Shown here one piece after another: positions 1-64,000 of a stretch of 64,000 nt of DNA. This DNA is from Candidatus Moraniibacteriota bacterium (lineage in GTDB: Bacteria; Patescibacteriota; Minisyncoccia; Moranbacterales; UBA1568). Below the pieces are notes generated by a model. That model was not told the DNA's origin and made no database searches. It saw only the letters and a list, made by a program, of their open reading frames with translations. The stretch spans positions 177,706 to 241,705 of the forward strand of contig CAVURJ010000002.1 in NCBI GenBank assembly GCA_963743885.1, given 5' to 3'. Position 1 is the stretch's first letter; each line of letters opens with the position of its first letter. The position numbers and the translations under genes are program-made.

Positions 1-456
1 GATGCCGTTGCTATTCTCGTCGGATTCGGAATCGTAGAAGAGAAAATCATCCTCGTCCGGATGTTGATCAAGCATGTCGGGCATGCCGTCGTCATCGGAA
101 TCGGTGAAGTACTTCCGCTGGTCGACGATCGGATCCGGATCAATGGCATCGACGAGGCCGTCGCTATCGAGATCCTTCTGGTAGGCCTCGTCAGTCACGA
201 CATAGGTCCGGGTGACTGGCTTGTATTCGATAACTTCCTGGATGACCTTCTTCATGACGGTCTTGGTCGTCTCTTTTGCTGCGGGGGCTTCTTCTTCGTC
301 TTCATCGCGTCTGTCCTCGTTATCGTCTTCATCTTCGTGTTCGTCCTCATCTTCATCATCCTCTGCCCAGGCTGTTGGTACGGTTGGTGAGGTCATAGGG
401 AAGACGGATGCTGTCCCGTAGGCAACGATGATAGCGAGAGCGAGGAAAAGGCGCAT
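1..456 (-). CDS. secreted acidic protein with thrombospondin-type-3-like Asp-rich calcium-binding repeats (5-prime partial in window; N-terminus at 456)
   Basis: Manual translation of the minus strand from ATG at 456-454 gives a signal peptide MRLFLALAIIVAYGTASVFPMTSPTVPTAWA. This is followed by poly-Asp/Glu, then DLDSDGLVDAIDPDP and DSDDDGMPDMLDQHPDEDD repeats (DxDxDGxxD pattern). No stop in window. The listed + ORFs 61..390 and 212..421 are low-complexity antisense. Confidence 0.55.
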   Translation of the reverse strand, partial: MRLFLALAIIVAYGTASVFPMTSPTVPTAWAEDDEDEDEHEDEDDNEDRRDEDEEEAPAAKETTKTVMKKVIQEVIEYKPVTRTYVVTDEAYQKDLDSDGLVDAIDPDPIVDQRKYFTDSDDDGMPDMLDQHPDEDDFLFYDSESDENSNGI

Positions 457-485
457 TGTGAGTGTGCGGATCATAGGGGTGTGCC

Positions 486-902
486 TTAGGAAGCTTTCGT
501 GCTTGTCGAAGTCTTCGGTTTGCTGCTCGATGACGAGGATGATGATTTTGAAGTCGACGGCACTTCCACGACCTTCTTGGTGACGGTCGGTTCGAGTGTT
601 GTCTTGGTCACGGTCTTCTGGTTTGCCTTTACAAGTCCAGGCTGGTCTTTGAGGAGCTGTTCGTACTGCGCTTTCGAATCAGCCATTGATTGCCGCAAGT
701 TATTCTTGCGTTCGGCGAGATCGAGATAGTACTGGTAGCGGGCAGCCTCAGTTTCCCGCTTCATAGCGGCGTAGGCTTCCTGTTCGGATGTGAATTTCTG
801 AGCTCGTTTGGCGTTCTCAACCGTGACGATAGCGACGAAGGGACCGAAGAAGGCTCCGGCGGTGATAAGAGCGAGTGTGAGTTTGGTCTTGATACCTGGC
901 AT
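486..902 (-). CDS. membrane-anchored coiled-coil protein with Ser/Thr-rich C-terminal tail
   Basis: ORF 486..1055 trimmed to the internal Met MPGIKTKLTLALITAGAFFGPFVAIV (start 902). It has one TM helix, a coiled-coil segment and an SSSSSSSKPKTSTSTKAS tail. A minus-strand extended -10 tatggtataat lies just upstream (936-944 on + coordinates). Confidence 0.5.
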   Translation of the reverse strand: MPGIKTKLTLALITAGAFFGPFVAIVTVENAKRAQKFTSEQEAYAAMKRETEAARYQYYLDLAERKNNLRQSMADSKAQYEQLLKDQPGLVKANQKTVTKTTLEPTVTKKVVEVPSTSKSSSSSSSSKPKTSTSTKAS

Positions 903-935
903 GATGTCTGTTTTTGAAGAGTTATAACGTCTACT

Positions 936-944
936 ATTATACCA
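936..944 (-). promoter_or_regulatory. extended -10 promoter (tggtataat on the minus strand)
   Basis: The reverse complement of attatacca; about 35 nt upstream of the minus gene start at 902. Confidence 0.5.
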
Positions 945-951
945 TAATTCG

Positions 952-980
952 CGGTTTTCCGTTCGACGGGCGGAAAACGG
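952..980. promoter_or_regulatory. 10-bp-arm inverted repeat (cggttttccg-N9-cggaaaacgg) in the divergent promoter region
   Basis: Lies between the minus-strand -10 (936-944) and the + gene start at 1003: candidate operator. Confidence 0.4.
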
Positions 981-1002
981 ATTTTTCTGGTAGAGTGGAG
1001 CC

Positions 1003-1806
1003 ATGAATCGCCCGCACGCAGTATCTATGACGCTTTTGCTTGTCCTATCTTTCATAGGAGTGGCTTGGTTTGCTTTGCGGACAGTCGTTCCGCACTCGGA
1101 GAATCCTGCTTCGGAGGAGGTAGCATCCGTTCCTGAGGAGATTCCTCCTTTGGCTCATCCTGATCCGGTGCCCGAGCCAGTAGCTGTACCGGTCGAGGAG
1201 AAGGAGAAGAAAGAGGTTATTCCGGTATCGATCCCCGCTCTTTCGGTCCCGTTCACATCGCAGGCGCCGTCGGCGAAGTGGGGCGATGATACGTTCCAGA
1301 ATGGCTGTGAGGAGGCGTCACTCGCCATGGCGGCATATTGGATCTCTGGCAAGCCGCTTACGAAAGAGATTGCGGAGCGCGAGATCGTCGCGCTTTCAGC
1401 GTTCGAGAGGAAGGATATCGGCCATGCCGTTGATACGTCGGCTGCCGATACCGCGAAGCTGTTCCGCGGATATTACGGTACGGGGACGGCGGAGGTCCGG
1501 TATGATATCTCGGCTGCTGATATCCGTGCGGCGCTTGCGGAGGGAGCGGCGGTCATCGTGCCGACGAACGGCCGCAAGCTCGGCAATCCGAACTTCAAGC
1601 AGCCAGGGCCGCTCACGCATATGCTCGTCGTCATTGGCTACGATGCAGCGACAAAGGAATTTATCACCAATGATCCTGGGACGAGACTGGGCAAAGGGTA
1701 TCGCTATGGCGAAAAAGTCTTGCTCGGGGCGATTCGTGACTATCCGACCGGTCGGCATCTGCCGATCGCGGAGGAACGGACAGCGATGATCGTTGTTCGT
1801 AAGTAA
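1003..1806 (+). CDS. C39-like (papain-fold) cysteine peptidase domain protein, N-terminal membrane anchor
   Basis: The motif QNGCEEASLAMAAYW resembles the Peptidase_C39_2 catalytic Cys region. A downstream His lies in THMLVVIGYD. An N-terminal TM helix and a Pro/Glu-rich linker are present. Confidence 0.6.
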   Translation: MNRPHAVSMTLLLVLSFIGVAWFALRTVVPHSENPASEEVASVPEEIPPLAHPDPVPEPVAVPVEEKEKKEVIPVSIPALSVPFTSQAPSAKWGDDTFQNGCEEASLAMAAYWISGKPLTKEIAEREIVALSAFERKDIGHAVDTSAADTAKLFRGYYGTGTAEVRYDISAADIRAALAEGAAVIVPTNGRKLGNPNFKQPGPLTHMLVVIGYDAATKEFITNDPGTRLGKGYRYGEKVLLGAIRDYPTGRHLPIAEERTAMIVVRK

Positions 1807-1994
1807 CTGTCTCAATTCTCATGTCGAGCTGTAAATCCGAAAATTTCGAGCGAAAATCCTGAAAAGCGCGAAGGGCTACTATCGTAACCCGACAAGCTTT
1901 GAAGGGTTTGCAGCCGAAATTTTCGGATTTCAGCCGGCAAGCGATATTTTTTCTTTGTTATTCATGCGGTGAGAATTGAGACAGTTACTTGGCC
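1802..1994. repeat. F1 TIR foldback element (MITE-like), copy 1
   Basis: Terminal inverted repeats agtaactgtctcaattctca ... tgagaattgagacagttact. About 80% identical to the copy at 3059. The left end overlaps the stop codon of 1003..1806. The right end runs into gggtatact (-10). Confidence 0.75.
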
Positions 1995-2051
1995 GTAGCC
2001 GGCTCTCGGAAAACGGGGTATACTGGAGACATAATTTTGAATATTCCGCAT

Positions 2052-2426
2052 ATGGGATTGTTTTCTGCTTTTGGCGGGTCTCGGCCATCCCGGCCGTCGA
2101 CTGGCGCATCGTCTTTCGGTCATTCATCGCATCCGTCTCCTTCGGCGAAGCCTGTGGGATCGTCGCTTCATGGTAGGGTATCGGGCCTGGAAATTAAGAA
2201 TCTCCATCGCGGGCTTATCAATAGTCTGGGGCGGACCAAAGGCGAGCGTGCTTTTGCGCAGCTCGCGCCGAACATGGACCGAGAGCGCGGTATAGGGTCG
2301 TCTGGCATCAGCGCGAACGAGGCGCGGGATGCGGTTCGGAACATGGAACGGAATCCGTATGATGGTCTCGACAAGCACGATGCGGCGAAGGTGCAGGAGG
2401 CGCTGAATAAGCGTCTCGACTCGTAG
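2052..2426 (+). CDS. hypothetical protein
   Basis: ORF 1989..2426 begins with TTG inside a repeat element. The first ATG is at 2052 (MGLFSAF...), downstream of a gggtatact -10 at 2013-2024. Codon usage looks coding; no recognisable domain. Confidence 0.4.
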   Translation: MGLFSAFGGSRPSRPSTGASSFGHSSHPSPSAKPVGSSLHGRVSGLEIKNLHRGLINSLGRTKGERAFAQLAPNMDRERGIGSSGISANEARDAVRNMERNPYDGLDKHDAAKVQEALNKRLDS

Positions 2427-2435
2427 TCGGCTTTT

Positions 2436-2990
2436 GTGGCAGGAAAAGAGATTATTCTTCCGGGCGGAGTCGTGTGTCATGCACGCAAGCATCGTCGTGC
2501 GCGACAGCTCAGAATCATCGTACGAAGAGACGGGAGCGTCCGGTTGACGCTGCCGTTTTTCATTCCCTATCGGATAGGTGAGGTGTTCTTGAGGAGTAAG
2601 GAAGCCTGGATCAGGGAACGTCTGGCGGCCTTGCCGGCTGAGCCGGAAGATCTACTGCTTCGGGGAGACGAAGAGGAATACCGTACACGCTCCGAGGAAG
2701 CACGGATGCTTGTCGAGAAGCGTCTTGCGCACTTCCAGCCGCTCTATGGCGTCGCCTGGCAGCGGATCAGTATCCGCAATCAGAAGACGCGCTGGGGGAG
2801 CTGTTCGCGGAGAGGCAATCTTTCCTTCAATTACCGTCTTGTCCATCTGCCGGAGCGGCTCTGCGATTATGTCATCGTGCATGAGCTCTGCCATCTCATC
2901 GCGTTTGATCATTCGCCGAGGTTCTGGGCTCTCGTTGAACGGACGTTTCCGGACTATCGGGAGATTCGTTCCCGGCTGCGCGTTTTGTGA
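2436..2990 (+). CDS. DUF45/YgjP-like (M48/WLM-family) metal-dependent hydrolase
   Basis: GTG start. A HEXXH zincin motif lies in VIVHELCHLIAFDHSPRFW. The size and layout are typical of the YgjP family. Confidence 0.78.
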   Translation: MAGKEIILPGGVVCHARKHRRARQLRIIVRRDGSVRLTLPFFIPYRIGEVFLRSKEAWIRERLAALPAEPEDLLLRGDEEEYRTRSEEARMLVEKRLAHFQPLYGVAWQRISIRNQKTRWGSCSRRGNLSFNYRLVHLPERLCDYVIVHELCHLIAFDHSPRFWALVERTFPDYREIRSRLRVL

Positions 2991-3058
2991 CAGCCGGACC
3001 TGATATTTGACATATTTTTATTTTTCTGCCATAATTATATCCTTACTCTGAAACCGAT

Positions 3059-3251
3059 AAGTAACTATCTCAAATCTCATGTTTTGAGAAAACATTCAAA
3101 TTTCGTGATAGAAAGCGTGAAAAGCGAGAAGGGCTATTAGTAATAACCCGACGAGCTTTGAAGGGTTTCTAGCCGAAATTTTGATGTTTTATCAGACAAG
3201 CCCCGGTTTTTGTCTTAACGCGGGCGGTGAGATTTGAGCTAGTTACTAAGG
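3059..3251. repeat. F1 TIR foldback element, copy 2
   Basis: TIRs agtaactatctcaaatctca ... tgagatttgagctagttact. Conserved core gaaaagcgagaagggctattagtaataacccgacgagctttgaagggtttctagccgaaatttt. Confidence 0.75.
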
Positions 3252-3338
3252 TTTCGTTATCCTTTCTTTGAGCCGGGAGCCATGCTCCGCGATCTCTCCG
3301 AGGGGAGAGAGAAGGCTTAAATCAGTAACATTTGAAAA

Positions 3339-4544
3339 ATGTTCAGTAGAAACCCGAGAGGCGGAAAACCCTCTCACCCGAAGCGCAGCGGTGGCGGACG
3401 ATTTACCAAGCCGTCTTCGCGCAAGCAGAAACGCCAGGCGAAGGAGATGGACTTCTCACAGTTCGTGAAGAAAGCTATCGTGACGACTGAGACGGAGACG
3501 TATCATCCGGAACACCGCTTCGCGGATTTCGAGATGCATAGCAAGCTCAAGAAGAACGTCGCAGACAAGGGTTATGTCCATCCGACACCGATTCAGGACG
3601 GCGCCATCCCGCGCATCCTCGAAGGACGCGATGTGATCGGCATCGCCAATACCGGGACCGGCAAGACAGCCGCGTTCCTTCTGCCGCTCATCCATAAGAC
3701 CTTCAAGCACAAGACGGAGAAGGTTCTTATCATCGTGCCGACGCGCGAGCTGGCGCTTCAGATCGAAGAGGAGCTCCGCAATTTCTCCGCTGGTTCGGGG
3801 CTGCGCAGCGCACTCTGTATCGGTGGTGCCCACATGAATGACCAGATCAGGAGCATCGCTCGCGATCCGAGCTTCGTCATCGGTACGCCGGGACGGCTCA
3901 AGGACCTGATCGAGCGCAAGAAGCTCCATCTCACTGAGTTCAACAACATCGTGCTCGACGAAGTGGACCGCATGCTCGATATGGGGTTCATCCGTGACAT
4001 CAAATTCTTGGTAGCGCTCATGAAGGAGCCGCGCCAGTCACTTTTCTTCTCGGCGACCATGCCGCGTGAGATCGTAGAGTTGGCTAAGGGTTTCCTGCAT
4101 GATCCGATCACGATTGCCGTCAAGGCGCGCGCGACCTCCGAGAACGTCAACCAGGATGTCGTCCGTGTCGGACCAAAGGACGAGAAGATCGAAGTGCTTC
4201 ACGAGATCCTGCTCCGTCCTGAGTGTAAGAAAGTCCTCATCTTCGGACGCACCAAGCACGGTGTCGAGAAGCTGGCGAAGAGGCTTGTCGAGCGCGGGTT
4301 CTCCGCCGATTCTATCCATGGTGACAAGTCGCAGTCGCAGCGCCAGCGGGCGCTCCGTCGCTTCAGCCAGGATGAGATCGCTATCCTCGTCGCGACCGAT
4401 GTGGCCGCGCGCGGACTCGACATCCCGGATGTCACGCACGTCATCAACTACGAGCTGCCGGAGAACTACGAGGATTATATCCATCGTATCGGCCGTACGG
4501 GCCGCGGCAACAAGGCCGGCCACGCTCTGACCTTCGTCGACTAA
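3339..4544 (+). CDS. DEAD-box ATP-dependent RNA helicase with Arg/Gly/Lys-rich N-terminal tail
   Basis: Motif I GIANTGTGKTAAFLLP, motif II LDEVDRMLDMGF, SAT, the HGDKSQSQRQRAL box and HRIGRTGR are all present. The alternative start at 3447 has aaggag directly abutting the ATG (zero spacing), so 3339 is kept. Confidence 0.88.
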   Translation: MFSRNPRGGKPSHPKRSGGGRFTKPSSRKQKRQAKEMDFSQFVKKAIVTTETETYHPEHRFADFEMHSKLKKNVADKGYVHPTPIQDGAIPRILEGRDVIGIANTGTGKTAAFLLPLIHKTFKHKTEKVLIIVPTRELALQIEEELRNFSAGSGLRSALCIGGAHMNDQIRSIARDPSFVIGTPGRLKDLIERKKLHLTEFNNIVLDEVDRMLDMGFIRDIKFLVALMKEPRQSLFFSATMPREIVELAKGFLHDPITIAVKARATSENVNQDVVRVGPKDEKIEVLHEILLRPECKKVLIFGRTKHGVEKLAKRLVERGFSADSIHGDKSQSQRQRALRRFSQDEIAILVATDVAARGLDIPDVTHVINYELPENYEDYIHRIGRTGRGNKAGHALTFVD

Positions 4545-4627
4545 CTACTCAGAGTGCTATACTGGAGGCGCTGCCGGACCCCCTAACAAAGGGGACGAGG
4601 CGGCGCCTTTCTGTTTTCTGGAATTGT

Positions 4628-5308
4628 ATGCATTTTTTCAAGGCGTTGGAACATCTCATCCGCGAATATGCCCACGAGGTCCCGCTCGAGTGGTTTGTGC
4701 TGCTCGGCTCGTTCGCGGAGGAGGTCATAAGTCCGATCCCGTCCGCGCTCATCATGGGGACGGCTGGGTCGATCGCGCTCATGCAGGGGGCTGTTCCTGG
4801 TTATCTCGTTTTTCTTGTGCTCCTTGGTAATATCGGCAAGACGTTTGGATCGTGGATATACTATTTCCTTGGCGACCGACTGGAAGATCTGCTCATCGGC
4901 AGGATCACGAAATTCTTTGGCGTGAAGCATGAGGAGATCGAGAATATCGGCAAGCGTTTCACCGGGCATCACTGGAAGGACGGTGGCATCCTCTTCATCT
5001 TGCGCGCGATGCCGTTCGTGCCGACGACGCCGGTCTCTATCGCTGCCGGTATCATCAAGATGGACAAGCGGATATTTCTTTTGGCGACGTATGCGGGCAA
5101 TGTCATGAAGGACCTCGTCTATATCTATGCGGGCTATGCCGGTCTGGCGAAGCTTCAGACACTCTGGCGGGAGATTATTCCGGTCAAGGCCGGCATCGAT
5201 ATCCTCGTCGCGATCGGCATCATCGCATTCCTGGTGTTCCTCTATATTCATCGCGGTCGCGGAAAAGAGCTCCTGGCTCGCTGTGCGAATCATCTGACGA
5301 AGAAATGA
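4628..5308 (+). CDS. DedA/SNARE-associated (VTT domain) membrane protein
   Basis: Multi-TM protein with DedA-like GxxxGxxxG-type motifs (GNIGKTFGSWIYYFLG). It overlaps uvrB by 4 bp (ATGA). Confidence 0.72.
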   Translation: MHFFKALEHLIREYAHEVPLEWFVLLGSFAEEVISPIPSALIMGTAGSIALMQGAVPGYLVFLVLLGNIGKTFGSWIYYFLGDRLEDLLIGRITKFFGVKHEEIENIGKRFTGHHWKDGGILFILRAMPFVPTTPVSIAAGIIKMDKRIFLLATYAGNVMKDLVYIYAGYAGLAKLQTLWREIIPVKAGIDILVAIGIIAFLVFLYIHRGRGKELLARCANHLTKK

Positions 5309-7365
5309 GTATGCCAACATTTGATCTCAAAAGCGAATATCAGCCTTCAGGTGATCAGCCGCAAGCGATCGCTGCTTTGGTGCGCGGACTGGAAGCGGGG
5401 ATGCCCAAGCAGACACTTCTCGGCGTGACCGGGTCCGGCAAGACGTTTACGATGGCCAATGTCATCGCGCAGTCTGGCAAGCCAGCGCTCGTCATTGCGC
5501 ACAACAAGACGCTCGCGGCACAGCTAGCTCAGGAATACCAGGTATTCTTTCCGGACCACGCTGTGCATTATTTCGTCTCCTACTATGATTACTACCAGCC
5601 GGAAGCGTACATGCCGGTGACGGATACCTATATTGAGAAGGACGCACAGATCAATGAGGAGATCGATCGGTTGCGCCATGCGTCGACCCAGTCGCTTCTC
5701 ACGCGCCGCGATACGATTATCGTGGCATCGGTCTCGTGCATTTACGGTCTCGGCAGTCCTGAAGAATACGAGCGATCGAACCTGCGGCTCGAGGTCGGTA
5801 TGCCGGCATCGCGCACGGAGCTCCTCCACAAACTCGTCTCCATCTTTTTCTCACGCACCAATGCTGATATCGCGCCGGGGCAGTTCCGGAGCCTCGGCAA
5901 TCGCATCGAGATCATGCCGATTTCGGAGAAATACATCTATCTACTCGAGATCGTCGGCGGACGTATCGGTGCCATTACCAAGATCGATCCGGTCTCACAG
6001 AAGATCCTCGAGACGCCCAAAGCGATTTTCCTTTTTCCAGCCAAACACTTCATCACGGACAAGGACCGGCAGGAACAGGCGCTCCAATCTATCGCGCTCG
6101 AGCTCGAGCTTCGGCTTAAGGAGCTTGAAGCGGATGGTAAGTTGCTCGAGGCGGAACGGCTCAAGCGCCGGACGAACTATGATCTCGCCATGATGCGTGA
6201 GATGGGTTATACCAATGGCATCGAGAACTACTCCCGCCATCTCTCAGGCAAAAGCTCCGGTGAGTCGCCAGAGACGCTTCTCTCGTATTTCCCGCGCACA
6301 GCAGATGGCAAGCCAGACTTCATCACGATCATCGATGAGTCGCACGTGACTTTGCCGCAGCTCCGCGGCATGTATGCTGGCGACCAATCTCGCAAGAAGA
6401 CGCTCGTCGAATATGGTTTCCGTCTGCCGAGCGCGCTCGACAACCGTCCGCTTCGCTTCGAAGAATTCGAGGCGCGTGTTGGTCAGGTGATTTTCACGTC
6501 GGCGACGCCTTCGGACTATGAGCGCGAGGCGAGCGGCCAGATCGTTGAACAGGTCATTCGTCCGACGGGACTCTTGGATCCGGAAGTCGAAGTGAAGCCG
6601 ATCCGTGAGAAGGGAGAATATCCTGGTCAGATACAGGACTTTATCGCACAGACGGAGATCGAGGTCGAGAAGGGTGGTCGCGTCATCGCGACGACCCTGA
6701 CCAAGAAGATGGCCGAGGACTTGAGCACGTACTTGAAGGATAAGAAGATCAAAGCCGAGTACCTCCACAGCGATGTGAAGACGATTGATCGTATCAAGAT
6801 CCTGACAGCGTTCCGCAAGGGGGAGTTCGACTGTATTGTCGGCGTCAATTTGCTCCGCGAAGGTCTCGACCTGCCGGAAGTGACCTTCATTGGTATCCTC
6901 GACGCGGACAAGGAAGGTTTCCTTCGATCCGAGACGTCGCTCATCCAGATCATCGGGCGCGCGGCTCGCAATGCGGCCGGTCGCGTCATCCTGTATGCGG
7001 AGTCAATCACTGGGTCGATGCGCTATGCGCTCGACGAGACAGCTCGCCGCCGGACGCTCCAGATCGCCTACAATACGGAGCATGGCATCACGCCGCAGAC
7101 GATCAAGAAGAACATTCATGATATCACTGAGGCGCTCGAAAGCGAGCATGACCGGGCGGTCCGGGCCAACGTCGTATTGGATAGGGAAGTGTTTGCTAAG
7201 GATCCGAAGAAGCTTATCCGTCTCAAGGAGCGGGAGATGCAGGATGCTGTGAAGGTTCTCGACTTCGAGACTGCCGCGATATTGAGGGATGAAATAGCGG
7301 CATTGGAAGCGATATCTTACAAAGGTAAAGGAAAGATGACGAAGCCCCGTAGCAAAGTTTCGTAA
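5305..7365 (+). CDS. uvrB: excinuclease ABC subunit B (UvrB)
   Basis: The N-terminus FDLKSEYQPSGDQPQAI, Walker A GVTGSGKTFT, beta-hairpin region YVSYYDYYQPEAY and C-terminal UVR coiled coil all match UvrB. Confidence 0.97.
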   Translation: MSMPTFDLKSEYQPSGDQPQAIAALVRGLEAGMPKQTLLGVTGSGKTFTMANVIAQSGKPALVIAHNKTLAAQLAQEYQVFFPDHAVHYFVSYYDYYQPEAYMPVTDTYIEKDAQINEEIDRLRHASTQSLLTRRDTIIVASVSCIYGLGSPEEYERSNLRLEVGMPASRTELLHKLVSIFFSRTNADIAPGQFRSLGNRIEIMPISEKYIYLLEIVGGRIGAITKIDPVSQKILETPKAIFLFPAKHFITDKDRQEQALQSIALELELRLKELEADGKLLEAERLKRRTNYDLAMMREMGYTNGIENYSRHLSGKSSGESPETLLSYFPRTADGKPDFITIIDESHVTLPQLRGMYAGDQSRKKTLVEYGFRLPSALDNRPLRFEEFEARVGQVIFTSATPSDYEREASGQIVEQVIRPTGLLDPEVEVKPIREKGEYPGQIQDFIAQTEIEVEKGGRVIATTLTKKMAEDLSTYLKDKKIKAEYLHSDVKTIDRIKILTAFRKGEFDCIVGVNLLREGLDLPEVTFIGILDADKEGFLRSETSLIQIIGRAARNAAGRVILYAESITGSMRYALDETARRRTLQIAYNTEHGITPQTIKKNIHDITEALESEHDRAVRANVVLDREVFAKDPKKLIRLKEREMQDAVKVLDFETAAILRDEIAALEAISYKGKGKMTKPRSKVS

Positions 7366-7456
7366 TCGGAACTTTTGCTACCGGGGGATCCGCGCGCTCG
7401 AAGAGACGTTCGGTGGCAAGAAGTCACACAAACGTCGATAGTTTTGGAAAAGAAAG

Positions 7457-7491
7457 GCCGCACATGATTCGTGTGCGGCTTTACTGCTTTT
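7457..7491 (+). terminator. rho-independent terminator after uvrB
   Basis: gccgcacatgattcgtgtgcggc stem-loop, then tttactgctttt. Confidence 0.6.
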
Positions 7492-7499
7492 GACAAATG

Positions 7500-7985
7500 T
7501 CAGGGTGGCGGCAAGTGCTTATGTTTGTTATCTTTCCGTCCCATAGTATCGTATCCTAGACTTGTCCTGAGTAAGTTGCGTATCTGGATCGGGCTGAGAC
7601 AGTCCACATGCATATACATGCTGCCCGGAAGGCAATCGCCGAAAATCTCATAGATCGAAGACCGTATATATCTCATGGATTGCTGGTTCAACCGGCCTCT
7701 GCTGTTTTGGATGAGAAGCATTTCCCAGAAGATGTCGGCAATTTGTCGGCGGGCCCATCTGGTATTGTGACGGTCTTCCGGTAGGGCTGAGATCAGCCAC
7801 TGGAAGATAGGAGTATTTGACCCATGCATGCCGTCGGTTGGCGGCAGATCGATATGCATGGTGATCGTGCGTGTCTGGATGATTGTTGGAGCATCCAGAT
7901 AAATCGATCCGAGGAAAGTCAGGGAATATTCTTCCGATTGCCGTGGTTTGGGCTCCCGCGGTTTTGGGTTTGGCGGATGTCTCAT
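7500..7985 (-). CDS. hypothetical protein (weak call in a gene-poor, lower-GC 0.77-kb region)
   Basis: A 161-aa minus ORF is the only sizeable ORF between uvrB and 8140. No domain recognised. It could be a decayed pseudogene. Confidence 0.22.
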   Translation of the reverse strand: MRHPPNPKPREPKPRQSEEYSLTFLGSIYLDAPTIIQTRTITMHIDLPPTDGMHGSNTPIFQWLISALPEDRHNTRWARRQIADIFWEMLLIQNSRGRLNQQSMRYIRSSIYEIFGDCLPGSMYMHVDCLSPIQIRNLLRTSLGYDTMGRKDNKHKHLPPP

Positions 7986-8139
7986 TCGGACGCTCCTTTC
8001 GTAGGATTGGGCTTTGTGAAGTTGCTATTACCCGCATTGTGCATCTGAAAGGAAATCATGTCAATGCCGTCTTACCTGCAAGGCACGCGGCTTTCCGTGT
8101 GTGGTATACTGTAATCGTTAACCGTAAACAAAAACATCT

Positions 8140-8475
8140 ATGTCGCAGAAACAGGCCATCATGGTCGGGACAGTAGTCGTCCTGGCGGCCATCGCTTCGG
8201 TGTTCACGTACCGGCAGTATGTTGGAGACCAGTCCGGCATGCCGGCTCCTGCTACGCAGCCTGGCAAGGCTACGACAGCATCGCCGCGCACCATCGTTCC
8301 GGTGGAGCGGACTATTCCGTCGAGTGTCGATGATATCTCCTCGGTCATCATTAGTGAGACGTCGGCCGATACGGCGGCGCTTGATGCCGAAGAGAGCGGA
8401 GAGCTTTCCGAAATCGAGGCCGAGAGCGAGAGCATAAACAGCTTAAATGAATCCTATGATGACAACAGCTTCTAA
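8140..8475 (+). CDS. small membrane-anchored acidic protein
   Basis: N-terminal TM helix (IMVGTVVVLAAIASVF) followed by an acidic Ser/Glu-rich tail. Preceded by tggtatact at 8102-8110. Confidence 0.5.
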   Translation: MSQKQAIMVGTVVVLAAIASVFTYRQYVGDQSGMPAPATQPGKATTASPRTIVPVERTIPSSVDDISSVIISETSADTAALDAEESGELSEIEAESESINSLNESYDDNSF

Positions 8476-9331
8476 GCAGGGTATGAAGACGGTATTTTCG
8501 ATCCTGTCCGCCATTGCTGTGACGGTGCCGTTGTCGGCGTCCGCAGTGATGATGAGTCCGGAAGAGCGTGCTGCTCAGCGTACGGAGCGCATGGAGGATC
8601 GTCAGGAAAAGCGTGCCGAGATAGTTGCTGACCGTGAGGCGCGCAAGGAAGAGCGGCAGGATGATCGCCAGGCGGCATTCTGTGAACGTTTCGCTGGGAA
8701 CGCGGAGAAACTCGCCGACACTATCGCCGAGCGTGAGTCCAAGATCCGCGAGCGCAAGGAGAACCGTGTGAACCGCATGGAGGAGAATCGTGATGGTCGC
8801 GATGAGAACCTCGGCGAGAACCGCTCGGAGGCTGATCAGCGCCGAAGCGAGATGTACCAGAAGCTCGAAGGGCGTGCTAAGACTGATGCCGAGAAGGCCG
8901 CAGTAGCAGAGTTCAAGAAGACAGTCGAGTCGGCCGTCGAGACCCGCCGTGATGCGGTGGACGTGGCGATTGCTGCGTTCCGTACTGGTGTCGATAGTGC
9001 CGTGTCTGGACGTAAGGGATCGGTAGAGTCAGCTGTGGCTGACTTCAAGGCGGCTGTCGAGGCGGCTGTAGCCAAGGCCAAGTCCAGCTGCGAGGCTGGC
9101 ACTGACCCGGCGACGGTCCGTTCGACGTTCAAGACGAGTATTGAAGCGGCGAGGAAGGCACTCCAGTCCGATCGTCAGGATGCTGAGAAGGTCGGAGAAC
9201 AGGTGAGGGTGCTCGCTGAGACCCGTCGCACAGCGGTGAAGAAGGCAGTTGATGACTTCAAAGCGTCTGTCGAAGCGGCTCGCGCTGAGCTCAAGAAAGC
9301 CTTCGGTGAGGACGTGGCATCCGCGGACTAG
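8447..9331 (+). CDS. secreted Ala/Glu/Arg-rich alpha-helical repeat (coiled-coil) protein
   Basis: Signal peptide (MKTVFSILSAIAVTVPLSASA), then repeated AVxxAVxxFK helical heptads. Overlaps the previous gene in a different frame. Confidence 0.55.
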   Translation: MNPMMTTASKQGMKTVFSILSAIAVTVPLSASAVMMSPEERAAQRTERMEDRQEKRAEIVADREARKEERQDDRQAAFCERFAGNAEKLADTIAERESKIRERKENRVNRMEENRDGRDENLGENRSEADQRRSEMYQKLEGRAKTDAEKAAVAEFKKTVESAVETRRDAVDVAIAAFRTGVDSAVSGRKGSVESAVADFKAAVEAAVAKAKSSCEAGTDPATVRSTFKTSIEAARKALQSDRQDAEKVGEQVRVLAETRRTAVKKAVDDFKASVEAARAELKKAFGEDVASAD

Positions 9332-9417
9332 AGAGGTCTCATGCATCGTGCTATCATATCCAGGGAGGCGGCTCGCCTCCTTGGATATTTCTTTTTCGTT
9401 GAACTGCATTTTTTCCT

Positions 9418-10119
9418 ATGACCGACGAGATTAGGAAGAGATTTACCATCGTTGCTGATGATTATGGGATTCGCCAGACGGCGGAGCCTATCTTGCGTTT
9501 GGTGCGCGAGGGCAAGATCGATCGGGTCGCGGTGCTCATCCACTATGTCTCCGCCGAGCAGGCAGCAGCGCTCCTTGCGACCGGTGTGAAGATCGATCTC
9601 CATCTCGAGCTCATGGACATGATCCAAAGTGGCAAGAAGGTGCGGGAGAGTGCACTCTGGCGCATCATAAAATTTTCTCTCCGGCTCCTGGTTGGCCGGG
9701 TGACGGTCCGTAAGGCCGAGGAAGAATGGCGCTCGCAGATCGAGCGTTTCCGCGAGCGTTTCGGACGGTTGCCGGATGGGATCAATTCGCACGAGCATGT
9801 TCATTTCTTTCCGCCGTTCACCAAGCTCTTTTTCCGGATTGCGGGGGAATACGGCATCGGGCATGTCCGTTTCAGCACGGACGGCCTGATGCTTGATCGG
9901 CATGTTGCGCTCGTCGGCAAGGTGCTTTCCCTTTTGCGCAATCGTTCCCTTTCGCGCTTGGCTTCATCCGGAGTTATCACTTCCCGCTATCTCGTGAACC
10001 TCGACTGGCTGCCGGACTTTCCGGCCTTTGTCGCCAATCTCGGCGATGAGGACAATATCGAGCTGGTCGTCCATCCCGAGCGCGAGGAGGAATACCGCAC
10101 ACTGCTTGACTACTTCTAA
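9418..10119 (+). CDS. ChbG/HpnK (YdjC-like) carbohydrate deacetylase family protein
   Basis: FTIVADDYGI, NSHEHVH and the size match the YdjC family (NADDFG...DSHHHVH pattern). Confidence 0.75.
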   Translation: MTDEIRKRFTIVADDYGIRQTAEPILRLVREGKIDRVAVLIHYVSAEQAAALLATGVKIDLHLELMDMIQSGKKVRESALWRIIKFSLRLLVGRVTVRKAEEEWRSQIERFRERFGRLPDGINSHEHVHFFPPFTKLFFRIAGEYGIGHVRFSTDGLMLDRHVALVGKVLSLLRNRSLSRLASSGVITSRYLVNLDWLPDFPAFVANLGDEDNIELVVHPEREEEYRTLLDYF

Positions 10120-10335
10120 CGTAACTCTCTCAAATCTCACCGCTAGTTATAGAAGAAACGCGAGGAGTGCTTGTCCGTAAAAATCACTCCCGTTCCGGCT
10201 GCAAAACCCGAAAAGCTTGTCGGGTTATTGCTAATAGCCCTGCCTACCGGCAGGCAGGCCTTCGCACTTTTCGACTTTTTCGCTCGAAACGTGAGCGATT
10301 TTTCCTGGACATGAGATTTGAGAGAGTTACTTGGC
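10120..10335. repeat. F1 TIR foldback element, copy 3 (inverted orientation, with a 20-bp internal insertion)
   Basis: TIRs gtaactctctcaaatctca ... tgagatttgagagagttac. The internal core is the reverse complement of the copy-2 core. It starts at the stop codon of 9418..10119 and is followed by gggtatact upstream of uvrA. Confidence 0.72.
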
Positions 10336-10361
10336 CGGACTCTTGATAGTTTAGCCAAAAC

Positions 10362-10370
10362 AGGGTATAC
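10362..10370 (+). promoter_or_regulatory. -10 element gggtatact upstream of uvrA (10454)
   Basis: The same motif recurs at 2013-2024, 8102-8110, 14157-14165, 22027-22035, 24379-24387, 27989-27997, 39140-39148, 51180-51188 and 56104-56112, each 30-90 nt upstream of a + gene. Confidence 0.55.
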
Positions 10371-10386
10371 TACCTGTTCTTCTTTA

Positions 10387-10437
10387 CCCTGTGAAATTCC
10401 GCCGGTAGGCGGACCAGCGAAGCTGGATTTCACAGGG
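10387..10437 (+). ncRNA. REP-like structured hairpin element, copy A (in the uvrA 5-prime leader)
   Basis: cctgtgaaat[tccgccggtaggcgga][ccagcgaagctgg]atttcacagg: a 10-bp outer stem enclosing two small hairpins. Homologous copies lie at 24341 and 30153. Confidence 0.55.
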
Positions 10438-10453
10438 TTAATGACCAGATACT

Positions 10454-13009
10454 ATGAAAGAATCCAAGAAACACAAGGAACCATCTGCGATGATCTCTGT
10501 TCGTGGCGCCCGGACGCACAATCTCAAGAATATTTCCGTCGACATGCCGCGCAATGCCATGGTGGTCTTCACTGGGCTTTCTGGCTCGGGCAAGTCGTCG
10601 CTCGCGTTTGATACCATCTTCGCCGAGGGACAGCGCCGCTATGTCGAGTCGCTCTCCGCATATGCGCGCCAGTTCTTGAATACGATGCAGAAGCCGGATG
10701 TCGATGAGATCCTCGGCCTGTCGCCGGCCATCTCGATCGACCAGAAATCAGCAAGCCGGAATCCTCGTTCGACCGTCGCCACCATCACGGAGATCTATGA
10801 TTATCTCCGCGTGCTGTTTGCACGTCTCGGACGGCCGCACTGTCTCGAATGCGGACGCGAGATCCAGAAGCTGTCCGTCGAGGAGATGATCGAGATCGTC
10901 TCTGATAAGGTGAAGGCGACCAAGAAGAAGGAAGGCGCTCTCATCATCGCGGCACCGGTCGTGCGTGGCCGCAAGGGCGAGTATTATCAGCTGCTCTACA
11001 ATGCGCTCGGCAAGGGCTTCAGCGAGATCTTCCTCGATGGGGAGCGCAAGAGTTTGCGCGAGCGCGTCATCCTTTCTAAGAATAAGAAGCACGATATCGA
11101 TCTCATCGTCGACGAGATACCGCTTCAGGAGTTCGGGAAGTTTCCCGAGACGTCCGCTGAGCGGCTCTCGGAAGCGGTGGAGCGTTCGCTTGAGGAGAGC
11201 GAGGGTTTGGTGAATATCCGCATCGCTGGGGAGACGCTTGTACTTTCGTCCAAGTTCTCTTGCCCGTATGACGGCTTCTCCTATCCAGAGGTAGAGCCGC
11301 GGCTCTTCTCCTTCAATTCACCGTACGGTGCTTGCGAGGCGTGCAATGGTCTCGGCACCAAGCATTTCTTCGGCGATGAGCCATGTGACGTCTGCCATGG
11401 GTCGCGTCTGCGTCCGGAGGCACTCCACGTGAAGATTGGTGGGAAGAATATCGTCGAGCTGACAGCTATGACCACTGTCGAGGCCAAGGCGTTCTTTGAT
11501 GGTCTTGAGCTCTCTGAGCGCGAGCGGCAGATCGCATCCGTAGTGCTGCGCGAGGTGGGCGGCCGTCTGCAGTTCCTGCTCGATGTCGGCCTCGACTATC
11601 TCTCTCTCGGCCGCCGCGCCAATACACTCTCGGGCGGCGAAGCGCAGCGCATCCGTCTGGCATCCCAGCTTGGGTCCAAGTTGGTCGGTGCGCTCTATGT
11701 GCTCGACGAGCCGACGATCGGCCTCCACAGCCGTGACAATGACCGGCTCATCGCGACACTTCAGGCACTCCGCGATCTCGGCAATACTATCATCGTCGTC
11801 GAGCATGACGAGGATACGATCTTTGCGTCCGACTACATCGTCGATATCGGCCCTGGCGCCGGCGTGCACGGCGGCGAGGTCGTGGCCTCCGGCTATCTCG
11901 ATGATCTCCTGACAGCCAAGAAAAATACATCCGGATCACTCACGCTCGCGTACCTGCGCGGCGAAGAGCGGATCGCTATCCCGGAGAAGCGCCGTGGCAA
12001 GGAGAAAGGCGCGCTCAAGGTCCGCGGTGGCAATCTCTACAATATCAAGGGCATGGATCTCGATATCCCGCTCGGCCGCTTCGTCGCGATCACGGGCGTA
12101 TCCGGTTCGGGCAAGTCGACGCTCATGTATGAAATCGTCCACAAGAATCTCCAGGTTCGCCTCGATCGTCGCTATCGTGACAACAAGACGTTCAATTGCC
12201 AAGCATTCTCTGGATCGGAATATCTTTCCCGTGCCGTGCTCATCGATCAGAGCCCGATCGGTCGTACGCCGCGGTCCAACCCGGCGACGTATACCGGCGC
12301 GTGGACACATGTCCGCGATATGTTCGCTGCGACCGAGGAGGCCCGTGTGCGCGGCTGGAAGGCCGGCCGCTTCTCGTTCAACCGTCCCGGCGGACGCTGC
12401 GAGACGTGCGAGGGCAACGGTTTCATCGCGGTGGAGATGCACTTCTTGCCGACAGTCTATGTGGAGTGCGATGTCTGCAATGGCAAGCGCTTCACCAAAG
12501 AGACACTCGAAGTGAAGTACAAGCACAAGAGTGTCTATGACGTGCTTGAGATGACGATTGAGGAAGCGTACGCGTTCTTCTTCGATATTCCAGCGATCGC
12601 TGACCGGCTCAAGACCTTGAATGAAGTGGGCCTCGGCTACCTCAAGCTCGGCCAGAGCGCGACCACACTTTCGGGTGGCGAGGCGCAGCGCGTGAAGATC
12701 TCAAGCGAACTCTATCGCCAGCATGTCGAGCGCACTATCTACCTCCTCGACGAACCGACCATCGGGCTCCACTACGAGGATGTGAAGAAGCTTATAGAGA
12801 TCCTCGATCGCCTCGTGCAGAAGGGGAATACCGTCCTTGTCATCGAGCACAATATGGATCTCATCAAGTCTGCTGACTACGTGATCGATATCGGTCCCGA
12901 AGGCGGCGTCGGCGGCGGTCAGGTCGTCGCCTACGGCACGCCGGAAGAAGTCTCGCTCAAGAAGGCTTCGCATACGGGGATGTATCTCCGCAGAGTGCTC
13001 AAGCGCTAG
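10454..13009 (+). CDS. uvrA: excinuclease ABC subunit A paralog lacking the insertion domain (UvrA, 851 aa)
   Basis: Two ABC modules ([10 protein letters not shown] / [18 protein letters not shown] x2) and zinc-finger Cys pairs are present. Compared with the second uvrA in the window, about 100 aa are missing between [16 protein letters not shown] and CDVCHGSRL (the insertion domain). The UvrB-binding-domain-like segment is retained. Confidence 0.93.
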
Positions 13010-13013
13010 CGCG

Positions 13014-13048
13014 AGGTATCATGTATCTTGTATCAAGTAGTATGTATG
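13014..13048. promoter_or_regulatory. phased heptamer array (5 x nGTATnn), directly after the uvrA stop
   Basis: ggtatca tgtatct tgtatca agtagta tgtatgg: GTAT recurs every 7 bp. Confidence 0.6.
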
Positions 13049-13076
13049 GGGCTCACGAAACCCCTTTTTGCTTTTT
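13047..13076 (+). terminator. rho-independent terminator after uvrA
   Basis: ggggctcacgaaacccc, then tttttgcttttt. Confidence 0.65.
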
Positions 13077-13132
13077 GAATCAATTTTAAAAAAGTCTTAC
13101 GATTTACGCAATCGCGAAAATTGTCAGACTTT

Positions 13133-13167
13133 TTCATACGAGATACAAAATACTAAATACCAAATAC
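13133..13167. promoter_or_regulatory. phased heptamer array (5 x nnnATAC), inverted partner of 13014
   Basis: ttcatac gagatac aaaatac taaatac caaatac. Confidence 0.6.
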
Positions 13168-13298
13168 GGTTCGGAAGGGGCTTTACAGTGTAGAGGAATC
13201 ATGCCACAATGGGCCGTTGCGAGTCAGTCAACATACAGGCTCAAAACCGCCATCTTCCCGGGCGTCGCGCGGGAATGTACTTTGAGAAGGAGTGAATC

Positions 13299-14030
13299 AT
13301 GGCGACTGACAAGGTCGACATCGCGGAGACGAATGCTATTTCGGCTTCGCAAATGAGTGAGTTCTTCCGGCTGGCAGCCAAACACGGCAGCCATGTCAAT
13401 CGGGAAACATTTCAGATGTTTCTCGAGTGGAAGCCGCTGTTTCTTGAACCGGGTACGAACGAGTTTCTCCGTTTGGCGCGCACCATCGATGAAATACGCA
13501 TCAAGATGGGCGTGAGCGATAAACAGTTCCGTACTCTCTGGACTCCCGAAGGTCGTCCGTATCTCGAGCGTATGATCGCCGGCCTAGTTGATACGATCAT
13601 TCGTGTCGACCGTTCCATTAGACCGGTTTACCCTAATTGGGCGAAGACGATAATGCATCCGGAGCTAGAAGCGACTGGCCCGGCCGAATATGACCTTTTC
13701 GAAGTGGAGCCTTGGCTTCATGAAGGCCAGAAGAACGGTCAACACATAGCGGGCTATCAGATTTATAAGTATTTGAAGGAACAGAAGATGCTCAAGAGCT
13801 GTCTGTCCCTCCGTGACGGCGAAGAAATCCGAAAAAAAGGCCCAACCGTTTTTCAGAAGGTCTTCGGAGATAGAGAGATCCTTCTGTGGAAGTCAGTTGT
13901 ACAGCATCGCGACAACCGCATCGCTGTCCCATACATTCGCAAGGATCGCGGTGAGATGGGAGGAGACTGGCTCGGTCTCAGTGAAATCGCGTTTGGTAAA
14001 GGATCTGTGACCCCGCGTTTCACAAGGTAA
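13299..14030 (+). CDS. hypothetical protein
   Basis: 243-aa ORF with SD aaggag upstream, coding-like codon usage and no recognised domain. Flanked upstream by phased heptamer arrays. Confidence 0.5.
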   Translation: MATDKVDIAETNAISASQMSEFFRLAAKHGSHVNRETFQMFLEWKPLFLEPGTNEFLRLARTIDEIRIKMGVSDKQFRTLWTPEGRPYLERMIAGLVDTIIRVDRSIRPVYPNWAKTIMHPELEATGPAEYDLFEVEPWLHEGQKNGQHIAGYQIYKYLKEQKMLKSCLSLRDGEEIRKKGPTVFQKVFGDREILLWKSVVQHRDNRIAVPYIRKDRGEMGGDWLGLSEIAFGKGSVTPRFTR

Positions 14031-14061
14031 CACCCCAATCTCGTACTTTAGACCTCACTGG

Positions 14062-14100
14062 CCCCTGGAAACAGTAACATCGTTTCCCGGGGTCTTTTTT
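14062..14100 (+). terminator. rho-independent terminator after 13299..14030
   Basis: cccctggaaac ... gtttcccgggg 10-bp stem, then tcttttttat. Confidence 0.6.
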
Positions 14101-14132
14101 ATACATAATACGTAATACTGAATACAAGATAC
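14098..14132. promoter_or_regulatory. phased heptamer array (5 x nnAATAC)
   Basis: tttatac ataatac gtaatac tgaatac aagatac, between two terminator hairpins. Confidence 0.6.
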
Positions 14133-14135
14133 AAA

Positions 14136-14156
14136 GCGGCCTCTAGGCCGCTTTTG
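14136..14156 (+). terminator. second short terminator hairpin (gcggcctctaggccgc plus tttt)
   Basis: Perfect 6-bp GC stem with a 4-nt loop and a T-run. Confidence 0.5.
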
Positions 14157-14158
14157 GT

Positions 14159-14207
14159 GGTATACTATATACATAGTTCTTCATACGTTATACATAATAC
14201 ATAATAC
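14159..14207. promoter_or_regulatory. phased heptamer array (7 units ATAC, one degenerate) overlapping the -10 tggtatact of gene 14222
   Basis: ATAC ends at 14165, 14172, (14179 degenerate), 14186, 14193, 14200, 14207: exact 7-bp phasing. Confidence 0.6.
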
Positions 14208-14221
14208 GTAATATAACTCTT

Positions 14222-15370
14222 ATGGCTACTATTGCAGAGTACGTCTCGGAGCGCGCCAAGGCAGGCGTTCCCAAGGCAGAGATCAAGGAGGAATTGCTCT
14301 CGGTCGGCTGGACCGAAGAAGAAGCAGATGCGGCCTATCGTGATGGTGTGATCGCGCTTGGTGTCCCGGTTCCGAGCGAAGGCGACCGCCCAGCGATCGG
14401 TAAGAAGGCATCAGTCGCGGACGTTGTGCTCAATTTCTTTTCGTTCATCCTGCTCGGCATCGTCGCGACGGCGCTCGGCACGCTCTACTTCGGCATCATC
14501 AATGAAACCTTCCCGGATGCGCTTGAAGCCTATTACAGCAGCGCGGCGACCAAGAGCTCGATCCACTATGCGATCGCGGCGCTTCTCATCGGTTTCCCAC
14601 TCTACTACGCGGCGATGCGGATGTGGTTCCGCGCGTTCCGTGACAATGAGAGCCGTTCCGAGTCCAAACTCTCCAAGTGGCTGACATACCTCGTGCTCCT
14701 CGCGGCATCGGTCACAGTCGTCGGCGACCTGATCACGGTCGTCTTCACGCTCCTCGAGGGTGAGATCACGATGCGGTTTTTCTTGAAGGCCCTCACGATC
14801 CTCGTCATCGCCGGTGCTATCTTCGGCTTCTACTTCCTCGAGCGCCGGATGGTGCAGTATCGGAAGGATGTCCCGCGCTCCGTCTTTCAGCGCTTCGGCC
14901 TCTTGGTCGCCGCGCTCGTCATCCTTGGCATCGTGCTCGGCTTTTTCGCAGGCGGATCGCCGGAGACAGCCCGCAAGCGCACCCTCGATACCAAGCGCAC
15001 GAATGACCTCTCATCGCTCTCGTCTTGCATCCAGAGCTACGCGAGCGATCTCGGAGCGCTGCCAGCATCGCTCTCGGACCTCAAGCAGTCGAGTATGTAC
15101 GCCTACTGTGCACAGTACATGCGCGACCCCGAGACGCTCAATGAGTATGAGTACCGTATTGTGACCGCCTCGCGCGTCCAGGGCGCGGCCCGGGTTGGGG
15201 AGTTCGAGCTCTGCGCGGACTTCGCGCTCGCAGCATCGGATACCGATGGCACCGATGCGATGTACCGGAATGGAGGCGCGCTCTGGGATGAGCACGCTGC
15301 CGGCCGTGAATGCGATACGGCGACCGCTCAGCTCGGCACGCTCACCGTACCGTCACCACTCATCAAGTAG
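14222..15370 (+). CDS. multi-TM membrane protein (DUF5671-like)
   Basis: Soluble N-terminal domain, then about 4 TM helices, then a Cys-containing C-terminal domain. This architecture is common among CPR hypothetical membrane proteins. Confidence 0.5.
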   Translation: MATIAEYVSERAKAGVPKAEIKEELLSVGWTEEEADAAYRDGVIALGVPVPSEGDRPAIGKKASVADVVLNFFSFILLGIVATALGTLYFGIINETFPDALEAYYSSAATKSSIHYAIAALLIGFPLYYAAMRMWFRAFRDNESRSESKLSKWLTYLVLLAASVTVVGDLITVVFTLLEGEITMRFFLKALTILVIAGAIFGFYFLERRMVQYRKDVPRSVFQRFGLLVAALVILGIVLGFFAGGSPETARKRTLDTKRTNDLSSLSSCIQSYASDLGALPASLSDLKQSSMYAYCAQYMRDPETLNEYEYRIVTASRVQGAARVGEFELCADFALAASDTDGTDAMYRNGGALWDEHAAGRECDTATAQLGTLTVPSPLIK

Positions 15371-15442
15371 TGGTCGCCACGATCAGAAGAATAGGGTAGA
15401 ATGGATGGCGTAAGCTATCCATTCTTGCTTTACGAAAAAAAT

Positions 15443-16816
15443 ATGAAAAAGAAAAAGATCGTCGCTATCGGCTGCGGGGGAGCCGGCATGTTCAGCCTCG
15501 TCGTCGCCTCCGAACTTCGGAAGGGTCGTTTCGAGACGGTCGTGCTTTCTGATGAGCCGGACATCTACTGCCGCTGCACTTCCTCATATATCCTCTCGGG
15601 CGAAGCCGAGCTCGACGATGCCATCCAGCCGGAGAGCATGGTATGTGACTATGGTCTCCAGATCGTCCATGACAAGGCGGTCCGCATCGACACGGCGCAG
15701 CAGCGTGTCGAGACCGCGTCCGGCGCCAGCTACCCATATGATTCCCTCGTCATCGCGACCGGCGCCAGCCCATGGAAGCCGCCAATCCGAGGTATCGATG
15801 GTGCGAAGATTTTCACGGTCCGTACGAGCGACGATATCCGACATATCGAGGAGGTGGCCAAGGATACCAAGACAGCTGTCGTGATTGGTGCTGGCGTCAT
15901 TGGCATCGAGGTTTCGGGTGCGCTCAAGACTCGCGGCGCCGAGGTGCATCTCGTCGAGAGCACGGGTTCTGTCGCGTCGAGCATCGCGGAGAAGGAGTTC
16001 GCTGATCGGATCGTTTCACATCTCCGTGACAGCGGACTCAAGCTTTCCTTCGATACCCGGGTCGAAGAGATTCGGGATGGCGCGGACGGCAGGAAGGAAG
16101 TCATCGTCGTGAAGAAGAACGGGACGCCGCGCGCTATCGAGGCGGATATCGTCATCGTCGCGGCTGGAGTCCGGCCCAATCTCGACATCATCAAAGATAC
16201 CGGCATCGAGGCGGACGAGCAGGGTATCCTGGCCGATCGTCGGATGCGGACCAGCATCGCGGATATCTATGCTTGCGGCGATTGCTGTCATCCATTTTCC
16301 GCGGTTACTGATGAGCGGGCCACGAGCGCGCTCGCGAGCCTGGCCATCCAGCAGTCCAAGATCGTCGGCTTCCAGATCGCTGGGTTCCCGATCAAGTATG
16401 CCGGATCGACTGGTGCGGCGTGCTTCAAAATTTTCGGCAAGGAATACGCGAGCGCCGGACTGACGGAAGAAGCGGCGCGCAGGCGGTCCCGATGGGTCGT
16501 CGTGGGCCGCGCCGAGACGACAGATGTCTACAAGGACCTCAAGGCGGCGCAGCCACTCTTGGTCAAGCTCATCTTTGCTGGTCCCTTCATGCGGCTCGTC
16601 GGTTATGAAGGCTGGGGCAATGGTGTCATGCCGTCGGCGTCGGTGGCGAGCTTCGCGATTGGTCAAAAGACGAACATCATCAAGATGCTCCGTTACAATT
16701 ACTTCGCCCATCCGAGCCTGACTCCGTGGCCCTTCATGGACCCAATCATCATGGCGACCGAGGATGCGATGAACGCCATCATGAAAAACGTGAAAGCATC
16801 TTTGCATATCAAGTAG
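15443..16816 (+). CDS. FAD-dependent pyridine nucleotide-disulfide oxidoreductase (NADH oxidase/CoA-disulfide reductase family)
   Basis: FAD motif IVAIGCGGAG, NAD motif VVIGAGVIGIE, the YACGDC motif and a C-terminal dimerisation-like region. Start taken at MKKKKIV. Confidence 0.82.
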   Translation: MKKKKIVAIGCGGAGMFSLVVASELRKGRFETVVLSDEPDIYCRCTSSYILSGEAELDDAIQPESMVCDYGLQIVHDKAVRIDTAQQRVETASGASYPYDSLVIATGASPWKPPIRGIDGAKIFTVRTSDDIRHIEEVAKDTKTAVVIGAGVIGIEVSGALKTRGAEVHLVESTGSVASSIAEKEFADRIVSHLRDSGLKLSFDTRVEEIRDGADGRKEVIVVKKNGTPRAIEADIVIVAAGVRPNLDIIKDTGIEADEQGILADRRMRTSIADIYACGDCCHPFSAVTDERATSALASLAIQQSKIVGFQIAGFPIKYAGSTGAACFKIFGKEYASAGLTEEAARRRSRWVVVGRAETTDVYKDLKAAQPLLVKLIFAGPFMRLVGYEGWGNGVMPSASVASFAIGQKTNIIKMLRYNYFAHPSLTPWPFMDPIIMATEDAMNAIMKNVKASLHIK

Positions 16817-16834
16817 TTAGGTACGGATAGATCC

Positions 16835-17022
16835 CTCTTTTGTTCTAGTTTTTTCATTCCGTGGCCGCTCTCGAACGGCTCCGACTCGCTCTGTCGAACG
16901 GGGAGCTGTTCGTTCTGAGAGCCGAAACGGCTCCGAACGCCACGCTCGACCGTTACCGACTCGCTTCATCGCATCCGTGACCGATAGCTGACCAAGGGAA
17001 GAAAAAACCAGAACAAAAGAGA
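16835..17022. repeat. F2 foldback element (about 188 bp, 20-bp TIRs)
   Basis: ctcttttgttctagtttttt ... aaaaaaccagaacaaaagag inverted ends, with the arms extending about 40 bp. Internal direct repeats cgaacggctccga. Shares the cgttctgagagccgaaa core with 61293-61325. Confidence 0.6.
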
Positions 17023-17130
17023 AGAGGCGTACGTATAGTACCTGTTCATTGCAGGTTTTTTTTGTATGCGCCCGGGCGGTTCCGGCGGTCGTATATGAGA
17101 GTGTAAGCCGTAATTGATTAAGCTAAACAT

Positions 17131-17850
17131 ATGGATAAGAAGATGCTTTTCATTATTGTTGGTGCGACTGCTATCATTGGTGGCCTCGCAGGCTATGGCG
17201 TGAGTCGAGCTGAGCGTTTTGATGGCGCACAGCGTCTCGCTGGCCGCGTGTCGGACATGCGCCAGGACATGCGGGAATTCCGCACTGATGCACGTGATGA
17301 TCGTAAGGATGCGAGCCGCACCGGGAGTGGTATGGGCAATGGTTCCGGCATGGGCATGATGGATGGTTCCGGCCGTGGCATGGGTCTCAATCGTCAGAAC
17401 TGCGTGGCTGATGGCTGTCTCGCGGTCGACGGGTTGGACTATCCGGCCGGTACGCTTTCCGATGCCGCCAAACAAGCACTCGAAGCGGCTCTCGCTGATG
17501 AGTACCACGCGTACGCCTTCTACGATGCTGTCATCGCCAAGTATGGCGACAAGCGCCCGTTCATCATGATCCGCCGTTCTGAAGAGCAGCATATCTCGAC
17601 GCTCAAGGCGCTCTTTGAGAAGTATGGCATTGCCATCCCGGAGAATCAGTTGCTCGGCCAGGTCGCGGCTTCGGATACTTTCCAGGCAGCCTGCCAGGTC
17701 GGCGTGGATGCGGAGATCGCCAATGCTTCGCTTTACCACGATAAGCTGCTGCCGGCAGCCAAAGACTATGCCGACATCACGGCGGTCTTTACCAATCTCA
17801 TGAATGCCTCACAGGAGCGTCACCTGCCAGCATTTGATCGCTGCAATTGA
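17131..17850 (+). CDS. DUF2202 (ferritin-like) domain protein, N-terminal TM anchor
   Basis: LADEYHAYAFYDAVIAKYGDKRPFIMIRRSEEQHISTLKALFEKYGI matches the DUF2202 ferritin-like signature. A Gly/Met-rich linker (GSGMGNGSGMGMMDGSGRGMG) is present. The antisense ORF 16966..17739 is rejected. Confidence 0.68.
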   Translation: MDKKMLFIIVGATAIIGGLAGYGVSRAERFDGAQRLAGRVSDMRQDMREFRTDARDDRKDASRTGSGMGNGSGMGMMDGSGRGMGLNRQNCVADGCLAVDGLDYPAGTLSDAAKQALEAALADEYHAYAFYDAVIAKYGDKRPFIMIRRSEEQHISTLKALFEKYGIAIPENQLLGQVAASDTFQAACQVGVDAEIANASLYHDKLLPAAKDYADITAVFTNLMNASQERHLPAFDRCN

Positions 17851-17922
17851 GGGCTTATCTTGAAAGGCTCTCCGCGAGGAGGGCCTTTTTCGTATAATTT
17901 GGAAAGTCGGTGTGGAAGAGGT

Positions 17923-18138
17923 ATGATGGCAGCGGAAGCCGTAACGTATACATTTATGTCGGAAAACATCAATTCGTTCGAGAAAATCGTGCCGGCTGAG
18001 CAGCTGCGTGAGCAGGAAATCATTACGCCGATGCCGGAGAAGCGCCCGCATGATCCGGCCATGGTGGAAGATTTGATCAATAGGATCAATGAAGAGGAGC
18101 GGGATGAAGAAGAAAGGATCAAACCGACGCTTCAGTAG
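17923..18138 (+). CDS. small acidic hypothetical protein
   Basis: Start trimmed to MMAAEAV; Glu/Asp-rich C-terminus. Weak call. Confidence 0.3.
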   Translation: MMAAEAVTYTFMSENINSFEKIVPAEQLREQEIITPMPEKRPHDPAMVEDLINRINEEERDEEERIKPTLQ

Positions 18139-18142
18139 ATGT

Positions 18143-18403
18143 ATGTCGAAAAGCTTTTCTGAAAAAGCACTCGCTGTCGCCCGTCGCATCCCACGCGGCG
18201 AGACGATGACGTACGGAGAAGTGGCTCGTCGCGCTGGTAGTCCGCGCGCGGCCAGAGCTGTCGGGTCGCTTATGAAGAAGAATCATGATCCAGCCGTCCC
18301 GTGTCATCGGGTCATCCGAAGTGACGGGAGTCTTGGCGAGTACAACCGCGGCGGCACAGAGGCCAAGCGGCGTCTGCTCCGATCAGAGGGTATCGGATAT
18401 TGA
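18143..18403 (+). CDS. MGMT-family (methylated-DNA-protein-cysteine methyltransferase DNA-binding/active-site domain) protein
   Basis: The PCHRV active-site motif (VPCHRVIRSDGSLGEY) and a preceding HTH (TYGEVARRAGSPRAARAVG) are present. It is a stand-alone C-terminal domain of about 85 aa. Confidence 0.8.
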   Translation: MSKSFSEKALAVARRIPRGETMTYGEVARRAGSPRAARAVGSLMKKNHDPAVPCHRVIRSDGSLGEYNRGGTEAKRRLLRSEGIGY

Positions 18404-18420
18404 ATTTTAATGGGGAATAT

Positions 18421-18897
18421 ATGAAACGTATACGTATACCAGGACAAAAAGCAGCCGCCTTCACGTTGCCGGATCAGGATGGTCAGGAGCATAGCCTGAA
18501 GGAATATCTCGGAAAGTGGGTCGTGCTCTATTTCTATCCGAAGGACGATACGCCCGGCTGTACAGCTGAAGCCTGTAGCTTCCGTGATGGATATGCTGCG
18601 CTCAAGCGTCAGGGCATTGTGGTGCTCGGTGTCTCGGCTGACCCGGTGAAGAAGCACAAGAAATTTGCCGAGAAGTATTCGCTTCCATTTCTGCTCCTTG
18701 CGGATGAGGAGAAGAAAGTCGTGGAGCTCTATGGAGTCTGGAACAAGAAGCGGTTCATGGGTCGCGAGTACATGGGCATCACCCGCACGACATTCCTCAT
18801 TGATCCAGAGGGACGGATCGCCAAAATCTACGAGCAGGTGACGCCGGACAAGCATGCCGACGAGATCCTGGCTGATGTGAAGGCGCTTAAGCAATAG
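18421..18897 (+). CDS. bcp: thioredoxin-dependent peroxiredoxin Bcp
   Basis: YFYPKDDTPGCTAEACSFRD, with the peroxidatic Cys in the PGCT context and the resolving Cys 5 residues later; AhpC/TSA fold length. Confidence 0.88.
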   Translation: MKRIRIPGQKAAAFTLPDQDGQEHSLKEYLGKWVVLYFYPKDDTPGCTAEACSFRDGYAALKRQGIVVLGVSADPVKKHKKFAEKYSLPFLLLADEEKKVVELYGVWNKKRFMGREYMGITRTTFLIDPEGRIAKIYEQVTPDKHADEILADVKALKQ

Positions 18898-18945
18898 CGC
18901 TTGCGTTTCCAGAAAAAAGCGCTAGACTGGAGGCGGTTCTTTCTG

Positions 18946-19329
18946 ATGGAGGCGGGGATCATGGACGCACATCTGACGTTTAAGCTTTGTTGGTGTGGCC
19001 GTCATGGCTATTTTGCCAATTCCAAGACAGGGGAGCGTTTGGCGGGAGACGTGTTTAGCCAGAGTTCCGCTGTCGAGATTGTCCAAATAATTGTCGCTGA
19101 AGACAAATCATTACATCTGAATCTTGATCAGTTCCGTGCATCTCTACGGGAGACGGTATTGCCACCGGAAGAGCTTCCGGGGATGCCCGAGCTATTGGAA
19201 CTGGATAACAAGCTCGATGTTTCGACTGAGATTCTCCCGACGACTGAAGAGGAGATGACCGAGAGCATTCATGAGTTTTTAGACATGTTCTTTCCGGGAT
19301 ATCAGGCGACGCAGCGGGTGTTGCAGTGA
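18946..19329 (+). CDS. hypothetical protein
   Basis: ORF 18901 (TTG) trimmed to the first ATG (MEAGIM). Acidic C-terminus; no domain recognised. Confidence 0.38.
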   Translation: MEAGIMDAHLTFKLCWCGRHGYFANSKTGERLAGDVFSQSSAVEIVQIIVAEDKSLHLNLDQFRASLRETVLPPEELPGMPELLELDNKLDVSTEILPTTEEEMTESIHEFLDMFFPGYQATQRVLQ

Positions 19330-19420
19330 GATTGTTTTCCGTACTAGAGCCTTCATCTGAAGGCTCTTTTCTTTTGGTTTGAAAGGGGGGCGGAAAAAGG
19401 GTAGTATGGATGGGCACACT

Positions 19421-19924
19421 ATGAGAAAGATCATCGTCCGCGACAAGATGCAATCGGGGTATTTATATGTCCTCTCCGAGCCGATGGGAGAGCATTTCGC
19501 GCCGGATTTTCGTCCGGAGCTTAGTCCCAAGGAGATGCTCGCGCTCGGCGTCTTCGGCGGCAAATACATGACGGATTGCCAGGACGAGTTCCCGGCTGAT
19601 TGGTTCGATGGAGCGAAGCTGTCTCCGGAGAAACGGGATGTCTCCCTCAATTATTTCGGTGTCGATGCCAGCCAGCCGCTCTCGGTCTGGCAGGTGAAGG
19701 GCTGGATCCATCCGGATGATCCGCGCGGCTGGTTTCAGTGGTACTGTCGCTACTACATGGGTCGGCGGATGCCGGAAGAAGATGCGCGCCAGATCCGTCG
19801 CTGGAAAATGATTCGCCGCCACCTCGCCCAGATCACGCACAACTGCCGGCCGCGCGACCTCGCGTGCCGGCCGCGCCAGCGCCAAGCGCTTCTCCATTGG
19901 GCGTACGACAGCCGCAAGATATAG
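19421..19924 (+). CDS. Trp/Cys-rich hypothetical protein immediately upstream of the PIF1 helicase
   Basis: Distinctive motifs are present (LALGVFGGKYMTDC, GWIHPDDPRGWFQWYCRYYMGRR), but I cannot place it in a named family. Confidence 0.5.
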   Translation: MRKIIVRDKMQSGYLYVLSEPMGEHFAPDFRPELSPKEMLALGVFGGKYMTDCQDEFPADWFDGAKLSPEKRDVSLNYFGVDASQPLSVWQVKGWIHPDDPRGWFQWYCRYYMGRRMPEEDARQIRRWKMIRRHLAQITHNCRPRDLACRPRQRQALLHWAYDSRKI

Positions 19925-19940
19925 ATTTTTTTGATCACGT

Positions 19941-21545
19941 ATGACCCAGGACCAGGCGCTTTCCATACTCAAGACCGGCGCGAGCGTCTTTCTGACGGGC
20001 GAGGCTGGTTCGGGCAAGACGCATACTATCAACCGGTATACCGAATACCTGCGCGAGCACGAGATTGACTATGCGGTGACGGCATCGACCGGCATCGCAG
20101 CGACGCATATCCGCGGCATGACCATCCACTCATGGAGCGGCATCGGTATCCAGTCGGATCTGAGTGATGACGACCTCAAGCATATCGCTGAGAACCGCTA
20201 TGTCGGGAAGCGTATCAAACAGGCTAAGGTGCTCATCATCGACGAAGTCTCGATGCTCGACGGCCGGCTGCTCGCACTTGTCGAGCGGATCTGCCGCCTC
20301 GTGCGCAAGCTGCGGCTGCCGTTCGGCGGGCTGCAGGTCATATTGGTCGGCGATTTCTTCCAGCTGCCGCCAGTGACGGCCAAGGAGCGGACTATGGAGT
20401 TTGCCTTCGATGCGGAGATCTGGCAGGTGCTTCAGCCGACCGTCTGCTATCTCTCCGAGCAGCATCGCCAGGAGGACAGCCGGTTCCTCGGTATCCTTTC
20501 CGCCATCCGCCGCGGTACATTCGATGAGATGCACTTCGAGAGTCTGAGCGAGCGCATCATCACGCCGGCGGAACTGCCGGACGATATGACGCGCCTGTAT
20601 TCGCACAATGCGAACGTCGACACACTCAACGCTGCCGAGCTCAAACGCTTGCCTGGCAAGACCTGTGCCTATGCCATGGCGGTGCGTGGTCCGGCAGCGC
20701 TCACTGATGCACTCATCCGCGGCTGCCTGTCGCCGGAGCGGCTCGAGCTCAAGGAGGGGGCGGCGGTTATGTTTACCAAGAACAATCTGAGTGGCGGATT
20801 TGCCAATGGTACGCTTGGCACGGTGATCGGCTTTGATAGCACGACCAAGTATCCGCTCGTCGAGACGCGCGAAGGCCGGCGCATTCTGGTGGAACCGATG
20901 GAATGGGTGATCGCCGAAGGGGATGAGATCCTTGCCAAGGTCACGCAGCTGCCACTCCGCCTTGCCTGGGCGATGACCATCCACAAGAGCCAGGGCGTGA
21001 GCCTCGATGCGGCCGTCATGGACCTCTCGCAGGTCTTCGAGTACGGCCAGGGATACGTGGCGCTCTCGCGGGTACGCACGCTCTCGGGCGTGCATCTGCT
21101 CGGCGTCAACGCGCGCGCCTTCGAGGTGCACCCTATGGTGCTGGAGCAGGATGCGTGGTTCCGCGAGGCATCGCTCCGCGCGGAGGAGGATCTGCTCGAG
21201 CGCTCGGAATCATCACTTCGTGAGCAGGAAGAAAATTTCATCCGCATGTGCGGTGGCCGACAACGCGGACCCAAGCGGACTTCGCGCGGACCCATACAGA
21301 AAAAAGAAAAGAAAGTGAAGGCTGCCAAGAAGCCCGTGAAGCAGACCGCTGCCGAGAAGAAGGAGAGTGCTCTCGAGAAGATCCGCGCCGAGCATATGAA
21401 CGCGTACCGCTCCTGGACCGATGAGGAGGAGAAGAAGCTACGGCAGCTTTTTGCTCTCGGCAAGAAACCGAAGGATATAGCGGAGAAGCTCGGCCGGCAG
21501 CCTGGCGGTGTCCGCTCGCGCCTCAAGAAGCTCGGGCTCCTGTAA
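19941..21545 (+). CDS. PIF1/RecD-like (SF1B) DNA helicase with C-terminal basic HTH-like tail
   Basis: Walker A GEAGSGKTHT, LIIDEVSML, VGDFFQLPPV and the Pif1-type C-terminal domain (TIHKSQG, VALSRV) are present. The C-terminal 70 aa are Lys-rich with the HTH-like segment KKPKDIAEKLGRQPGGVRSRLKKLGL. Confidence 0.85.
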   Translation: MTQDQALSILKTGASVFLTGEAGSGKTHTINRYTEYLREHEIDYAVTASTGIAATHIRGMTIHSWSGIGIQSDLSDDDLKHIAENRYVGKRIKQAKVLIIDEVSMLDGRLLALVERICRLVRKLRLPFGGLQVILVGDFFQLPPVTAKERTMEFAFDAEIWQVLQPTVCYLSEQHRQEDSRFLGILSAIRRGTFDEMHFESLSERIITPAELPDDMTRLYSHNANVDTLNAAELKRLPGKTCAYAMAVRGPAALTDALIRGCLSPERLELKEGAAVMFTKNNLSGGFANGTLGTVIGFDSTTKYPLVETREGRRILVEPMEWVIAEGDEILAKVTQLPLRLAWAMTIHKSQGVSLDAAVMDLSQVFEYGQGYVALSRVRTLSGVHLLGVNARAFEVHPMVLEQDAWFREASLRAEEDLLERSESSLREQEENFIRMCGGRQRGPKRTSRGPIQKKEKKVKAAKKPVKQTAAEKKESALEKIRAEHMNAYRSWTDEEEKKLRQLFALGKKPKDIAEKLGRQPGGVRSRLKKLGLL

Positions 21546-21596
21546 GCGTATATGATAAGATAGATACGCACCGTATCCGATAAGAGGGAAACCACT

Positions 21597-22016
21597 ATGC
21601 ATTACAAGACCATCAAACCAAGCGTATCCGTGCTCGACCAGGAGTGGAAGGCGCCGGAGCACAAGAGCTCTACGTTCAAATTTCTTTCGCGCTGGTTCCC
21701 GAGCCTCATCAATATCTGCTTGCATTGGTATTGGTATCTCACCGATCGTGAGTACCGTTTCGTCATCGACCTGGACCGGCTCTTCCGCGGGCGCACCGAG
21801 CGCATCGACCTCTTGCCCGAGCCGTCCGGTGAGCGCGGTTTTGTGCTCTCGATCGATCGGACGAAGGCGCTCTATTTCGTCCAGGACGGGGATAGCTTTT
21901 TTTACGAGGGCTGGAGCCTGAGCGGGCATGACGAGCTCTACGAAGAGGGTACACCCGTTGTCTCTGACGCACTCCGCGATTTCTATGATGCCAAAGAAAC
22001 AGAGGACGGCGCGTGA
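21597..22016 (+). CDS. hypothetical protein
   Basis: 139 aa, Trp-rich (HWYWYLTDREYRF), no recognised domain. Confidence 0.45.
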   Translation: MHYKTIKPSVSVLDQEWKAPEHKSSTFKFLSRWFPSLINICLHWYWYLTDREYRFVIDLDRLFRGRTERIDLLPEPSGERGFVLSIDRTKALYFVQDGDSFFYEGWSLSGHDELYEEGTPVVSDALRDFYDAKETEDGA

Positions 22017-22185
22017 TTCTTTCTGGTGGTATAATCGGAATAGGGCAAACGAGATGGCGGAAGGATGGTGTAGCGGTAAGAATGATTGGAGGATATCGTT
22101 GTAATGGATGCTGACGTCTTTTTGTTCGGATTCACTGTTTGACGATTCTCGCGCCGCAGCTTCCTTATACGTTATAGGATCTTTT

Positions 22186-22740
22186 ATGGAAAATAGTTCA
22201 CAAGGAAATCAGGGAGATATCCAGGATCATCCATCGCTTCGTACGGCGCGTGATGATGCTATGGAACGTGAACTTCTGGATCTCGCCGATAGTTGCCATT
22301 GCACTGCTGACCACTTACGGGATGCATATGAGCGTTTATGCGGCATGTCCGAGAGTCTCTATTCTGATGTGATCGTCGAGCGAATCCGGTCCAAGATGCA
22401 GGAAATGGTGAATAAGGGTTTCCCGATGTGTCGGCTTGGCGAGCTTGCTGGGACGCGTCAGACTTTCGTGAATGCTATTTTGGGATATAGGCGCTTCATC
22501 GATGACCTGAAGATCAGCGATGAAGAGAAGGGTATGCTCTGTACGGCGGTCAGAGGAGTCCGTAATGGCATCATTGAGTGCCGTGTCGATAACAGGATGG
22601 TCGGTCGCGTCGAGGTCAGTAAGCAGGGAGGCGCTGGCACTGAAGAGCGTCTCGCGCGCGAAGTAACCGATATGATCAAATGTACCATCAAAGCTGTCGG
22701 ATCGGATGAGAAGTATGAGTTCTGGTTTCGGGAGCGGTAG
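22186..22740 (+). CDS. hypothetical protein
   Basis: ORF 22108 trimmed to MENSSQ. A tggtataat -10 lies at 22027-22035. No domain recognised. Confidence 0.42.
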   Translation: MENSSQGNQGDIQDHPSLRTARDDAMERELLDLADSCHCTADHLRDAYERLCGMSESLYSDVIVERIRSKMQEMVNKGFPMCRLGELAGTRQTFVNAILGYRRFIDDLKISDEEKGMLCTAVRGVRNGIIECRVDNRMVGRVEVSKQGGAGTEERLAREVTDMIKCTIKAVGSDEKYEFWFRER

Positions 22741-22887
22741 TAGCTGAACGGAGTGCAGGCTCGCTTCGGCAGAGTTTCAGCGAGGCGAGTAAAATCGGGT
22801 CGAATACCCCGCGGCTTGCTCGCCTCGATTCGAGTCGAAGCTGGCCCGCCTAAGACCGGAACTTACTCCGGGGCGAATGCCATTTAT

Positions 22888-23376
22888 ATGGATGTAGCTA
22901 TCATTATCTTCGTCATCGTTTGCCTAGTGATCGGCCTCATCGGCACGATTTTACCGGTTGTGCCCGGCGTCGGGCTCATCTTTCTCGGTATCTTCGCGTA
23001 TGCCTGGCATTTCGGTTTTGCGGAGTTCGGTCTCGGTACGCTTATCGCACTCGGCATCGCTGCGGTACTCTCGCTCCTCTTCGACTATCTCGGGAGCGCC
23101 TATGGCGCCAAGCGTTACGGTTCGACCGGCTGGGGTGTCGTGGGCTCTATCGTTGGCGGCATGGTCGGCATGGTCGTCTTCGTTATCCCCGGACTTATTC
23201 TTGGTATCTTTCTTGGTGCGGCGTTTGCTGAAGCGATCTTCGCCGGTAAAAGCGCCGAACACTCGTTCCGTATCGGTCTCGGCTCTGTCGCCGGATTTCT
23301 TGGCGGGACCATCCTCAAATTTCTCCTTGGCGTTATCATGATCGGCATTTTTCTCGTGAAGGTGCTGTTCTCGTAA
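22888..23376 (+). CDS. DUF456-family small membrane protein
   Basis: Start at MDVAIIIF. Four Gly-rich TM helices with the YGAKRYGSTGWG motif typical of DUF456. The antisense ORF 22951..23460 is rejected. Confidence 0.65.
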   Translation: MDVAIIIFVIVCLVIGLIGTILPVVPGVGLIFLGIFAYAWHFGFAEFGLGTLIALGIAAVLSLLFDYLGSAYGAKRYGSTGWGVVGSIVGGMVGMVVFVIPGLILGIFLGAAFAEAIFAGKSAEHSFRIGLGSVAGFLGGTILKFLLGVIMIGIFLVKVLFS

Positions 23377-23480
23377 TCGTTCCTTATGAATATTGACATC
23401 TCTCACTTTTTGCGCTACTATGAAAGTCATGTTTTGTAGTGTTTTTTTGTCCCTTACCAATCGAAGAAAGGAAGAACAGC

Positions 23481-24023
23481 ATGAACACGTTTTTCGATAT
23501 ACCGCGTGATTTCGGCCCGATTATCATGGTCGGGATTGGTTTCGTTCTTCTTGTTGGTGTGCCCATCATCGAATGGATGCTTCGGCCGATCACGCGAAGG
23601 ATCAAGGAATACCGCCGGCGCAGCAAGGTGCGGCGAGAAGTCAGCGGAATAGTTGTAGTGCTTGATTTCGAAGTCATATGTGTCGACCGGCAGGTCGTGC
23701 ATCTCTCTGGAGTGCCGCTTTCTGACCGGTTCATTGCCGAGGCCAATCGTTATCTTCACGATATAGAGAATGAGAGGCGGGCGATCAATTCCGTGAGAGC
23801 CGAGGCTCTGAGGTTCTTCTCTGATGATCCGGACCGGGCGCTGCTTGCGGTCGGCGCATACGAGGACTGTGTCGAGCGATTGCAGGACGACTGCGCTAGC
23901 TTGGGGTTCATCTATGATGCTGATGCGGACGCTTTGCTGTATCAGGATGAGCCTGCTCCGAGCGAGGAGACGGATGATCCGACGGCGGATTTTCGCCCAT
24001 CGCTCCGTCTGGTTTCGATGTAA
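23481..24023 (+). CDS. membrane-anchored hypothetical protein
   Basis: Start at MNTFFD. One TM helix, then an acidic C-terminus. A terminator-like hairpin plus T-run lies at 24070-24105. Confidence 0.42.
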   Translation: MNTFFDIPRDFGPIIMVGIGFVLLVGVPIIEWMLRPITRRIKEYRRRSKVRREVSGIVVVLDFEVICVDRQVVHLSGVPLSDRFIAEANRYLHDIENERRAINSVRAEALRFFSDDPDRALLAVGAYEDCVERLQDDCASLGFIYDADADALLYQDEPAPSEETDDPTADFRPSLRLVSM

Positions 24024-24069
24024 TCGTTGGTCGATCAACGCCCTTAGGGGTAAATACCTACCACCTCAA

Positions 24070-24105
24070 GCCCTCTTGTGCCGCGCGCAAGGGGGCGATT
24101 TTTTA
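24070..24105 (+). terminator. rho-independent terminator after 23481..24023
   Basis: gccctcttgtgccgcgcgcaagggggc, then gattttttat. Confidence 0.6.
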
Positions 24106-24340
24106 TCAACAAAAACCACCGGCTTTAGCCGGTGTGTGCGTTTAAAGCGTAGCAAGTTTTCCACTCAACCTTAAAAAAATCGCCTCTTCATTCTTTCGTT
24201 CCCTTCCGCTCAATTTCCAATACTTCACTCCCCAAGAGACCATGTTTTCAAATAAGGCTTTTTCCGCCGGCTTTGCCGGCAGGATAGAAACTACCAGCGA
24301 GAGCTGGTAGTTTTCATTTTGGTTGTATTCCGAGGGTTTA

Positions 24341-24379
24341 CCCTATGAAATTCCGCCATGTGCGGACAATTTCATAGGG
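24341..24379 (+). ncRNA. REP-like hairpin element, copy B (shorter variant)
   Basis: ccctatgaaattccgccatgtgcggacaatttcataggg: the same outer stem and first inner hairpin; the second inner hairpin is missing. It sits immediately upstream of the -10 tgtataat. Confidence 0.5.
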
Positions 24380-24419
24380 TGTATAATTTGGGTATTCGTG
24401 ATTTTTATTTTTCAGAGAA

Positions 24420-24704
24420 ATGAAAAAGAGAGACAAGCGAGAGCTAAATAGAGGATTTGGGCTGACTGTTCTTGGTGCTTTGCTTGGTTTTTTTGTAAGC
24501 CTAACCGCATCGGGAGTATTTGAAGGATTGATACATGGTTGGTCTGTTAAGGTTATTTTTGTTGTCGTTGGGTTTGGCTTTGTTTCGGTTTTCTTTGTTT
24601 CATTATTTTCACACCTTATTGATAATATCGATCGAGTAGGAAGTATGTCCGAAAAGGAATTTTTCGAAGACTATCTTCAATCTATTTTTCATTTGAAGAA
24701 ATGA
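24420..24704 (+). CDS. small two-TM membrane protein (AT-rich gene)
   Basis: 94 aa with two hydrophobic helices. Markedly lower GC than its neighbours. Overlaps the next gene by ATGA. Confidence 0.45.
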   Translation: MKKRDKRELNRGFGLTVLGALLGFFVSLTASGVFEGLIHGWSVKVIFVVVGFGFVSVFFVSLFSHLIDNIDRVGSMSEKEFFEDYLQSIFHLKK

Positions 24705-25369
24705 TTACGAACAGCATGAAAAGAGTGGCGGTGCTTATCATCTCGGGAGGGGTGTTCATAGCGGCGACGGCGTGGCTGTTTTCGCATGCGTCGGTGCAGT
24801 GGAAAGCGCTAGATCTCTGGGAAGTGGTGACTGGCCACTATATCATCGAGCACGATACGCTCAGCGGTACAGATAGGTATGTCGGCGTGAGCCGTGACCG
24901 TATGGATCGGGTAGCGTTGATCAATACGGAGACGAAGGAGAAGATGCGGGAAATTGCAGTGCAGCACAAGGCAAAAGAGGAGGCGGAGAAGGAACGGGCG
25001 GAGGCCACGGAAGCGATGCGCGTGGATAGCGCATGGACGTTGCTTAGGGGGGATCCGGGCGATAGCTGTTCCGGTCCGACATACACTGGTGAAGTCGCGG
25101 TACATGGATGGTATATGTTGGAGTATCCTTACGGCAATAAGACATGGGCGTTCAAGCTTGCCCCAGAGGATCGGAAGAAGATATTCGTTGCAGAATATGA
25201 TTATTCTTTTAGGATTGCGGATGCATCGGCCGCACTCAAGCAACGGTTGCATCAGGCATCGGAGAAACATCCGGCCGAACTGACAATTCGCGGGATGATG
25301 TATTATTGTGAAGGGATGCCGATCGTAAGCATCGACGCGCCCGGCCCGAAAGGCATCATATTCAAATGA
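24701..25369 (+). CDS. membrane-anchored hypothetical protein
   Basis: N-terminal TM helix, charged coiled segment, Cys-containing C-terminus. Co-oriented and translationally coupled with 24420..24704. Confidence 0.5.
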   Translation: MITNSMKRVAVLIISGGVFIAATAWLFSHASVQWKALDLWEVVTGHYIIEHDTLSGTDRYVGVSRDRMDRVALINTETKEKMREIAVQHKAKEEAEKERAEATEAMRVDSAWTLLRGDPGDSCSGPTYTGEVAVHGWYMLEYPYGNKTWAFKLAPEDRKKIFVAEYDYSFRIADASAALKQRLHQASEKHPAELTIRGMMYYCEGMPIVSIDAPGPKGIIFK

Positions 25370-25373
25370 TCAT

Positions 25374-25736
25374 ATGAAAGTCTGCAAGACCGTCGGGGAA
25401 TATGAGAAGAGCCTGCCTGAGGAAGCGCTCGCGGAATTCGTCGCGCTATGGGGCGTGATCCGTGAGATGGTGCCGGAGGGCGAGGAGGCGATCCGCTATG
25501 GCGTGCCGACGATCCGGATCAATGGGAGGAATCTGGTCCATCTGGCCGCCGCGAAAAACCATCTCGGATTCTATCCGGCCCCTTCGGGCGTGAAGGCGTT
25601 CGAGAAGGAAATCCGGGGGAAGTATGCATACAGCAAAGGCACGATCCAATTCCTGCTCGGCAAGAAGCCGCCGCTCGGTCTGGTCCGTCGCATCGTCCGC
25701 TTCCGCCTCGCCGAGGAGCGCGCGAGGAAGAAATGA
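25374..25736 (+). CDS. DUF1801 (YdhG-like) domain protein
   Basis: GVPTIRINGRNLVHLAAAKNHLGFYP ... GKYAYSKGTIQF matches DUF1801. Confidence 0.72.
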   Translation: MKVCKTVGEYEKSLPEEALAEFVALWGVIREMVPEGEEAIRYGVPTIRINGRNLVHLAAAKNHLGFYPAPSGVKAFEKEIRGKYAYSKGTIQFLLGKKPPLGLVRRIVRFRLAEERARKK

Positions 25737-25750
25737 TTGCATCCCAATCC

Positions 25751-25785
25751 TCTTCCTTCTTCTTCTTCTTCTTCTTCTTCTCTTT
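25751..25785. repeat. (CTT)n microsatellite, about 8-10 units
   Basis: tcttccttcttcttcttcttcttcttcttctc is intergenic, 15 bp after the DUF1801 gene stop. Confidence 0.9.
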
Positions 25786-25831
25786 CGCTCCCTCATCCCT
25801 TCACGCCTTCCTTTCCGCATTTCTTTTGATA

Positions 25832-25865
25832 GTGTCATAATTCCGCGGCCGCGGAATTATGACAC
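25832..25865. repeat. 34-bp perfect palindrome P1 (gtgtcataattccgcggccgcggaattatgacac)
   Basis: A perfect inverted repeat with the sequence gcggccgc at its centre. An identical copy lies at 26617. Confidence 0.85.
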
Positions 25866-25989
25866 GGCGCTAAGAAACGATACACGCTATTTTCTATGAT
25901 GGAATATGAGGGTAAGATAGAGGTAAGATGGAGATAAGACGGGTATAGGGAGAGGTAAGAATGTGGGTGGATAGGATAAGCAGAAGCAT

Positions 25990-26625
25990 ATGTATAAATT
26001 CGGCCCGGTACAACAGAAGATCCTTCTTTTGTTAGTCGGAGGTATCGCGCTTGGATTGGAGACGTCATCAATTCGGTACTATCGGAAGCTGGGGATGCTG
26101 ATGAAGGACCTGAAGGAGATCGATGCTCGCAATTTGCGTCGCTCGATGGGACGTTTGTGTCTGCAGAAGCTTGTGGAGGAAGTGTACCTTCCCGACGGTT
26201 CGTTCAAGCTGGTCTTGACGGAGGCGGGGAAACGGCAGGCGCGTATCCAGCTTCTTTTCGGTAAATCAATCCGTTTCCGGAATCCGAAGCGTTGGGATAA
26301 GAAGTGGCGCATCGTTATGTTCGATATCCCAGAAAAGGAGAAGAAGTTCCGCGATATCTTACGCGAACACCTGCGCGAATTGAGATTTTATAAGCTGCAG
26401 CATAGTGTCTTCGTGTCCCCGTATCCGTGCGAGAAGCCGCTGTTGGAGTTGGCGGCCCTCTATAAGGCGGGGCCGTATGTAAGGGTAGTGACGGCCGAGC
26501 GGATAGATAACGAAGAGAAGCTCAAGGACCATTTCTTCCGTTCGAAGCCTGTGAAATCGAAAAAATCTTTGAAATCCGCGAAGCTTTCAAAAAGAAAAAA
26601 CAGTTCAAAAAATTCCGTGTCATAA
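25990..26625 (+). CDS. PaaX-like transcriptional regulator (N-terminal wHTH plus Cas2-like-fold C-terminal domain)
   Basis: WRIVMFDIPEKEKKFRDILREHLRELRFYKLQHSVFVSP is the Cas2-like fold of the PaaX C-terminal domain. Its stop codon lies inside a 34-bp perfect palindrome. Lys/Ser-rich tail. Confidence 0.5.
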   Translation: MYKFGPVQQKILLLLVGGIALGLETSSIRYYRKLGMLMKDLKEIDARNLRRSMGRLCLQKLVEEVYLPDGSFKLVLTEAGKRQARIQLLFGKSIRFRNPKRWDKKWRIVMFDIPEKEKKFRDILREHLRELRFYKLQHSVFVSPYPCEKPLLELAALYKAGPYVRVVTAERIDNEEKLKDHFFRSKPVKSKKSLKSAKLSKRKNSSKNSVS

Positions 26626-26650
26626 TTCCGCGGCCGCGGAATTATGACAC
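26617..26650. repeat. 34-bp perfect palindrome P2 (identical to P1)
   Basis: It contains the stop codon of the PaaX-like gene (…aattccgtgtcaTAA…). A T-rich run follows. Confidence 0.85.
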
Positions 26651-26696
26651 GTGTTTTCTATAATGAAATATCGTTTTATCCTTAACAGGAACGGGT

Positions 26697-26972
26697 ATGA
26701 AAAAAGTATACAGACAGTGCCAGTCATGCGGGATGCCACTGAAACGGGACCAAAATGGTGGCGGGACGGAGCTGGATGGTTCGTGTAGCACTATGTATTG
26801 TAGCTCTTGCTATCGTGACGGCGCTTTCGTCCGGCCGGAGATGACTCTTGAGGAGATGCAGCAGCAGGTCGATGATGTTCTGAAGAATGAGATGGGGTGG
26901 TGGAAACCGTTTCGTTGTCTGGCTGTGCGCCAGATCCCGCGTCTCGCCCGTTGGTCACAAAACGAGCGGTGA
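26697..26972 (+). CDS. zinc-ribbon domain protein
   Basis: CQSCGMPL ... CSTMYCSSCYRDGAF: two CxxC pairs in a zinc-ribbon arrangement. Confidence 0.6.
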   Translation: MKKVYRQCQSCGMPLKRDQNGGGTELDGSCSTMYCSSCYRDGAFVRPEMTLEEMQQQVDDVLKNEMGWWKPFRCLAVRQIPRLARWSQNER

Positions 26973-26985
26973 TTGATTTCAAATT

Positions 26986-27019
26986 GTAACATAATTCCAC
27001 GGTCGTGGAATTATGTTAC
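26986..27019. terminator. palindrome P3 (variant of P1/P2) plus T-run: likely bidirectional terminator
   Basis: gtaacataattccacggtcgtggaattatgttac followed by tttttgttttg. It lies between the convergent genes 26697..26972 (+) and 27095..27901 (-). Confidence 0.6.
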
Positions 27020-27094
27020 TTTTTGTTTTGAGGATTTTTGATAAGAAAAAACCGCCGCACAGCTTGGCTGGCGACGGCGTTGTGCCCGGGGTGG

Positions 27095-27901
27095 CTAACT
27101 GAAGAACGCGGGGACCTGGTTGACTTCGACGAGCAGGCCTTCGTTCGAGTGGCGCGGGCGATGTATCTCCTTCCATCCGGAATCCCAGAAGGGTGTTTCG
27201 GCAGGGCGGATCTTGCGCACCCACTTGGCGTACGGGTGGATTTTTCCGCTGTTCGGATCCTTGCGCGTGTAGTGCATGATCTCGCAGTTGTGGATGCGGT
27301 CCGCGGGGTCGTCGGAAGAGACGAGCTCGCGGAAGCGTTGCTGCGAGGGGCGTTCGAGGCGGACCTGGAAGCCGCGCATCACTTCGCCGTGACAGACGAG
27401 GATGACATTTTCATAACCGCTGCATTCGCGGTGCAGCGTGAGGAGTACGCGGTCGATGCGCATACAGAGGCTCATGAACGATTCGCCATTGGGCGGACGC
27501 CAGAAGAACGGCTCGATACTCCGCATCTTGAGCGCGGCAGCGAAGCGCGCATTGCGCTCGTTCTCGGGAGCGATATCGATGTCGCCCCAGTCGCGCTCGG
27601 TGAGGTACGGATCGCTGAGCCAGTCGCTGAACGGCAGGCCAAGCAGGGCGGCGGTCTCTTTGGCACGGATGTATTCCGACACGTAGTAGCGGTCGAAGGC
27701 GACTGCAAGATGCTTCTGGATCCAGCGGCCGGTGTCTTCTGCTTGTTGGCGCCCGAGGGCGGTGAGCCGGAAACTGCCGGAGTGGCGGTTGCGGAATTCC
27801 TCGGAATAGGCGGAATGGTCGCCGGCCTCGGAGAGTCGTTTGGCGGCGTTGCCTTCGGATTGTCCATGGCGGACCAGGATGAGATTGACGGGCAGTGTCA
27901 T
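27095..27901 (-). CDS. histidine phosphatase superfamily (phosphoglycerate mutase-like) protein
   Basis: LILVRHGQSEGN RHG motif, a downstream catalytic His (VCHGEVMRG) and the expected length. The + ORF 27038..28000 is antisense to it and rejected. Confidence 0.82.
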   Translation of the reverse strand: MTLPVNLILVRHGQSEGNAAKRLSEAGDHSAYSEEFRNRHSGSFRLTALGRQQAEDTGRWIQKHLAVAFDRYYVSEYIRAKETAALLGLPFSDWLSDPYLTERDWGDIDIAPENERNARFAAALKMRSIEPFFWRPPNGESFMSLCMRIDRVLLTLHRECSGYENVILVCHGEVMRGFQVRLERPSQQRFRELVSSDDPADRIHNCEIMHYTRKDPNSGKIHPYAKWVRKIRPAETPFWDSGWKEIHRPRHSNEGLLVEVNQVPAFFS

Positions 27902-28037
27902 GGGAAAGGACTCCTTTTCCTTCGGTTGAAGTGTCTCTACTCAACTACGGAAAAGCAGTCTTGTCAATGGTCGGGTAGTTTCTGGATGGTGGTATACTAG
28001 TATCAGCTAGCCTAATCAGTAACCTACATCATATTCT

Positions 28038-28934
28038 ATGCCACGGATTACCCGTCCGGACGGACAGATCGATCCGGAGAAGCTCAAGGAGAGCATCGAG
28101 CAGTGGAAGGCGCCTGTCATGGTCGTCATCGCGCTCGTCTTCTTTTCCGGCCCACTCTCGGCCATCCTAAGTAGTATGTATCTCACTATGGAAACTATCA
28201 TTCTCATCGCCGCAGTCGTCGTGTTGCTTTTCTCAATCAAGCAGATCAATCAGTACGAGCGCGGGATCAAATTTACGATCGGGAAATTTACCGGCCTGAT
28301 GGCTCCCGGCTGGCGGCTTGTCATTCCGGTCTTCCAGTCGTATCAGAAGATCGATATGCGTGTGCGCGCGGTGGACGTGCCGAATCAGGAGGCTATCACC
28401 AAGGACAATATCTCGGTCACGGTGAACGCTGTCATCTACTACAAGATTTCTGAGGCAGAGAAGGCGATCCTCGAGGTGGAGGACGTGTACTACGCGGTGT
28501 CACAGCTGGCGCAGACGACGATGCGTAATGTCGTCGGAGAAGTCGATCTCGATGAGCTTTTGTCCAAGCGCGATGCTATCGCTGAGCGTATCCGGGCCAT
28601 CGTGGATCAGGCGACGGATGTCTGGGGCGTCAAAGTCAATTCTGTCGAGCTCAAGGATGTGACGCTGCCGGAGGAGATGAAGCGTGTGATCGGCAAGCAG
28701 GCTGAGGCAGAGCGTGAGAAGCGCGCGGTCATCATCAAGGCCGAGGGCGAAGTCATCGCGGCCGAGAATCTTGCCAAGGCGGCGACGATCCTGTCGAGTG
28801 CGGACGGGGCGCTCCATCTGCGTACGCTCAATACGCTCAATGATGTCTCGTCGGACCAGTCCAACACCATTGTCTTCGCGACGCCGATCGAGATCCTGCG
28901 CGCCTTCGACCGGCTCGGCAGGAAGGGGGAATAG
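28038..28934 (+). CDS. SPFH/band-7 (stomatin/HflC-like) membrane protein
   Basis: N-terminal TM helices, then the SPFH core (QYERGIKFTIGKF ... ISVTVNAVIYYKI ... coiled coil EAEREKRAVIIKAEGE). Confidence 0.88.
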   Translation: MPRITRPDGQIDPEKLKESIEQWKAPVMVVIALVFFSGPLSAILSSMYLTMETIILIAAVVVLLFSIKQINQYERGIKFTIGKFTGLMAPGWRLVIPVFQSYQKIDMRVRAVDVPNQEAITKDNISVTVNAVIYYKISEAEKAILEVEDVYYAVSQLAQTTMRNVVGEVDLDELLSKRDAIAERIRAIVDQATDVWGVKVNSVELKDVTLPEEMKRVIGKQAEAEREKRAVIIKAEGEVIAAENLAKAATILSSADGALHLRTLNTLNDVSSDQSNTIVFATPIEILRAFDRLGRKGE

Positions 28935-29062
28935 CGGACAAACGAGGAGGACGACATGTAAAAACCCAGCTCAAGGGCTAGGTTTTTGTTTTTTGGTTTG
29001 AGAGGACCTTGCTTCGCTTTGGCTTGTAGGGCGGGTAGAGGCGTCGGAAATTTGCGAAACCA

Positions 29063-29094
29063 TTGACAATGGAGGGTGGTCATGGGCGTATACT
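29063..29094 (+). promoter_or_regulatory. sigma70-type promoter TTGACA-N20-TATACT upstream of the cupin gene
   Basis: ttgacaatggagggtggtcatgggcgtatact; the spacer is slightly long. Confidence 0.45.
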
Positions 29095-29129
29095 GGGGGT
29101 GGAGATAACTTTTTAGAAACGCTACGAGT

Positions 29130-29531
29130 ATGAAAAAAGGATACAAGGCAAATATCGAGCAGCTGACGGCTGAGAACACAAATTTTCGTCAGGTACTCTA
29201 TACCGCCAAGGATTGTCAGCTCGTCCTCATGTCGCTCGTTCCGGGCGGAGAGATCGGGCTGGAGACGCATGACGAAGGGGATCAGTTCTTCCGTTTTGAG
29301 AAGGGCGAGGGCAAGGTGATCATCGACGAGACAGAATACGAGGTGTCGGATGGCGATGCAGTCATCGTCCCGATGGGTGCCAGGCACAATGTCATCAATA
29401 CCTCGGAGACCGAGGCGCTCAAGATGTATACGATCTATGCTCCGCCGCATCACAAGGATGGCATCATCCGTGCGACGCGTGCCGAGGCAGAAGCCGACGG
29501 TCCAGAGTTTGACGGTGTAACGACTGAATAG
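29130..29531 (+). CDS. cupin domain protein
   Basis: The two-His motif GLETHDEGDQFFRFEKGEGKV...GARHNVINTS is typical of the cupin double-stranded beta-helix. Preceded by TTGACA (29063) and TATACT (29089). Confidence 0.78.
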   Translation: MKKGYKANIEQLTAENTNFRQVLYTAKDCQLVLMSLVPGGEIGLETHDEGDQFFRFEKGEGKVIIDETEYEVSDGDAVIVPMGARHNVINTSETEALKMYTIYAPPHHKDGIIRATRAEAEADGPEFDGVTTE

Positions 29532-29677
29532 TAGGGGGAGAGAAAACCATCGGCAAGCGCCGATGGTTTTTGCACATTCTGATGAGCACTCGCGTAGCAG
29601 GATTTCGCAGGGTGAATATTGTGCTATTTTTTGCTTGATGTATACTATAGTATGTAAGTATAGTAAACATTAAAATT

Positions 29678-30139
29678 ATGAAAAAGAAAACGAGGGGAGA
29701 AATCGTGATCTATCAGGCGAAATCTGGTGCCATCGAACTGCGCGGAGATTTCGGCAAGGAAACCATGTGGGCAAGTCTTGATCAGATGACCGCAGTCTTC
29801 GGCCGTGATAAGTCTGTCATATCTCGGCATATAAAGAATATCTTCAAGGAGGGCGAGTTAAGGCGTGATTCAGTTGTTGCATTTTTTGCAACAACTGCGA
29901 AAGATGGGAAAACATACAATGTCGAATACTTCAATCTTGATGTAGTTTTGTCGGTTGGTTATAGGGTCAATTCAAAGACGGCGACTCAGTTCCATCAGTG
30001 GGCGACCAAGACGCTGCGCGAGCATATCACCCGCGGGTATACCATCAATCGCCGCCAGGTTGTCAAGAACTACGATACGTTCCTGAAGTCGATCGCGGAC
30101 ATCCAGGCGCTTTTGTCGGAACATGTATATAGTTTCTGA
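29678..30139 (+). CDS. RhuM-family (virulence protein RhuM / Fic-associated DNA-binding) N-terminal domain protein
   Basis: IVIYQAKSGAIELRGDFGKETMWASLDQMTAVFGRDKSVISRHIKNIFKEGEL ... YNVEYFNLDVVLSVGYRVNSKTATQFHQWATKTL closely follows the RhuM N-terminal domain. At 153 aa it is about half the length of typical RhuM proteins. AT-rich gene and upstream region. Confidence 0.85.
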   Translation: MKKKTRGEIVIYQAKSGAIELRGDFGKETMWASLDQMTAVFGRDKSVISRHIKNIFKEGELRRDSVVAFFATTAKDGKTYNVEYFNLDVVLSVGYRVNSKTATQFHQWATKTLREHITRGYTINRRQVVKNYDTFLKSIADIQALLSEHVYSF

Positions 30140-30152
30140 GATAGCTACTGTC

Positions 30153-30201
30153 CTCATGAAATCCGACTTTGTCGGTCCGCCTATTGGCGGAATTTCATAG
30201 G
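30153..30201 (-). ncRNA. REP-like hairpin element, copy C (reverse orientation)
   Basis: The reverse complement reads cctatgaaat[tccgccaataggcgga][ccgacaaagtcgg]atttcatgag. The second inner hairpin, ccagc/gctgg in A, becomes ccgac/gtcgg here, which is a compensatory change. Confidence 0.55.
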
Positions 30202-30266
30202 CAAATCTTGACACTTTGTGGCGGAGGCGTAGGATGGCGGTATGTTCTTTTCTGGAGGACTGTATC

Positions 30267-30761
30267 ATGTCCGAATTCAATCGTTTGTTCGAAGTATTTC
30301 AGAAGCGCAGTCCCAAGGAGGCTGCCGAGTGGATGCGGGATGTCAACGAGCTCGGCGTTTTTGATGAGGTGCGGTGTCTCGCCGATGTGTACCGGTGCCA
30401 GAACGAAGAGATCCATGACACGTGCACGAAGTGCAATTGTGACGTGCCGTGCAGCTACAGTCAGCGCGAGATCAATTGGATCGCGCGGGGCGGCCCGTGG
30501 AGCTTTTCGTTTGCAGAGAGCGGTATCCAGGATCCCGTGTCCTACGAGGCCTGGGATATGTTTGCCCTCCTGCTCTCCTGTACCGAGCATGCGCTCGAGA
30601 AGGAACGCGGCATGTGCGGGTGCCATCTGACGCCTGAACAGCTTTGGGATCCGGATGGTGCCGAATGGCACGACCGCCTCGCGAAGCGCTTCGCTCCTGT
30701 CCGCCAACCGACCGCCCAAGACGGTTATCGGCCGATTGAGGGATACGCAGCCTGTCAGTGA
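30267..30761 (+). CDS. Cys/Trp-rich hypothetical protein
   Basis: Start at MSEFNRLF. High GC3 coding signal. Multiple CxxC pairs (CTKCNCDVPC, CGC). The antisense ORF 30195..30848 is rejected. Confidence 0.5.
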   Translation: MSEFNRLFEVFQKRSPKEAAEWMRDVNELGVFDEVRCLADVYRCQNEEIHDTCTKCNCDVPCSYSQREINWIARGGPWSFSFAESGIQDPVSYEAWDMFALLLSCTEHALEKERGMCGCHLTPEQLWDPDGAEWHDRLAKRFAPVRQPTAQDGYRPIEGYAACQ

Positions 30762-30837
30762 CAGGCTGTTTTTCTTTGTCCCTGCCGGACTTGCCAAAGA
30801 GGAGTATAATAGAGGTGTAATCATTAAGGCAAAACGT

Positions 30838-31041
30838 ATGCGATGCAACGTAGGCGGCGCGGATCGGTGGATCCGGATTGTCCTCGGAGCGGCGCTAGCG
30901 GTCTATGGCTACACCCAGATGGTCTGGTGGCTGGCTGCGATCGGCGTGGTCGTGCTGCTGACGGGTGTCTTCCGCTTCTGCGGATTGTACACGCTCTTCG
31001 GCATTTCGACCTGTAAGCCTGAGGCGGAGAAGGGGGTGTAG
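30838..31041 (+). CDS. DUF2892 (YgaP-like) small membrane protein
   Basis: Start at MRCNVGGADRWIRIVLGAALAVYGY...FRFCGLYTLFGISTC; two-TM DUF2892 pattern. Confidence 0.62.
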   Translation: MRCNVGGADRWIRIVLGAALAVYGYTQMVWWLAAIGVVVLLTGVFRFCGLYTLFGISTCKPEAEKGV

Positions 31042-31102
31042 GCTTTTGCATGCTGTTTCTGCAGCATGGTATCTAGCTTTAGTTCATCACGAGAAAAATA
31101 GT

Positions 31103-31261
31103 ATGGAAAAGGTGAAAATCGAGAATCATATGTTTTCGGGCGGACTCTGGTGCGCAGCGTGGCTCTTCACGATCGGCTTTCTGCACCTGACCTTCTGGCA
31201 GGGCGTGCTGGCGATCGCCATCTGGCCGTATTATCTTGGTGTCGCCCTTAGTCTGTTGTAG
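31103..31261 (+). CDS. small membrane protein
   Basis: 52 aa, MEKVKIENHMFSGGLWCAAWLFTIGFLHLTFWQGVLAIAIWPYYLGVALSLL. Weak call. Confidence 0.3.
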   Translation: MEKVKIENHMFSGGLWCAAWLFTIGFLHLTFWQGVLAIAIWPYYLGVALSLL

Positions 31262-31264
31262 GTT

Positions 31265-31816
31265 ATGCCGATTGCCAAGAAAGGTATCTATGTCGCTCTG
31301 ATCCGCGGGATCAATATGGGCGGCAAGAATACGGTGAAGATGGAGGCGCTCCGCACGGCGTGCGAGGCGGCCGGCCTCACATCCGTCGTGACGTTTATCC
31401 AGAGCGGCAACGTCGTTTTTGAGTCGGGCAAGAGTGCCCAGGTGCTCGAGAAGCTTTTCGTGGGAATCCTCGAGAAGGAGTTTGCTGTGAAGACAGTGGT
31501 CGTCGTCATTGGGGCGGCGGAGTATCGCGCCATCGTCCGGCATTTTCCGAAGGCGTTTTCGGTGCATCCGGACTGGAGGCATGATGTCTTCTTCCTCGGG
31601 TCGGCCGAAGAGGCTCGGGCGATCGCGAAGGAGTTCGCTGGTCAGGCGGACGGACTGATCGTCTCATCCTACGGCCAGGCAGTCTACTGGTCGCGCGATC
31701 GCGAAGATGGCGCACCAGATAAGTCCGTCAGGAAGCTCCTCGCACACCCGGCCTACAAGCGTATGACCATCCGTAACAACCGCACGACAGAGAAGATTAC
31801 CAGCCTTTTTTCTTGA
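31265..31816 (+). CDS. DUF1697 domain protein
   Basis: The N-terminus YVALIRGINMGGKNTVKMEALR is the DUF1697 signature. Confidence 0.82.
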   Translation: MPIAKKGIYVALIRGINMGGKNTVKMEALRTACEAAGLTSVVTFIQSGNVVFESGKSAQVLEKLFVGILEKEFAVKTVVVVIGAAEYRAIVRHFPKAFSVHPDWRHDVFFLGSAEEARAIAKEFAGQADGLIVSSYGQAVYWSRDREDGAPDKSVRKLLAHPAYKRMTIRNNRTTEKITSLFS

Positions 31817-31820
31817 AAAT

Positions 31821-32102
31821 ATGATTGATCAGGTTTCTTTTATCCTCGCGCTCTTCGCTGCTATCAATCTTGTGGCTTTTTTCGCGATGCTGCTCGACAA
31901 GCAGCGTTCGAAGCGATCCGGGGCGGAGCGGATCTCTGAAGGGATGCTCTTCTTCATGGCGGCGATGTTCGGGAGCGTCGGGGTGTATCTCGGCATGTTT
32001 GTATTTCGGCATAAGACGCGCCAGTGGCATTTCATCATCGGTATTCCCGCACTCATCGCCGAGCAGCTCGCGCTCCTGTATCTGGTATACTGGTATCTAT
32101 AA
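31821..32102 (+). CDS. DUF1294 membrane protein
   Basis: LDKQRSKRSGAERISEGMLFFMAAMFGSVGVYLGMFVFRHKTRQW matches DUF1294. Confidence 0.78.
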   Translation: MIDQVSFILALFAAINLVAFFAMLLDKQRSKRSGAERISEGMLFFMAAMFGSVGVYLGMFVFRHKTRQWHFIIGIPALIAEQLALLYLVYWYL

Positions 32103-32105
32103 TTC

Positions 32106-32873
32106 TTGCGGAAAATAATGATGGACCGAAATGATCTCATATTCCTCGATACCGAGACGACCGGCACAGGGCCGGAAGACCGGCTGTGCCAGGTAGCGTA
32201 TGCCTACGGTGGGCGCGAGGCTGAAGGACTCTTCAAGCCGCCGCTGCCGATCTCGATTGATGCGATGGCGGTGACGCATATCACCAACAGGATGGTGGCG
32301 GATAAGGAGGCGTTCGCTGAGTCGCAGATGAAGCGTGACCTGGAAGCGGTCTTCGCTTCGGGTGGGATCCTGGTGGCGCACAATGCGAAGTTTGATGCGG
32401 AGATGCTCCGGCACGAGGGGTTCAACGTCAAGGAGATGATCGATACCTTCAAGCTCGCGCACTTCCTGGATACGGCGGGCGAGATACCACGGCACAACCT
32501 GCAGTATCTCCGGTACTACCACGATCTCCAGGTGGAGGATGTGGTAGCGCATGATGCGTTGGGGGACGTGCGTGTGCTCAAGCGACTTTTCGATTTCTAT
32601 TTCGAGAGGATACTTGCGACCTTGGGCGATGAGGAGTCGGCGCTCCGCGAGATGCTTGCGATCTCCGCCCGCCCGATCCTCATCAAGAAGTTCAACTTCG
32701 GCAAATATAGCGGCATGGAGGTGAAGCAGGTGATGGAGCAGGATGCCGACTACTTGAGGTGGCTCTTCAACCAGAAGGTGATGGCGCGTGAGCAGGGCGG
32801 AGAAGATGACGAGAATTGGATCTATACGCTCGATTATTACTTGAACCCGAAAAAAGAAGGGACATTGTTCTGA
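32106..32873 (+). CDS. DnaQ-like 3-prime-5-prime exonuclease fused to a DUF3820-like C-terminal domain
   Basis: Exo I FLDTETTG, HNAKFDAEML, Exo III HDALGDVRVL. The C-terminal FNFGKYSGMEVKQVMEQDADYLRWL resembles DUF3820. Confidence 0.8.
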   Translation: MRKIMMDRNDLIFLDTETTGTGPEDRLCQVAYAYGGREAEGLFKPPLPISIDAMAVTHITNRMVADKEAFAESQMKRDLEAVFASGGILVAHNAKFDAEMLRHEGFNVKEMIDTFKLAHFLDTAGEIPRHNLQYLRYYHDLQVEDVVAHDALGDVRVLKRLFDFYFERILATLGDEESALREMLAISARPILIKKFNFGKYSGMEVKQVMEQDADYLRWLFNQKVMAREQGGEDDENWIYTLDYYLNPKKEGTLF

Positions 32874-32877
32874 TGCT

Positions 32878-33213
32878 ATGGCGACGAAAGTCTCGACGAT
32901 CGAATATATCGAGGATCAGCTGGCAGAGGTGCCGGAGGTGCGGTCGCGCAAGATGTTTGGCGAGTACGCGCTTTATGTCGGGGACAAGGTGGTGGCACTC
33001 GTTTGCGACGATACGCTCTATGTGAAGATCACAGAGCCGGGCCGGGCATATGTCGGGGATCGGTATGAGGAGGGGACAGCGTATCCGGGAGCCAAGCCGT
33101 CGATGCTCGTCGATGCCGATCTGATCGAGGACCGTGAGTGGCTCACCGACCTCATCCGTATCACGGCGGAAGCGCTACCGATGCTCAAGTCCAAGAAGCG
33201 GAAAGAATCGTAG
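32878..33213 (+). CDS. TfoX/Sxy N-terminal domain protein
   Basis: RKMFGEYALYVGDKVVALVCDDTLYVK is the TfoX_N pattern. Confidence 0.68.
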   Translation: MATKVSTIEYIEDQLAEVPEVRSRKMFGEYALYVGDKVVALVCDDTLYVKITEPGRAYVGDRYEEGTAYPGAKPSMLVDADLIEDREWLTDLIRITAEALPMLKSKKRKES

Positions 33214-33426
33214 GGGCGGCGTAGTCTGGGCCGAGCCTTGACGTGCTAGTAGGATTGCTGTACACTTCTCTTTTGTCGGCCTGAGTGCCGATTTTGCTTT
33301 CTAGATCCATCCTGGATCTGGAGCGATGTTCCTCGAAAAAGGAGAGTACCCATGCAAAAGCAGACCCGCCAGCGCGGCCATCAGCAGTAGACGTTCAATG
33401 TTGCCATCGGCGGCCACAACATCCCC

Positions 33427-33648
33427 ATGACTCGCGACCAAGTCCTCGCCAACGGCCAGGGCTGGAAGCGCTGCCACGGCGAACACGCTGGCACCCAGGT
33501 CAACTCGCTCAGCATCAAGCGCATCGGCAACAAGGTCTTCCTCAAGGACAAGAGCAAGCTGTCCGGCTACGACGTCCACGAACTGGCTGTCGCCATGCCC
33601 GAGATCCAGACCCTGATCGACGCCGCCGACATGCCTGGCAACTCCTGA
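33427..33648 (+). CDS. small hypothetical ORF with foreign (very high GC3) codon usage
   Basis: 73 aa. Nearly every codon ends in G or C, unlike the rest of the window. Sits in a 0.55-kb gap. Confidence 0.3.
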   Translation: MTRDQVLANGQGWKRCHGEHAGTQVNSLSIKRIGNKVFLKDKSKLSGYDVHELAVAMPEIQTLIDAADMPGNS

Positions 33649-33756
33649 CCCACGCCCCGGCCGGCGCTTCCTGACAGAGGCTCCTGCCAAACCGCTCCCC
33701 ATGCGTCCATCGCGATGCATCGGGGAGTTTTGTTTTTTTAGTATCTCTCGTCGGGG

Positions 33757-33765
33757 GTGTATAAT
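33757..33765 (+). promoter_or_regulatory. extended -10 (gtgtataat) positioned for a leaderless transcript of the CrtI-like gene
   Basis: TATAAT ends 7 nt before the ATG at 33772. Confidence 0.5.
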
Positions 33766-33771
33766 AAAAAT

Positions 33772-35268
33772 ATGAAACAGAAACCGAAGATCGCTATCAT
33801 CGGAGCGGGGCCGGGCGGACTGACCGCTGGGATGCTGCTTGCGCATCGCGGGTTCGACGTGACTATATTTGAGAAGCGTGATGGCTGCGGCGGGCGCAAT
33901 GCCTCGTTCACACTGCCGGGCGGCTTCGTCTTTGATCTCGGGCCGACCTTCCTCATGATGAAGTACGTGCTCGATGAGGTCTTCGCTGAGACAGGGCGGA
34001 AGAGCAGCGACTATCTCTCGTTCACCAGGCTTGCGCCGATGTACCGGCTGTCTTTCGTGGACAAGTATATTGACATGCATGACAACCAGGAGCGGATGCG
34101 CGCCGAATGGGAGCGCGTCTTCCCGGATGAGGTTGGCGGCTTGGAGCGGTTTGAGCGGCGTGAGAGCAAGCGCCTGGCGCGGCTCCTCCCGTGCCTCCTC
34201 AAGGACTACGGCAGCTTTACGCGGCTGTATGACAAGGCCTTCCTTCGGGCGATCCCACATTTCTCCGTCGGTCGGTCGCTCTTCGATGTACTCGGGGATT
34301 ATTTCAAGAGTTCCGATGCACGCATTTGCTTTACCTTTCAGTCCAAGTATCTCGGCATGTCGCCGTGGGAATGTCCCGGAGCCTTCGGTATGATCCCGTA
34401 CGTCGAGCATCGCCATGGCATCTATCACGTGGAGGGTGGCCTTTCGAAGATCTCGGAAGCGATGGCCAAGGTTGTGGAAGAGGAGGGTGGTAGGATCCGC
34501 TACGGCACGGCAGTGGAGCAGATCGTCTTCGACGGGCGGCGCGCGACCGGTGTCCGGCTCGCGGACGGTACGGAAGAATCCTTCGATCGCGTCATTATCA
34601 ATGCTGATTTCGGCCATGCGCTCACGCATCTTGTGCCGGAGGGTGCAGTGTCGAAGTATCCGCGCGAGAAAGTGGAGAGCAAGAAATACTCATGCTCGAC
34701 CTTCATGCTGTACCTGGGGCTGTCCAAGCGCTATGACCTCCGCCATCACACAATCGTCTTTGCTGAGGATTATCGGAAGAATGTCGATGAGATTTTTGGT
34801 GGGCAGCTTTCCTATCCTGATTTTTCGTTCTACGTACGTGATGCTTCGGTGACGGATGCGACGATCGCTCCGGAAGGCAAGACCGCGCTCTATGTGCTCG
34901 TACCCGCGCCCAACCGGCAGCTCGGCAAGGATATCGACTGGGCGGCCGAGACGCCGCGTATCCGCGCCCGGGTGCTCGAGCTCTTGGCATCACGTCTCGG
35001 CATGACGGATGTGGCGGAGCATATCGAAGCGGAGCGCATCGTGACGCCAGCGGATTGGGAGGAGAAGCACGATGTCATGTTTGGCGCGACGTTCAACCTG
35101 GCGCACAATCTCGGTCAGATGCTCTGGTTCCGGCCGCACAATCGTCTCGAGTCCGTGGAACATGTCTATCTCGTCGGTGGCGGGACGCACCCGGGGAGTG
35201 GCTTGCCGACTATCTATGAGTCTGGTCGCATCTCGGCTGATCTTATCCGTCGGGAATTCGGGAAATAA
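33772..35268 (+). CDS. phytoene desaturase (CrtI)-family FAD-dependent oxidoreductase, leaderless
   Basis: KIAIIGAGPGGLTAGMLLA dinucleotide fold and a CrtI-like C-terminus (GGGTHPGSGLP). TATAAT at 33760-33765 ends 7 nt before the ATG at 33772, which fits a leaderless mRNA. Confidence 0.82.
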   Translation: MKQKPKIAIIGAGPGGLTAGMLLAHRGFDVTIFEKRDGCGGRNASFTLPGGFVFDLGPTFLMMKYVLDEVFAETGRKSSDYLSFTRLAPMYRLSFVDKYIDMHDNQERMRAEWERVFPDEVGGLERFERRESKRLARLLPCLLKDYGSFTRLYDKAFLRAIPHFSVGRSLFDVLGDYFKSSDARICFTFQSKYLGMSPWECPGAFGMIPYVEHRHGIYHVEGGLSKISEAMAKVVEEEGGRIRYGTAVEQIVFDGRRATGVRLADGTEESFDRVIINADFGHALTHLVPEGAVSKYPREKVESKKYSCSTFMLYLGLSKRYDLRHHTIVFAEDYRKNVDEIFGGQLSYPDFSFYVRDASVTDATIAPEGKTALYVLVPAPNRQLGKDIDWAAETPRIRARVLELLASRLGMTDVAEHIEAERIVTPADWEEKHDVMFGATFNLAHNLGQMLWFRPHNRLESVEHVYLVGGGTHPGSGLPTIYESGRISADLIRREFGK

Positions 35269-35291
35269 TCAATATCTGAGTTGCGAGGAGT

Positions 35292-35645
35292 ATGCATGAA
35301 ATGCCGAAATTCGATATTGAGAAGAATCATAAGCTGACTAGACAGCATCTCAAGGATATCGGAAGGATAGCTACGGAAGCAGGGATTGATGAGACTCGCG
35401 CTGTCGGGTCGGATATGCCGGTACCTGAAAGCTTGGCGGAAGAGCAGCGGTCGATGATGGAAAATGTCCAGCTCTCTCTTCATCGTATGGTGATTGGTGA
35501 GGAGGGGTGTACGGAAGAGGCTTTGGAGAAGCTGTCATCCGAAGTCGACTTGATCCGATCTATGGGAAACAACACTAAGTCAATGCAGATGTACGATATC
35601 ATCGCCGCGCTTCGGAGAGAGTTATCAGCGAAGCGGGGTGGCTGA
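35292..35645 (+). CDS. hypothetical protein
   Basis: 117 aa, acidic, lower GC; no domain recognised. Confidence 0.4.
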   Translation: MHEMPKFDIEKNHKLTRQHLKDIGRIATEAGIDETRAVGSDMPVPESLAEEQRSMMENVQLSLHRMVIGEEGCTEEALEKLSSEVDLIRSMGNNTKSMQMYDIIAALRRELSAKRGG

Positions 35646-35750
35646 TTGTCTGGCCCTCCTTTACGCTTCGTTGACATTTTTTGAGAAAAATGGCATAAGG
35701 AATACACCGACGATTTGGTTCGGTTTGTTCTTGTTATAAGGAGAGAGATC

Positions 35751-36161
35751 GTGAAGAGAATATTGCTTTTGTTGCTTTGTCTGGCTTGCGTGGCGTTTTC
35801 TTTGGGGGGTTGCCTGGCTACTGCCGGTCATGTAGCCAATTATGCCAGCGACAAGCTGGGAAACTTCAGCAAGAAGCATGACCCGGGACTTGTAAAGGAT
35901 GCAACCGGCTTCGCAAGCGATGTGTACGGAGATGCTGGTAACATGGCTCTCAAGAGTGCCGGCGGCGGTCCGTCTATTTCACAGCAGCTTGCGGATCGGG
36001 ATCGCAATAAGGCCGCTTCTTCCGTCACCAAGGCGGTTCCTGGCGCGGGCAAGCCGGTCTCTAAGAGCAAAGCGCCCAATAAGGAAGTTTCCGCTGGTGG
36101 TAATCCAGTCATCAAGAAGGTTTCCCTAGAGGCGCCGACTGCGCCAGCGGGTGGCAAGTGA
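35751..36161 (+). CDS. lipoprotein
   Basis: GTG start giving MKRILLLLLCLACVAFSLGGC (lipobox LGGC), then a Gly/Ala/Lys-rich low-complexity mature region. Confidence 0.5.
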   Translation: MKRILLLLLCLACVAFSLGGCLATAGHVANYASDKLGNFSKKHDPGLVKDATGFASDVYGDAGNMALKSAGGGPSISQQLADRDRNKAASSVTKAVPGAGKPVSKSKAPNKEVSAGGNPVIKKVSLEAPTAPAGGK

Positions 36162-36398
36162 CAAGATTGAATCCGGGCCACGTCCCGAACAGGGAGGATG
36201 ACATGTGCATCCTCCTTTTTTCTTGGATGCACAGACCGTTCCTGGTAGCGGCCTTGTCCTGTATCGTCATGAGATCAGATGCGGGAGATGAAGCGAGTGC
36301 ACCAATCTATTTTCTGTCTGTACTCCCGCAATGGTGTTCTGTCGGGGGCAGGTGTATACTGCGGATATGATCATTGGTACATGATGTATATGCCGTTC

Positions 36399-36659
36399 AT
36401 GGAGAAGACGTTGTTCGATAAAGTACTCTGGCTGCTTTTCGCGCTTGCAGCGGTCGTTTTCGTGGGGAGCTATGCTTTCGGGCAGTACGTACGGTACAGG
36501 CAGAGCAATATCGAGGATCTGAATACCTGGATGGAGTGCGTGCGGACCGAGCAGTTCACTGATGAGGCGTACAAGTTTTGTCAGGCGAAGTGTAGCGAAA
36601 ACTACATGTTTAAGAAGCATTTCGATTGGGGCGATGGTCGTCCTGATACGGATGACTGA
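36399..36659 (+). CDS. small membrane-anchored protein
   Basis: MEKTLFDKVLWLLFALAAVVFVGSYAF, then a Cys-containing soluble tail. Alternative ATGs lie at 36381/36384. Confidence 0.38.
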   Translation: MEKTLFDKVLWLLFALAAVVFVGSYAFGQYVRYRQSNIEDLNTWMECVRTEQFTDEAYKFCQAKCSENYMFKKHFDWGDGRPDTDD

Positions 36660-36675
36660 TGTTTGATACCTGCTT

Positions 36676-37071
36676 ATGGATCAGATGACATGGTATGCGA
36701 GTCTCGTGAAACCGGAGTGGGCGCCGCCAGCGTGGCTCTTCGGCCCGGTCTGGACCGTGCTCTATATCCTCATCGCCGCTTCCTTTGGGTATGTCGCGTA
36801 CCAGTATCTCGCGGGCCGGCTGCCGCGGCGTATCTTCTTGCCGTTTCTCTTCAATATTATCTTCAATCTCGCGTTCTCGCCGATCCAGTTTGGGCTCGAG
36901 AACAATCTCCTAGCGGCAGCCGACATACTACTTATTCTCGCGACGCTTATCTGGGCGCTCATCGTCGTCTATCCTGTAGTGGCCTGGGTCGCGCTCATCA
37001 ATATTCCGTATCTCCTCTGGGTATCCTTCGCGACTGTGATCCAGCTCACCATCACCTGGCTCAATCGCTAA
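36676..37071 (+). CDS. TspO/MBR (tryptophan-rich sensory protein) family, short form
   Basis: WYASLVKPEWAPPAWLFGPVWTVLYILIA is the TspO N-terminal signature. 131 aa (shorter than usual). Confidence 0.82.
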   Translation: MDQMTWYASLVKPEWAPPAWLFGPVWTVLYILIAASFGYVAYQYLAGRLPRRIFLPFLFNIIFNLAFSPIQFGLENNLLAAADILLILATLIWALIVVYPVVAWVALINIPYLLWVSFATVIQLTITWLNR

Positions 37072-37082
37072 TCTGAAGAAAT

Positions 37083-37634
37083 ATGCTCAAGATCATCATC
37101 GGCGCCTTGGCGGTCATCGGTGCGATCACTGTGATCGTAGCGATCGCCGGATTCTATCGGTTCAATTTCACCGATGGTGGGGATATCGTGACGCCGCGCG
37201 GGCATGACCAGGTCGGCTGCACGATGGAAGCGAAGATCTGTCCGGACGGGTCGGCCGTGGGCCGCTCCGGGCCGAAATGCGAATTTGCATTGTGTCCGAC
37301 TGTTTCTGCGACACATGAGGATATCCGCGTGATGTCACCGAAACCGGATGAGACGGTGACGGTCCCGATTACAGTGAAAGGGGAGGCGCGCGGGACATGG
37401 TTTTTTGAAGGGAGTTTCCCGGTGTCATTCATGACCAGTGATGGACGGACTATCGCTGGCGCGACGGCGGAGGCTCAAGGCGAGTGGATGACCGAGGACT
37501 TCGTCCCGTTTGAAGCGGTGCTCGTGTTTCCGATACCGGCTGGTGCTACTGGAGGATCGCTCATTCTTTCCCGTGACAATCCATCCGGCCTGCCGGAGAA
37601 CGATGCGAAGATTGTGATTCCGGTGAAGTTTTGA
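37083..37634 (+). CDS. membrane-anchored Gmad2-like immunoglobulin-fold domain protein
   Basis: N-terminal TM helix; the C-terminal domain (VTVPITVKGEARGTWFFEGSFPVSFMTSDG) resembles Gmad2/Ig-like germination-associated domains. Confidence 0.5.
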   Translation: MLKIIIGALAVIGAITVIVAIAGFYRFNFTDGGDIVTPRGHDQVGCTMEAKICPDGSAVGRSGPKCEFALCPTVSATHEDIRVMSPKPDETVTVPITVKGEARGTWFFEGSFPVSFMTSDGRTIAGATAEAQGEWMTEDFVPFEAVLVFPIPAGATGGSLILSRDNPSGLPENDAKIVIPVKF

Positions 37635-37649
37635 TGTGCACTGACGCAT

Positions 37650-37680
37650 ACCCGATCCTTCAGTTGGGTCGGGTTTTTTG
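37650..37680 (+). terminator. terminator for the + gene 37083..37634
   Basis: acccgatccttcagttgggtcgggt, then tttttt. Confidence 0.6.
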
Positions 37681-37683
37681 TAT

Positions 37684-37723
37684 AAAAAAAGCCGCCCGGA
37701 AGTATGATGGCTTCGGGCGGGGC
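37684..37723 (-). terminator. terminator for the minus-strand Gam gene
   Basis: On the minus strand: gccccgcccgaagccatcatacttccgggcggc, then ttttttt. Confidence 0.6.
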
Positions 37724-37732
37724 GGTGGAGTG

Positions 37733-38239
37733 TCAGGCCGGTTTGGCTGTGACGACCGGATCCGGACAGACCCGGCAGCGTTCCGGCTGGCGGTACGTGA
37801 TCCAGGGAATGTACGGACGCTCTTCGAGGAGCAGTTCCCGGTTGATCGTCTTTTCGACACGGACATAGCGTTCGAGTCCTTGCTTTTCGAGTCGGGCAAT
37901 CGCCCGCTTGTCGCCGATCTTCTTGACGACGACGCTCGGTGAGACGTAGCGGAACTCGATCACGCCGTGTGTGAAGCGCACGGACTTGCCGTATCGCGTG
38001 ACGATCGTGCGACGGTTCTGCTTGCCATACGTGCCGAGGCGCTTGCGGATATCGACCCGCTCCTTCTTGAGTGGGGCGGACTTGGCCTTGGCACGTTCGC
38101 GGAGCCGAGCGATGTCGGCGGCGAGCTTGGCTTCAATCTTGGCAATCGTCTGTTCGAGAGTATGGAGCCGACTCATGTCGGTATCAGCCTCTTCGTGTGT
38201 GGCAGGGATGGCAGTGATGTCGGTGTGCTTGATGACCAT
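37733..38239 (-). CDS. host-nuclease inhibitor Gam-family (phage Mu Gam / Ku-like) protein
   Basis: N-terminal coiled coil, then VTRYGKSVRFTHGVIEFRYVSPSVVVKKIGDKRAIARLEKQGLERYVRVEKTINRELLLEE. This aligns with Mu Gam (...VSWRVRPPSVSIRGMDAVMETLERLGLQRFIRTKQEINKEAILLEPKAV). It is flanked by convergent terminators. Confidence 0.78.
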   Translation of the reverse strand: MVIKHTDITAIPATHEEADTDMSRLHTLEQTIAKIEAKLAADIARLRERAKAKSAPLKKERVDIRKRLGTYGKQNRRTIVTRYGKSVRFTHGVIEFRYVSPSVVVKKIGDKRAIARLEKQGLERYVRVEKTINRELLLEERPYIPWITYRQPERCRVCPDPVVTAKPA

Positions 38240-38339
38240 GATGGTCTCCTTTCGTGTGCTGGATTGTGAATGAACGGTTGTATCATGAGTTTGCCAGAAT
38301 CTGAATAATCTGTCATACTGTCGACGAACTTCGACAAAT

Positions 38340-39122
38340 ATGGATATTCTGAAAAAAGCATTGGGGACGCTCGGATTCGCCGGGCCAGTGGCGGATGTCT
38401 ATGCCGACCTGGTCGAGAACGGTCGATCGCCGGCGCGCGTGATCGCAGCACGTCTCGGTATGACGCGGCCGTCGGTCTATGATCAGCTCAAGATCTTGAT
38501 TAAGAACGGCTTGGTCGCTGAGTATGACGCGGACGGCAAGGCGCAGTTTGCTGTGCATGATATCGCTGATCTCGGTCGGCGCATGCAGCGTGAAGAAGAG
38601 CGTATCGCCCTTGAGCGCGCGGCGCTCGTGCGTGAAGAAGGCCGTCTTGCGGCGCGTACGGCGACTGCCGAGCCGAAGATCAGATTTTTCGCGGGGCGCG
38701 AAGCGATCCTCGGTAGCATGCACGATATGCTCTGGGATGATCAGCTGATGCTTCGGGTCGTGTGGCCGTATGAGGAGATGCTTCGGACGCTCGGCCGTGA
38801 CGGGCTTGAAGCATTTGATCGCAAGCGGATCAGGAATGATATCCGGCTCGAGACCATATGGGCGGGACGATCGGACGGGAAAAGAGAACAGCTCTGGGGA
38901 GAAGACGAGTCGGGAGTGGAGCGTCGTTTCGCTCCGGGTGGTTTCGCTCCGACGATGGGCTATACCATCTACGGCGACAAGGTGCTCTTCGTCAGCTCGG
39001 CGCAGGAAGCGTTCGGGTTCACGGTTTCGAGCGCCGATTTCGCTTCGCTCATGCGGGAGCAGTTCTCGGTGCTGTGGCAGCTGTCCGCTCCTATGAAGAA
39101 GGTAAGGAAGGGGAAGCGATGA
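38340..39122 (+). CDS. TrmB-family transcriptional regulator
   Basis: N-terminal wHTH (VADVYADLVENGRSPARVIAARLGMTRPSVYDQLKILIKNGLV) typical of TrmB; C-terminal effector-like domain. Confidence 0.62.
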   Translation: MDILKKALGTLGFAGPVADVYADLVENGRSPARVIAARLGMTRPSVYDQLKILIKNGLVAEYDADGKAQFAVHDIADLGRRMQREEERIALERAALVREEGRLAARTATAEPKIRFFAGREAILGSMHDMLWDDQLMLRVVWPYEEMLRTLGRDGLEAFDRKRIRNDIRLETIWAGRSDGKREQLWGEDESGVERRFAPGGFAPTMGYTIYGDKVLFVSSAQEAFGFTVSSADFASLMREQFSVLWQLSAPMKKVRKGKR

Positions 39123-39191
39123 GATGAGAGCGGCAGCTGGTGATATAATGAAAGAAAGAGGAGGTTTCAAATTGTATAATAGAAAGAGAGT

Positions 39192-39611
39192 ATGGATACG
39201 AACACGTGGGTGATACTCGTGTCAGCTGTCTTGGCGATGGCCTTCGGCGCTTTGTGGTATGGTCCGCTGTGGGGCAAGCTCTGGCTCGAGGTGAGCGGGG
39301 CGACCGAGGCGGATATGGCTCGGCGCGAGGAAATGATGAAAGAGACGAATGTCTTGTATATAATCCAGTTTGGCATGACGGTCATCCAACTGTATGTATT
39401 GTCGCATTTCATTGATTTTGCCTGGGATGATATGGCTGGTATTGGGACGGTGTTGCTTGCTTGGCTTGGTTTCGTCGTGCCGACGATTGCTGGTCTCGCA
39501 ATGTGGAATGCCCGGCCGCGGAAGGCCCGTATCGTCATGTTTTTGCTCTCGGCTGGGTACCAGTTCGTCTGTTTCTTGGCGTTCGGTATTATTCTTAGCT
39601 TGTGGCAGTAG
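39192..39611 (+). CDS. DUF1761-family membrane protein
   Basis: Four-TM small protein with the WYGPLWGKLW motif. Two tandem -10 elements (39140, 39172) and SD agaggagg lie upstream. Confidence 0.65.
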   Translation: MDTNTWVILVSAVLAMAFGALWYGPLWGKLWLEVSGATEADMARREEMMKETNVLYIIQFGMTVIQLYVLSHFIDFAWDDMAGIGTVLLAWLGFVVPTIAGLAMWNARPRKARIVMFLLSAGYQFVCFLAFGIILSLWQ

Positions 39612-39620
39612 CGTTGGTAT

Positions 39621-40001
39621 ATGCGGAATCCCCTGATCAATTTGAAGAAGCTCATCGATCCGTGGTCGGTGCCGCATTTCATGTTTGGTGTCGTCGTGGC
39701 GCTCGCAGCGGCTGTGTTCGCCTGGTCGGCGATGTGGACGTTCGCCGGCATCATCGTTCTGGCTCTTCTCTGGGAGTTTTTGGAGATGCGTTTCCGACTT
39801 TCCGAGGCGCCAGGCAATGCCTGGATGGACGTACTCTTGCCGCTTATCGCTTTTACCGTCACGTACCCGCTCATTTCCGGTCCGTCGATCGACAACGAAC
39901 GTCGCATGCCGCTCCTCATTATCGCGGTGATTCTCTATATTATGACGAACTATCTGTCATGGCGCGCCCGCTTCGAGCGTGATCGCGATTTCCAGGGCTG
40001 A
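39621..40001 (+). CDS. membrane protein, hypothetical
   Basis: 126 aa, about 4 TM helices. The antisense ORF 39167..39919 is rejected. Confidence 0.48.
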   Translation: MRNPLINLKKLIDPWSVPHFMFGVVVALAAAVFAWSAMWTFAGIIVLALLWEFLEMRFRLSEAPGNAWMDVLLPLIAFTVTYPLISGPSIDNERRMPLLIIAVILYIMTNYLSWRARFERDRDFQG

Positions 40002-40003
40002 GT

Positions 40004-40720
40004 ATGGCATCAGTAGCGGCGATCAGGCGCGAGCTCCGCGCCAAGGCGAAGCAGGGCAAGGCGGCGATTCTCGCGCGCTTCTTCAAGACGGGCAAGGGGG
40101 AGTATGCCGAGGGCGACCGGTTCCTCGGCGTCACGGTGCCGGAGACCCGCGCGGTGGCGAAGCGGTATCAGGACCTGTCGCTCGCAGAGGTTCTGGAGCT
40201 TCTCTCTTCGCCGATCCATGAGGAGCGGGCGTGCGCGCTCTTTATCATGGTCGGGCAGTACGGGCGTGGGAGTACGAAGACGCGAGCGGCGATCTATCGC
40301 GCGTATCTCGCGCATACTCGATATATCAATAATTGGGATCTGGTTGATCTTTCGGCGTACCATATCGTCGGACCGCATCTTGAAGGGAGAGAGCAGGGTG
40401 TCCTCGGCCGTCTAGCAGTGTCTCGCAGTCTGTGGGAACGGCGCATCGCTATGGTCGCGACTTTTCATACTATCCGCCAGGGCGATCCGGCGCCGGCTCT
40501 TCACATCGCTGAGCGGCTCGTGTATGATGACCACGACCTGATCCAGAAGGCGGTGGGCTGGATGCTCCGCGAAGTCGGTAAGCGTTGTTCGCTGGATGCG
40601 GAATGCGCTTTCCTCGACCGCTATGCGGCGACGATGCCGCGGACCGCGCTCCGCTACGCTATTGAACGGATGAGTCCGGCGGAGAAGCGCCGCTATATGA
40701 TGATGAAAGATCATGCGTGA
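40004..40720 (+). CDS. DNA alkylation repair protein (AlkC/AlkD-like HEAT-repeat glycosylase family)
   Basis: FFKTGKGEYAEGDRFLGVTVPETRAVAKRY ... NNWDLVD ... GWMLREVGKR is the HEAT-like repeat signature of PF08713. Confidence 0.86.
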   Translation: MASVAAIRRELRAKAKQGKAAILARFFKTGKGEYAEGDRFLGVTVPETRAVAKRYQDLSLAEVLELLSSPIHEERACALFIMVGQYGRGSTKTRAAIYRAYLAHTRYINNWDLVDLSAYHIVGPHLEGREQGVLGRLAVSRSLWERRIAMVATFHTIRQGDPAPALHIAERLVYDDHDLIQKAVGWMLREVGKRCSLDAECAFLDRYAATMPRTALRYAIERMSPAEKRRYMMMKDHA

Positions 40721-41261
40721 GAAGTTTTTGCTCCATACCTGCTGCGCCCCGTGTGGGATCGCAGTCATCGATGAGCTCCGCCAGACGTTCGATCTGACGG
40801 TGCTCTTCTTCAATCCGAATATCCATCCGGAAGAGGAGTATCTCCGCCGGAAGCAGGAGGTCATCCGCGTCTGCGAAGAGTGGGGCGTGCCGATGATTGA
40901 TATGGACTATGTGCCGGAAGAATGGCTCACGCTGACTCGCGGGCTTGAGGATGAGCCGGAGCAGGGCAAGCGCTGCTCTACCTGCATCGGTATGCGGCTC
41001 ATGCGCTCGGCGAGGGAAGCCAAGGAGCGCGGCTTCGGTATCTTCGGGACGACGCTCACGATGGGGAGCCGGAAGAGCGCCAAGGTGATCTTTCCGATCG
41101 GGGAGGCAGCTGCTACGCGTTTCGGACTCGCTTTTTATGCTGAAGACTGGAAGAAGAAGGGGCGGGAGGGCATCGCGCGGGCGATGGTCCGGGAGCGTGG
41201 CATCTATCGGCAGAAGTACTGTGGATGTAAATATTCTCTTCGTATGCCGGAAGGTGGATAA
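40713..41261 (+). CDS. queH: epoxyqueuosine reductase QueH
   Basis: LLHTCCAPCG N-terminal Cys cluster plus a C-terminal CGC, DUF208 length. Overlaps upstream by 8 bp. Confidence 0.9.
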   Translation: MREKFLLHTCCAPCGIAVIDELRQTFDLTVLFFNPNIHPEEEYLRRKQEVIRVCEEWGVPMIDMDYVPEEWLTLTRGLEDEPEQGKRCSTCIGMRLMRSAREAKERGFGIFGTTLTMGSRKSAKVIFPIGEAAATRFGLAFYAEDWKKKGREGIARAMVRERGIYRQKYCGCKYSLRMPEGG

Positions 41262-41311
41262 TTTGCACACAGAGTATATACTGTAGGATGTGAAGCATAA
41301 TACAAAATAAT

Positions 41312-41698
41312 ATGGAAAATGAGATAGGAGTAAAAAAGAAGATATGTATCATTGATGACGATGACGATATTCGTGAGATCTACATCATGAAATTCGGACT
41401 CGAGGGGTTCGATGTGGTCGGCGCGAAGAACGGCGAGGACGGACTGAAGCTGATCCGAAAGGAGCATCCGGATATCATCCTGCTTGACCTCCAGATGCCG
41501 GTCAAGAACGGTGTCGAGGTCCTTGAGGAGCTTCGGAATGATGGAGAGCTTTCGAAGATACCAGTGGTAGTACTGAGCAATATCGATAGCGAGGACATGT
41601 TCCAGGAAGTAGGGAGGTTTGAAACGCGCTTCTATCTCATCAAGTCGCTTACGACGCCGCAGAAGGCGGTGGACTATGTGCGCGAGGCACTGCGCTAG
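41312..41698 (+). CDS. stand-alone response regulator receiver domain (CheY-like)
   Basis: Phospho-acceptor Asp in the DLQMP context, an acidic pocket DDDDD, and a T/K pair (VVVLSN ... K). Confidence 0.88.
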   Translation: MENEIGVKKKICIIDDDDDIREIYIMKFGLEGFDVVGAKNGEDGLKLIRKEHPDIILLDLQMPVKNGVEVLEELRNDGELSKIPVVVLSNIDSEDMFQEVGRFETRFYLIKSLTTPQKAVDYVREALR

Positions 41699-41770
41699 AG
41701 GAAAAAGAGCTCGAGGCTTGCTTTTTTGGCTGAAATAGGGTAAGACAGGTGCAGGGAGGGACCGCATAGA

Positions 41771-43300
41771 ATGGGTCCTTTTACAATTGTAGTTCAACGT
41801 AGTCAGACGAAGGAGAGCATCGTGGTAAGAAAAATTACCCGTCATACCAGGACTTCTGTACAAGGAAAGAAGAGCTCGAAGCTCTTTGTCTTGGATACCA
41901 ATGTGCTCATGCACGATCCGCTGAGCCTCTACCGCTTCCAGGAGCACGACATCTTCATGCCGATGATGACGCTCGAAGAACTGGACTCGAACAAGAAGGG
42001 CATGTCAGAAGTTGCGCGCAATGCCCGCCAGGCCAGTCGGTTGCTCGATGAAATCATTTCGGGCTGTGAGCATGAGATCAAGCGTGGCATCGAACTGGTT
42101 GTCGCCTCGCATGGCTTAGCCTCTGGTCGGTTGTTCCTGCAGACCGAGACGATGAATGGTAGTTTACCTTCTTCGTTGCCGAGTTCACGTGGCGATAACA
42201 ACATCCTGTCGGTGATGAAACATCTGTGCGATAACGACTCCATCCGGCATGTCATTCTGGTGTCGAAGGATATCAATATGCGCATCAAGGCTCGTGCGCT
42301 GGGCCTCGAGGCGCAGGACTACTTCAACGACAAAGTTCTCGAAGACGCCGACTTGCTTTACTCGGGCACATTGGAACTGCCGGCGAACTTTTGGAATAAC
42401 CACAGCAAGGATATGAGGTCGTGGAAGCAGGATGCTCGTACGCTGTATCAGGTATCCGGGCCACTGTGTCCTGATCTGTTGGTCAATGAGTTTGTTTATG
42501 TCGATTCTGATAGCAAGGAAAGGCCTTTCCAAGCTATCGTTCGCGAGCGTTCGGGCAAGAGTGCGACGCTGTCTACGCTCATCGACTATGACCATCAGAA
42601 GAATGCAGTGTGGGGTATCGTCGCGCGCAATCGTGAGCAGAGCTTCGCGCTCAATCTCCTCATGGACCCGGAAATCGACTTTGTGACGATTCTTGGCCAG
42701 GCAGGGACGGGCAAGACACTTCTCACGCTCGCCGCGGCGCTTACGCAGACTCTCGAGACCAAGCGGTATACGGACATCATCATCACGCGGGTGACAGTGC
42801 CGGTCGGCGAAGACATTGGCTTCCTTCCGGGAACGGAAGAGGAGAAGATGACGCCATGGATGGGCGCAGTCGAAGACAATCTCGATGTGCTCAACAAGCC
42901 GGCCGAAGTTGGCCATAAGGATGACGGTCAGCGCGCAGGCGGAGCGTATGGTGGCGATTGGGGACGGGCGGCGACGATGGACCTGATCCGCAGCCGAATC
43001 AAGATCAAGTCGCTCAACTTCATGCGCGGGCGGACGTTCATCAATAAGTTCCTCATCATCGATGAGGCACAGAACCTGACGTCCAAGCAGATGAAGACGC
43101 TCGTCACGCGCGCCGGTCCCGGTACCAAAGTGGTGTGTCTCGGCAATATCGCGCAGATCGATACGCCGTACCTCACCGAGGGCAGTTCCGGTATCACGTA
43201 CGTAGTCGACCGCTTCAAGGGTTGGGCGCATTCGGGGCATATCACGCTCCAGCGCGGTGAACGCTCGCGGCTTGCCGATTACGCGGCTGAAGTGCTCTGA
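41771..43300 (+). CDS. PhoH2 (N-terminal PIN domain fused to PhoH-like ATPase; YlaK family)
   Basis: PIN: LFVLDTNVLMHDP ... D residues. PhoH: ILGQAGTGKTLLTLAAAL Walker A, FLIIDEAQNL Walker B. Confidence 0.9.
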   Translation: MGPFTIVVQRSQTKESIVVRKITRHTRTSVQGKKSSKLFVLDTNVLMHDPLSLYRFQEHDIFMPMMTLEELDSNKKGMSEVARNARQASRLLDEIISGCEHEIKRGIELVVASHGLASGRLFLQTETMNGSLPSSLPSSRGDNNILSVMKHLCDNDSIRHVILVSKDINMRIKARALGLEAQDYFNDKVLEDADLLYSGTLELPANFWNNHSKDMRSWKQDARTLYQVSGPLCPDLLVNEFVYVDSDSKERPFQAIVRERSGKSATLSTLIDYDHQKNAVWGIVARNREQSFALNLLMDPEIDFVTILGQAGTGKTLLTLAAALTQTLETKRYTDIIITRVTVPVGEDIGFLPGTEEEKMTPWMGAVEDNLDVLNKPAEVGHKDDGQRAGGAYGGDWGRAATMDLIRSRIKIKSLNFMRGRTFINKFLIIDEAQNLTSKQMKTLVTRAGPGTKVVCLGNIAQIDTPYLTEGSSGITYVVDRFKGWAHSGHITLQRGERSRLADYAAEVL

Positions 43301-43452
43301 CAACAAGTAGTTTTCTCGAAGGCCTCATGGGATTCCCAAGAGGCCTTTTTCCTTTTCCTGATTGACGGAGCTTGGCTTTCCTGGTACGCTATTTCGCAGT
43401 TGTTTGGTATGTCTCTTTCGAAACCTTTTCGGAACGGAAGGAGGATCTCTCC

Positions 43453-43860
43453 ATGGAAGCGTTCATCGGTCAAATAGCGGAAAGCGGGCTACCGGTTGCC
43501 AAGGTGGATTTTGTCTATTATATCCATCCGGTCGGTCCGTCGTGCAAGAAGAAGGTGGCTGAATATCTGGCAGCTATCGGATTGGATCCCGGCCGGAGCC
43601 AGGTATCGGTGCACTATAGCGGTACAACCTGGCCAGCCTGGAGAGTGGATCCCGATTTTCTCGGGAAGCTCCTCGCACTCCGTCTTGAGAATGATTATCA
43701 GGGCTTCGGCTTCGTTTCGTTTCGACAGCGCGCCGATGATCCGAGCAGTTTTATCGAATATTCTCCGGTCGCGCACGCGCCCATCGATGAGGCGCTTGCA
43801 TGGGGAGATGTTTCCAGCCTCGGCCGGGTAATCAGGCTTTATCCGCGGGGGCGGCGCTGA
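43453..43860 (+). CDS. hypothetical protein
   Basis: Start trimmed to MEAFIGQ; no domain recognised. Confidence 0.42.
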   Translation: MEAFIGQIAESGLPVAKVDFVYYIHPVGPSCKKKVAEYLAAIGLDPGRSQVSVHYSGTTWPAWRVDPDFLGKLLALRLENDYQGFGFVSFRQRADDPSSFIEYSPVAHAPIDEALAWGDVSSLGRVIRLYPRGRR

Positions 43861-43861
43861 T

Positions 43862-44170
43862 GCGGCGCCGGCAGAAACAGGGAGAAGGGCTCATAGAGCT
43901 CTCCTCCCTTTCTTTTTTGCATAACGGGTATTCAACCCTATGTTCCCGTCACTCGCTCGGTAACGAAAGCTTACTTTCGTTACGCTCGCTCCGTTAGGGA
44001 ATAACGGGTATTTACCCCAGGGCAAGCCCTGGACCCAAGAAACGAACTGATGTTCGTTTCTTTCCGCGGCAAGCCGCGGGGTATTGAACCCGATTTTACC
44101 TGCACTGCGCTCGGAAATGAGAGCTAGCTCTCATTTCGCTCGCTTCGTTTGGTAATAAAAAAGACGCTAG
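43862..44170. repeat. mosaic cluster of palindromic hairpins (BIME-like), copy 1
   Basis: Five successive hairpins: gctcggtaacgaaagcttactttcgttacgctcgc; ccagggcaagccctgg; aagaaacgaactgatgttcgtttctt; ccgcggcaagccgcgg; gcgctcggaaatgagagctagctctcatttcgctcgc. They are interspersed with gggtatt(c/t)a(a)ccc direct motifs. Confidence 0.65.
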
Positions 44171-44183
44171 CACACACGTGGTG
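44146..44183 (-). terminator. minus-strand terminator after 44309..44650
   Basis: On the minus strand: gacgctagcacaccacgtgtgtgctagcgtc, then tttttt. Confidence 0.65.
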
Positions 44184-44308
44184 TGCTAGCGTCAAGTGGA
44201 CCGGCCTCGTTGAGGGGAAGGGAGGTGCCCCGCTCACCGCCCGTTTTGGAAACGGATGGAGAGCCGAGGCCGGATCCCGCGTGATCGCTGGATGTAAGCG
44301 GCCAGCTG

Positions 44309-44650
44309 CTAATCATAGTCATTGGCCGCAAGACGTTTGAAGTCGGTTGCCGGCAATGGCGGACGATGAGCAGTGTCGGTTGGCGGCAGGGTCGTCGTCG
44401 GATCGTAGCCGAGCTGCTTCTTCACTTTCTGCAGTGCTGCTCCGTAGAAGAAGCCGAAGTTCCCACTCCGGGATTTTTCCGAAGTCTCCGGCTGCAATGG
44501 TGTGCACTGGTGGATCGCTGCCGCAAGGATTGTCTTGAACGACTTCCGTGCGGAATCGGGACGTCCGAGTTCTGTTTCCCAGAGCTCGAGCGCCTTATTG
44601 ACGATACAGCGGACGGTGTCGTTTCCGTTGCCGCGAGCTGCCCGAGCCAT
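44309..44650 (-). CDS. small protein, possible ribbon-helix-helix-like N-terminus; paralog of the next gene
   Basis: SD aaggagg plus a minus-strand TTGACT-N17-TATAAT promoter upstream, and a hairpin plus T-run terminator downstream. The N-terminus TVRCIVNKALELWETELGRPDSARKSFKTILAAAI fits a beta-strand/helix/G-loop/helix RHH pattern (inference). Confidence 0.5.
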   Translation of the reverse strand: MARAARGNGNDTVRCIVNKALELWETELGRPDSARKSFKTILAAAIHQCTPLQPETSEKSRSGNFGFFYGAALQKVKKQLGYDPTTTLPPTDTAHRPPLPATDFKRLAANDYD

Positions 44651-44684
44651 ACCTGCCTCCTTTTTTGAAGTAACTGTGTTGACA

Positions 44685-44713
44685 TTATATACCTTTTTAT
44701 AAAAAAAGTCAAG
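44685..44713 (-). promoter_or_regulatory. textbook sigma70 promoter TTGACT-N17-TATAAT (minus strand) for 44309..44650
   Basis: On + coordinates agtcaa lies at 44708-13 and attata at 44685-90. SD aaggagg precedes the ATG. Confidence 0.7.
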
Positions 44714-44729
44714 TATCGGATTTTCGTGT

Positions 44730-44763
44730 AAAAAAAGGACGCCAACGAAGAGGTGTTGGCGTC
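44730..44763 (-). terminator. minus-strand terminator after 44845..45141
   Basis: On the minus strand: gacgccaacacctcttcgttggcgtc, then ttttttt. The stem ends (gacgc ... gcgtcaagt) are homologous to the neighbouring terminator. Confidence 0.65.
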
Positions 44764-44844
44764 AAGTTCCGATACTCGTGAGATGGAGTGGGTCCGCGTT
44801 GCGGCTATTCTCCTCGCTTGGGGCGAACGGGTCCGGAAGAAAGA

Positions 44845-45141
44845 TCAGCATAGGCTAGCCAAGATGAATCTTTCAGGGATTGGCTGACGGAACCTGAAGT
44901 AATCCGGCAGGCGCGATTTCTTTTCATCCTTTCTTGCGTGCTCCGTGAGCAGCGCTTTGGACAGTCGCTTTACACGATGGAAGAACTCTCTAGTTTGGAA
45001 AGTGCCGAGACGGCATTGAGCGATCGCTACATCATAGGCGTGTTTGAAGTCGGTCTCGAATGTCGAGAGGTCGTTTTCTTTGAGGACTTCAAAGACGCGT
45101 CTGGCGAGCTGTTTTGCATCGGCGTTCTTGCTAGTATACAT
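44845..45141 (-). CDS. small protein, paralog of 44309..44650
   Basis: Start at MYTSKNADAKQ, supported by SD ggagga 7 nt upstream. Shares the LELxE...AAI-QC motif with its neighbour. Has its own ggtgtatact -10 and hairpin plus T-run terminator. Confidence 0.5.
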   Translation of the reverse strand: MYTSKNADAKQLARRVFEVLKENDLSTFETDFKHAYDVAIAQCRLGTFQTREFFHRVKRLSKALLTEHARKDEKKSRLPDYFRFRQPIPERFILASLC

Positions 45142-45171
45142 CAGGTGATCCTCCGGGTTGTGAAATGACTC

Positions 45172-45180
45172 TCTGACAGT
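45172..45180 (-). promoter_or_regulatory. extended -10 ggtgtatact (minus strand) for 44845..45141
   Basis: Reverse complement of agtatacacc, about 30 nt upstream of the SD ggagga. Confidence 0.55.
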
Positions 45181-45369
45181 ATACACCTTTTTTACATTTC
45201 CGGGAGAGTCATGTATTATTGAGTGTCAATCCGAGATATACGCGTTATGTCCGGTAGTGAAATTTCGACTGGACACTTAGAGTCACTACAAGAGGATAAA
45301 TATTTCTGATAAGCAAGAATTAATCTGACTTCTTCGACTTTAAAAAGAATTGTCGAAGTTCTACTGGGT

Positions 45370-46839
45370 ATGCCGAAGCTCTGGGAAAAATCAGTAACGC
45401 TCGAAGCGTTTAAGAAAAAAAACAGGCTACCGGAAGTGCCGGGAGTGTATTTTTTCTTGGGAAAGAAGAAGGAGGTCCTCTATATCGGCAAGGCGACGAT
45501 TCTTCGTGACCGGGTGAAGAGCTATTTCTCGCAGGACATCATGGAGACGCGCGGGCCGAAGATTGCTCTTATGCTCGGGAAGATCCGGTCCATCGCGTAT
45601 CGGAAGACTGATTCGGTGCTTGAGGCGCTCATCCTCGAGACCAATCTCATCAAGGAGCATCAGCCGTCGTACAATACCGACCAGAAGGATGATAAGAGCT
45701 ACAATCATGTCGTCATCACGGATGAACTGTTCCCGCGCGTCTTGGTCATAAGAGGAAGAGATTTAGAAAAATATCCTCCTGTCATTCCCGCGAAGGCGGG
45801 AATCCAGAAAAAGAAATCCTGGATCCCGGGTCAAGCCCGGGATGACATAAGAATAAAATATTCATTCGGGCCGTTCCCATCGGGTGGCGGATTGCGTGAA
45901 GCGATGAAGATCGTGCGGAGGCTTTTCCCATATCGGGATACGTGCGTGCCAACGGACAGTCAACAGTCAACAGCTAACAGTCAACAGCGAACAGAGAACA
46001 ATCAGCAGTCAACAGCGAACAGAGAACAATCAGCAGTCAACAGTCAGCAGCTAATAGTTAGCAATGAACAAAAAGCAGTCATCAGTCAACGAAGAAAAAA
46101 GGCCGTCCCTCAAGCGTGTTTTAATAGGCAGATTGGTCTGTGTCCGGGAGTATGTACTGGTGAGATATCCGCTAAGGAATATGCACGGATAATCAATCAT
46201 ATCCGGCTGTTCTTCGAAGGACGGAAAAGTATGCTGGTGAAGCGGCTCGAGCGCGAGATGAAGGCGGCTGCCAAGGCGCTCGAGTTTGAGCGGGCTGGCG
46301 AGATCAAGAAGACGCTTTTCGGTCTGCAGCATATCCAGGATATGGCGCTTGTGAAGAATGACGAACGACTCACGACTCACGACTCACGACAGGGAGTGCG
46401 GATTGAAGCGTATGATGTGGCGCATCTCATGGGAGAGGCGTCGGTCGGTGTGATGACGGTCGTTTCCGGAAGTTATGCGGATACCGATGAGTATCGGCAG
46501 TTCAGGTTGCGAGGGGATCATAAGGGCAATGATCTCGCAGCGCTCGAGGAAATATTGTTCCGCCGCCTGAAGCATCCTGAGTGGGGACGGCCTGATGTCA
46601 TTGCGGTTGATGGATCATTCCTCCAGCTCGGCGTCGCTGAGCGCCTTTTTGACGGACTTCCTGAGAAGCCGCTTCTGGTTGGCGTTGTGAAGGACGCGCG
46701 ACACAAGGCGAAGGAGATCATCGGGTTGCCGGCGGGCTTCGCTCGGCTTGAGACTGATATATTGCTCGCGAATAACGAGGCACACCGCTTCGCTATCGCT
46801 TTTCATCGCAAGCGTCGCGGGAAGGAATTCTTGAAGTAA
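45370..46839 (+). CDS. uvrC: excinuclease ABC subunit C (UvrC), short form with two in-frame repeat insertions
   Basis: GIY-YIG domain (GVYFFLGKKKEVLYIGKA), Cys motif FPYRDTC ... CFNRQIGLCPGVC, UVR domain (EMKAAAKALEFERAGEIKK) and the RNase H-like endonuclease domain (RIEAYDVAHLMGEA). The C-terminal HhH2 domain is absent or short. Confidence 0.92.
   Translation: MPKLWEKSVTLEAFKKKNRLPEVPGVYFFLGKKKEVLYIGKATILRDRVKSYFSQDIMETRGPKIALMLGKIRSIAYRKTDSVLEALILETNLIKEHQPSYNTDQKDDKSYNHVVITDELFPRVLVIRGRDLEKYPPVIPAKAGIQKKKSWIPGQARDDIRIKYSFGPFPSGGGLREAMKIVRRLFPYRDTCVPTDSQQSTANSQQRTENNQQSTANREQSAVNSQQLIVSNEQKAVISQRRKKAVPQACFNRQIGLCPGVCTGEISAKEYARIINHIRLFFEGRKSMLVKRLEREMKAAAKALEFERAGEIKKTLFGLQHIQDMALVKNDERLTTHDSRQGVRIEAYDVAHLMGEASVGVMTVVSGSYADTDEYRQFRLRGDHKGNDLAALEEILFRRLKHPEWGRPDVIAVDGSFLQLGVAERLFDGLPEKPLLVGVVKDARHKAKEIIGLPAGFARLETDILLANNEAHRFAIAFHRKRRGKEFLK
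45781..45846 (+). repeat. 66-bp palindromic element inserted in-frame in uvrC (translates as VIPAKAGIQKKKSWIPGQARDD)
   Basis: gtcattcccgcgaaggcgggaatccag ... ctggatcccgggtcaagcccgggatgac: two inverted similar halves, each itself a hairpin. It replaces the roughly 8-aa loop that E. coli UvrC has between the GIY-YIG domain and FGPFP. Confidence 0.65.
45957..46095 (+). repeat. tandem repeat block inside uvrC (28-bp unit x2 perfect, plus degenerate cagtcaacag sub-repeats)
   Basis: cagtcaacagcgaacagagaacaatcag occurs twice in tandem at about 45978-46033. The block is read as QQSTANSQQRTENNQQSTANREQSAVNSQQ and expands the loop inside the UvrC Cys motif from about 11 to about 57 aa. Confidence 0.8.
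46366..46388 (+). repeat. heptamer tandem repeat (cgactca)x3 inside uvrC
   Basis: cgactcacgactcacgactcacgac encodes TTHDSR. Confidence 0.8.
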
Positions 46840-46852
46840 TATATTGTTTGGT

Positions 46853-47037
46853 GGAAGTGAAACCCGCCCAGCGTAAGCAAGCAATTTTTCCGTTAGGCCG
46901 CCGAACTCTCGAGCCTTTCTGTAAGCGGAGGATTTCCCTCCCTCTTCACGACCTAAGGAAATCTTCCGATCAGAAAGGCTCGCTCAGACAGCGGCGGCTC
47001 AAACGGAGAAAATTCTTACACGGGGCGGGTTTCTTCC
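46853..47037. repeat. F3 foldback element (17-bp TIRs ggaagtgaaacccgccc / ggggcgggtttcttcc) in the uvrC-uvrA spacer
   Basis: Outer 16/17-bp inverted repeat, plus a perfect internal 11-bp pair gagcctttctg/cagaaaggctc, plus the hairpin ggaggatttccctcc. No convincing ORF. Confidence 0.55.
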
Positions 47038-47305
47038 TTTGTATTTTGTAGAGACTTCATTCTGAAGCCTTTCCCGAGGCCAGAATCTTCCGGAGAAACT
47101 CTGGAGTCCGAGCGGGCACGGTTCCGAAGGAGAGCAAGGACGGAAGGTAATGGGACCGCCACGCCGGGGCGGGACCATGATTCTCCGGAAGGTTGCTGGT
47201 CCGAGTGGGAAGGCGAGTCGCGGCAGGAGTCTTTACAGCATCTTAAAAAGAGAGTACACTGGAAAGCAATTCTGCGTTTTTCCATCCTTCCAAGAACAAC
47301 GCCCT

Positions 47306-50104
47306 ATGTCAGGCAAGAAATCGGTGATTGAGGTACGCGGCGCGCGGGTCAACAATCTGAAGAATATAGACGTCGACATACCGCGCGATGCGCTGGTTGT
47401 CATCACTGGGCTTTCCGGTTCCGGCAAGTCATCCCTGGCTTTTGATACTCTCTTTGCGGAAGCGAATCGGCGATATGTCGAGTCGCTTTCTTCGTATGCG
47501 CGCAATTTCCTCGATGGTTTTGAGAAGCCGGACGTCGATGCGATTCGCAATCTCTCGCCGGCCATCTCGATTGATCAGAAGAGCGTGTCGCGTTCTCCGC
47601 GTTCGACGGTCGGTACCATGACCGAAGTCTATGACTATCTGCGCGTGCTCTTTGCCAAGTTGGGCGTGCCGCATTGCCCGAAGTGCGGCAATCTGCTCGC
47701 GCGCAAGAGTGTCCGCGAGATCCTCGAGGAGATCCTCCTCTTTCCTGACAAGACACCGCTCGTCTTCCTCGCTGAGAGTCCGCTTTTCGTCGGTAAGACG
47801 GAAAAGGAAGCGCTCCAGCTCGTGAACGGCTGGGGATACGTCAAGGCATGTGTACGCGGCGAGATCATGCCGATCGCCGAGGCTATGGCAGCTGCATCAT
47901 CCGAGTCGGCTGACGGTGTCATGGCAGTGATCGACCGGCTCGTGCTCGATCGTGAGCGCCCAGACAAGGAGCGCATCCTCGATTCGCTCCAGACAGCGTT
48001 TCAGGTGGGCCAGGGGACGCTCCTCTTGCGCGTGAATGGCGATGAGGAGATACGGAGCTACAACGAGGAATACCGCTGCGAGGCGTGCGGCATCCATTTG
48101 CCTGAGTTCACTCCGAGTCATTTTTCATTCAACAATCCAGAAGGCGCGTGCGCGAAGTGCGCGGGCTTGGGCGTGACGCTCGAGTTTGATCCGGAGCTCG
48201 TCATCCCGAACAAGAATCTATCGCTATCTGAAGGAGCGATCCGTCCGTGGAGCAAGATGAATGGCGACCGTCCTGGGGGCAACGGGCATATGGCTCAGCT
48301 GCGCGACCTCGCGAAGCGTATGAAGTTCTCGCTCGATGATCCGATCAAGAAGCTTTCGACGAAGCAGTATGCCGCCGTGCTCCATGGCGAGACAAATGGA
48401 AAGGAAGATGCCTTCCCGGGTGTCATCGCGCTCCTCGAGCGCAAGTATCGCGAGACGCGCTCCGATCATCTGCGTGCCGAGATTGAAGAGTATATGCTGA
48501 CCAAGGTCTGTCCGGAATGCAGGGGGAGGCGCCTCTCGAAGGCGTCGCTCGCCGTGCGTCTTGGTGGGTATTCCATCGATGATCTCGTGCAGCTTTCTGC
48601 TGAGAATTTCCTCTCAGTGTTGCCGGCGTTCCGCACAGCGCTTTTGCCACAGGGGGAGAAGCGCCTCATCGAGCCGCTCTTCCGTGAGATGGATGTGCGT
48701 ATGAAGGCAGTGGAGAAGGTGGGTCTCGGTTACCTTGAGCTCTGTCGGAGTGCCGATACACTCTCGGGTGGCGAGGCACAGCGCATCCGACTGTCGGTCC
48801 AGATGAAGTCTGGTCTTTCTGGCATCATCTATGTTCTTGATGAACCGTCGGTCGGGCTCCACAGCCGCGATACGGAGCGGCTCATCAATGCACTTGAAGA
48901 CTTGCGCGGTGCGAACAACTCGCTCGTCGTCGTCGAGCACGATGTCGCGATCATGCGCCGGGCCGACTATATCATCGACATGGGGCCAGGCGCTGGTAGC
49001 GAGGGTGGCGAGGTCATCTTTGCCGGTACGCCGGACAAGCTCCTCCGCTCGAAGCTTCTGACTGGCCAGTATCTTTCCGGCAAGCGCCAGGTTTCTGATA
49101 AGAAGAAGACGCGCAAGGGGAGCGGTGATTTCATCTCCGTCATCGGGGCGTCCGAGCACAATCTGAAGGATGTCGACGTGAAGCTGCCGCTCGGCATGAT
49201 GGTTGCGGTGTCGGGTGTGTCTGGTTCCGGCAAGTCATCGCTCGTGCACGATATTCTCGCCCGGGCGCTCTCCAAGCATTTCTATCATGCCAAGACTGAG
49301 CCGGGAGCCCACAAGAAGATCGAGGGTCTGGGCAATATTGATAAAGTGATCTCCGTCAATCAGGATCCGATCGGCCGCACGCCTCGCTCCAATGCGGCGA
49401 CGTATACGGGCGTCTTCAGCCTGATTCGTGATCTGTATGCAGCGACCTCAGAAGCGGAGCGCGAGAAGTATTCCGCGAGCCATTTCTCCTTCAATATGCG
49501 CGGCGGACGTTGCGAGGCGTGTCAGGGCGGCGGGCTCAAGAAGATCGAGATGTATCTCCTGCCGGATGTCTATGTGCCGTGCGAGGTCTGCCAGGGGACG
49601 CGCTACAACGCGAAGACGCTCTCTATCGAGTATCGCGGTATGAATATCGCTCAGGTGCTCCGTATGACCGTGTCCGAGGCGCGGCGGTTCTTCCTCGACC
49701 AACCGATGATCGAGGAGAAGCTCCGAGTGCTCGAGGAAGTCGGTCTCGGATACCTCGTTCTCGGCCAGAGTGCGACCAATCTTTCCGGCGGTGAGGCGCA
49801 GCGTATCAAGCTTGCGACCGAGCTTGCCCGCAAGTCGACCGGCAAGACACTCTATATATTGGATGAGCCGACGATCGGTCTGCACTTCGAGGATGTACGC
49901 CGGCTCTTGGAGGTGCTTGAGGCACTCGTCGACAAGGGCAATACTGTGCTCGTGGTTGAACACAACATTGACGTCATCAGCGCTGCGGACTGGGTGATCG
50001 AGCTCGGTCCTGATGGTGGTGAGAAGGGTGGCGAGCTAGTCTTCTCTGGACCGCCGGAAAGACTGAAGGCTTGCAAGAAGAGCTTTACCTCAAAATACTT
50101 GTAA
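47306..50104 (+). CDS. uvrA: excinuclease ABC subunit A (UvrA, full-length 932 aa)
   Basis: Start at [20 protein letters not shown] (ORF 47150 trimmed). Both ABC modules, the UvrB-binding domain and the insertion domain (about 110 aa between GLG and [10 protein letters not shown]) are present. Confidence 0.95.
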
Positions 50105-50217
50105 GAATTTTTAATTTTATAATTTTAAATTTTTAAAGAATCTCTGAATTTTCAATATTTAAACATTCAGTAATTCTGGAATTATTTTAAAATTAGAAAT
50201 TTAAAATTTAAAATTTC
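50105..50217. promoter_or_regulatory. AT-rich 7-bp periodic tracts (aatttt / aaattta units) between uvrA and 50223
   Basis: aaattta aaattta aaatttc perfect at about 50197-50217; aatttt starts at 50106, 50113, 50121, 50128. Confidence 0.45.
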
Positions 50218-50222
50218 CGGTA

Positions 50223-51143
50223 ATGTCTTATCATCTTGGGAAAAATATCCTCGCGACGATCACCTATTATGATGCGATGGATTTTCCGCTCTCTGCTTTC
50301 GAGATCTGGAAGCATTTGATTGCTCATGATCGCGACGCCAAGGAAGATCAGTCCTGCCGTCTTGGCGAGGTGGTCGCAGCACTCCAGACCGACCGTCGGC
50401 CGGAACGTATCGTCGAGCAGCTCGGCTTCTATTGTCTTGCTGGCCGCGAGGGGCTCATCGCTGAGCGTATCCGCACAGAAAAGGTCTCGGCTGGCAAGCT
50501 CCGCCGATTGAAGGGACTTTCGCGGCTCATCGCCTGTGTGCCGTTCGTGCATATGTTCGGCGCGGCTGGGAGTCTTTCGATGAAGCATGCTGGTCGCGGC
50601 AGCGACTGGGATGTCTTCGTCGTGCTGCGGTCAGGGCGTATCTGGATCGGTCGGACGCTTCTCACAGGGCTCCTTCATCTCATTGGCAAGCGCCGGCACG
50701 GGGACAAGGTGAATGACCGGGTTTGTCTCAATTATTTCGTCACCGATGACAATCTGAAGATTGGCATGAAGGATCTTTTTTCGGCCCATGAATACCGTTT
50801 CCTTGTGCCACTCTACAATTTCCGCCTTTTCCAGGTGTTTGAGCTCAAGAACGCATGGATCAAGGATTACAAGCCGAATTTCCGGCTGACGGTTTTGCCG
50901 AGTCTCTGGACATCCGATATCAGCCCGAGGTTACTCCGGTTCAAGTCATCCCTTGAGCGCCTGCTTGTGCTGCCGTCACTCGAGAAATGGCTGGCTTCTT
51001 GGCAGAAAGGGAAGATTGCTCGCAACCCGAAGACACACCTTGAGGGCAGTATGATCGAAGCGCATGACCGGGCGCTCATCTTCTTGCCGAAGCCGCGCGG
51101 CCCGCAGGTCTTCGAGCGTTTCAAGAAGCGACTCGGAGCATAG
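50223..51143 (+). CDS. hypothetical protein with possible nucleotidyltransferase (Pol-beta-like) fold
   Basis: FGAAGSLSMKHAGRGSDWDVFVV resembles the GS...D.D minimal NTase motif. Weak. Confidence 0.45.
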   Translation: MSYHLGKNILATITYYDAMDFPLSAFEIWKHLIAHDRDAKEDQSCRLGEVVAALQTDRRPERIVEQLGFYCLAGREGLIAERIRTEKVSAGKLRRLKGLSRLIACVPFVHMFGAAGSLSMKHAGRGSDWDVFVVLRSGRIWIGRTLLTGLLHLIGKRRHGDKVNDRVCLNYFVTDDNLKIGMKDLFSAHEYRFLVPLYNFRLFQVFELKNAWIKDYKPNFRLTVLPSLWTSDISPRLLRFKSSLERLLVLPSLEKWLASWQKGKIARNPKTHLEGSMIEAHDRALIFLPKPRGPQVFERFKKRLGA

Positions 51144-51223
51144 CGTGACGGTTCAGCGGCTGCTTCGGCCGCTTTTTTGTGGTATACTATCACAAGGAGG
51201 AAATATCAAAATACAAACGGTGT

Positions 51224-52444
51224 ATGCCGAAATTTTTATATACTGCGAAGAATATCGCGACTGGCGAGACGTCGGGTGGCGAGATGGAGGCGAAGGACGA
51301 GAAGTCGCTTGCCCAGGATCTGCGCTCGCAGGGGCTCTTGCTCACATCCCACGATGAGATCAAGGAGGTTGCTGGTATCAGTGTCAAGTTTTTTGATCGC
51401 TTCAAAACCGTTCCGCTCAAGGAGAAGATGACGTTCACACGCAATCTTTCCGTCATGGTCTCATCCGGACTGACGGTGTCGCGCGCTATCCATAACCTGA
51501 GCGCACAGACGCAGAACAAGACATTCCGTACTATTCTGGACAATGTCTATGATGACCTGCAGTCTGGCAAGACGCTTTCCGAAGGCTTGGCGAAGTACCC
51601 GGCTGTTTTCAGTGAGCTGTACGTCAATATGATCTATGTCGGAGAGGTGTCTGGCAATCTCGAGGAAGTACTCGATATCTTGGCGCTCCAGCTCGAGAAA
51701 GAGAATGATCTCCTTTCCAAGGTGCGCGGCGCGCTCATCTATCCAGCCGTCATCGTCTTCGCGATGGTCGGCATCGGTATCTTCATGCTTACCTATATCC
51801 TGCCGAAGATCACGAGCACGTTCAAGGATATGAATGTCGAGCTGCCGGCGTCGACCCGCGCTATCATGGGAGCGAGCGATTTTATCCGTGGGCATGCTAT
51901 TCTTACACTGCTTCTCTTCGTCGGTATCACTATCGGGGTAAGGGTTTTCGCCGGCACGGCTCCTGGCAAGCGTTTCTTCCATTTTCTCTATACCCGCATG
52001 CCGATCGTCGGGGATATTGTCATCAAGGTGAATGTTGCCCGTTTCGCCCGTATCTACAGCTCGCTTCTCAAATCCGGTGTTTCGGTCGTCAATTCGCTCA
52101 CTATCGTCTCGAAGACGCTCGACAATGTCTATTACAAAGATGCGATCGGGGAGGCGATCGGCGAGATCCAGAAGGGTGTCGACCTTTCCAAGGTCATTGG
52201 GAGGTACCCAAAGATTTTCCCAATTATCGTCCCACAGATTATTGAGGTAGGCGAGGAGACCGGTAAGACGGAAATAGTGCTTCAGCGTCTGGCGGAATTC
52301 TATGAGGAGGAAGTCTCGCAGATCACTAAGAACATGTCCTCAATCGTTGAGCCGATCCTCATGCTGCTCATCGGCGGCGGTGTTGGATTCTTCGCGGTGG
52401 CGATGCTACAGCCGATGTATAGCGTGATGGAAAATATCAAATAA
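51224..52444 (+). CDS. pilC: type IV pilus assembly platform protein PilC (GspF family)
   Basis: The N-terminus MPKFLYTAKNIATGETSGGEMEAKDEKSLAQDLRSQGLLL, two T2SSF repeats and three TM helices match PilC. Confidence 0.9.
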   Translation: MPKFLYTAKNIATGETSGGEMEAKDEKSLAQDLRSQGLLLTSHDEIKEVAGISVKFFDRFKTVPLKEKMTFTRNLSVMVSSGLTVSRAIHNLSAQTQNKTFRTILDNVYDDLQSGKTLSEGLAKYPAVFSELYVNMIYVGEVSGNLEEVLDILALQLEKENDLLSKVRGALIYPAVIVFAMVGIGIFMLTYILPKITSTFKDMNVELPASTRAIMGASDFIRGHAILTLLLFVGITIGVRVFAGTAPGKRFFHFLYTRMPIVGDIVIKVNVARFARIYSSLLKSGVSVVNSLTIVSKTLDNVYYKDAIGEAIGEIQKGVDLSKVIGRYPKIFPIIVPQIIEVGEETGKTEIVLQRLAEFYEEEVSQITKNMSSIVEPILMLLIGGGVGFFAVAMLQPMYSVMENIK

Positions 52445-52449
52445 AAAAA

Positions 52450-52484
52450 GTATAGCGTATATCGTATCAAGTATCTCGTATGGA
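52450..52484. promoter_or_regulatory. phased heptamer array (5 x GTATnnn) directly after the pilC stop
   Basis: gtatagc gtatatc gtatcaa gtatctc gtatgga. Confidence 0.65.
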
Positions 52485-52505
52485 TGCGAAATACGGGAGT
52501 CCCTT

Positions 52506-53900
52506 ATGTCTTTTCTTATACAAAATACAAAATACAAAATACAGGATACGGGACTGAAGGGTTTCACGCTCATCGAGACGCTCGTGTTTCTCTTTGTCTT
52601 TTCATTGGTTTCAATCGTCTTTTATCAGGCGTATGCAACTGGAATACGGACGATTATCGAGACGAAGAACCGTCTCGGCGCGACAGCGCTTGCCAATCAG
52701 AAGATGGAGATAATCCGGAGTATCGCGTATGACGATATCGGTACGACAAGCGGCATTCCGAGCGGGACGCTCGCTCAAGATGAGACAATCAGTGTCAATA
52801 CGACCCGGTATCAGGTCCATACTTATGTCGGCCATGTCGATGACTTGTTTGATGGAGCGCTCGCTACCGGTACTGATAGCGTGCCGAATGATTACAAGCG
52901 CGTACGTCTAGAGGTCTCATGGGGTTCGGGCGGAACTGATCAGCAAGTCGTGATTTTCGGCAGATTCTCTCCGAATGGTATCGAGACGCCGGCTGGTGGC
53001 GGTATACTTTCTATCAACGTGCTTGATGCTTCAGGATCAGGAGTATCTGGTGCATCGGTACGTATCAGAAATCCATCTGAGTCGGTGGATTTGACTGCGA
53101 TTTCTGACCTGACCGGAAACGTCACTTCGGTCGGTGCCCCGGCTGGATCGCAGAATTATGAGCTGACTGTCTCCAAATCAGGCTATTATGGCGCGCAGAC
53201 CTATGCACCGACAGCATCGTTTACGCCAGTGGACATCCACGCCTCGGTTGTTGATGCTGCACTCAACCAGGCGACAATCGTGATGGATCGGTACGCTGAT
53301 ATCAGTCTTCATTCCGTGGATTCTTTTGGTACCGATGTTCCAGGGGTTGATATGGATATCGAAGGCGGTCGTCATTTTGGTACGAATGTCACGGGTGCAC
53401 CTCCCGTAGTATCAGAGACGTATAGCTTTTCGGACAGTATCACGACGGGTAGTTCCGGCGAGGAGGATATTCAGGATCAGAGCTACGGCACGTATACGGT
53501 GAGCAGTGTGTCTAAATCAGGTTATACCTTTTATAAGCTCTCTCCAGACGGGCCGGCCTATAATCAGCTTTCTGCCTTGGCTGGCGTGAACAATACTGTC
53601 TCGCTCGTTATGCTCGATAATGCCGTGAGTTCGCTCTGGGTAAAGGTGAATGATAAGAGCGTTCCGCCAGATCCTGTTTCGGGAGCATCCGTGCATCTTT
53701 CGGAGAGCATTTCAGGATATGATGCGACCGTCACGACGGATGCGTTCGGCTATGCATTTTTCCCGACGGCGCTGCCGGCGCTTGTCGCGGGAACGTATGA
53801 TCTTGAAGTAAGTGCGACTGGATTTGATACGGATACCGGAACGGTTTCGATCGGTGGAGCAGCGCTTGTCACGGAAACCGTATCGCTTCAAGCCGAATAG
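52506..53900 (+). CDS. large type IV pilin-like protein (prepilin N-terminal methylation motif)
   Basis: G/FTLIETLVFLFVFSLVS is a class III signal/N-methylation site. 464 aa, Thr/Ser/Gly/Val-rich beta-like body. The annotated 5-prime end is built from ATAC heptamer repeats, so the start is uncertain. Confidence 0.62.
   Translation: MSFLIQNTKYKIQDTGLKGFTLIETLVFLFVFSLVSIVFYQAYATGIRTIIETKNRLGATALANQKMEIIRSIAYDDIGTTSGIPSGTLAQDETISVNTTRYQVHTYVGHVDDLFDGALATGTDSVPNDYKRVRLEVSWGSGGTDQQVVIFGRFSPNGIETPAGGGILSINVLDASGSGVSGASVRIRNPSESVDLTAISDLTGNVTSVGAPAGSQNYELTVSKSGYYGAQTYAPTASFTPVDIHASVVDAALNQATIVMDRYADISLHSVDSFGTDVPGVDMDIEGGRHFGTNVTGAPPVVSETYSFSDSITTGSSGEEDIQDQSYGTYTVSSVSKSGYTFYKLSPDGPAYNQLSALAGVNNTVSLVMLDNAVSSLWVKVNDKSVPPDPVSGASVHLSESISGYDATVTTDAFGYAFFPTALPALVAGTYDLEVSATGFDTDTGTVSIGGAALVTETVSLQAE
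52514..52548. promoter_or_regulatory. phased heptamer array (5 x nnnATAC), inverted partner, inside the annotated 5-prime end of the pilin gene
   Basis: cttatac aaaatac aaaatac aaaatac aggatac. In frame 52506 it translates as IQNTKYKIQDT. Confidence 0.65.
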
Positions 53901-53903
53901 GAG

Positions 53904-54542
53904 ATGTTTATGATCAGATGGAACCGGACAACAAAGGGAATGACGCTTGTCGAGCTTCTGATAGCGATTGCTATCATGCTCATAGTGACAGAAGGATTTT
54001 CGCTGCTTATCGTGAAGGTATGGGATAGCAATAAGTTCATCCTCGAAGAGGCGATGGCATCAGCAGCGGCATCGCGTGCGACGAATCAGATCATCATCCA
54101 GCTGCGTGGCATCCAACAGGCGGAAAATGGCGATTATCCCATCGAGTCGGCAGATGATTTTGATCTGACTATCTATACCGATGTTGATGATGATGGTGCG
54201 GTGGAGCGTGTGCACTATTTTCTCGACCAGCCGAATGACCAGTTGAAGCGCGGCGTGACAGAGCCGACTGCCGCTGTGCCGCCGACGTATCCGGCTGGCG
54301 ACCAGACGGTCATAGTGATGGCGAATTACGTGGTGAATGAGAGCGACAACCCCATATTCTATTATTATAATGGCAACTATCCGGATGATATTGTGAACAA
54401 TCCGCTCGCGACGCCGACTGGCGCCGGACTCATCCGGCTTATCCGGGTGCACCTTTACGTCAACATCAATCCGATCCATGCGCCGGACAATATCAATATA
54501 GAATCATTCGTTACGCTTCGTAATCTCCATGTCTATGAATAA
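53904..54542 (+). CDS. type IV pilin / pseudopilin-like protein
   Basis: Leader MFMIRWNRTTKG, then MTLVELLIAIAIMLIV (prepilin cleavage/methylation motif). Confidence 0.7.
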   Translation: MFMIRWNRTTKGMTLVELLIAIAIMLIVTEGFSLLIVKVWDSNKFILEEAMASAAASRATNQIIIQLRGIQQAENGDYPIESADDFDLTIYTDVDDDGAVERVHYFLDQPNDQLKRGVTEPTAAVPPTYPAGDQTVIVMANYVVNESDNPIFYYYNGNYPDDIVNNPLATPTGAGLIRLIRVHLYVNINPIHAPDNINIESFVTLRNLHVYE

Positions 54543-55974
54543 TCGTCGTACAACCAAGGGATCGGTGCTGGTATATGGGCTCGTTATCATGACGGTCGTC
54601 TCTATCGTGTTTACGGGCATCATTACGGTCATCTATGGCCAGGTGAAGTATGCGCTTCAGGTGCACGCGCGTGAGCAGGCGTTCCAGATTGCTGAGAGCG
54701 GCATCCATTTCTACCGTTGGTACTTGGCGCATCAGGTGGAGGGCCGTACGGCGCAGCAGGTGGAGGATTTCTGGACGGGCGGTACGGCATATGGCGTCAA
54801 TGCGGATTATGAGGCGGCATATGTCGATGAGAGCGGATCGATCGGCGGGTATAGGTTGCATGTCGATCCTCCGGAAGATGGTTCGACGAGTGTGACAGTG
54901 ACATCGACCGGATGGACGACCCGCTATCCCGAGATAACCCGTACGATCGTGGTTCGTTTCCGTAAGCCGGTGTGGAGTGAGGATATCGTGCTTGCCAATG
55001 ATAATATACGCTTCGGCGAAGGGACTGAAGTCTATGGTAAGATCCATTCGAATTTCGGTATTCGTTTCGATGGCGTGGCGCATAATACGGTGACGAGCGC
55101 GCTCTCATCGTATGATGATCCGGATCACAACGACCATACGGCTGAATTCGGCGTGCATACGCATGTCAATGTGCCGCCAGTGACTGGTGTGAGCGGCACG
55201 TTGCGTACTGCTGAGGCGCCGCCGAATATCGTGCCGGACCGATCCGATGTTTTTGAGGCTGGCCGATCATTCCCGGTGCCGACGGCGGATTTTAACGGTG
55301 TGCTTGGCGATCTCGCCTATATGAAGAGTATTGCGCAGGCCGGAACCGGCGGGAGCCGCTATTTCGATAACGCCAACCAGGGACGACATATCATCTTGAA
55401 GACGAATGATACGTATGATATCCGGACAGTGCGTAGTTTCAACTCATCGACCAATGAAATTGGCAGTTATCAGGGCGGTTGGTCGACCTATACCATCCCT
55501 GATGACGGGGTCATCTTTGTCGAAAACAATGTTTGGCTTGAGGGAGCGATAAACGGCAAGCGTGTGACGGTCGTGGCAGCCAATCTCTTGTCATCCTCAT
55601 TGAAGAGTATGCATATCGGCAAGGATATCCGTTATACGAATTATGATTGCACTGATATCCTTGGTATCATTGGCCAGAACGACGTAGAAATTTATCGTGG
55701 TAGCGAGACTGATCTCCGTATTGACGGGGCACTTCTTGCTCAGACTGGACGGGTTGGCCGGGATAATTATGGCACATCAGACCATAAGAACGTCATTACG
55801 GTTTATGGGGCGATAGCAACGAATCAGCGGTATGGCTTTGCTTGGACGGATGGAACGATCAGTTGGGGTTATACGGATCGCAATCTTTATTATGACAACA
55901 ACCTCCTCTATTGTCCGCCGCCGTATTTCCCGTCGGGGACGCAGTATGAGATGGATCTGTGGGAAGAACGTTAG
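54529..55974 (+). CDS. pilus-associated hypothetical protein (PilX-like N-terminal hydrophobic segment)
   Basis: RRTTKGSVLVYGLVIMTVVSIVFTGI N-terminal segment, then a 450-aa Gly/Thr/Asn-rich body. Overlaps the previous pilin gene by 14 bp. Confidence 0.48.
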   Translation: MSMNNRRTTKGSVLVYGLVIMTVVSIVFTGIITVIYGQVKYALQVHAREQAFQIAESGIHFYRWYLAHQVEGRTAQQVEDFWTGGTAYGVNADYEAAYVDESGSIGGYRLHVDPPEDGSTSVTVTSTGWTTRYPEITRTIVVRFRKPVWSEDIVLANDNIRFGEGTEVYGKIHSNFGIRFDGVAHNTVTSALSSYDDPDHNDHTAEFGVHTHVNVPPVTGVSGTLRTAEAPPNIVPDRSDVFEAGRSFPVPTADFNGVLGDLAYMKSIAQAGTGGSRYFDNANQGRHIILKTNDTYDIRTVRSFNSSTNEIGSYQGGWSTYTIPDDGVIFVENNVWLEGAINGKRVTVVAANLLSSSLKSMHIGKDIRYTNYDCTDILGIIGQNDVEIYRGSETDLRIDGALLAQTGRVGRDNYGTSDHKNVITVYGAIATNQRYGFAWTDGTISWGYTDRNLYYDNNLLYCPPPYFPSGTQYEMDLWEER

Positions 55975-55979
55975 AGCAG

Positions 55980-56007
55980 GGTATAGGGGTTAGGAGATAG
56001 GCTATAG
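55980..56007. promoter_or_regulatory. phased heptamer array (4 x ggTATAG-like) after the stop of 54529..55974
   Basis: ggtatag gggttag gagatag gctatag. Confidence 0.55.
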
Positions 56008-56043
56008 AAAAACAAGAAAGTTTTTAGTTTGAAAGTCTGCCAT

Positions 56044-56085
56044 CTATACCCTATACCCCATAACCTATCACCTTCGCGCTATAGG
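56044..56085. promoter_or_regulatory. phased heptamer array (CTATAcc-like, 6 units with one degenerate), inverted partner, upstream of the pilM promoter
   Basis: ctatacc ctatacc ccataac ctatcac (cttcgcg) ctatagg, then tggtatgat (-10) at 56104. Confidence 0.55.
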
Positions 56086-56144
56086 TTCATACGCGGATTA
56101 TTGTGGTATGATATAGAAAATTAGAGACAAACAAAAAAGCGAAA

Positions 56145-57239
56145 ATGAGTATACTGCAGAAGAAAATTTTCGATCTCTTTCCGAGTTCGTTCGGGCTTGA
56201 TTTGTCCGACCTTTCGATTAAGGCGCTCTGGCTTGATCGTTCGGGCGATGGCGATATGGTTGCGAGCTATGGTTCGGTGCCGCTGCCGATCGGGAGTGTT
56301 GTCGATGGAGAGATCATGAATGCGGATGTGGTGCAGTCGGCTGTGCAGAATCTGCTCGCGAAGGCCGGTCCCAAGCGTCTCAAATCTCGAAAGGTGATCT
56401 GCTCGCTGCCTGAGACAAAGGCGTTCTTGCGTGTCATCTCGCTGCCGAAGATGGATGAGAGCGAGCTCTGCGAAGCGATCAAATGGGAGATCGAAGCCAA
56501 TATCCCACTTACGCTCGAGCAAGTGTATTATGATTGGGAGATCATGGATCTCGATCTTTCCCAAGAGAAGGGGAAGATGAGCGTGCTCGTCGTAGCGGTC
56601 GCGCGTGGTGTCGTCGATCAGTTCCAGGCGGTGCTTGAAGGTGCCGGCCTTGAGGTGGTCGGACTCGAGACGGAGTCTATTGCCCAGGCGCGGAGTCTCC
56701 TGCCGGAGAAGAATGAGAAGAGTACGACGCTCATCGTCGATATCGGTGATCGGCGGACCAGTTTCCTCGTATCGATCGGCAATACTCCGTGCTTCACGTC
56801 GAGCGTGCCGCTCTCATCGCAGATGATCACGGATGCCATCTCGAAATCGATGCACCTTTCGTTCGAGGAGGCCGAATCAGTCAAGATCAAGCACGGTTTG
56901 GGATCGCTTGCGCTCAAGAGCCCGGTGCTCAAGGCAGCACAGCCGGTCTTGGAGAATATGGCGGTCGAGATCGAGAAGTCTATCGATTTCTATTTGAATA
57001 ATTTGAAGTATTCCGCTTCGGTTGATTCCATCGTGCTCTGCGGCGGCGGTTCCAATATGCATGGGCTCCTGCCATGGATGTCGCGGCGGTTGGGCCGTCC
57101 GGTGGAGTCGGGAAATCCATGGGTCAATGTGCGTCTCGGCAAGAGGATTCCGCCCATCGATCGGGGGCATTCGGTGCAGTATTCGACAGCAATCGGTCTC
57201 GCTCTAAGAGGTTTGGACGAATATGAAGACTTTGCTTAA
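56145..57239 (+). CDS. pilM: type IV pilus assembly protein PilM
   Basis: Actin-like ATPase fold motifs (FGLDLSDLSIKALWL, LIVDIGDRRTSFLV, IVLCGGGSNMHGL). Confidence 0.88.
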   Translation: MSILQKKIFDLFPSSFGLDLSDLSIKALWLDRSGDGDMVASYGSVPLPIGSVVDGEIMNADVVQSAVQNLLAKAGPKRLKSRKVICSLPETKAFLRVISLPKMDESELCEAIKWEIEANIPLTLEQVYYDWEIMDLDLSQEKGKMSVLVVAVARGVVDQFQAVLEGAGLEVVGLETESIAQARSLLPEKNEKSTTLIVDIGDRRTSFLVSIGNTPCFTSSVPLSSQMITDAISKSMHLSFEEAESVKIKHGLGSLALKSPVLKAAQPVLENMAVEIEKSIDFYLNNLKYSASVDSIVLCGGGSNMHGLLPWMSRRLGRPVESGNPWVNVRLGKRIPPIDRGHSVQYSTAIGLALRGLDEYEDFA

Positions 57240-57786
57240 TTTGCTTCCGGAAGAGAAGAAAGAGATGATCCAGCGGAAGCTTCGGTTCCGCTTTTTCCTC
57301 TGGCAACTCTTCCTGATATTTGTGCTTGAGTGTTCTTATCTGGCCATTTTGGGTGGAATCTTTTTCATACTCGATTATCAGCTCAAGAGCTACCAGTCGA
57401 TAGATGATGGCATCGTATCGTCATCCTATCAGGAGAAGCAGCTCGCTGAGTATGAGCGGAAATTTCGTGAAGCGAATGAGCAGGCCGATACGGTCGGAAA
57501 GATCAGCGCGGCGCATATCTACTTCACGGGAGCATTCACGCTGCTTGATCGCATCCTTCCTGAAGGCATCGTTATCGAACGCATAGCCACCAAGGACTAT
57601 ACAGTGGTGCTTTCTGGCAAAGCCGTGAAGCGTGATGATCTGCTTGCGCTGGATGCGAGTCTCAAGAACGAAGGGGAGTGCGTCGAGAACGTGAATGTGC
57701 CGATATCGAACCTCTTTTCTCAGGAAGATATCGAGTTCCAGGTTGATTTTGCCATCAAGGAATCCTGTCTCCGCAATAGCCGCTGA
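57223..57786 (+). CDS. pilN: PilN-like pilus assembly protein
   Basis: NLLPEEKKE start, one TM helix and a periplasmic domain. Overlaps pilM by 17 bp, as in pilMNO operons. Confidence 0.68.
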   Translation: MKTLLNLLPEEKKEMIQRKLRFRFFLWQLFLIFVLECSYLAILGGIFFILDYQLKSYQSIDDGIVSSSYQEKQLAEYERKFREANEQADTVGKISAAHIYFTGAFTLLDRILPEGIVIERIATKDYTVVLSGKAVKRDDLLALDASLKNEGECVENVNVPISNLFSQEDIEFQVDFAIKESCLRNSR

Positions 57787-57791
57787 AGATT

Positions 57792-58544
57792 ATGAATCAG
57801 ATCATACCGAAGAAATATGTCTCGCATGCCGCTATGGCGGGTCTCATCGTGCTTATGGCGCTGATCGTTTGGCTCGGTGTGCTCCCGATGCGGCAGGCGA
57901 TATCGGGAAAGATGGATGATCTGCAGAAATTCTATGCGATCCGTGAGAACCGTGAGCGCCAAGTCGCGCGTTTGCCGGAGCTCGAAGCGCAATTCCAGGA
58001 GATAGTTGTGGGGGAAGACACGATACGTATCCTTCTCGATGAAGAGCATATCGTCGATTTCGTGAAGACGCTTGAAGGATTGGCTAGCGAGACGGGCGTG
58101 GAGATCGTCATCGAGGCCAAGGAAAGCAGCGCGATTATCGAGAAGAAGCCGGTAGTGAAGGCGTCGGCTGCCGAAAGTGAAGCTGCTGCTAGTAGTAAGA
58201 AGACGAAGTCGTCGGGCATTATAGATATGCTTCCGTATGATCGTTATCTCCATATCAATGTCGCCCTTAAGGGGGAGTATGCTGATATTGTTGATTTCCT
58301 TCATAAGATGGAGACATTACCGTTCGCTCTCGATGTAGTCGGTATTGATGTTCGTCTCAATGCCGATACAGGGGAGCGGAATACCACTGTTCCTGAGCCG
58401 GGGCGGAATCCGTTTATGATCGTTCCTTCTGGAGATTCTGTAGCAACGAGCAGCCAATCGGGAAGCAAGGAGCAATCATCCCAGAGTAGTGAGCAGCCGC
58501 CGCTTGAGGCTGATTTCGATACAGTCGTTTATATAAAGAAATAG
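57792..58544 (+). CDS. pilO: PilO-like pilus assembly protein
   Basis: One TM helix, a coiled coil and a C-terminal domain, in the position expected for PilO. Confidence 0.6.
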   Translation: MNQIIPKKYVSHAAMAGLIVLMALIVWLGVLPMRQAISGKMDDLQKFYAIRENRERQVARLPELEAQFQEIVVGEDTIRILLDEEHIVDFVKTLEGLASETGVEIVIEAKESSAIIEKKPVVKASAAESEAAASSKKTKSSGIIDMLPYDRYLHINVALKGEYADIVDFLHKMETLPFALDVVGIDVRLNADTGERNTTVPEPGRNPFMIVPSGDSVATSSQSGSKEQSSQSSEQPPLEADFDTVVYIKK

Positions 58545-58547
58545 GCT

Positions 58548-58892
58548 ATGGCACGGGAATTCTCTTTCGATCTGAAGCGCATGAAGAAGAGTCTCTCTTC
58601 CTGGCAGCCGCTCTTCGTATGGTATCGGCATTATAAGCTGCTGTTCTTCTTCTCGTTTCTGGTTGTGATTGGTTTCGGCGGATATGCCTGGTTTCAGGAT
58701 CTTTATGGGTATAGCTGGAATGATACGGAGAAGCGCGCGTTCCTCGATACGTATTCCAAAGAGACTACTTTCAAGGAGGTGAAGTATCGTGATGCTGTTG
58801 AGCGTCTGGAACAGCGTGCAGAGCAGCACAAGACCGATCCTTCCCTTTCCAAGGACATCTTTACTGGCAAGGAATTGTCTCAAGGCCGTTGA
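58548..58892 (+). CDS. membrane-anchored hypothetical protein (pilus operon tail)
   Basis: 114 aa with one TM helix (LLFFFSFLVVIGFGGYAWF). Confidence 0.42.
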   Translation: MAREFSFDLKRMKKSLSSWQPLFVWYRHYKLLFFFSFLVVIGFGGYAWFQDLYGYSWNDTEKRAFLDTYSKETTFKEVKYRDAVERLEQRAEQHKTDPSLSKDIFTGKELSQGR

Positions 58893-58927
58893 CGAGAGCG
58901 TGGCGGAATGATAGTGTTCTTTCTGTT

Positions 58928-60034
58928 ATGGCTGAAATCCGCTCACGTATAGACCGATTTCGGGAATTGTTTCCCGATGCCCCTACCTTCCGTCTCAAGC
59001 AGATGGAGGAAGCTTTGTTTTCTGATCGGTTCGGGGGATTTTCTGATATATCGAATATACCGCTTCCCATGCGCGAGACGGCAGGGAAGGAGTTGTCGTG
59101 GATGACGGTTTCCGCGGTCCGCGTGCTCGAGAGCGTGAACGGCGATACGTATAAAGCGGTCGTTGAGACGGCTGACCAGAAGCGCATCGAGACAGTGCTC
59201 ATGAAGAACGCTCGCGGACATTTCACGGTCTGTGTTTCATCGCAGGTCGGTTGTGCGATGGCGTGCACATTTTGTGCGACTGGGACGATGGGGCTGACTC
59301 GCAATCTGATCGCTGACGAGATCATCGATCAGTATCGATTTTGGAAGTATTTTCTGAAGGAGCGTCCTGAGCTGCCGCACCTGCCCGCATCGGCTACGCC
59401 GAAAGTGTTGCAGGCGGGGTACATCAGCAATATCGTCTTCATGGGCATGGGCGAGCCGCTCGCGAATTATGCGAATGTGAAAGAATCGATTCGCGCCATT
59501 CTCAAGTATACGGATATCGGACCGACGCGCATCACGGTATCGACGGTAGGGCTGCTTCCTATGCTCAGGCATCTGCTTTCCGATCCTGAGTGGCCGCCGG
59601 TGCGTCTGGCGGTATCACTCCATAGCGCCGATAGCGATACGCGCAAGCGCATGATGCCGAGCTCATTCGATGGTTTTCTTGATGACCTTGCAGCGTGGGC
59701 GGAGGAATATTTCAAACAGTTTGAGAGCAAGCGCCGCCATCTAACGTTCGAGTACGTGATGCTTGCTGGCGTCAATGATACAGCGATGCATGCCGAGGCG
59801 CTCATCCGCTTCGCCCGTCGGATCGGCAAGGTGCGCATCAATCTCATCCCGTACAACTTCACCCCTTCGACAAGCTCAGGACAGGCGGGAGTATATCGCG
59901 GTAGCCTGCCGGGAGACTTCGCTGGTTTTGAGAATAAGCTCCGCGATGCGGGCATCGATGCGACGCGCCGTCGCTCAATGGGCGATGATATCGCTGCTGC
60001 CTGCGGCCAGCTGGTGACAGAAAAGAATAAGTAA
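58928..60034 (+). CDS. rlmN: 23S rRNA (adenine2503-C2)-methyltransferase RlmN (radical SAM)
   Basis: CVSSQVGCAMACTFCATG CxxxCxxC motif, GMGEPLANY, and a C-terminal Cys. The ORF begins with TTG at 58889; the first ATG is 58928. Confidence 0.9.
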   Translation: MAEIRSRIDRFRELFPDAPTFRLKQMEEALFSDRFGGFSDISNIPLPMRETAGKELSWMTVSAVRVLESVNGDTYKAVVETADQKRIETVLMKNARGHFTVCVSSQVGCAMACTFCATGTMGLTRNLIADEIIDQYRFWKYFLKERPELPHLPASATPKVLQAGYISNIVFMGMGEPLANYANVKESIRAILKYTDIGPTRITVSTVGLLPMLRHLLSDPEWPPVRLAVSLHSADSDTRKRMMPSSFDGFLDDLAAWAEEYFKQFESKRRHLTFEYVMLAGVNDTAMHAEALIRFARRIGKVRINLIPYNFTPSTSSGQAGVYRGSLPGDFAGFENKLRDAGIDATRRRSMGDDIAAACGQLVTEKNK

Positions 60035-60070
60035 AGGTTTTCATCTCGAAATCCAAACATTTTCTCGAGA

Positions 60071-60096
60071 CATGAGATTTTGAACAGTTACTAAGG
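60071..60096. repeat. F1 solo terminal repeat (tgagattttgaacagttactaagg)
   Basis: Matches only the right TIR of copy 2 (tgagatttgagctagttactaagg). It directly abuts the ATG of the CapA gene. Confidence 0.55.
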
Positions 60097-60097
60097 C

Positions 60098-61087
60098 ATG
60101 ATATCTTGGAAGACCGCATCCGTACTTCTTTTTTCTGGGGCGATTGCTGCCGTTGCCGCAGGATTTGTATTTTCTGGTAGCAGCAAGCATGCATCTTTTA
60201 CTGCATCGAATATCCCGATTTCTTTTGCTCGACCAGAAGAAGTACCCGCAAAGGAAGAGCCGGCACCGCCCGTCAGCATCATCTTCGGCGGGGATATGAT
60301 GTTTGATCGGTACATCCGGACGACGATGCGACGTCATGGCGACGGGTTTCCACTCGCGCCACTCCAAGAGATATTTCAGGGCGCCGACCTTGTCGTTGCC
60401 AATCTCGAGGGACCAATCACGGAATCGGCATCGGTGAGCGAGACGAGTACTTTCGGGGCGCGTGAGAACTATGTCTTCACGTTTCCGCCCGTGACGGCGA
60501 AGCTCTTGAAAGACCATCATATCGATGCTGTGAGCCTCGGCAATAATCACATTCTTAATTTCAAGGAATCGGGAGTCGAGAGCACGAAGCAGTATCTCGC
60601 CGAGGCGGGAGTTGAGCAGTTCGGTTCGCCGCTTTCTGGGGATGGCCGTGTGCTAGTGCGGGATCTTGGTGGCCTGAAGGTAGCACTCGTGAATTATAAT
60701 CAGTTCGTCTTTCAGGGGAAGGAGAAGGTGTTTGAGGATATCGCGGAGGTACGCCAGGAGGTGGATATCGTCATTCTGTATGCTCACTGGGGGAAAGAAT
60801 ACGAGCCGGAAGAGCCCGCTACTGTCGATCTCGCACACCGGTTCATCGATGCCGGAGCAGACGCTATCATCGGAGCGCACCCACATATCGTAGAAGGGAA
60901 GGAGATGTATAAGGGGAGAGCGATCTACTATTCGCTCGGCAATCTCATCTTCGACCAGTATTTCGAGGAAGATACGATGCGCGGACTTCTTGTCAGGATG
61001 ACGATTGATCCAGAGACGAAAGCGCTCTTGTATGAGGATGTCTCAGTTGTCTTGAAGCGGACCGGGGAGACGGTGCTTTCAAGATAG
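60098..61087 (+). CDS. CapA-family (PGA_cap) metallophosphatase-fold protein
   Basis: IIFGGDMMFDR ... SLGNNHILNF ... ILYAHWGKEY ... GAHPHIVEG are CapA motifs. N-terminal TM helix. The start codon abuts a solo TIR of the F1 repeat family. Confidence 0.82.
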   Translation: MISWKTASVLLFSGAIAAVAAGFVFSGSSKHASFTASNIPISFARPEEVPAKEEPAPPVSIIFGGDMMFDRYIRTTMRRHGDGFPLAPLQEIFQGADLVVANLEGPITESASVSETSTFGARENYVFTFPPVTAKLLKDHHIDAVSLGNNHILNFKESGVESTKQYLAEAGVEQFGSPLSGDGRVLVRDLGGLKVALVNYNQFVFQGKEKVFEDIAEVRQEVDIVILYAHWGKEYEPEEPATVDLAHRFIDAGADAIIGAHPHIVEGKEMYKGRAIYYSLGNLIFDQYFEEDTMRGLLVRMTIDPETKALLYEDVSVVLKRTGETVLSR

Positions 61088-61127
61088 CTTTTTATGAATC
61101 TCCCGCGGGTATATGTTCGGGGATTTG

Positions 61128-61380
61128 TATACGTTGTTAAATTGCTTTTTCTCTCAGAATCCATTTTTCCATTCCGCGACATCCAGCGAACCTGCCTACC
61201 GGTAGGCGGGCATCCCTGACTCTCCGCCAGCTGGCGGACCGTCGAAACTGAGGAGCCACGCCCGACACGCTTGACGTGAGTCATGCGGGCAGGTGTCCGT
61301 TCTGAGAGCCGAAAACAGCGGCTGAACGGCTGGGCGGGAGGATATATTTTTGGAAACGAATGGAAAGAGGATTGGAGGGA
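61128..61380. repeat. diverged F2-like foldback copy
   Basis: ttttccattccgcg (like ttttcattccgtgg of F2), the shared core ccgttctgagagccgaaaac, and right-arm ggaatggaaagagg complementary-like to the left arm. Boundaries are approximate. Confidence 0.4.
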
Positions 61381-61427
61381 AGTAGTAAAGGAACGAAAGT
61401 TGCTTTCGGGGGATAATTCCGGTACCC

Positions 61428-62633
61428 TTGGAAAATATGCAGACCTATTATATCCATACTTTCGGCTGCCAGCAGAACACGGCCGATTCTGAGCGGATCG
61501 CGAGCCTCTATGAGTCCCGTGGTTTTGTGCGTGCGGAAGAGGCGGATGCAGCTGATGTACTCATCCTCAATACGTGCGTTATTCGTGACCGGGCGGAGGA
61601 AAAGGTATACGGCTTGGTACGGAGCATGGAACAGCGCTTCGCAGAGATAGGTAAATCTCTACCGCATATCGTCGTGACTGGCTGTCTGGTCGGTGCGGCG
61701 GCGCGCGTACCTGATGGCAAGATGATGAAGCGTCTCACGTCGCGTCTGCCGATGTCTGAGTTTTTGCCGATGGAAGAAGTCGGTTTCGAGTATCTTCCGA
61801 AACGCAGCGAATCTACCGGTCGACGGATGGCCTCGATCGTCATTTCGAACGGTTGCAATAATTACTGTGCCTACTGCATCGTGCCGTTCTCGCGCGGCAA
61901 GGAGATCTCGCGTCCGTTCGAGGATATCATCGAGGAGGCAAAGTGCGCGGCGGAGGAGGGGTATGATGAAGTGGTGCTTCTCGGTCAGAACGTCAATTCG
62001 TACGGAGCGGATTTTTTGCTGGAAAAAATCAAAGCTGATGAGAGGTATCGGTTGCCGGACGGGACGGAAGTAGATCTCATCATGGTGAAGCATCTCAATC
62101 GTCATCGCATCCCGACGCTTTTTCCGTATCTTCTTGAACGGGTCGCGAATATTTCTGGACTGAAGAAGATTTCTTTTCTCTCGGCGAATCCGTGGGATTT
62201 TTCGGATGAGCTGATCGAGGTGATAGCGCGGTATGAAAATATTGACCGGACGATCCATCTGCCAATCCAGGCGGGATCGGATGAGGTCCTGAAGCACATG
62301 AATCGCTGGTATACCGTAGATGAATACCTGGCGCTCATCGAGAGGATCAGATTGTGTGTACCGGACGCCGTATTTACGACCGATATCATCGTTGGATTCC
62401 CTGGCGAGACGCGCGAGCAGTTTGAGGAGACTGTCGCGCTCGTACAGCGTGTCGGTTTCGCCAAGACCTATATCGCCTGGTATTCGCCGCGGCCCGGTAC
62501 GGCAGCGACCAAAGGCTTGGTGGACGATGTGCCTATTGAGGAAAAGCAGCGCCGCTTCCGAGAATTAGATGAAGTGGCATTCAAGCCGAAAATGAGACAG
62601 AATAGTACCATTGACTCGGATGGTGTTTTGTAG
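61428..62633 (+). CDS. MiaB/RimO-family radical-SAM methylthiotransferase
   Basis: MTTase N-domain Cys residues (HTFGCQQN, LNTCVIRD, VVTGCLV), the radical SAM motif ISNGCNNYCAYC, and a TRAM-like C-terminus. Confidence 0.85.
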   Translation: MENMQTYYIHTFGCQQNTADSERIASLYESRGFVRAEEADAADVLILNTCVIRDRAEEKVYGLVRSMEQRFAEIGKSLPHIVVTGCLVGAAARVPDGKMMKRLTSRLPMSEFLPMEEVGFEYLPKRSESTGRRMASIVISNGCNNYCAYCIVPFSRGKEISRPFEDIIEEAKCAAEEGYDEVVLLGQNVNSYGADFLLEKIKADERYRLPDGTEVDLIMVKHLNRHRIPTLFPYLLERVANISGLKKISFLSANPWDFSDELIEVIARYENIDRTIHLPIQAGSDEVLKHMNRWYTVDEYLALIERIRLCVPDAVFTTDIIVGFPGETREQFEETVALVQRVGFAKTYIAWYSPRPGTAATKGLVDDVPIEEKQRRFRELDEVAFKPKMRQNSTIDSDGVL

Positions 62634-62639
62634 TATAAT

Positions 62640-62815
62640 AGATTCAGTTGTTTGAAAGCATTTTTTATTACCAAACGAAGCGAGTGAAACGAAAGTACAC
62701 TTTCGTTTTCGAGCGAGTGCAGGTAAAATCGGGTTAAATACTCTCCGCCTCTGGCGGAGAGGGATTAGGTCTAGGGCTTGCCCTGGGGTGAATACCCGTT
62801 GTCGAAGTTTTTCTC
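62640..62815. repeat. mosaic palindromic cluster, copy 2 (inverted relative to copy 1)
   Basis: ttttttattaccaaacgaagcgag-[hairpin]-gtgcaggtaaaatcgggtt ... ccagggcttgccctggggt(g/a)aatacccgtt is shared with the reverse complement of 43919-44165. The central hairpins differ (tccgcctctggcgga here). Confidence 0.6.
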
Positions 62816-62833
62816 TGAAATCGGAAAGGGGGA

Positions 62834-63130
62834 ATGGTCATGATGCAAAGAATGCTTGATGTACCGGAATCCAACGTTTCGGAATCGGAAGATCTCGATA
62901 GTGGTTTTAGCGGGCAAGATCATTTGATCATTGCGCTTGTCCTGTTGCTGGTAGCGGCTTTCTGGGTGGCGCTGGTCCTTGCTCCGAAGTATGTTCTTAT
63001 GATGTTGGTCGCCGGTTTTTCTTGTCTCATTTTTGTCCTGCTGGTGGGGGACAATATCGAGACCTGGAAGGTTACGCGATTCGATCCGCTGCTTCGCCTC
63101 AATGTCTGGGGCTGCCAGAGGAAGGAGTAA
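62834..63130 (+). CDS. small membrane protein
   Basis: 98 aa, two TM helices, SD aagggggaatggtcATG. Confidence 0.42.
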   Translation: MVMMQRMLDVPESNVSESEDLDSGFSGQDHLIIALVLLLVAAFWVALVLAPKYVLMMLVAGFSCLIFVLLVGDNIETWKVTRFDPLLRLNVWGCQRKE

Positions 63131-63233
63131 GAGTGGCCGCTTGCGAAGAATGTTTCGCAGGCGGCCCTTTCTGTTTTTTTGGAGAAAATGCTAGTATGGA
63201 GGCGGTTTCACATCTCAATATCTATGTCGGTTG

Positions 63234-64000
63234 AATTTCTCTCAATCATTTCTTGGAACGTGAACGGTATCCGTGCGGTGCACCGGAAGGGCCTGTTCGT
63301 GCCGTTTGTCGAGCAGTACCAGCCGGACATCCTCTGTCTCCAAGAGACCAAGGCATATGAACACCAGTCCGAAGTCGATCTGCCGGAGTATGAGGAATAT
63401 TGGCATTCGGCGGAGAAGAAAGGGTACTCGGGGACGGCAATCTTTACGAAGGAGAAACCGCTCTCGGTCGTGAACGGTTTTCCAGCATCTATCGTCAAGC
63501 AGTTCGGTCTCGGCCCGGACGGCTATGGTGATCCGACGAGCGAGGGTCGCGTGATCGCGGCGGAATATGATGACTTCTTCATCGTGACGGTCTATACACC
63601 CAATGCCAAGGATGACCTTTCACGTCTCGGTCTCCGGCACAAGCATTGGGATCCGGCGTTTCTCGCGTATTGCCAGGAGCTTGAGCAGAAGAAGCCGGTC
63701 ATCTTTTGCGGCGATCTCAATGTCGCGTACACTGAGGATGACCTCGCGAATCCAAAAGAGAACGTCGGGAAGCACGGCTTCACGGATGAGGAGCGCGCAG
63801 GATTCCAGCGGTTCGTCGATGCCGGTTTCGTTGATACGTTTCGTGTGTCCCACAAGGGGAATGGACACTACAGCTGGTGGTCGCACTGGGCCAATGCCCG
63901 GGCGCGCAATATCGGCTGGCGCATCGACTATGTCCTCGTGAGCGCCGCGCTCAAGGATCGGGTGAAGGAAGCATTCATTCTTCCTGAAGTATTAGGGTCG
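63234..64000 (+). CDS. xth: exodeoxyribonuclease III (Xth), 3-prime partial
   Basis: Manual translation from ATG 63234 gives MSVEFLSIISWNVNGIRAV ... PDILCLQETK ... GDLNVA ... SWWS ... IDYVLVS. No stop before the window end, hence absent from the ORF track. Confidence 0.88.

Follow-up and report, generated by a model that had tools for sequence, protein, structure and literature searches.

In parC of plasmid R1, two sets of five iterons flank a core and are bound by ParR. Neisseria opa genes carry CTCTT repeats in the signal-peptide region, and H. influenzae hmw genes carry 7-bp repeats in the promoter. The omega heptads, known from ParB of pSM19035, must comprise at least four contiguous 7-bp repeats, each unit being bound cooperatively by one small protein dimer (PMC9499535). 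Direct repeats of the heptamer TAACTGA occur in marine Beggiatoaceae, cyanobacteria and Bacteroidetes (MacGregor 2015, PMC4679880), and nucleic-acid-binding proteins have been proposed for them (PMC4679880).

The arrays described here lie in a 64-kb window, by which we mean the whole stretch of DNA that was analysed. Like the omega/ParR sites they consist of contiguous units of fixed period, in this case five of 7 bp per arm. In place of a whole-unit consensus (WATCACW) they have a GTAT(Y) core with free filler, and in place of adjacent ribbon-helix-helix (RHH) and ParA genes the neighbours of the principal array are pilC and a pilin-like gene, with no sigma-70-like promoter predicted.

Heptamer arrays in the window

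The principal array, site C, occupies the junction between two genes of a pilus operon.

51224..52444, forward strand: pilC (T2SSF family, Pfam T2SSF), the upstream cistron
52450..52484, forward strand: left arm of site C, five GTATnnn units, starting 5 nt past the pilC stop codon
52485..52514, forward strand: spacer of site C, 30 nt, with a sixth ATAC, the SD, the ATG and the T-rich codons TCT TTT CTT
52515..52549, forward strand: right arm of site C, five nnnATAC units, translated within the cleavable prepilin leader
52506..53900, forward strand: pilin-like gene, 464 aa, with the leader MSFLIQNTKYKIQDTGLKG followed by FTLIE

The pilC stop codon (TAA) is at 52442-44, and the units of the left arm are GTATAGC GTATATC GTATCAA GTATCTC GTATGGA, ending with GTATGGA. 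The spacer holds the extra ATAC (52491-94), the SD (GGGAG, 52496-500) and the ATG at 52506. The right arm reads cttATAC aaaATAC aaaATAC aaaATAC aggATAC or, in another register, ATACAAA three times followed by ATACAGG and ATAC. The five-unit inverted arrays reported around the pilin-like start in the first-pass annotation, with the ATG between the arms, are real, as are the coordinates given for the left arm; the right arm, placed there at 52514-52548, lies one base to the right. Neither a terminator nor a promoter (by a sigma-70-like model) is predicted within the spacer. A terminator is predicted upstream of pilC at 51155-73 and none downstream, and because neither signal is predicted between the two genes, pilC and the pilin-like gene are probably co-transcribed.

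The open reading frame from 52506 reads MSFLIQNTKYKIQDTGLKG/FTLIETLV, and no alternative in-frame ATG, GTG or TTG lies between the array and the prepilin cleavage motif; the same start was chosen when a second assembly was annotated independently. A class III signal consists of a short basic leader ending in G, followed by F/M-T-L-I-E with Glu at +5, and the product displays this arrangement (...GLKG/FTLIETLV). In Pfam it scores 19.4 bits for N_methyl, below the 21.2-bit cut-off, and 57.6 bits for CarboxypepD_reg. The leaders of such pilins are hypervariable among relatives, with lengths of 10-23 aa. The gene had been called that of a major pilin. A product of 464 aa with CarboxypepD_reg domains, encoded at the head of a run of minor-pilin-like genes, does not support that name.

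Further arrays with a 7-bp period are found elsewhere in the window.

13016..13050, forward strand: left arm of site A, GTATCAT GTATCTT GTATCAA GTAGTAT GTATGGG, 6 nt past the stop codon of a UvrA-like gene
13133..13167, forward strand: right arm of site A, five nnnATAC units with a T-tract before them
14098..14132, forward strand: site B1, five nnnATAC units directly 3' of a terminator T-tract
14162..14214, forward strand: site B2, a direct array of eight phased ATAC-type units, two of them degenerate
50106..50216, forward strand: site E, a fifth pair, convergent and AT-rich, with an AAT/ATT core, ending 6 nt before the ATG at 50223
55980-56007 and 56044-56071, forward strand: site D, a degenerate GTATAGG/CCTATAC pair after the stop codon of a PilX-like gene

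The architecture of site C had been said to recur at three other sites. Site A is indeed an inverted pair, but site B consists of two direct ATAC arrays and site D is a degenerate pair. At site A the left arm runs into a terminator hairpin (13047-13063), and the right arm lies upstream of a conserved leader of ~130 nt and of the reading frame at 13299. Site B2 begins within an extended -10-like sequence (TGgTATACT) and ends 8 nt 5' of the ATG at 14222 (a DUF5671 gene), where the SD is absent. Site D reads GGTATAG GGGTTAG GAGATAG GCTATAG, 36 nt, then CTATACC CTATACC CCATAAC CTATCAC, and is located upstream of the pilM promoter-like TGgTATGAT (56094-102). The units of site E are AATTTTn (four times), then nAAATTn (four times), and uvrC in the source genome carries in-frame 7-bp tracts that also have a non-GTAT core. 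Searches against Rfam gave no family for the window as a whole, for seven related loci or, even when thresholds were permissive, for sites A-C.

Core and filler in the window, in relatives and across Patescibacteria

Exact chains of at least three GTAT or ATAC units in 7-bp phase number 6 in the window, as compared with 0.01 expected per Markov-2 shuffle, and are thus about 600-fold commoner than in shuffles. When the six arms are aligned, 2 mismatches fall in core columns and 51 in filler columns (P=8e-17). The unit consensus is GTAT(Y), so that 4-5 of the 7 positions are fixed, and positions 6-7 carry only 0.14-0.36 bits. If both arms are read in the GTAT orientation, position 5 is a pyrimidine in 21 of the 24 outer units, and the filler of the fifth, innermost unit is composed of purines only, in both arms. 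A site in duplex DNA that is present in two orientations would look like this, with one internal layout common to both arms.

Two syntenic relatives, L201 and L204, whose four-fold sites have diverged from the window by 55% and 39% respectively, permit a direct comparison of orthologous arrays. In L201, where the pilin is 78% identical in amino acid sequence, site C has 5+5 units with 0 of 40 core positions changed (P=1e-14) and 6 of 15 filler positions changed in the left arm. The stretch that runs from the ATG to the end of the fourth ATAC (37 nt) is 100% identical, synonymous sites included, while the flanking coding DNA is ~75% identical. The spacer 5' of the ATG has diverged, with indels, and the sixth ATAC is not conserved, but ATG TCT TTT CTT is identical. 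Site A of L204 likewise has 5+5 units, although its spacer is 65 nt shorter, with 2 of 40 core and 13 of 30 filler positions changed; its left arm retains the odd GTAGTAT unit. At site B1 L204 again has 5 units, the cores of which are degenerate in part, and at site B2 it has 5 units as opposed to 8 in the window. At site E, L201 reads AATTTCC AATTTCC AATATCT AATACCC AATAAAA, then ATATTAG GTATTAG GAATTAG. In the pooled orthologs, 6 of 100 core positions have changed as compared with 31 of 75 filler positions (Fisher P=1.4e-8), the fillers changing at about the neutral rate. Purifying selection therefore acts on the core and the unit number, and the filler evolves neutrally. Both the pyrimidine at position 5 and the purine-only filler of the fifth unit are retained in the orthologs. 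What selection is shown to preserve, at the level of sequence, is the core with its phasing, the unit count and the mirror-image relation of the two arms; the filler and the spacer are not preserved. It had been argued from the 4-nt core, the strict 7-bp phasing and the free filler that some factor recognizes the arrays, and the retention of cores in orthologs whose fillers drift supports this.

GTDB was then scanned with each species represented by a single genome. Across Patescibacteria, in several candidate phyla, GTAT arrays were found whose filler varies, and the paired arrays were all convergent (16:0). Among arrays of at least five units, exactly five were present in 38 of 43 from Patescibacteria as compared with 44 of 98 elsewhere, and filler diversity was 0.76 in Patescibacteria and 0.38 in other arrays, many of the latter being plain perfect repeats. 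Although open reading frames cover 93% of the DNA, 33 of 40 arrays are intergenic, and the arms hug the ends of genes, starting 2-8 nt past stop codons and ending 2-16 nt ahead of start codons. The adjoining genes in other Patescibacteria include rpsH, rplF, rplO, rpsG, secY, tatD, rpiB and cysS, and some arrays sit within ribosomal-protein operons; neighbours of this kind rule out a pilus regulon. On another Patescibacteria contig a 5+5 pair occupies the whole of the 105-bp divergent spacer between tatD and rpiB. Because some spacers elsewhere measure only 3-5 bp, an invertible promoter is also rejected. A further proposal, that arrays following stop codons supply stop codons in all frames, fits TAG cores (site D, and an array upstream of secY in locus L017) and not GTAT cores. 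Distant relatives have arrays of GAATCAn, ACAACTn or AAAATnn at the same two pilus-operon junctions. Given these other cores, in the source genome and in distant relatives, one conserved GTAT reader cannot explain the whole phenomenon. The element family appears to be conserved in the Moranbacteria-like lineage of Patescibacteria, and judged by these comparisons the arrays are a selected, previously undescribed, putative control element.

These data may be set against the simplest explanation, that the arrays are neutral heptanucleotide microsatellites, functionless by-products of slippage. Among the long simple repeats of prokaryotes, heptanucleotides are reported to be the commonest (Mrazek 2007, as quoted in PMC4679880). 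Self-matches of intergenic 4-mers peak at 7, 14, 21 and 28 nt, a periodicity present in the window and in relatives, many matches outside Patescibacteria are simple repeats, and the arrays do consist of intergenic tandem 7-nt units near start codons. What distinguishes them is that changes fall on the filler and not on the core (P=1e-8 to 1e-16), that pairs are exclusively convergent, and that arrays are conserved at orthologous sites. Nor do they have the whole-unit identity and variable copy number of simple repeats, the counts at C, A and B1 being fixed and that at B2 differing. A neutral origin is accordingly strongly disfavoured by the sequence comparisons, and we find it hardly credible.

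A related idea is that of a contingency locus, in which slipped-strand gain or loss of an ATACAAA unit would shift the pilin frame and act as an on/off switch. Neisseria opa and H. influenzae hmw offer precedents, a 7-nt unit in three perfect copies does lie between the ATG and the mature pilin, and heptamer tracts also cover the pilin start in the relatives L121 and L125. The unit count and the threefold ATACAAA tract are, however, identical in the second assembly, where the pilin-like protein is also identical, and in L201 in spite of the 55% divergence at four-fold sites. It is because the count is the same in every assembly compared that the frameshift switch envisaged in the first-pass annotation is not supported. 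The 90% cluster of the protein has a single member, and there are only three perfect units. Length variation, of 19 aa, is seen instead in the uvrC tract derived from heptamers. Three ATGs, at 52480, 52484 and 52506, fall in three frames and would blunt a switch; they might have been taken for a slippage-proof design, but the arrangement is not conserved in L201 and we treat it as coincidence. We regard a contingency locus as highly improbable.

The copies might instead belong to a dispersed miniature inverted-repeat element (MITE, REPIN or Correia-like), with the arms as transposase sites and the pilin start captured in one copy. A genome carries several copies, whose units are specific to it, the elements are extragenic with inverted arms and cluster locally, and REPIN/RAYT systems display the same genome-specific, vertically inherited pattern. 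In L017 two copies, with their spacers, are near-identical along ~190 bp, and mean column identity across the full alignment is 90%; copies in L083 have fillers in common. Strong arm-arm hairpins are predicted for most convergent pairs in Patescibacteria and for site A (z -4 to -10), and none for site C (z -0.9). Against this origin, fixed orthologous copies have kept their cores and unit number in spite of 39-55% divergence at synonymous sites, over which the filler has drifted, and a host-level constraint on each locus, not the decay of dead copies, therefore acts on them. The copies in the window are alike in cores and layout only, no transposase is evident among the window reading frames, no target-site duplications were seen, and 4+4 pairs in either orientation had zero matches in 2.9 million viral contigs. 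We consider a mobile origin distinctly unlikely.

Recognition at the DNA or the RNA level

Our tentative reading, which we regard as quite possible, is that the convergent five-unit arms form a family of cis-elements, with one copy at the pilC-pilin junction, and that they serve as a protein platform or clamp that would set the passage from pilC to the pilin-like genes. To judge from the pattern of conservation, the arrays are probably a multi-site docking platform for a putative protein. Each arm has five units of GTAT, a pyrimidine and two free bases, the innermost being GTAT followed by purines. It would be a cooperative platform for a putative protein that recognizes its sequence in duplex DNA at a spacing of 7 bp, and the two arms would present the same site in opposite orientations. 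At site C the occupied arms may clamp the 100 bp in which pilC stops and the SD and start codon of the pilin-like gene lie. Such a clamp could set the share of transcription or translation that continues from pilC into the pilin-like genes, as a roadblock, an insulator or an operator.

It was of interest to ask whether the arrays could act in RNA. A post-stop GUAU tract and an A/C-rich AUAC tract at the start codon of the pilC-pilin mRNA might form an unstructured translation-initiation region, a ~7-nt tract bound by a protein of the S1 or cold-shock type, or the arms of a hairpin that governs translational coupling, processing or stability. Several observations agree with this: the probable co-transcription of pilC and the pilin-like gene, the position of site B2 in a 5' leader without an SD, the invariance of the 37 nt at the pilin start of L201 even at synonymous sites, and the placement of arms close to gene ends. 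TAACTGA repeats just 5' of start codons have been proposed as translational signals (PMC4679880). The strong arm-arm hairpins in most pairs elsewhere make an RNA or single-strand role physically plausible for those pairs. However, GUAU and AUAC are different motifs in RNA and are nevertheless conserved as mirror images, and the arms of site C do not pair as RNA, with 2 of 12 filler positions complementary. Across loci, an excess of filler complementarity (72 observed as compared with 51) vanishes against within-arm permutation (73), so that selected arm-arm base pairing is rejected; paired arms share a locus-specific unit and not a register-specific pairing. Arms A2 (the second of site A), B1 and D-right are found beyond terminators or ahead of a promoter-like -10 and are therefore unlikely to act as RNA, and because the tatD/rpiB pair fills a divergent spacer, its two arms cannot share one transcript. 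We also considered that arrays replace the SD, but genes preceded by arrays do not lack one significantly more often (2/15 as compared with 177/602, from crude start calls). An RNA-level element is on balance unlikely.

If the platform is a DNA site, one candidate is an operator or centromere array bound by an RHH protein of the omega/ParR type. The two sets of five iterons in plasmid R1 parC provide one resemblance, and the contiguous 7-bp units, at least four in number and in direct and convergent orientation, provide another in the omega heptads (PMC9499535). Only the core is conserved, though, and not the whole heptad, the arms are 30-85 bp apart, neither a ParA gene nor a plasmid or partition context is present, and similar arrays are found inside ribosomal-protein operons of other Patescibacteria. 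The first-pass annotation had likened the arrays to this class and had named the products of the small genes at 44309 and 44845 as RHH-like proteins that might bind them. Pfam finds no RHH domain in either of these or in ten other small reading frames of the window; the 44309 product is an orphan with two homologs only and a low-confidence, all-helical model (pLDDT 59). With no RHH gene found in the window, 4-5 of 7 bases fixed and a chromosomal housekeeping setting, neither reading is supported, and we judge an omega/ParR-type array to be very unlikely. No other obvious candidate for the partner protein was found within these 64 kb, which are part of a contig of at least 500 kb.

A broader and more speculative proposal, which we think unlikely on balance, is that Patescibacteria possess a hitherto undescribed system that marks gene boundaries, in which an oligomeric reader of convergent 5 x 7-bp arrays serves as an insulator or expression-setting device genome-wide. 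Five protomers or dimers would occupy each arm, with the arrays flush against the ends of coding sequences at junctions of pilus, DNA-repair and ribosomal-protein operons. The specificity for the core would co-evolve with the arrays, so that this lineage has GTAT and its relatives GAAT, ACAAC or AAAAT. If true, this would be a means of setting expression in organisms that have very few classical regulators. Patescibacteria have tiny genomes with few recognisable regulators, and little is known of how they control expression; a sharply specified cis-element (GTATY+2, five per arm, convergent) is a concrete bait with which to look for a new factor that binds nucleic acid. These bacteria attach and take up DNA by means of type IV pili, and the element offers a way into the control of their pilus genes. 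It also shows that some bacterial "heptanucleotide microsatellites" are not neutral products of slippage.

Comparison with described systems

REP/REPIN elements and Correia-type MITEs share with the present arrays their short, extragenic form, their inverted arms, their genome-specific sequence and their many copies. They too are often found between co-oriented or convergent genes, and they can carry terminators or promoters and form hairpins in mRNA. Each of their arms, however, is a unique conserved sequence and lacks the phased repetition of a 4-nt core, and they spread by means of a RAYT or DDE transposase, of which none was seen in the window, where fixed copies are under locus-level constraint. 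The opa and hmw contingency loci are similar in that a non-triplet repeat unit lies in the leader-coding or upstream region of a gene for a surface structure. Their tracts are long, perfect and strain-variable, whereas site C has three perfect units, the same count in all the assemblies and relatives examined. R1 parC likewise has five-plus-five arms around a short core, but its iterons are 11 bp long and direct, and those described here are 7-bp units in convergent arms.

TAACTGA repeats also consist of a genome-specific heptamer, in 2-6 copies, and are strongly intergenic, often ending a few nucleotides before a start codon that has no SD and occurring in ribosomal-protein operons as well (PMC4679880). 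They are whole-unit repeats, almost all of them direct with one inverted set reported (PMC4679880), as opposed to the convergent pairs of five units found here. In the present arrays a 4-5-nt core is kept, the filler is neutral and selection has been demonstrated by ortholog comparison. Omega sites (ParB of pSM19035) are also built of at least four contiguous 7-bp units in direct and convergent orientation (PMC9499535). All 7 of their bases are conserved, they are contiguous with no spacer, and they overlap promoters that drive par/copy genes of the same plasmid, with RHH and ParA genes present. The arrays described here are located instead at chromosomal junctions, next to pilus, UvrA-like and DUF5671 genes and, elsewhere, in ribosomal-protein operons. 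Our best guess is that they work in the manner of an iteron or heptad operator array.

Heptamer arrays of the window and the pilC-pilin junction

The 7-bp-phased arrays described in the first-pass annotation were confirmed, and the case for them is now stronger. The window holds six exact chains of at least three GTAT or ATAC at 7-bp phase, against 0.01 expected per Markov-2 shuffle. In what follows the core is the fixed 4 nt of each unit (GTAT or ATAC), the filler is its other 3 nt and an arm is a single array.

Array sites of the window, with the parts of the pilC-pilin junction (site C)
13016-13050 and 13133-13167: site A, inverted pair with a terminator between the arms
14098-14132: site B1, ATAC array immediately past a terminator T-tract
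14162-14214: site B2, ATAC array reaching up to the ATG at 14222, in a leader without SD
50106-50216: site E, convergent 7-bp array pair with AAT/ATT core, in the AT-rich spacer from uvrA to a 306-aa ORF
52442-44: TAA stop of the pilC ORF (T2SSF family)
52450-52484: site C left arm, GTATAGC GTATATC GTATCAA GTATCTC GTATGGA, beginning 5 nt past the pilC stop
30 nt between the arms: site C spacer, containing a sixth ATAC, GGGAG (52496-500) and ATG (52506)
52515-52549: site C right arm, cttATAC aaaATAC aaaATAC aaaATAC aggATAC
55980-56071: site D, degenerate pair, GTATAGG / CCTATAC

The six GTAT arms carry 2 mismatches in the four core columns versus 51 in the three filler columns (P=8e-17). Read in the GTAT orientation, all six have the same layout: 21 of the 24 outer units have a pyrimidine at position 5, and the filler of the innermost (fifth) unit is purine in every arm (GGG, GGA, GAA, GAA, AAA and AAG). 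Two UvrA-family genes lie within 40 kb of each other (10454-13009, 851 aa, and 47150-50104, 984 aa), with a heptamer-array element directly behind each, site A and site E respectively. Extended -10-like elements (TGnTAnnnT) are found upstream of the DUF5671 gene (TGgTATACT, 14158-14166) and of pilM (TGgTATGAT, 56094-56102). The pilM element recurs in the related loci L121, L124 and L149; this suggests that promoters here usually do without a -35 element. Named homologs at 53-61% identity, together with typical features such as the DUF5671 gene, point to a source organism within Patescibacteria and close to Moranbacteria.

The product of the ORF from 52506 begins MSFLIQNTKYKIQDTGLKG/FTLIETLV. 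The array and the cleavage motif have no alternative in-frame start codon between them, and an independent gene call in a second assembly gave the identical start and an identical 464-aa product. Because this product shows a weak N_methyl match together with CarboxypepD_reg domains, and because two more pilin-like genes follow downstream, it looks likelier to be a large minor-type pilin than the major pilin that it had been called. The predictions place neither a sigma-70-like promoter nor an intrinsic terminator in the gap from pilC to this gene, and the element is therefore probably intercistronic. The window that contains this type IV pilus cluster also encodes a small TfoX_N-domain protein of the competence-regulator family (32878-33213), with a homolog in the syntenic relative L201.

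Conservation in syntenic relatives

Orphan proteins of the window led to two syntenic relatives, L201 (JGI metagenome) and L204 (Logan assembly). L201 is 78% identical to the window in the pilin and 85% in pilC, with four-fold degenerate sites 55% diverged. Its pilC-pilin junction reads TAA GTATATC GTATACC GTATCTT GTATCTC GTATGAT gcggaatgcggatctct ATG TCTTTTCTT ATACAAA ATACAAA ATACAAA ATACGTG ATACGAG. None of the 40 core bases has changed (P=1e-14 if change went at the neutral rate) and the unit count is 5+5, as in the window; 6 of the 15 filler bases of the non-coding arm differ, and the spacer 5' of the ATG is diverged and contains indels. Over the 37 nt that run from the ATG to the end of the fourth ATAC the two sequences agree at every position, synonymous ones among them. 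In L204, where four-fold sites are 39% diverged, site A reads GTATCAT GTATCTC GTATTAT GTAGTAT GCATGGG, a terminator, and then ATACgtg ATACata ATACcga ATACatg ATGCtaa. It retains 5+5 units and the odd unit GTAGTAT, with changes at 2/40 core and 13/30 filler positions and a spacer 65 nt shorter than that of the window. B1 has five units as in the window, and B2 has five versus eight.

When these changes are pooled (6/100 in cores versus 31/75 in fillers; Fisher P=1.4e-8), the comparison indicates that purifying selection acts on the phased core and, for the most part, on the number of units, and that the filler is roughly neutral. A neutral microsatellite is thereby ruled out, and the same data speak against a fast slippage switch. 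The idea that gain or loss of a unit would shift the pilin frame stands in so far as a 7-nt indel would do so, but a switch is unsupported: the site C count is the same in the second assembly and in L201, and it does not vary in any of the data examined. In the window the ATGs at 52480, 52484 and 52506 represent the three reading frames, all open through the ATAC array, so that whatever the unit number one of them would be in the pilin frame; this arrangement is not kept in L201. The layout of site E is kept there (4979-5096), with five units in its left arm.

In contrast to the constant site C count, a Q-rich heptamer-derived tract in uvrC (45370-46839) is 19 aa longer in the window than in L201. 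This in-frame tract (45956-46050; ACAGTCA x13.6, including a perfect 28-bp x2.4 higher-order repeat) encodes an insert between conserved Cys residues, and a second lies at 46365-46390 (ACGACTC x3.7). At 45780-45850 the gene also carries a palindromic insert (cccgcgaaggcggg ... cccgggtcaagcccggg, translated as VIPAKAGIQKKKSWIPGQARDD), absent from the L201 ortholog, which has the look of an in-frame insertion of a hairpin repeat in a housekeeping gene. Nearby, about 300 bp of non-coding DNA (43890-44200; no Rfam match) holds many hairpins and three copies of a CGGGTATT(C/T)AACCC-like motif, and adjoins two paralogous-looking orphan 113-aa ORFs on the minus strand (44309-44650 and 44845-45186). 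Finally, ORF 13299 (243 aa, without a Pfam family) is preceded by a leader of about 130 nt (window 13168-13298, L204 2150-2280) that ends in a strong SD. Between these two genomes the leader is much more conserved than the ORF (59-61% aa identity). Even at E<=1 Rfam gives no match to the leader, which may be an undescribed cis-regulatory RNA.

Arrays in other genomes

A scan for (GTATnnn)4GTAT in one genome per GTDB species retrieved at least 120 loci. Among the matches listed, many from Bacteroidota, Chloroflexota and cyanobacteria are plain perfect repeats, and about 25 are from Patescibacteria (Saccharibacteria, Moranbacteria, Yanofskybacteria, Paceibacteria and others). In these same matches filler diversity is 0.76 in Patescibacteria versus 0.38 in the rest, and exactly five units occur in 38 of 43 patescibacterial arrays with at least five, versus 44 of 98 elsewhere. 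Pairs within 250 bp, again among the matches listed, always have the GTAT array first (16/16, none in the opposite order), and the partner arms, left free by the search pattern, usually also have five perfect cores. By crude ORF calls for the listed matches, placement is flush with the ends of coding sequences, independently of gene strand and for single arrays also: GTAT arms begin 2-8 nt from the left gene and ATAC arms stop 2-16 nt short of the right-hand one. A 105-bp divergent tatD/rpiB spacer is wholly filled by one pair, and another pair fills a convergent spacer. The neighbours are housekeeping genes, including rpsH, rplF, rplO, rpsG and secY inside the spc operon, and a pilus regulon is therefore rejected.

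On a Saccharibacteria contig (L017) two elements, at 100-310 and 660-875, ahead of rpsH and rplF, are near-identical over about 190 bp including the spacer (90% mean column identity over the whole alignment), so the element can also behave as a dispersed repeat. In a third, at 2895-2995 upstream of secY, the left arm consists of TAGnnnn units and begins at the stop codon, so that TAG stands in all three frames.

Among 80 retrieved PilC-relative loci and the window, 7/14/21/28-nt periodicity is clear in intergenic DNA and absent from coding DNA, and 33 of 40 arrays with any core are intergenic although ORFs make up 93% of the DNA. Many of these genomes have 7-nt arrays at the pilC-pilin and pilX-pilM junctions. 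The unit is genome-specific, and one genome's two junctions use the same one: GAATCAn at the pilus junctions of L121; ACAACTn in L126/L127, with a partner arm of GTTGT or AGTT; AAAATnn in L125, L128 and L133, with ATTTT. Three relatives with PilC identity of 72-74% have no array at the pilC-pilin junction. By this comparison the architecture is widespread and its core lineage-specific, the GTAT version being stable in the window/L201/L204 lineage with turnover at longer distances. At the pilX-pilM junctions of L125 (about 6700-6843) and L133 (about 10880-11020) both the arms (AAAAATn / nATTTTn) and a spacer motif, tattcgcttcgctYataacttgt, are shared, so the whole element appears vertically inherited.

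Mode of action and known systems

Long arm-arm hairpins are predicted for most convergent pairs elsewhere (z -4 to -10) and for site A. The arms of site C have no such fold (z -0.9), and of the 12 filler bases that face each other just 2 are complementary. Across loci, filler complementarity is 72, above the 51 of a between-locus shuffle (P=5e-4) and equal to the 73 of a within-arm permutation; hence the arms share a locus-specific unit with no register-specific pairing. Conservation of cores even where a hairpin is impossible, the mirror-symmetric layout of the arms, and the position of the site A right arm, B1 and the site D right arm past terminators or upstream of extended -10-like elements favour recognition as duplex DNA, each arm presumably being the same site in opposite orientation. 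A role at the RNA level, in translation initiation, coupling or processing, may nevertheless apply, especially to the invariant 37 nt from the pilin ATG and to B2 in its SD-less leader. Of the mechanisms considered, the best supported, which we favour tentatively, is a platform of multiple protein-binding sites, recognised as DNA: a putative reader protein would occupy the arms, and the occupied arms would gate expression across the pilC-pilin junction.

The first-pass annotation had attributed such binding to omega/ParR-type RHH proteins. Omega binds 7-bp units, of which at least four contiguous ones are needed, in direct and convergent orientations (PMC9499535), and the arrays resemble its sites in all these respects, so that the analogy is apt. 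Membership is not supported by the features examined: only 4-5 of 7 positions are fixed, no sigma-70-like promoter is predicted at site C, the window has no ParA gene or plasmid context, and no RHH domain was found in the two proposed proteins (the 44309 and 44845 products) or in ten other small ORFs of the window. The orphan 44309 product has two homologs, and its all-helical model is of low confidence.

As judged from sequence, site C is a genuine cis-element under selection, and its type is widespread but undescribed; full-text literature searches turned up no account of arrays like these in Patescibacteria. What comes closest among known phenomena are heptanucleotide long simple repeats and the TAACTGA repeats located just upstream of start codons, ribosomal-protein operons included (PMC4679880), RHH iteron or heptad arrays, and REP/REPIN/MITE elements. 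None of these joins all the features of the present arrays: a core of 4-5 nt under selection beside filler that is neutral, a set number of five units in each arm, pairs that are convergent only, and a position flush against the ends of genes.
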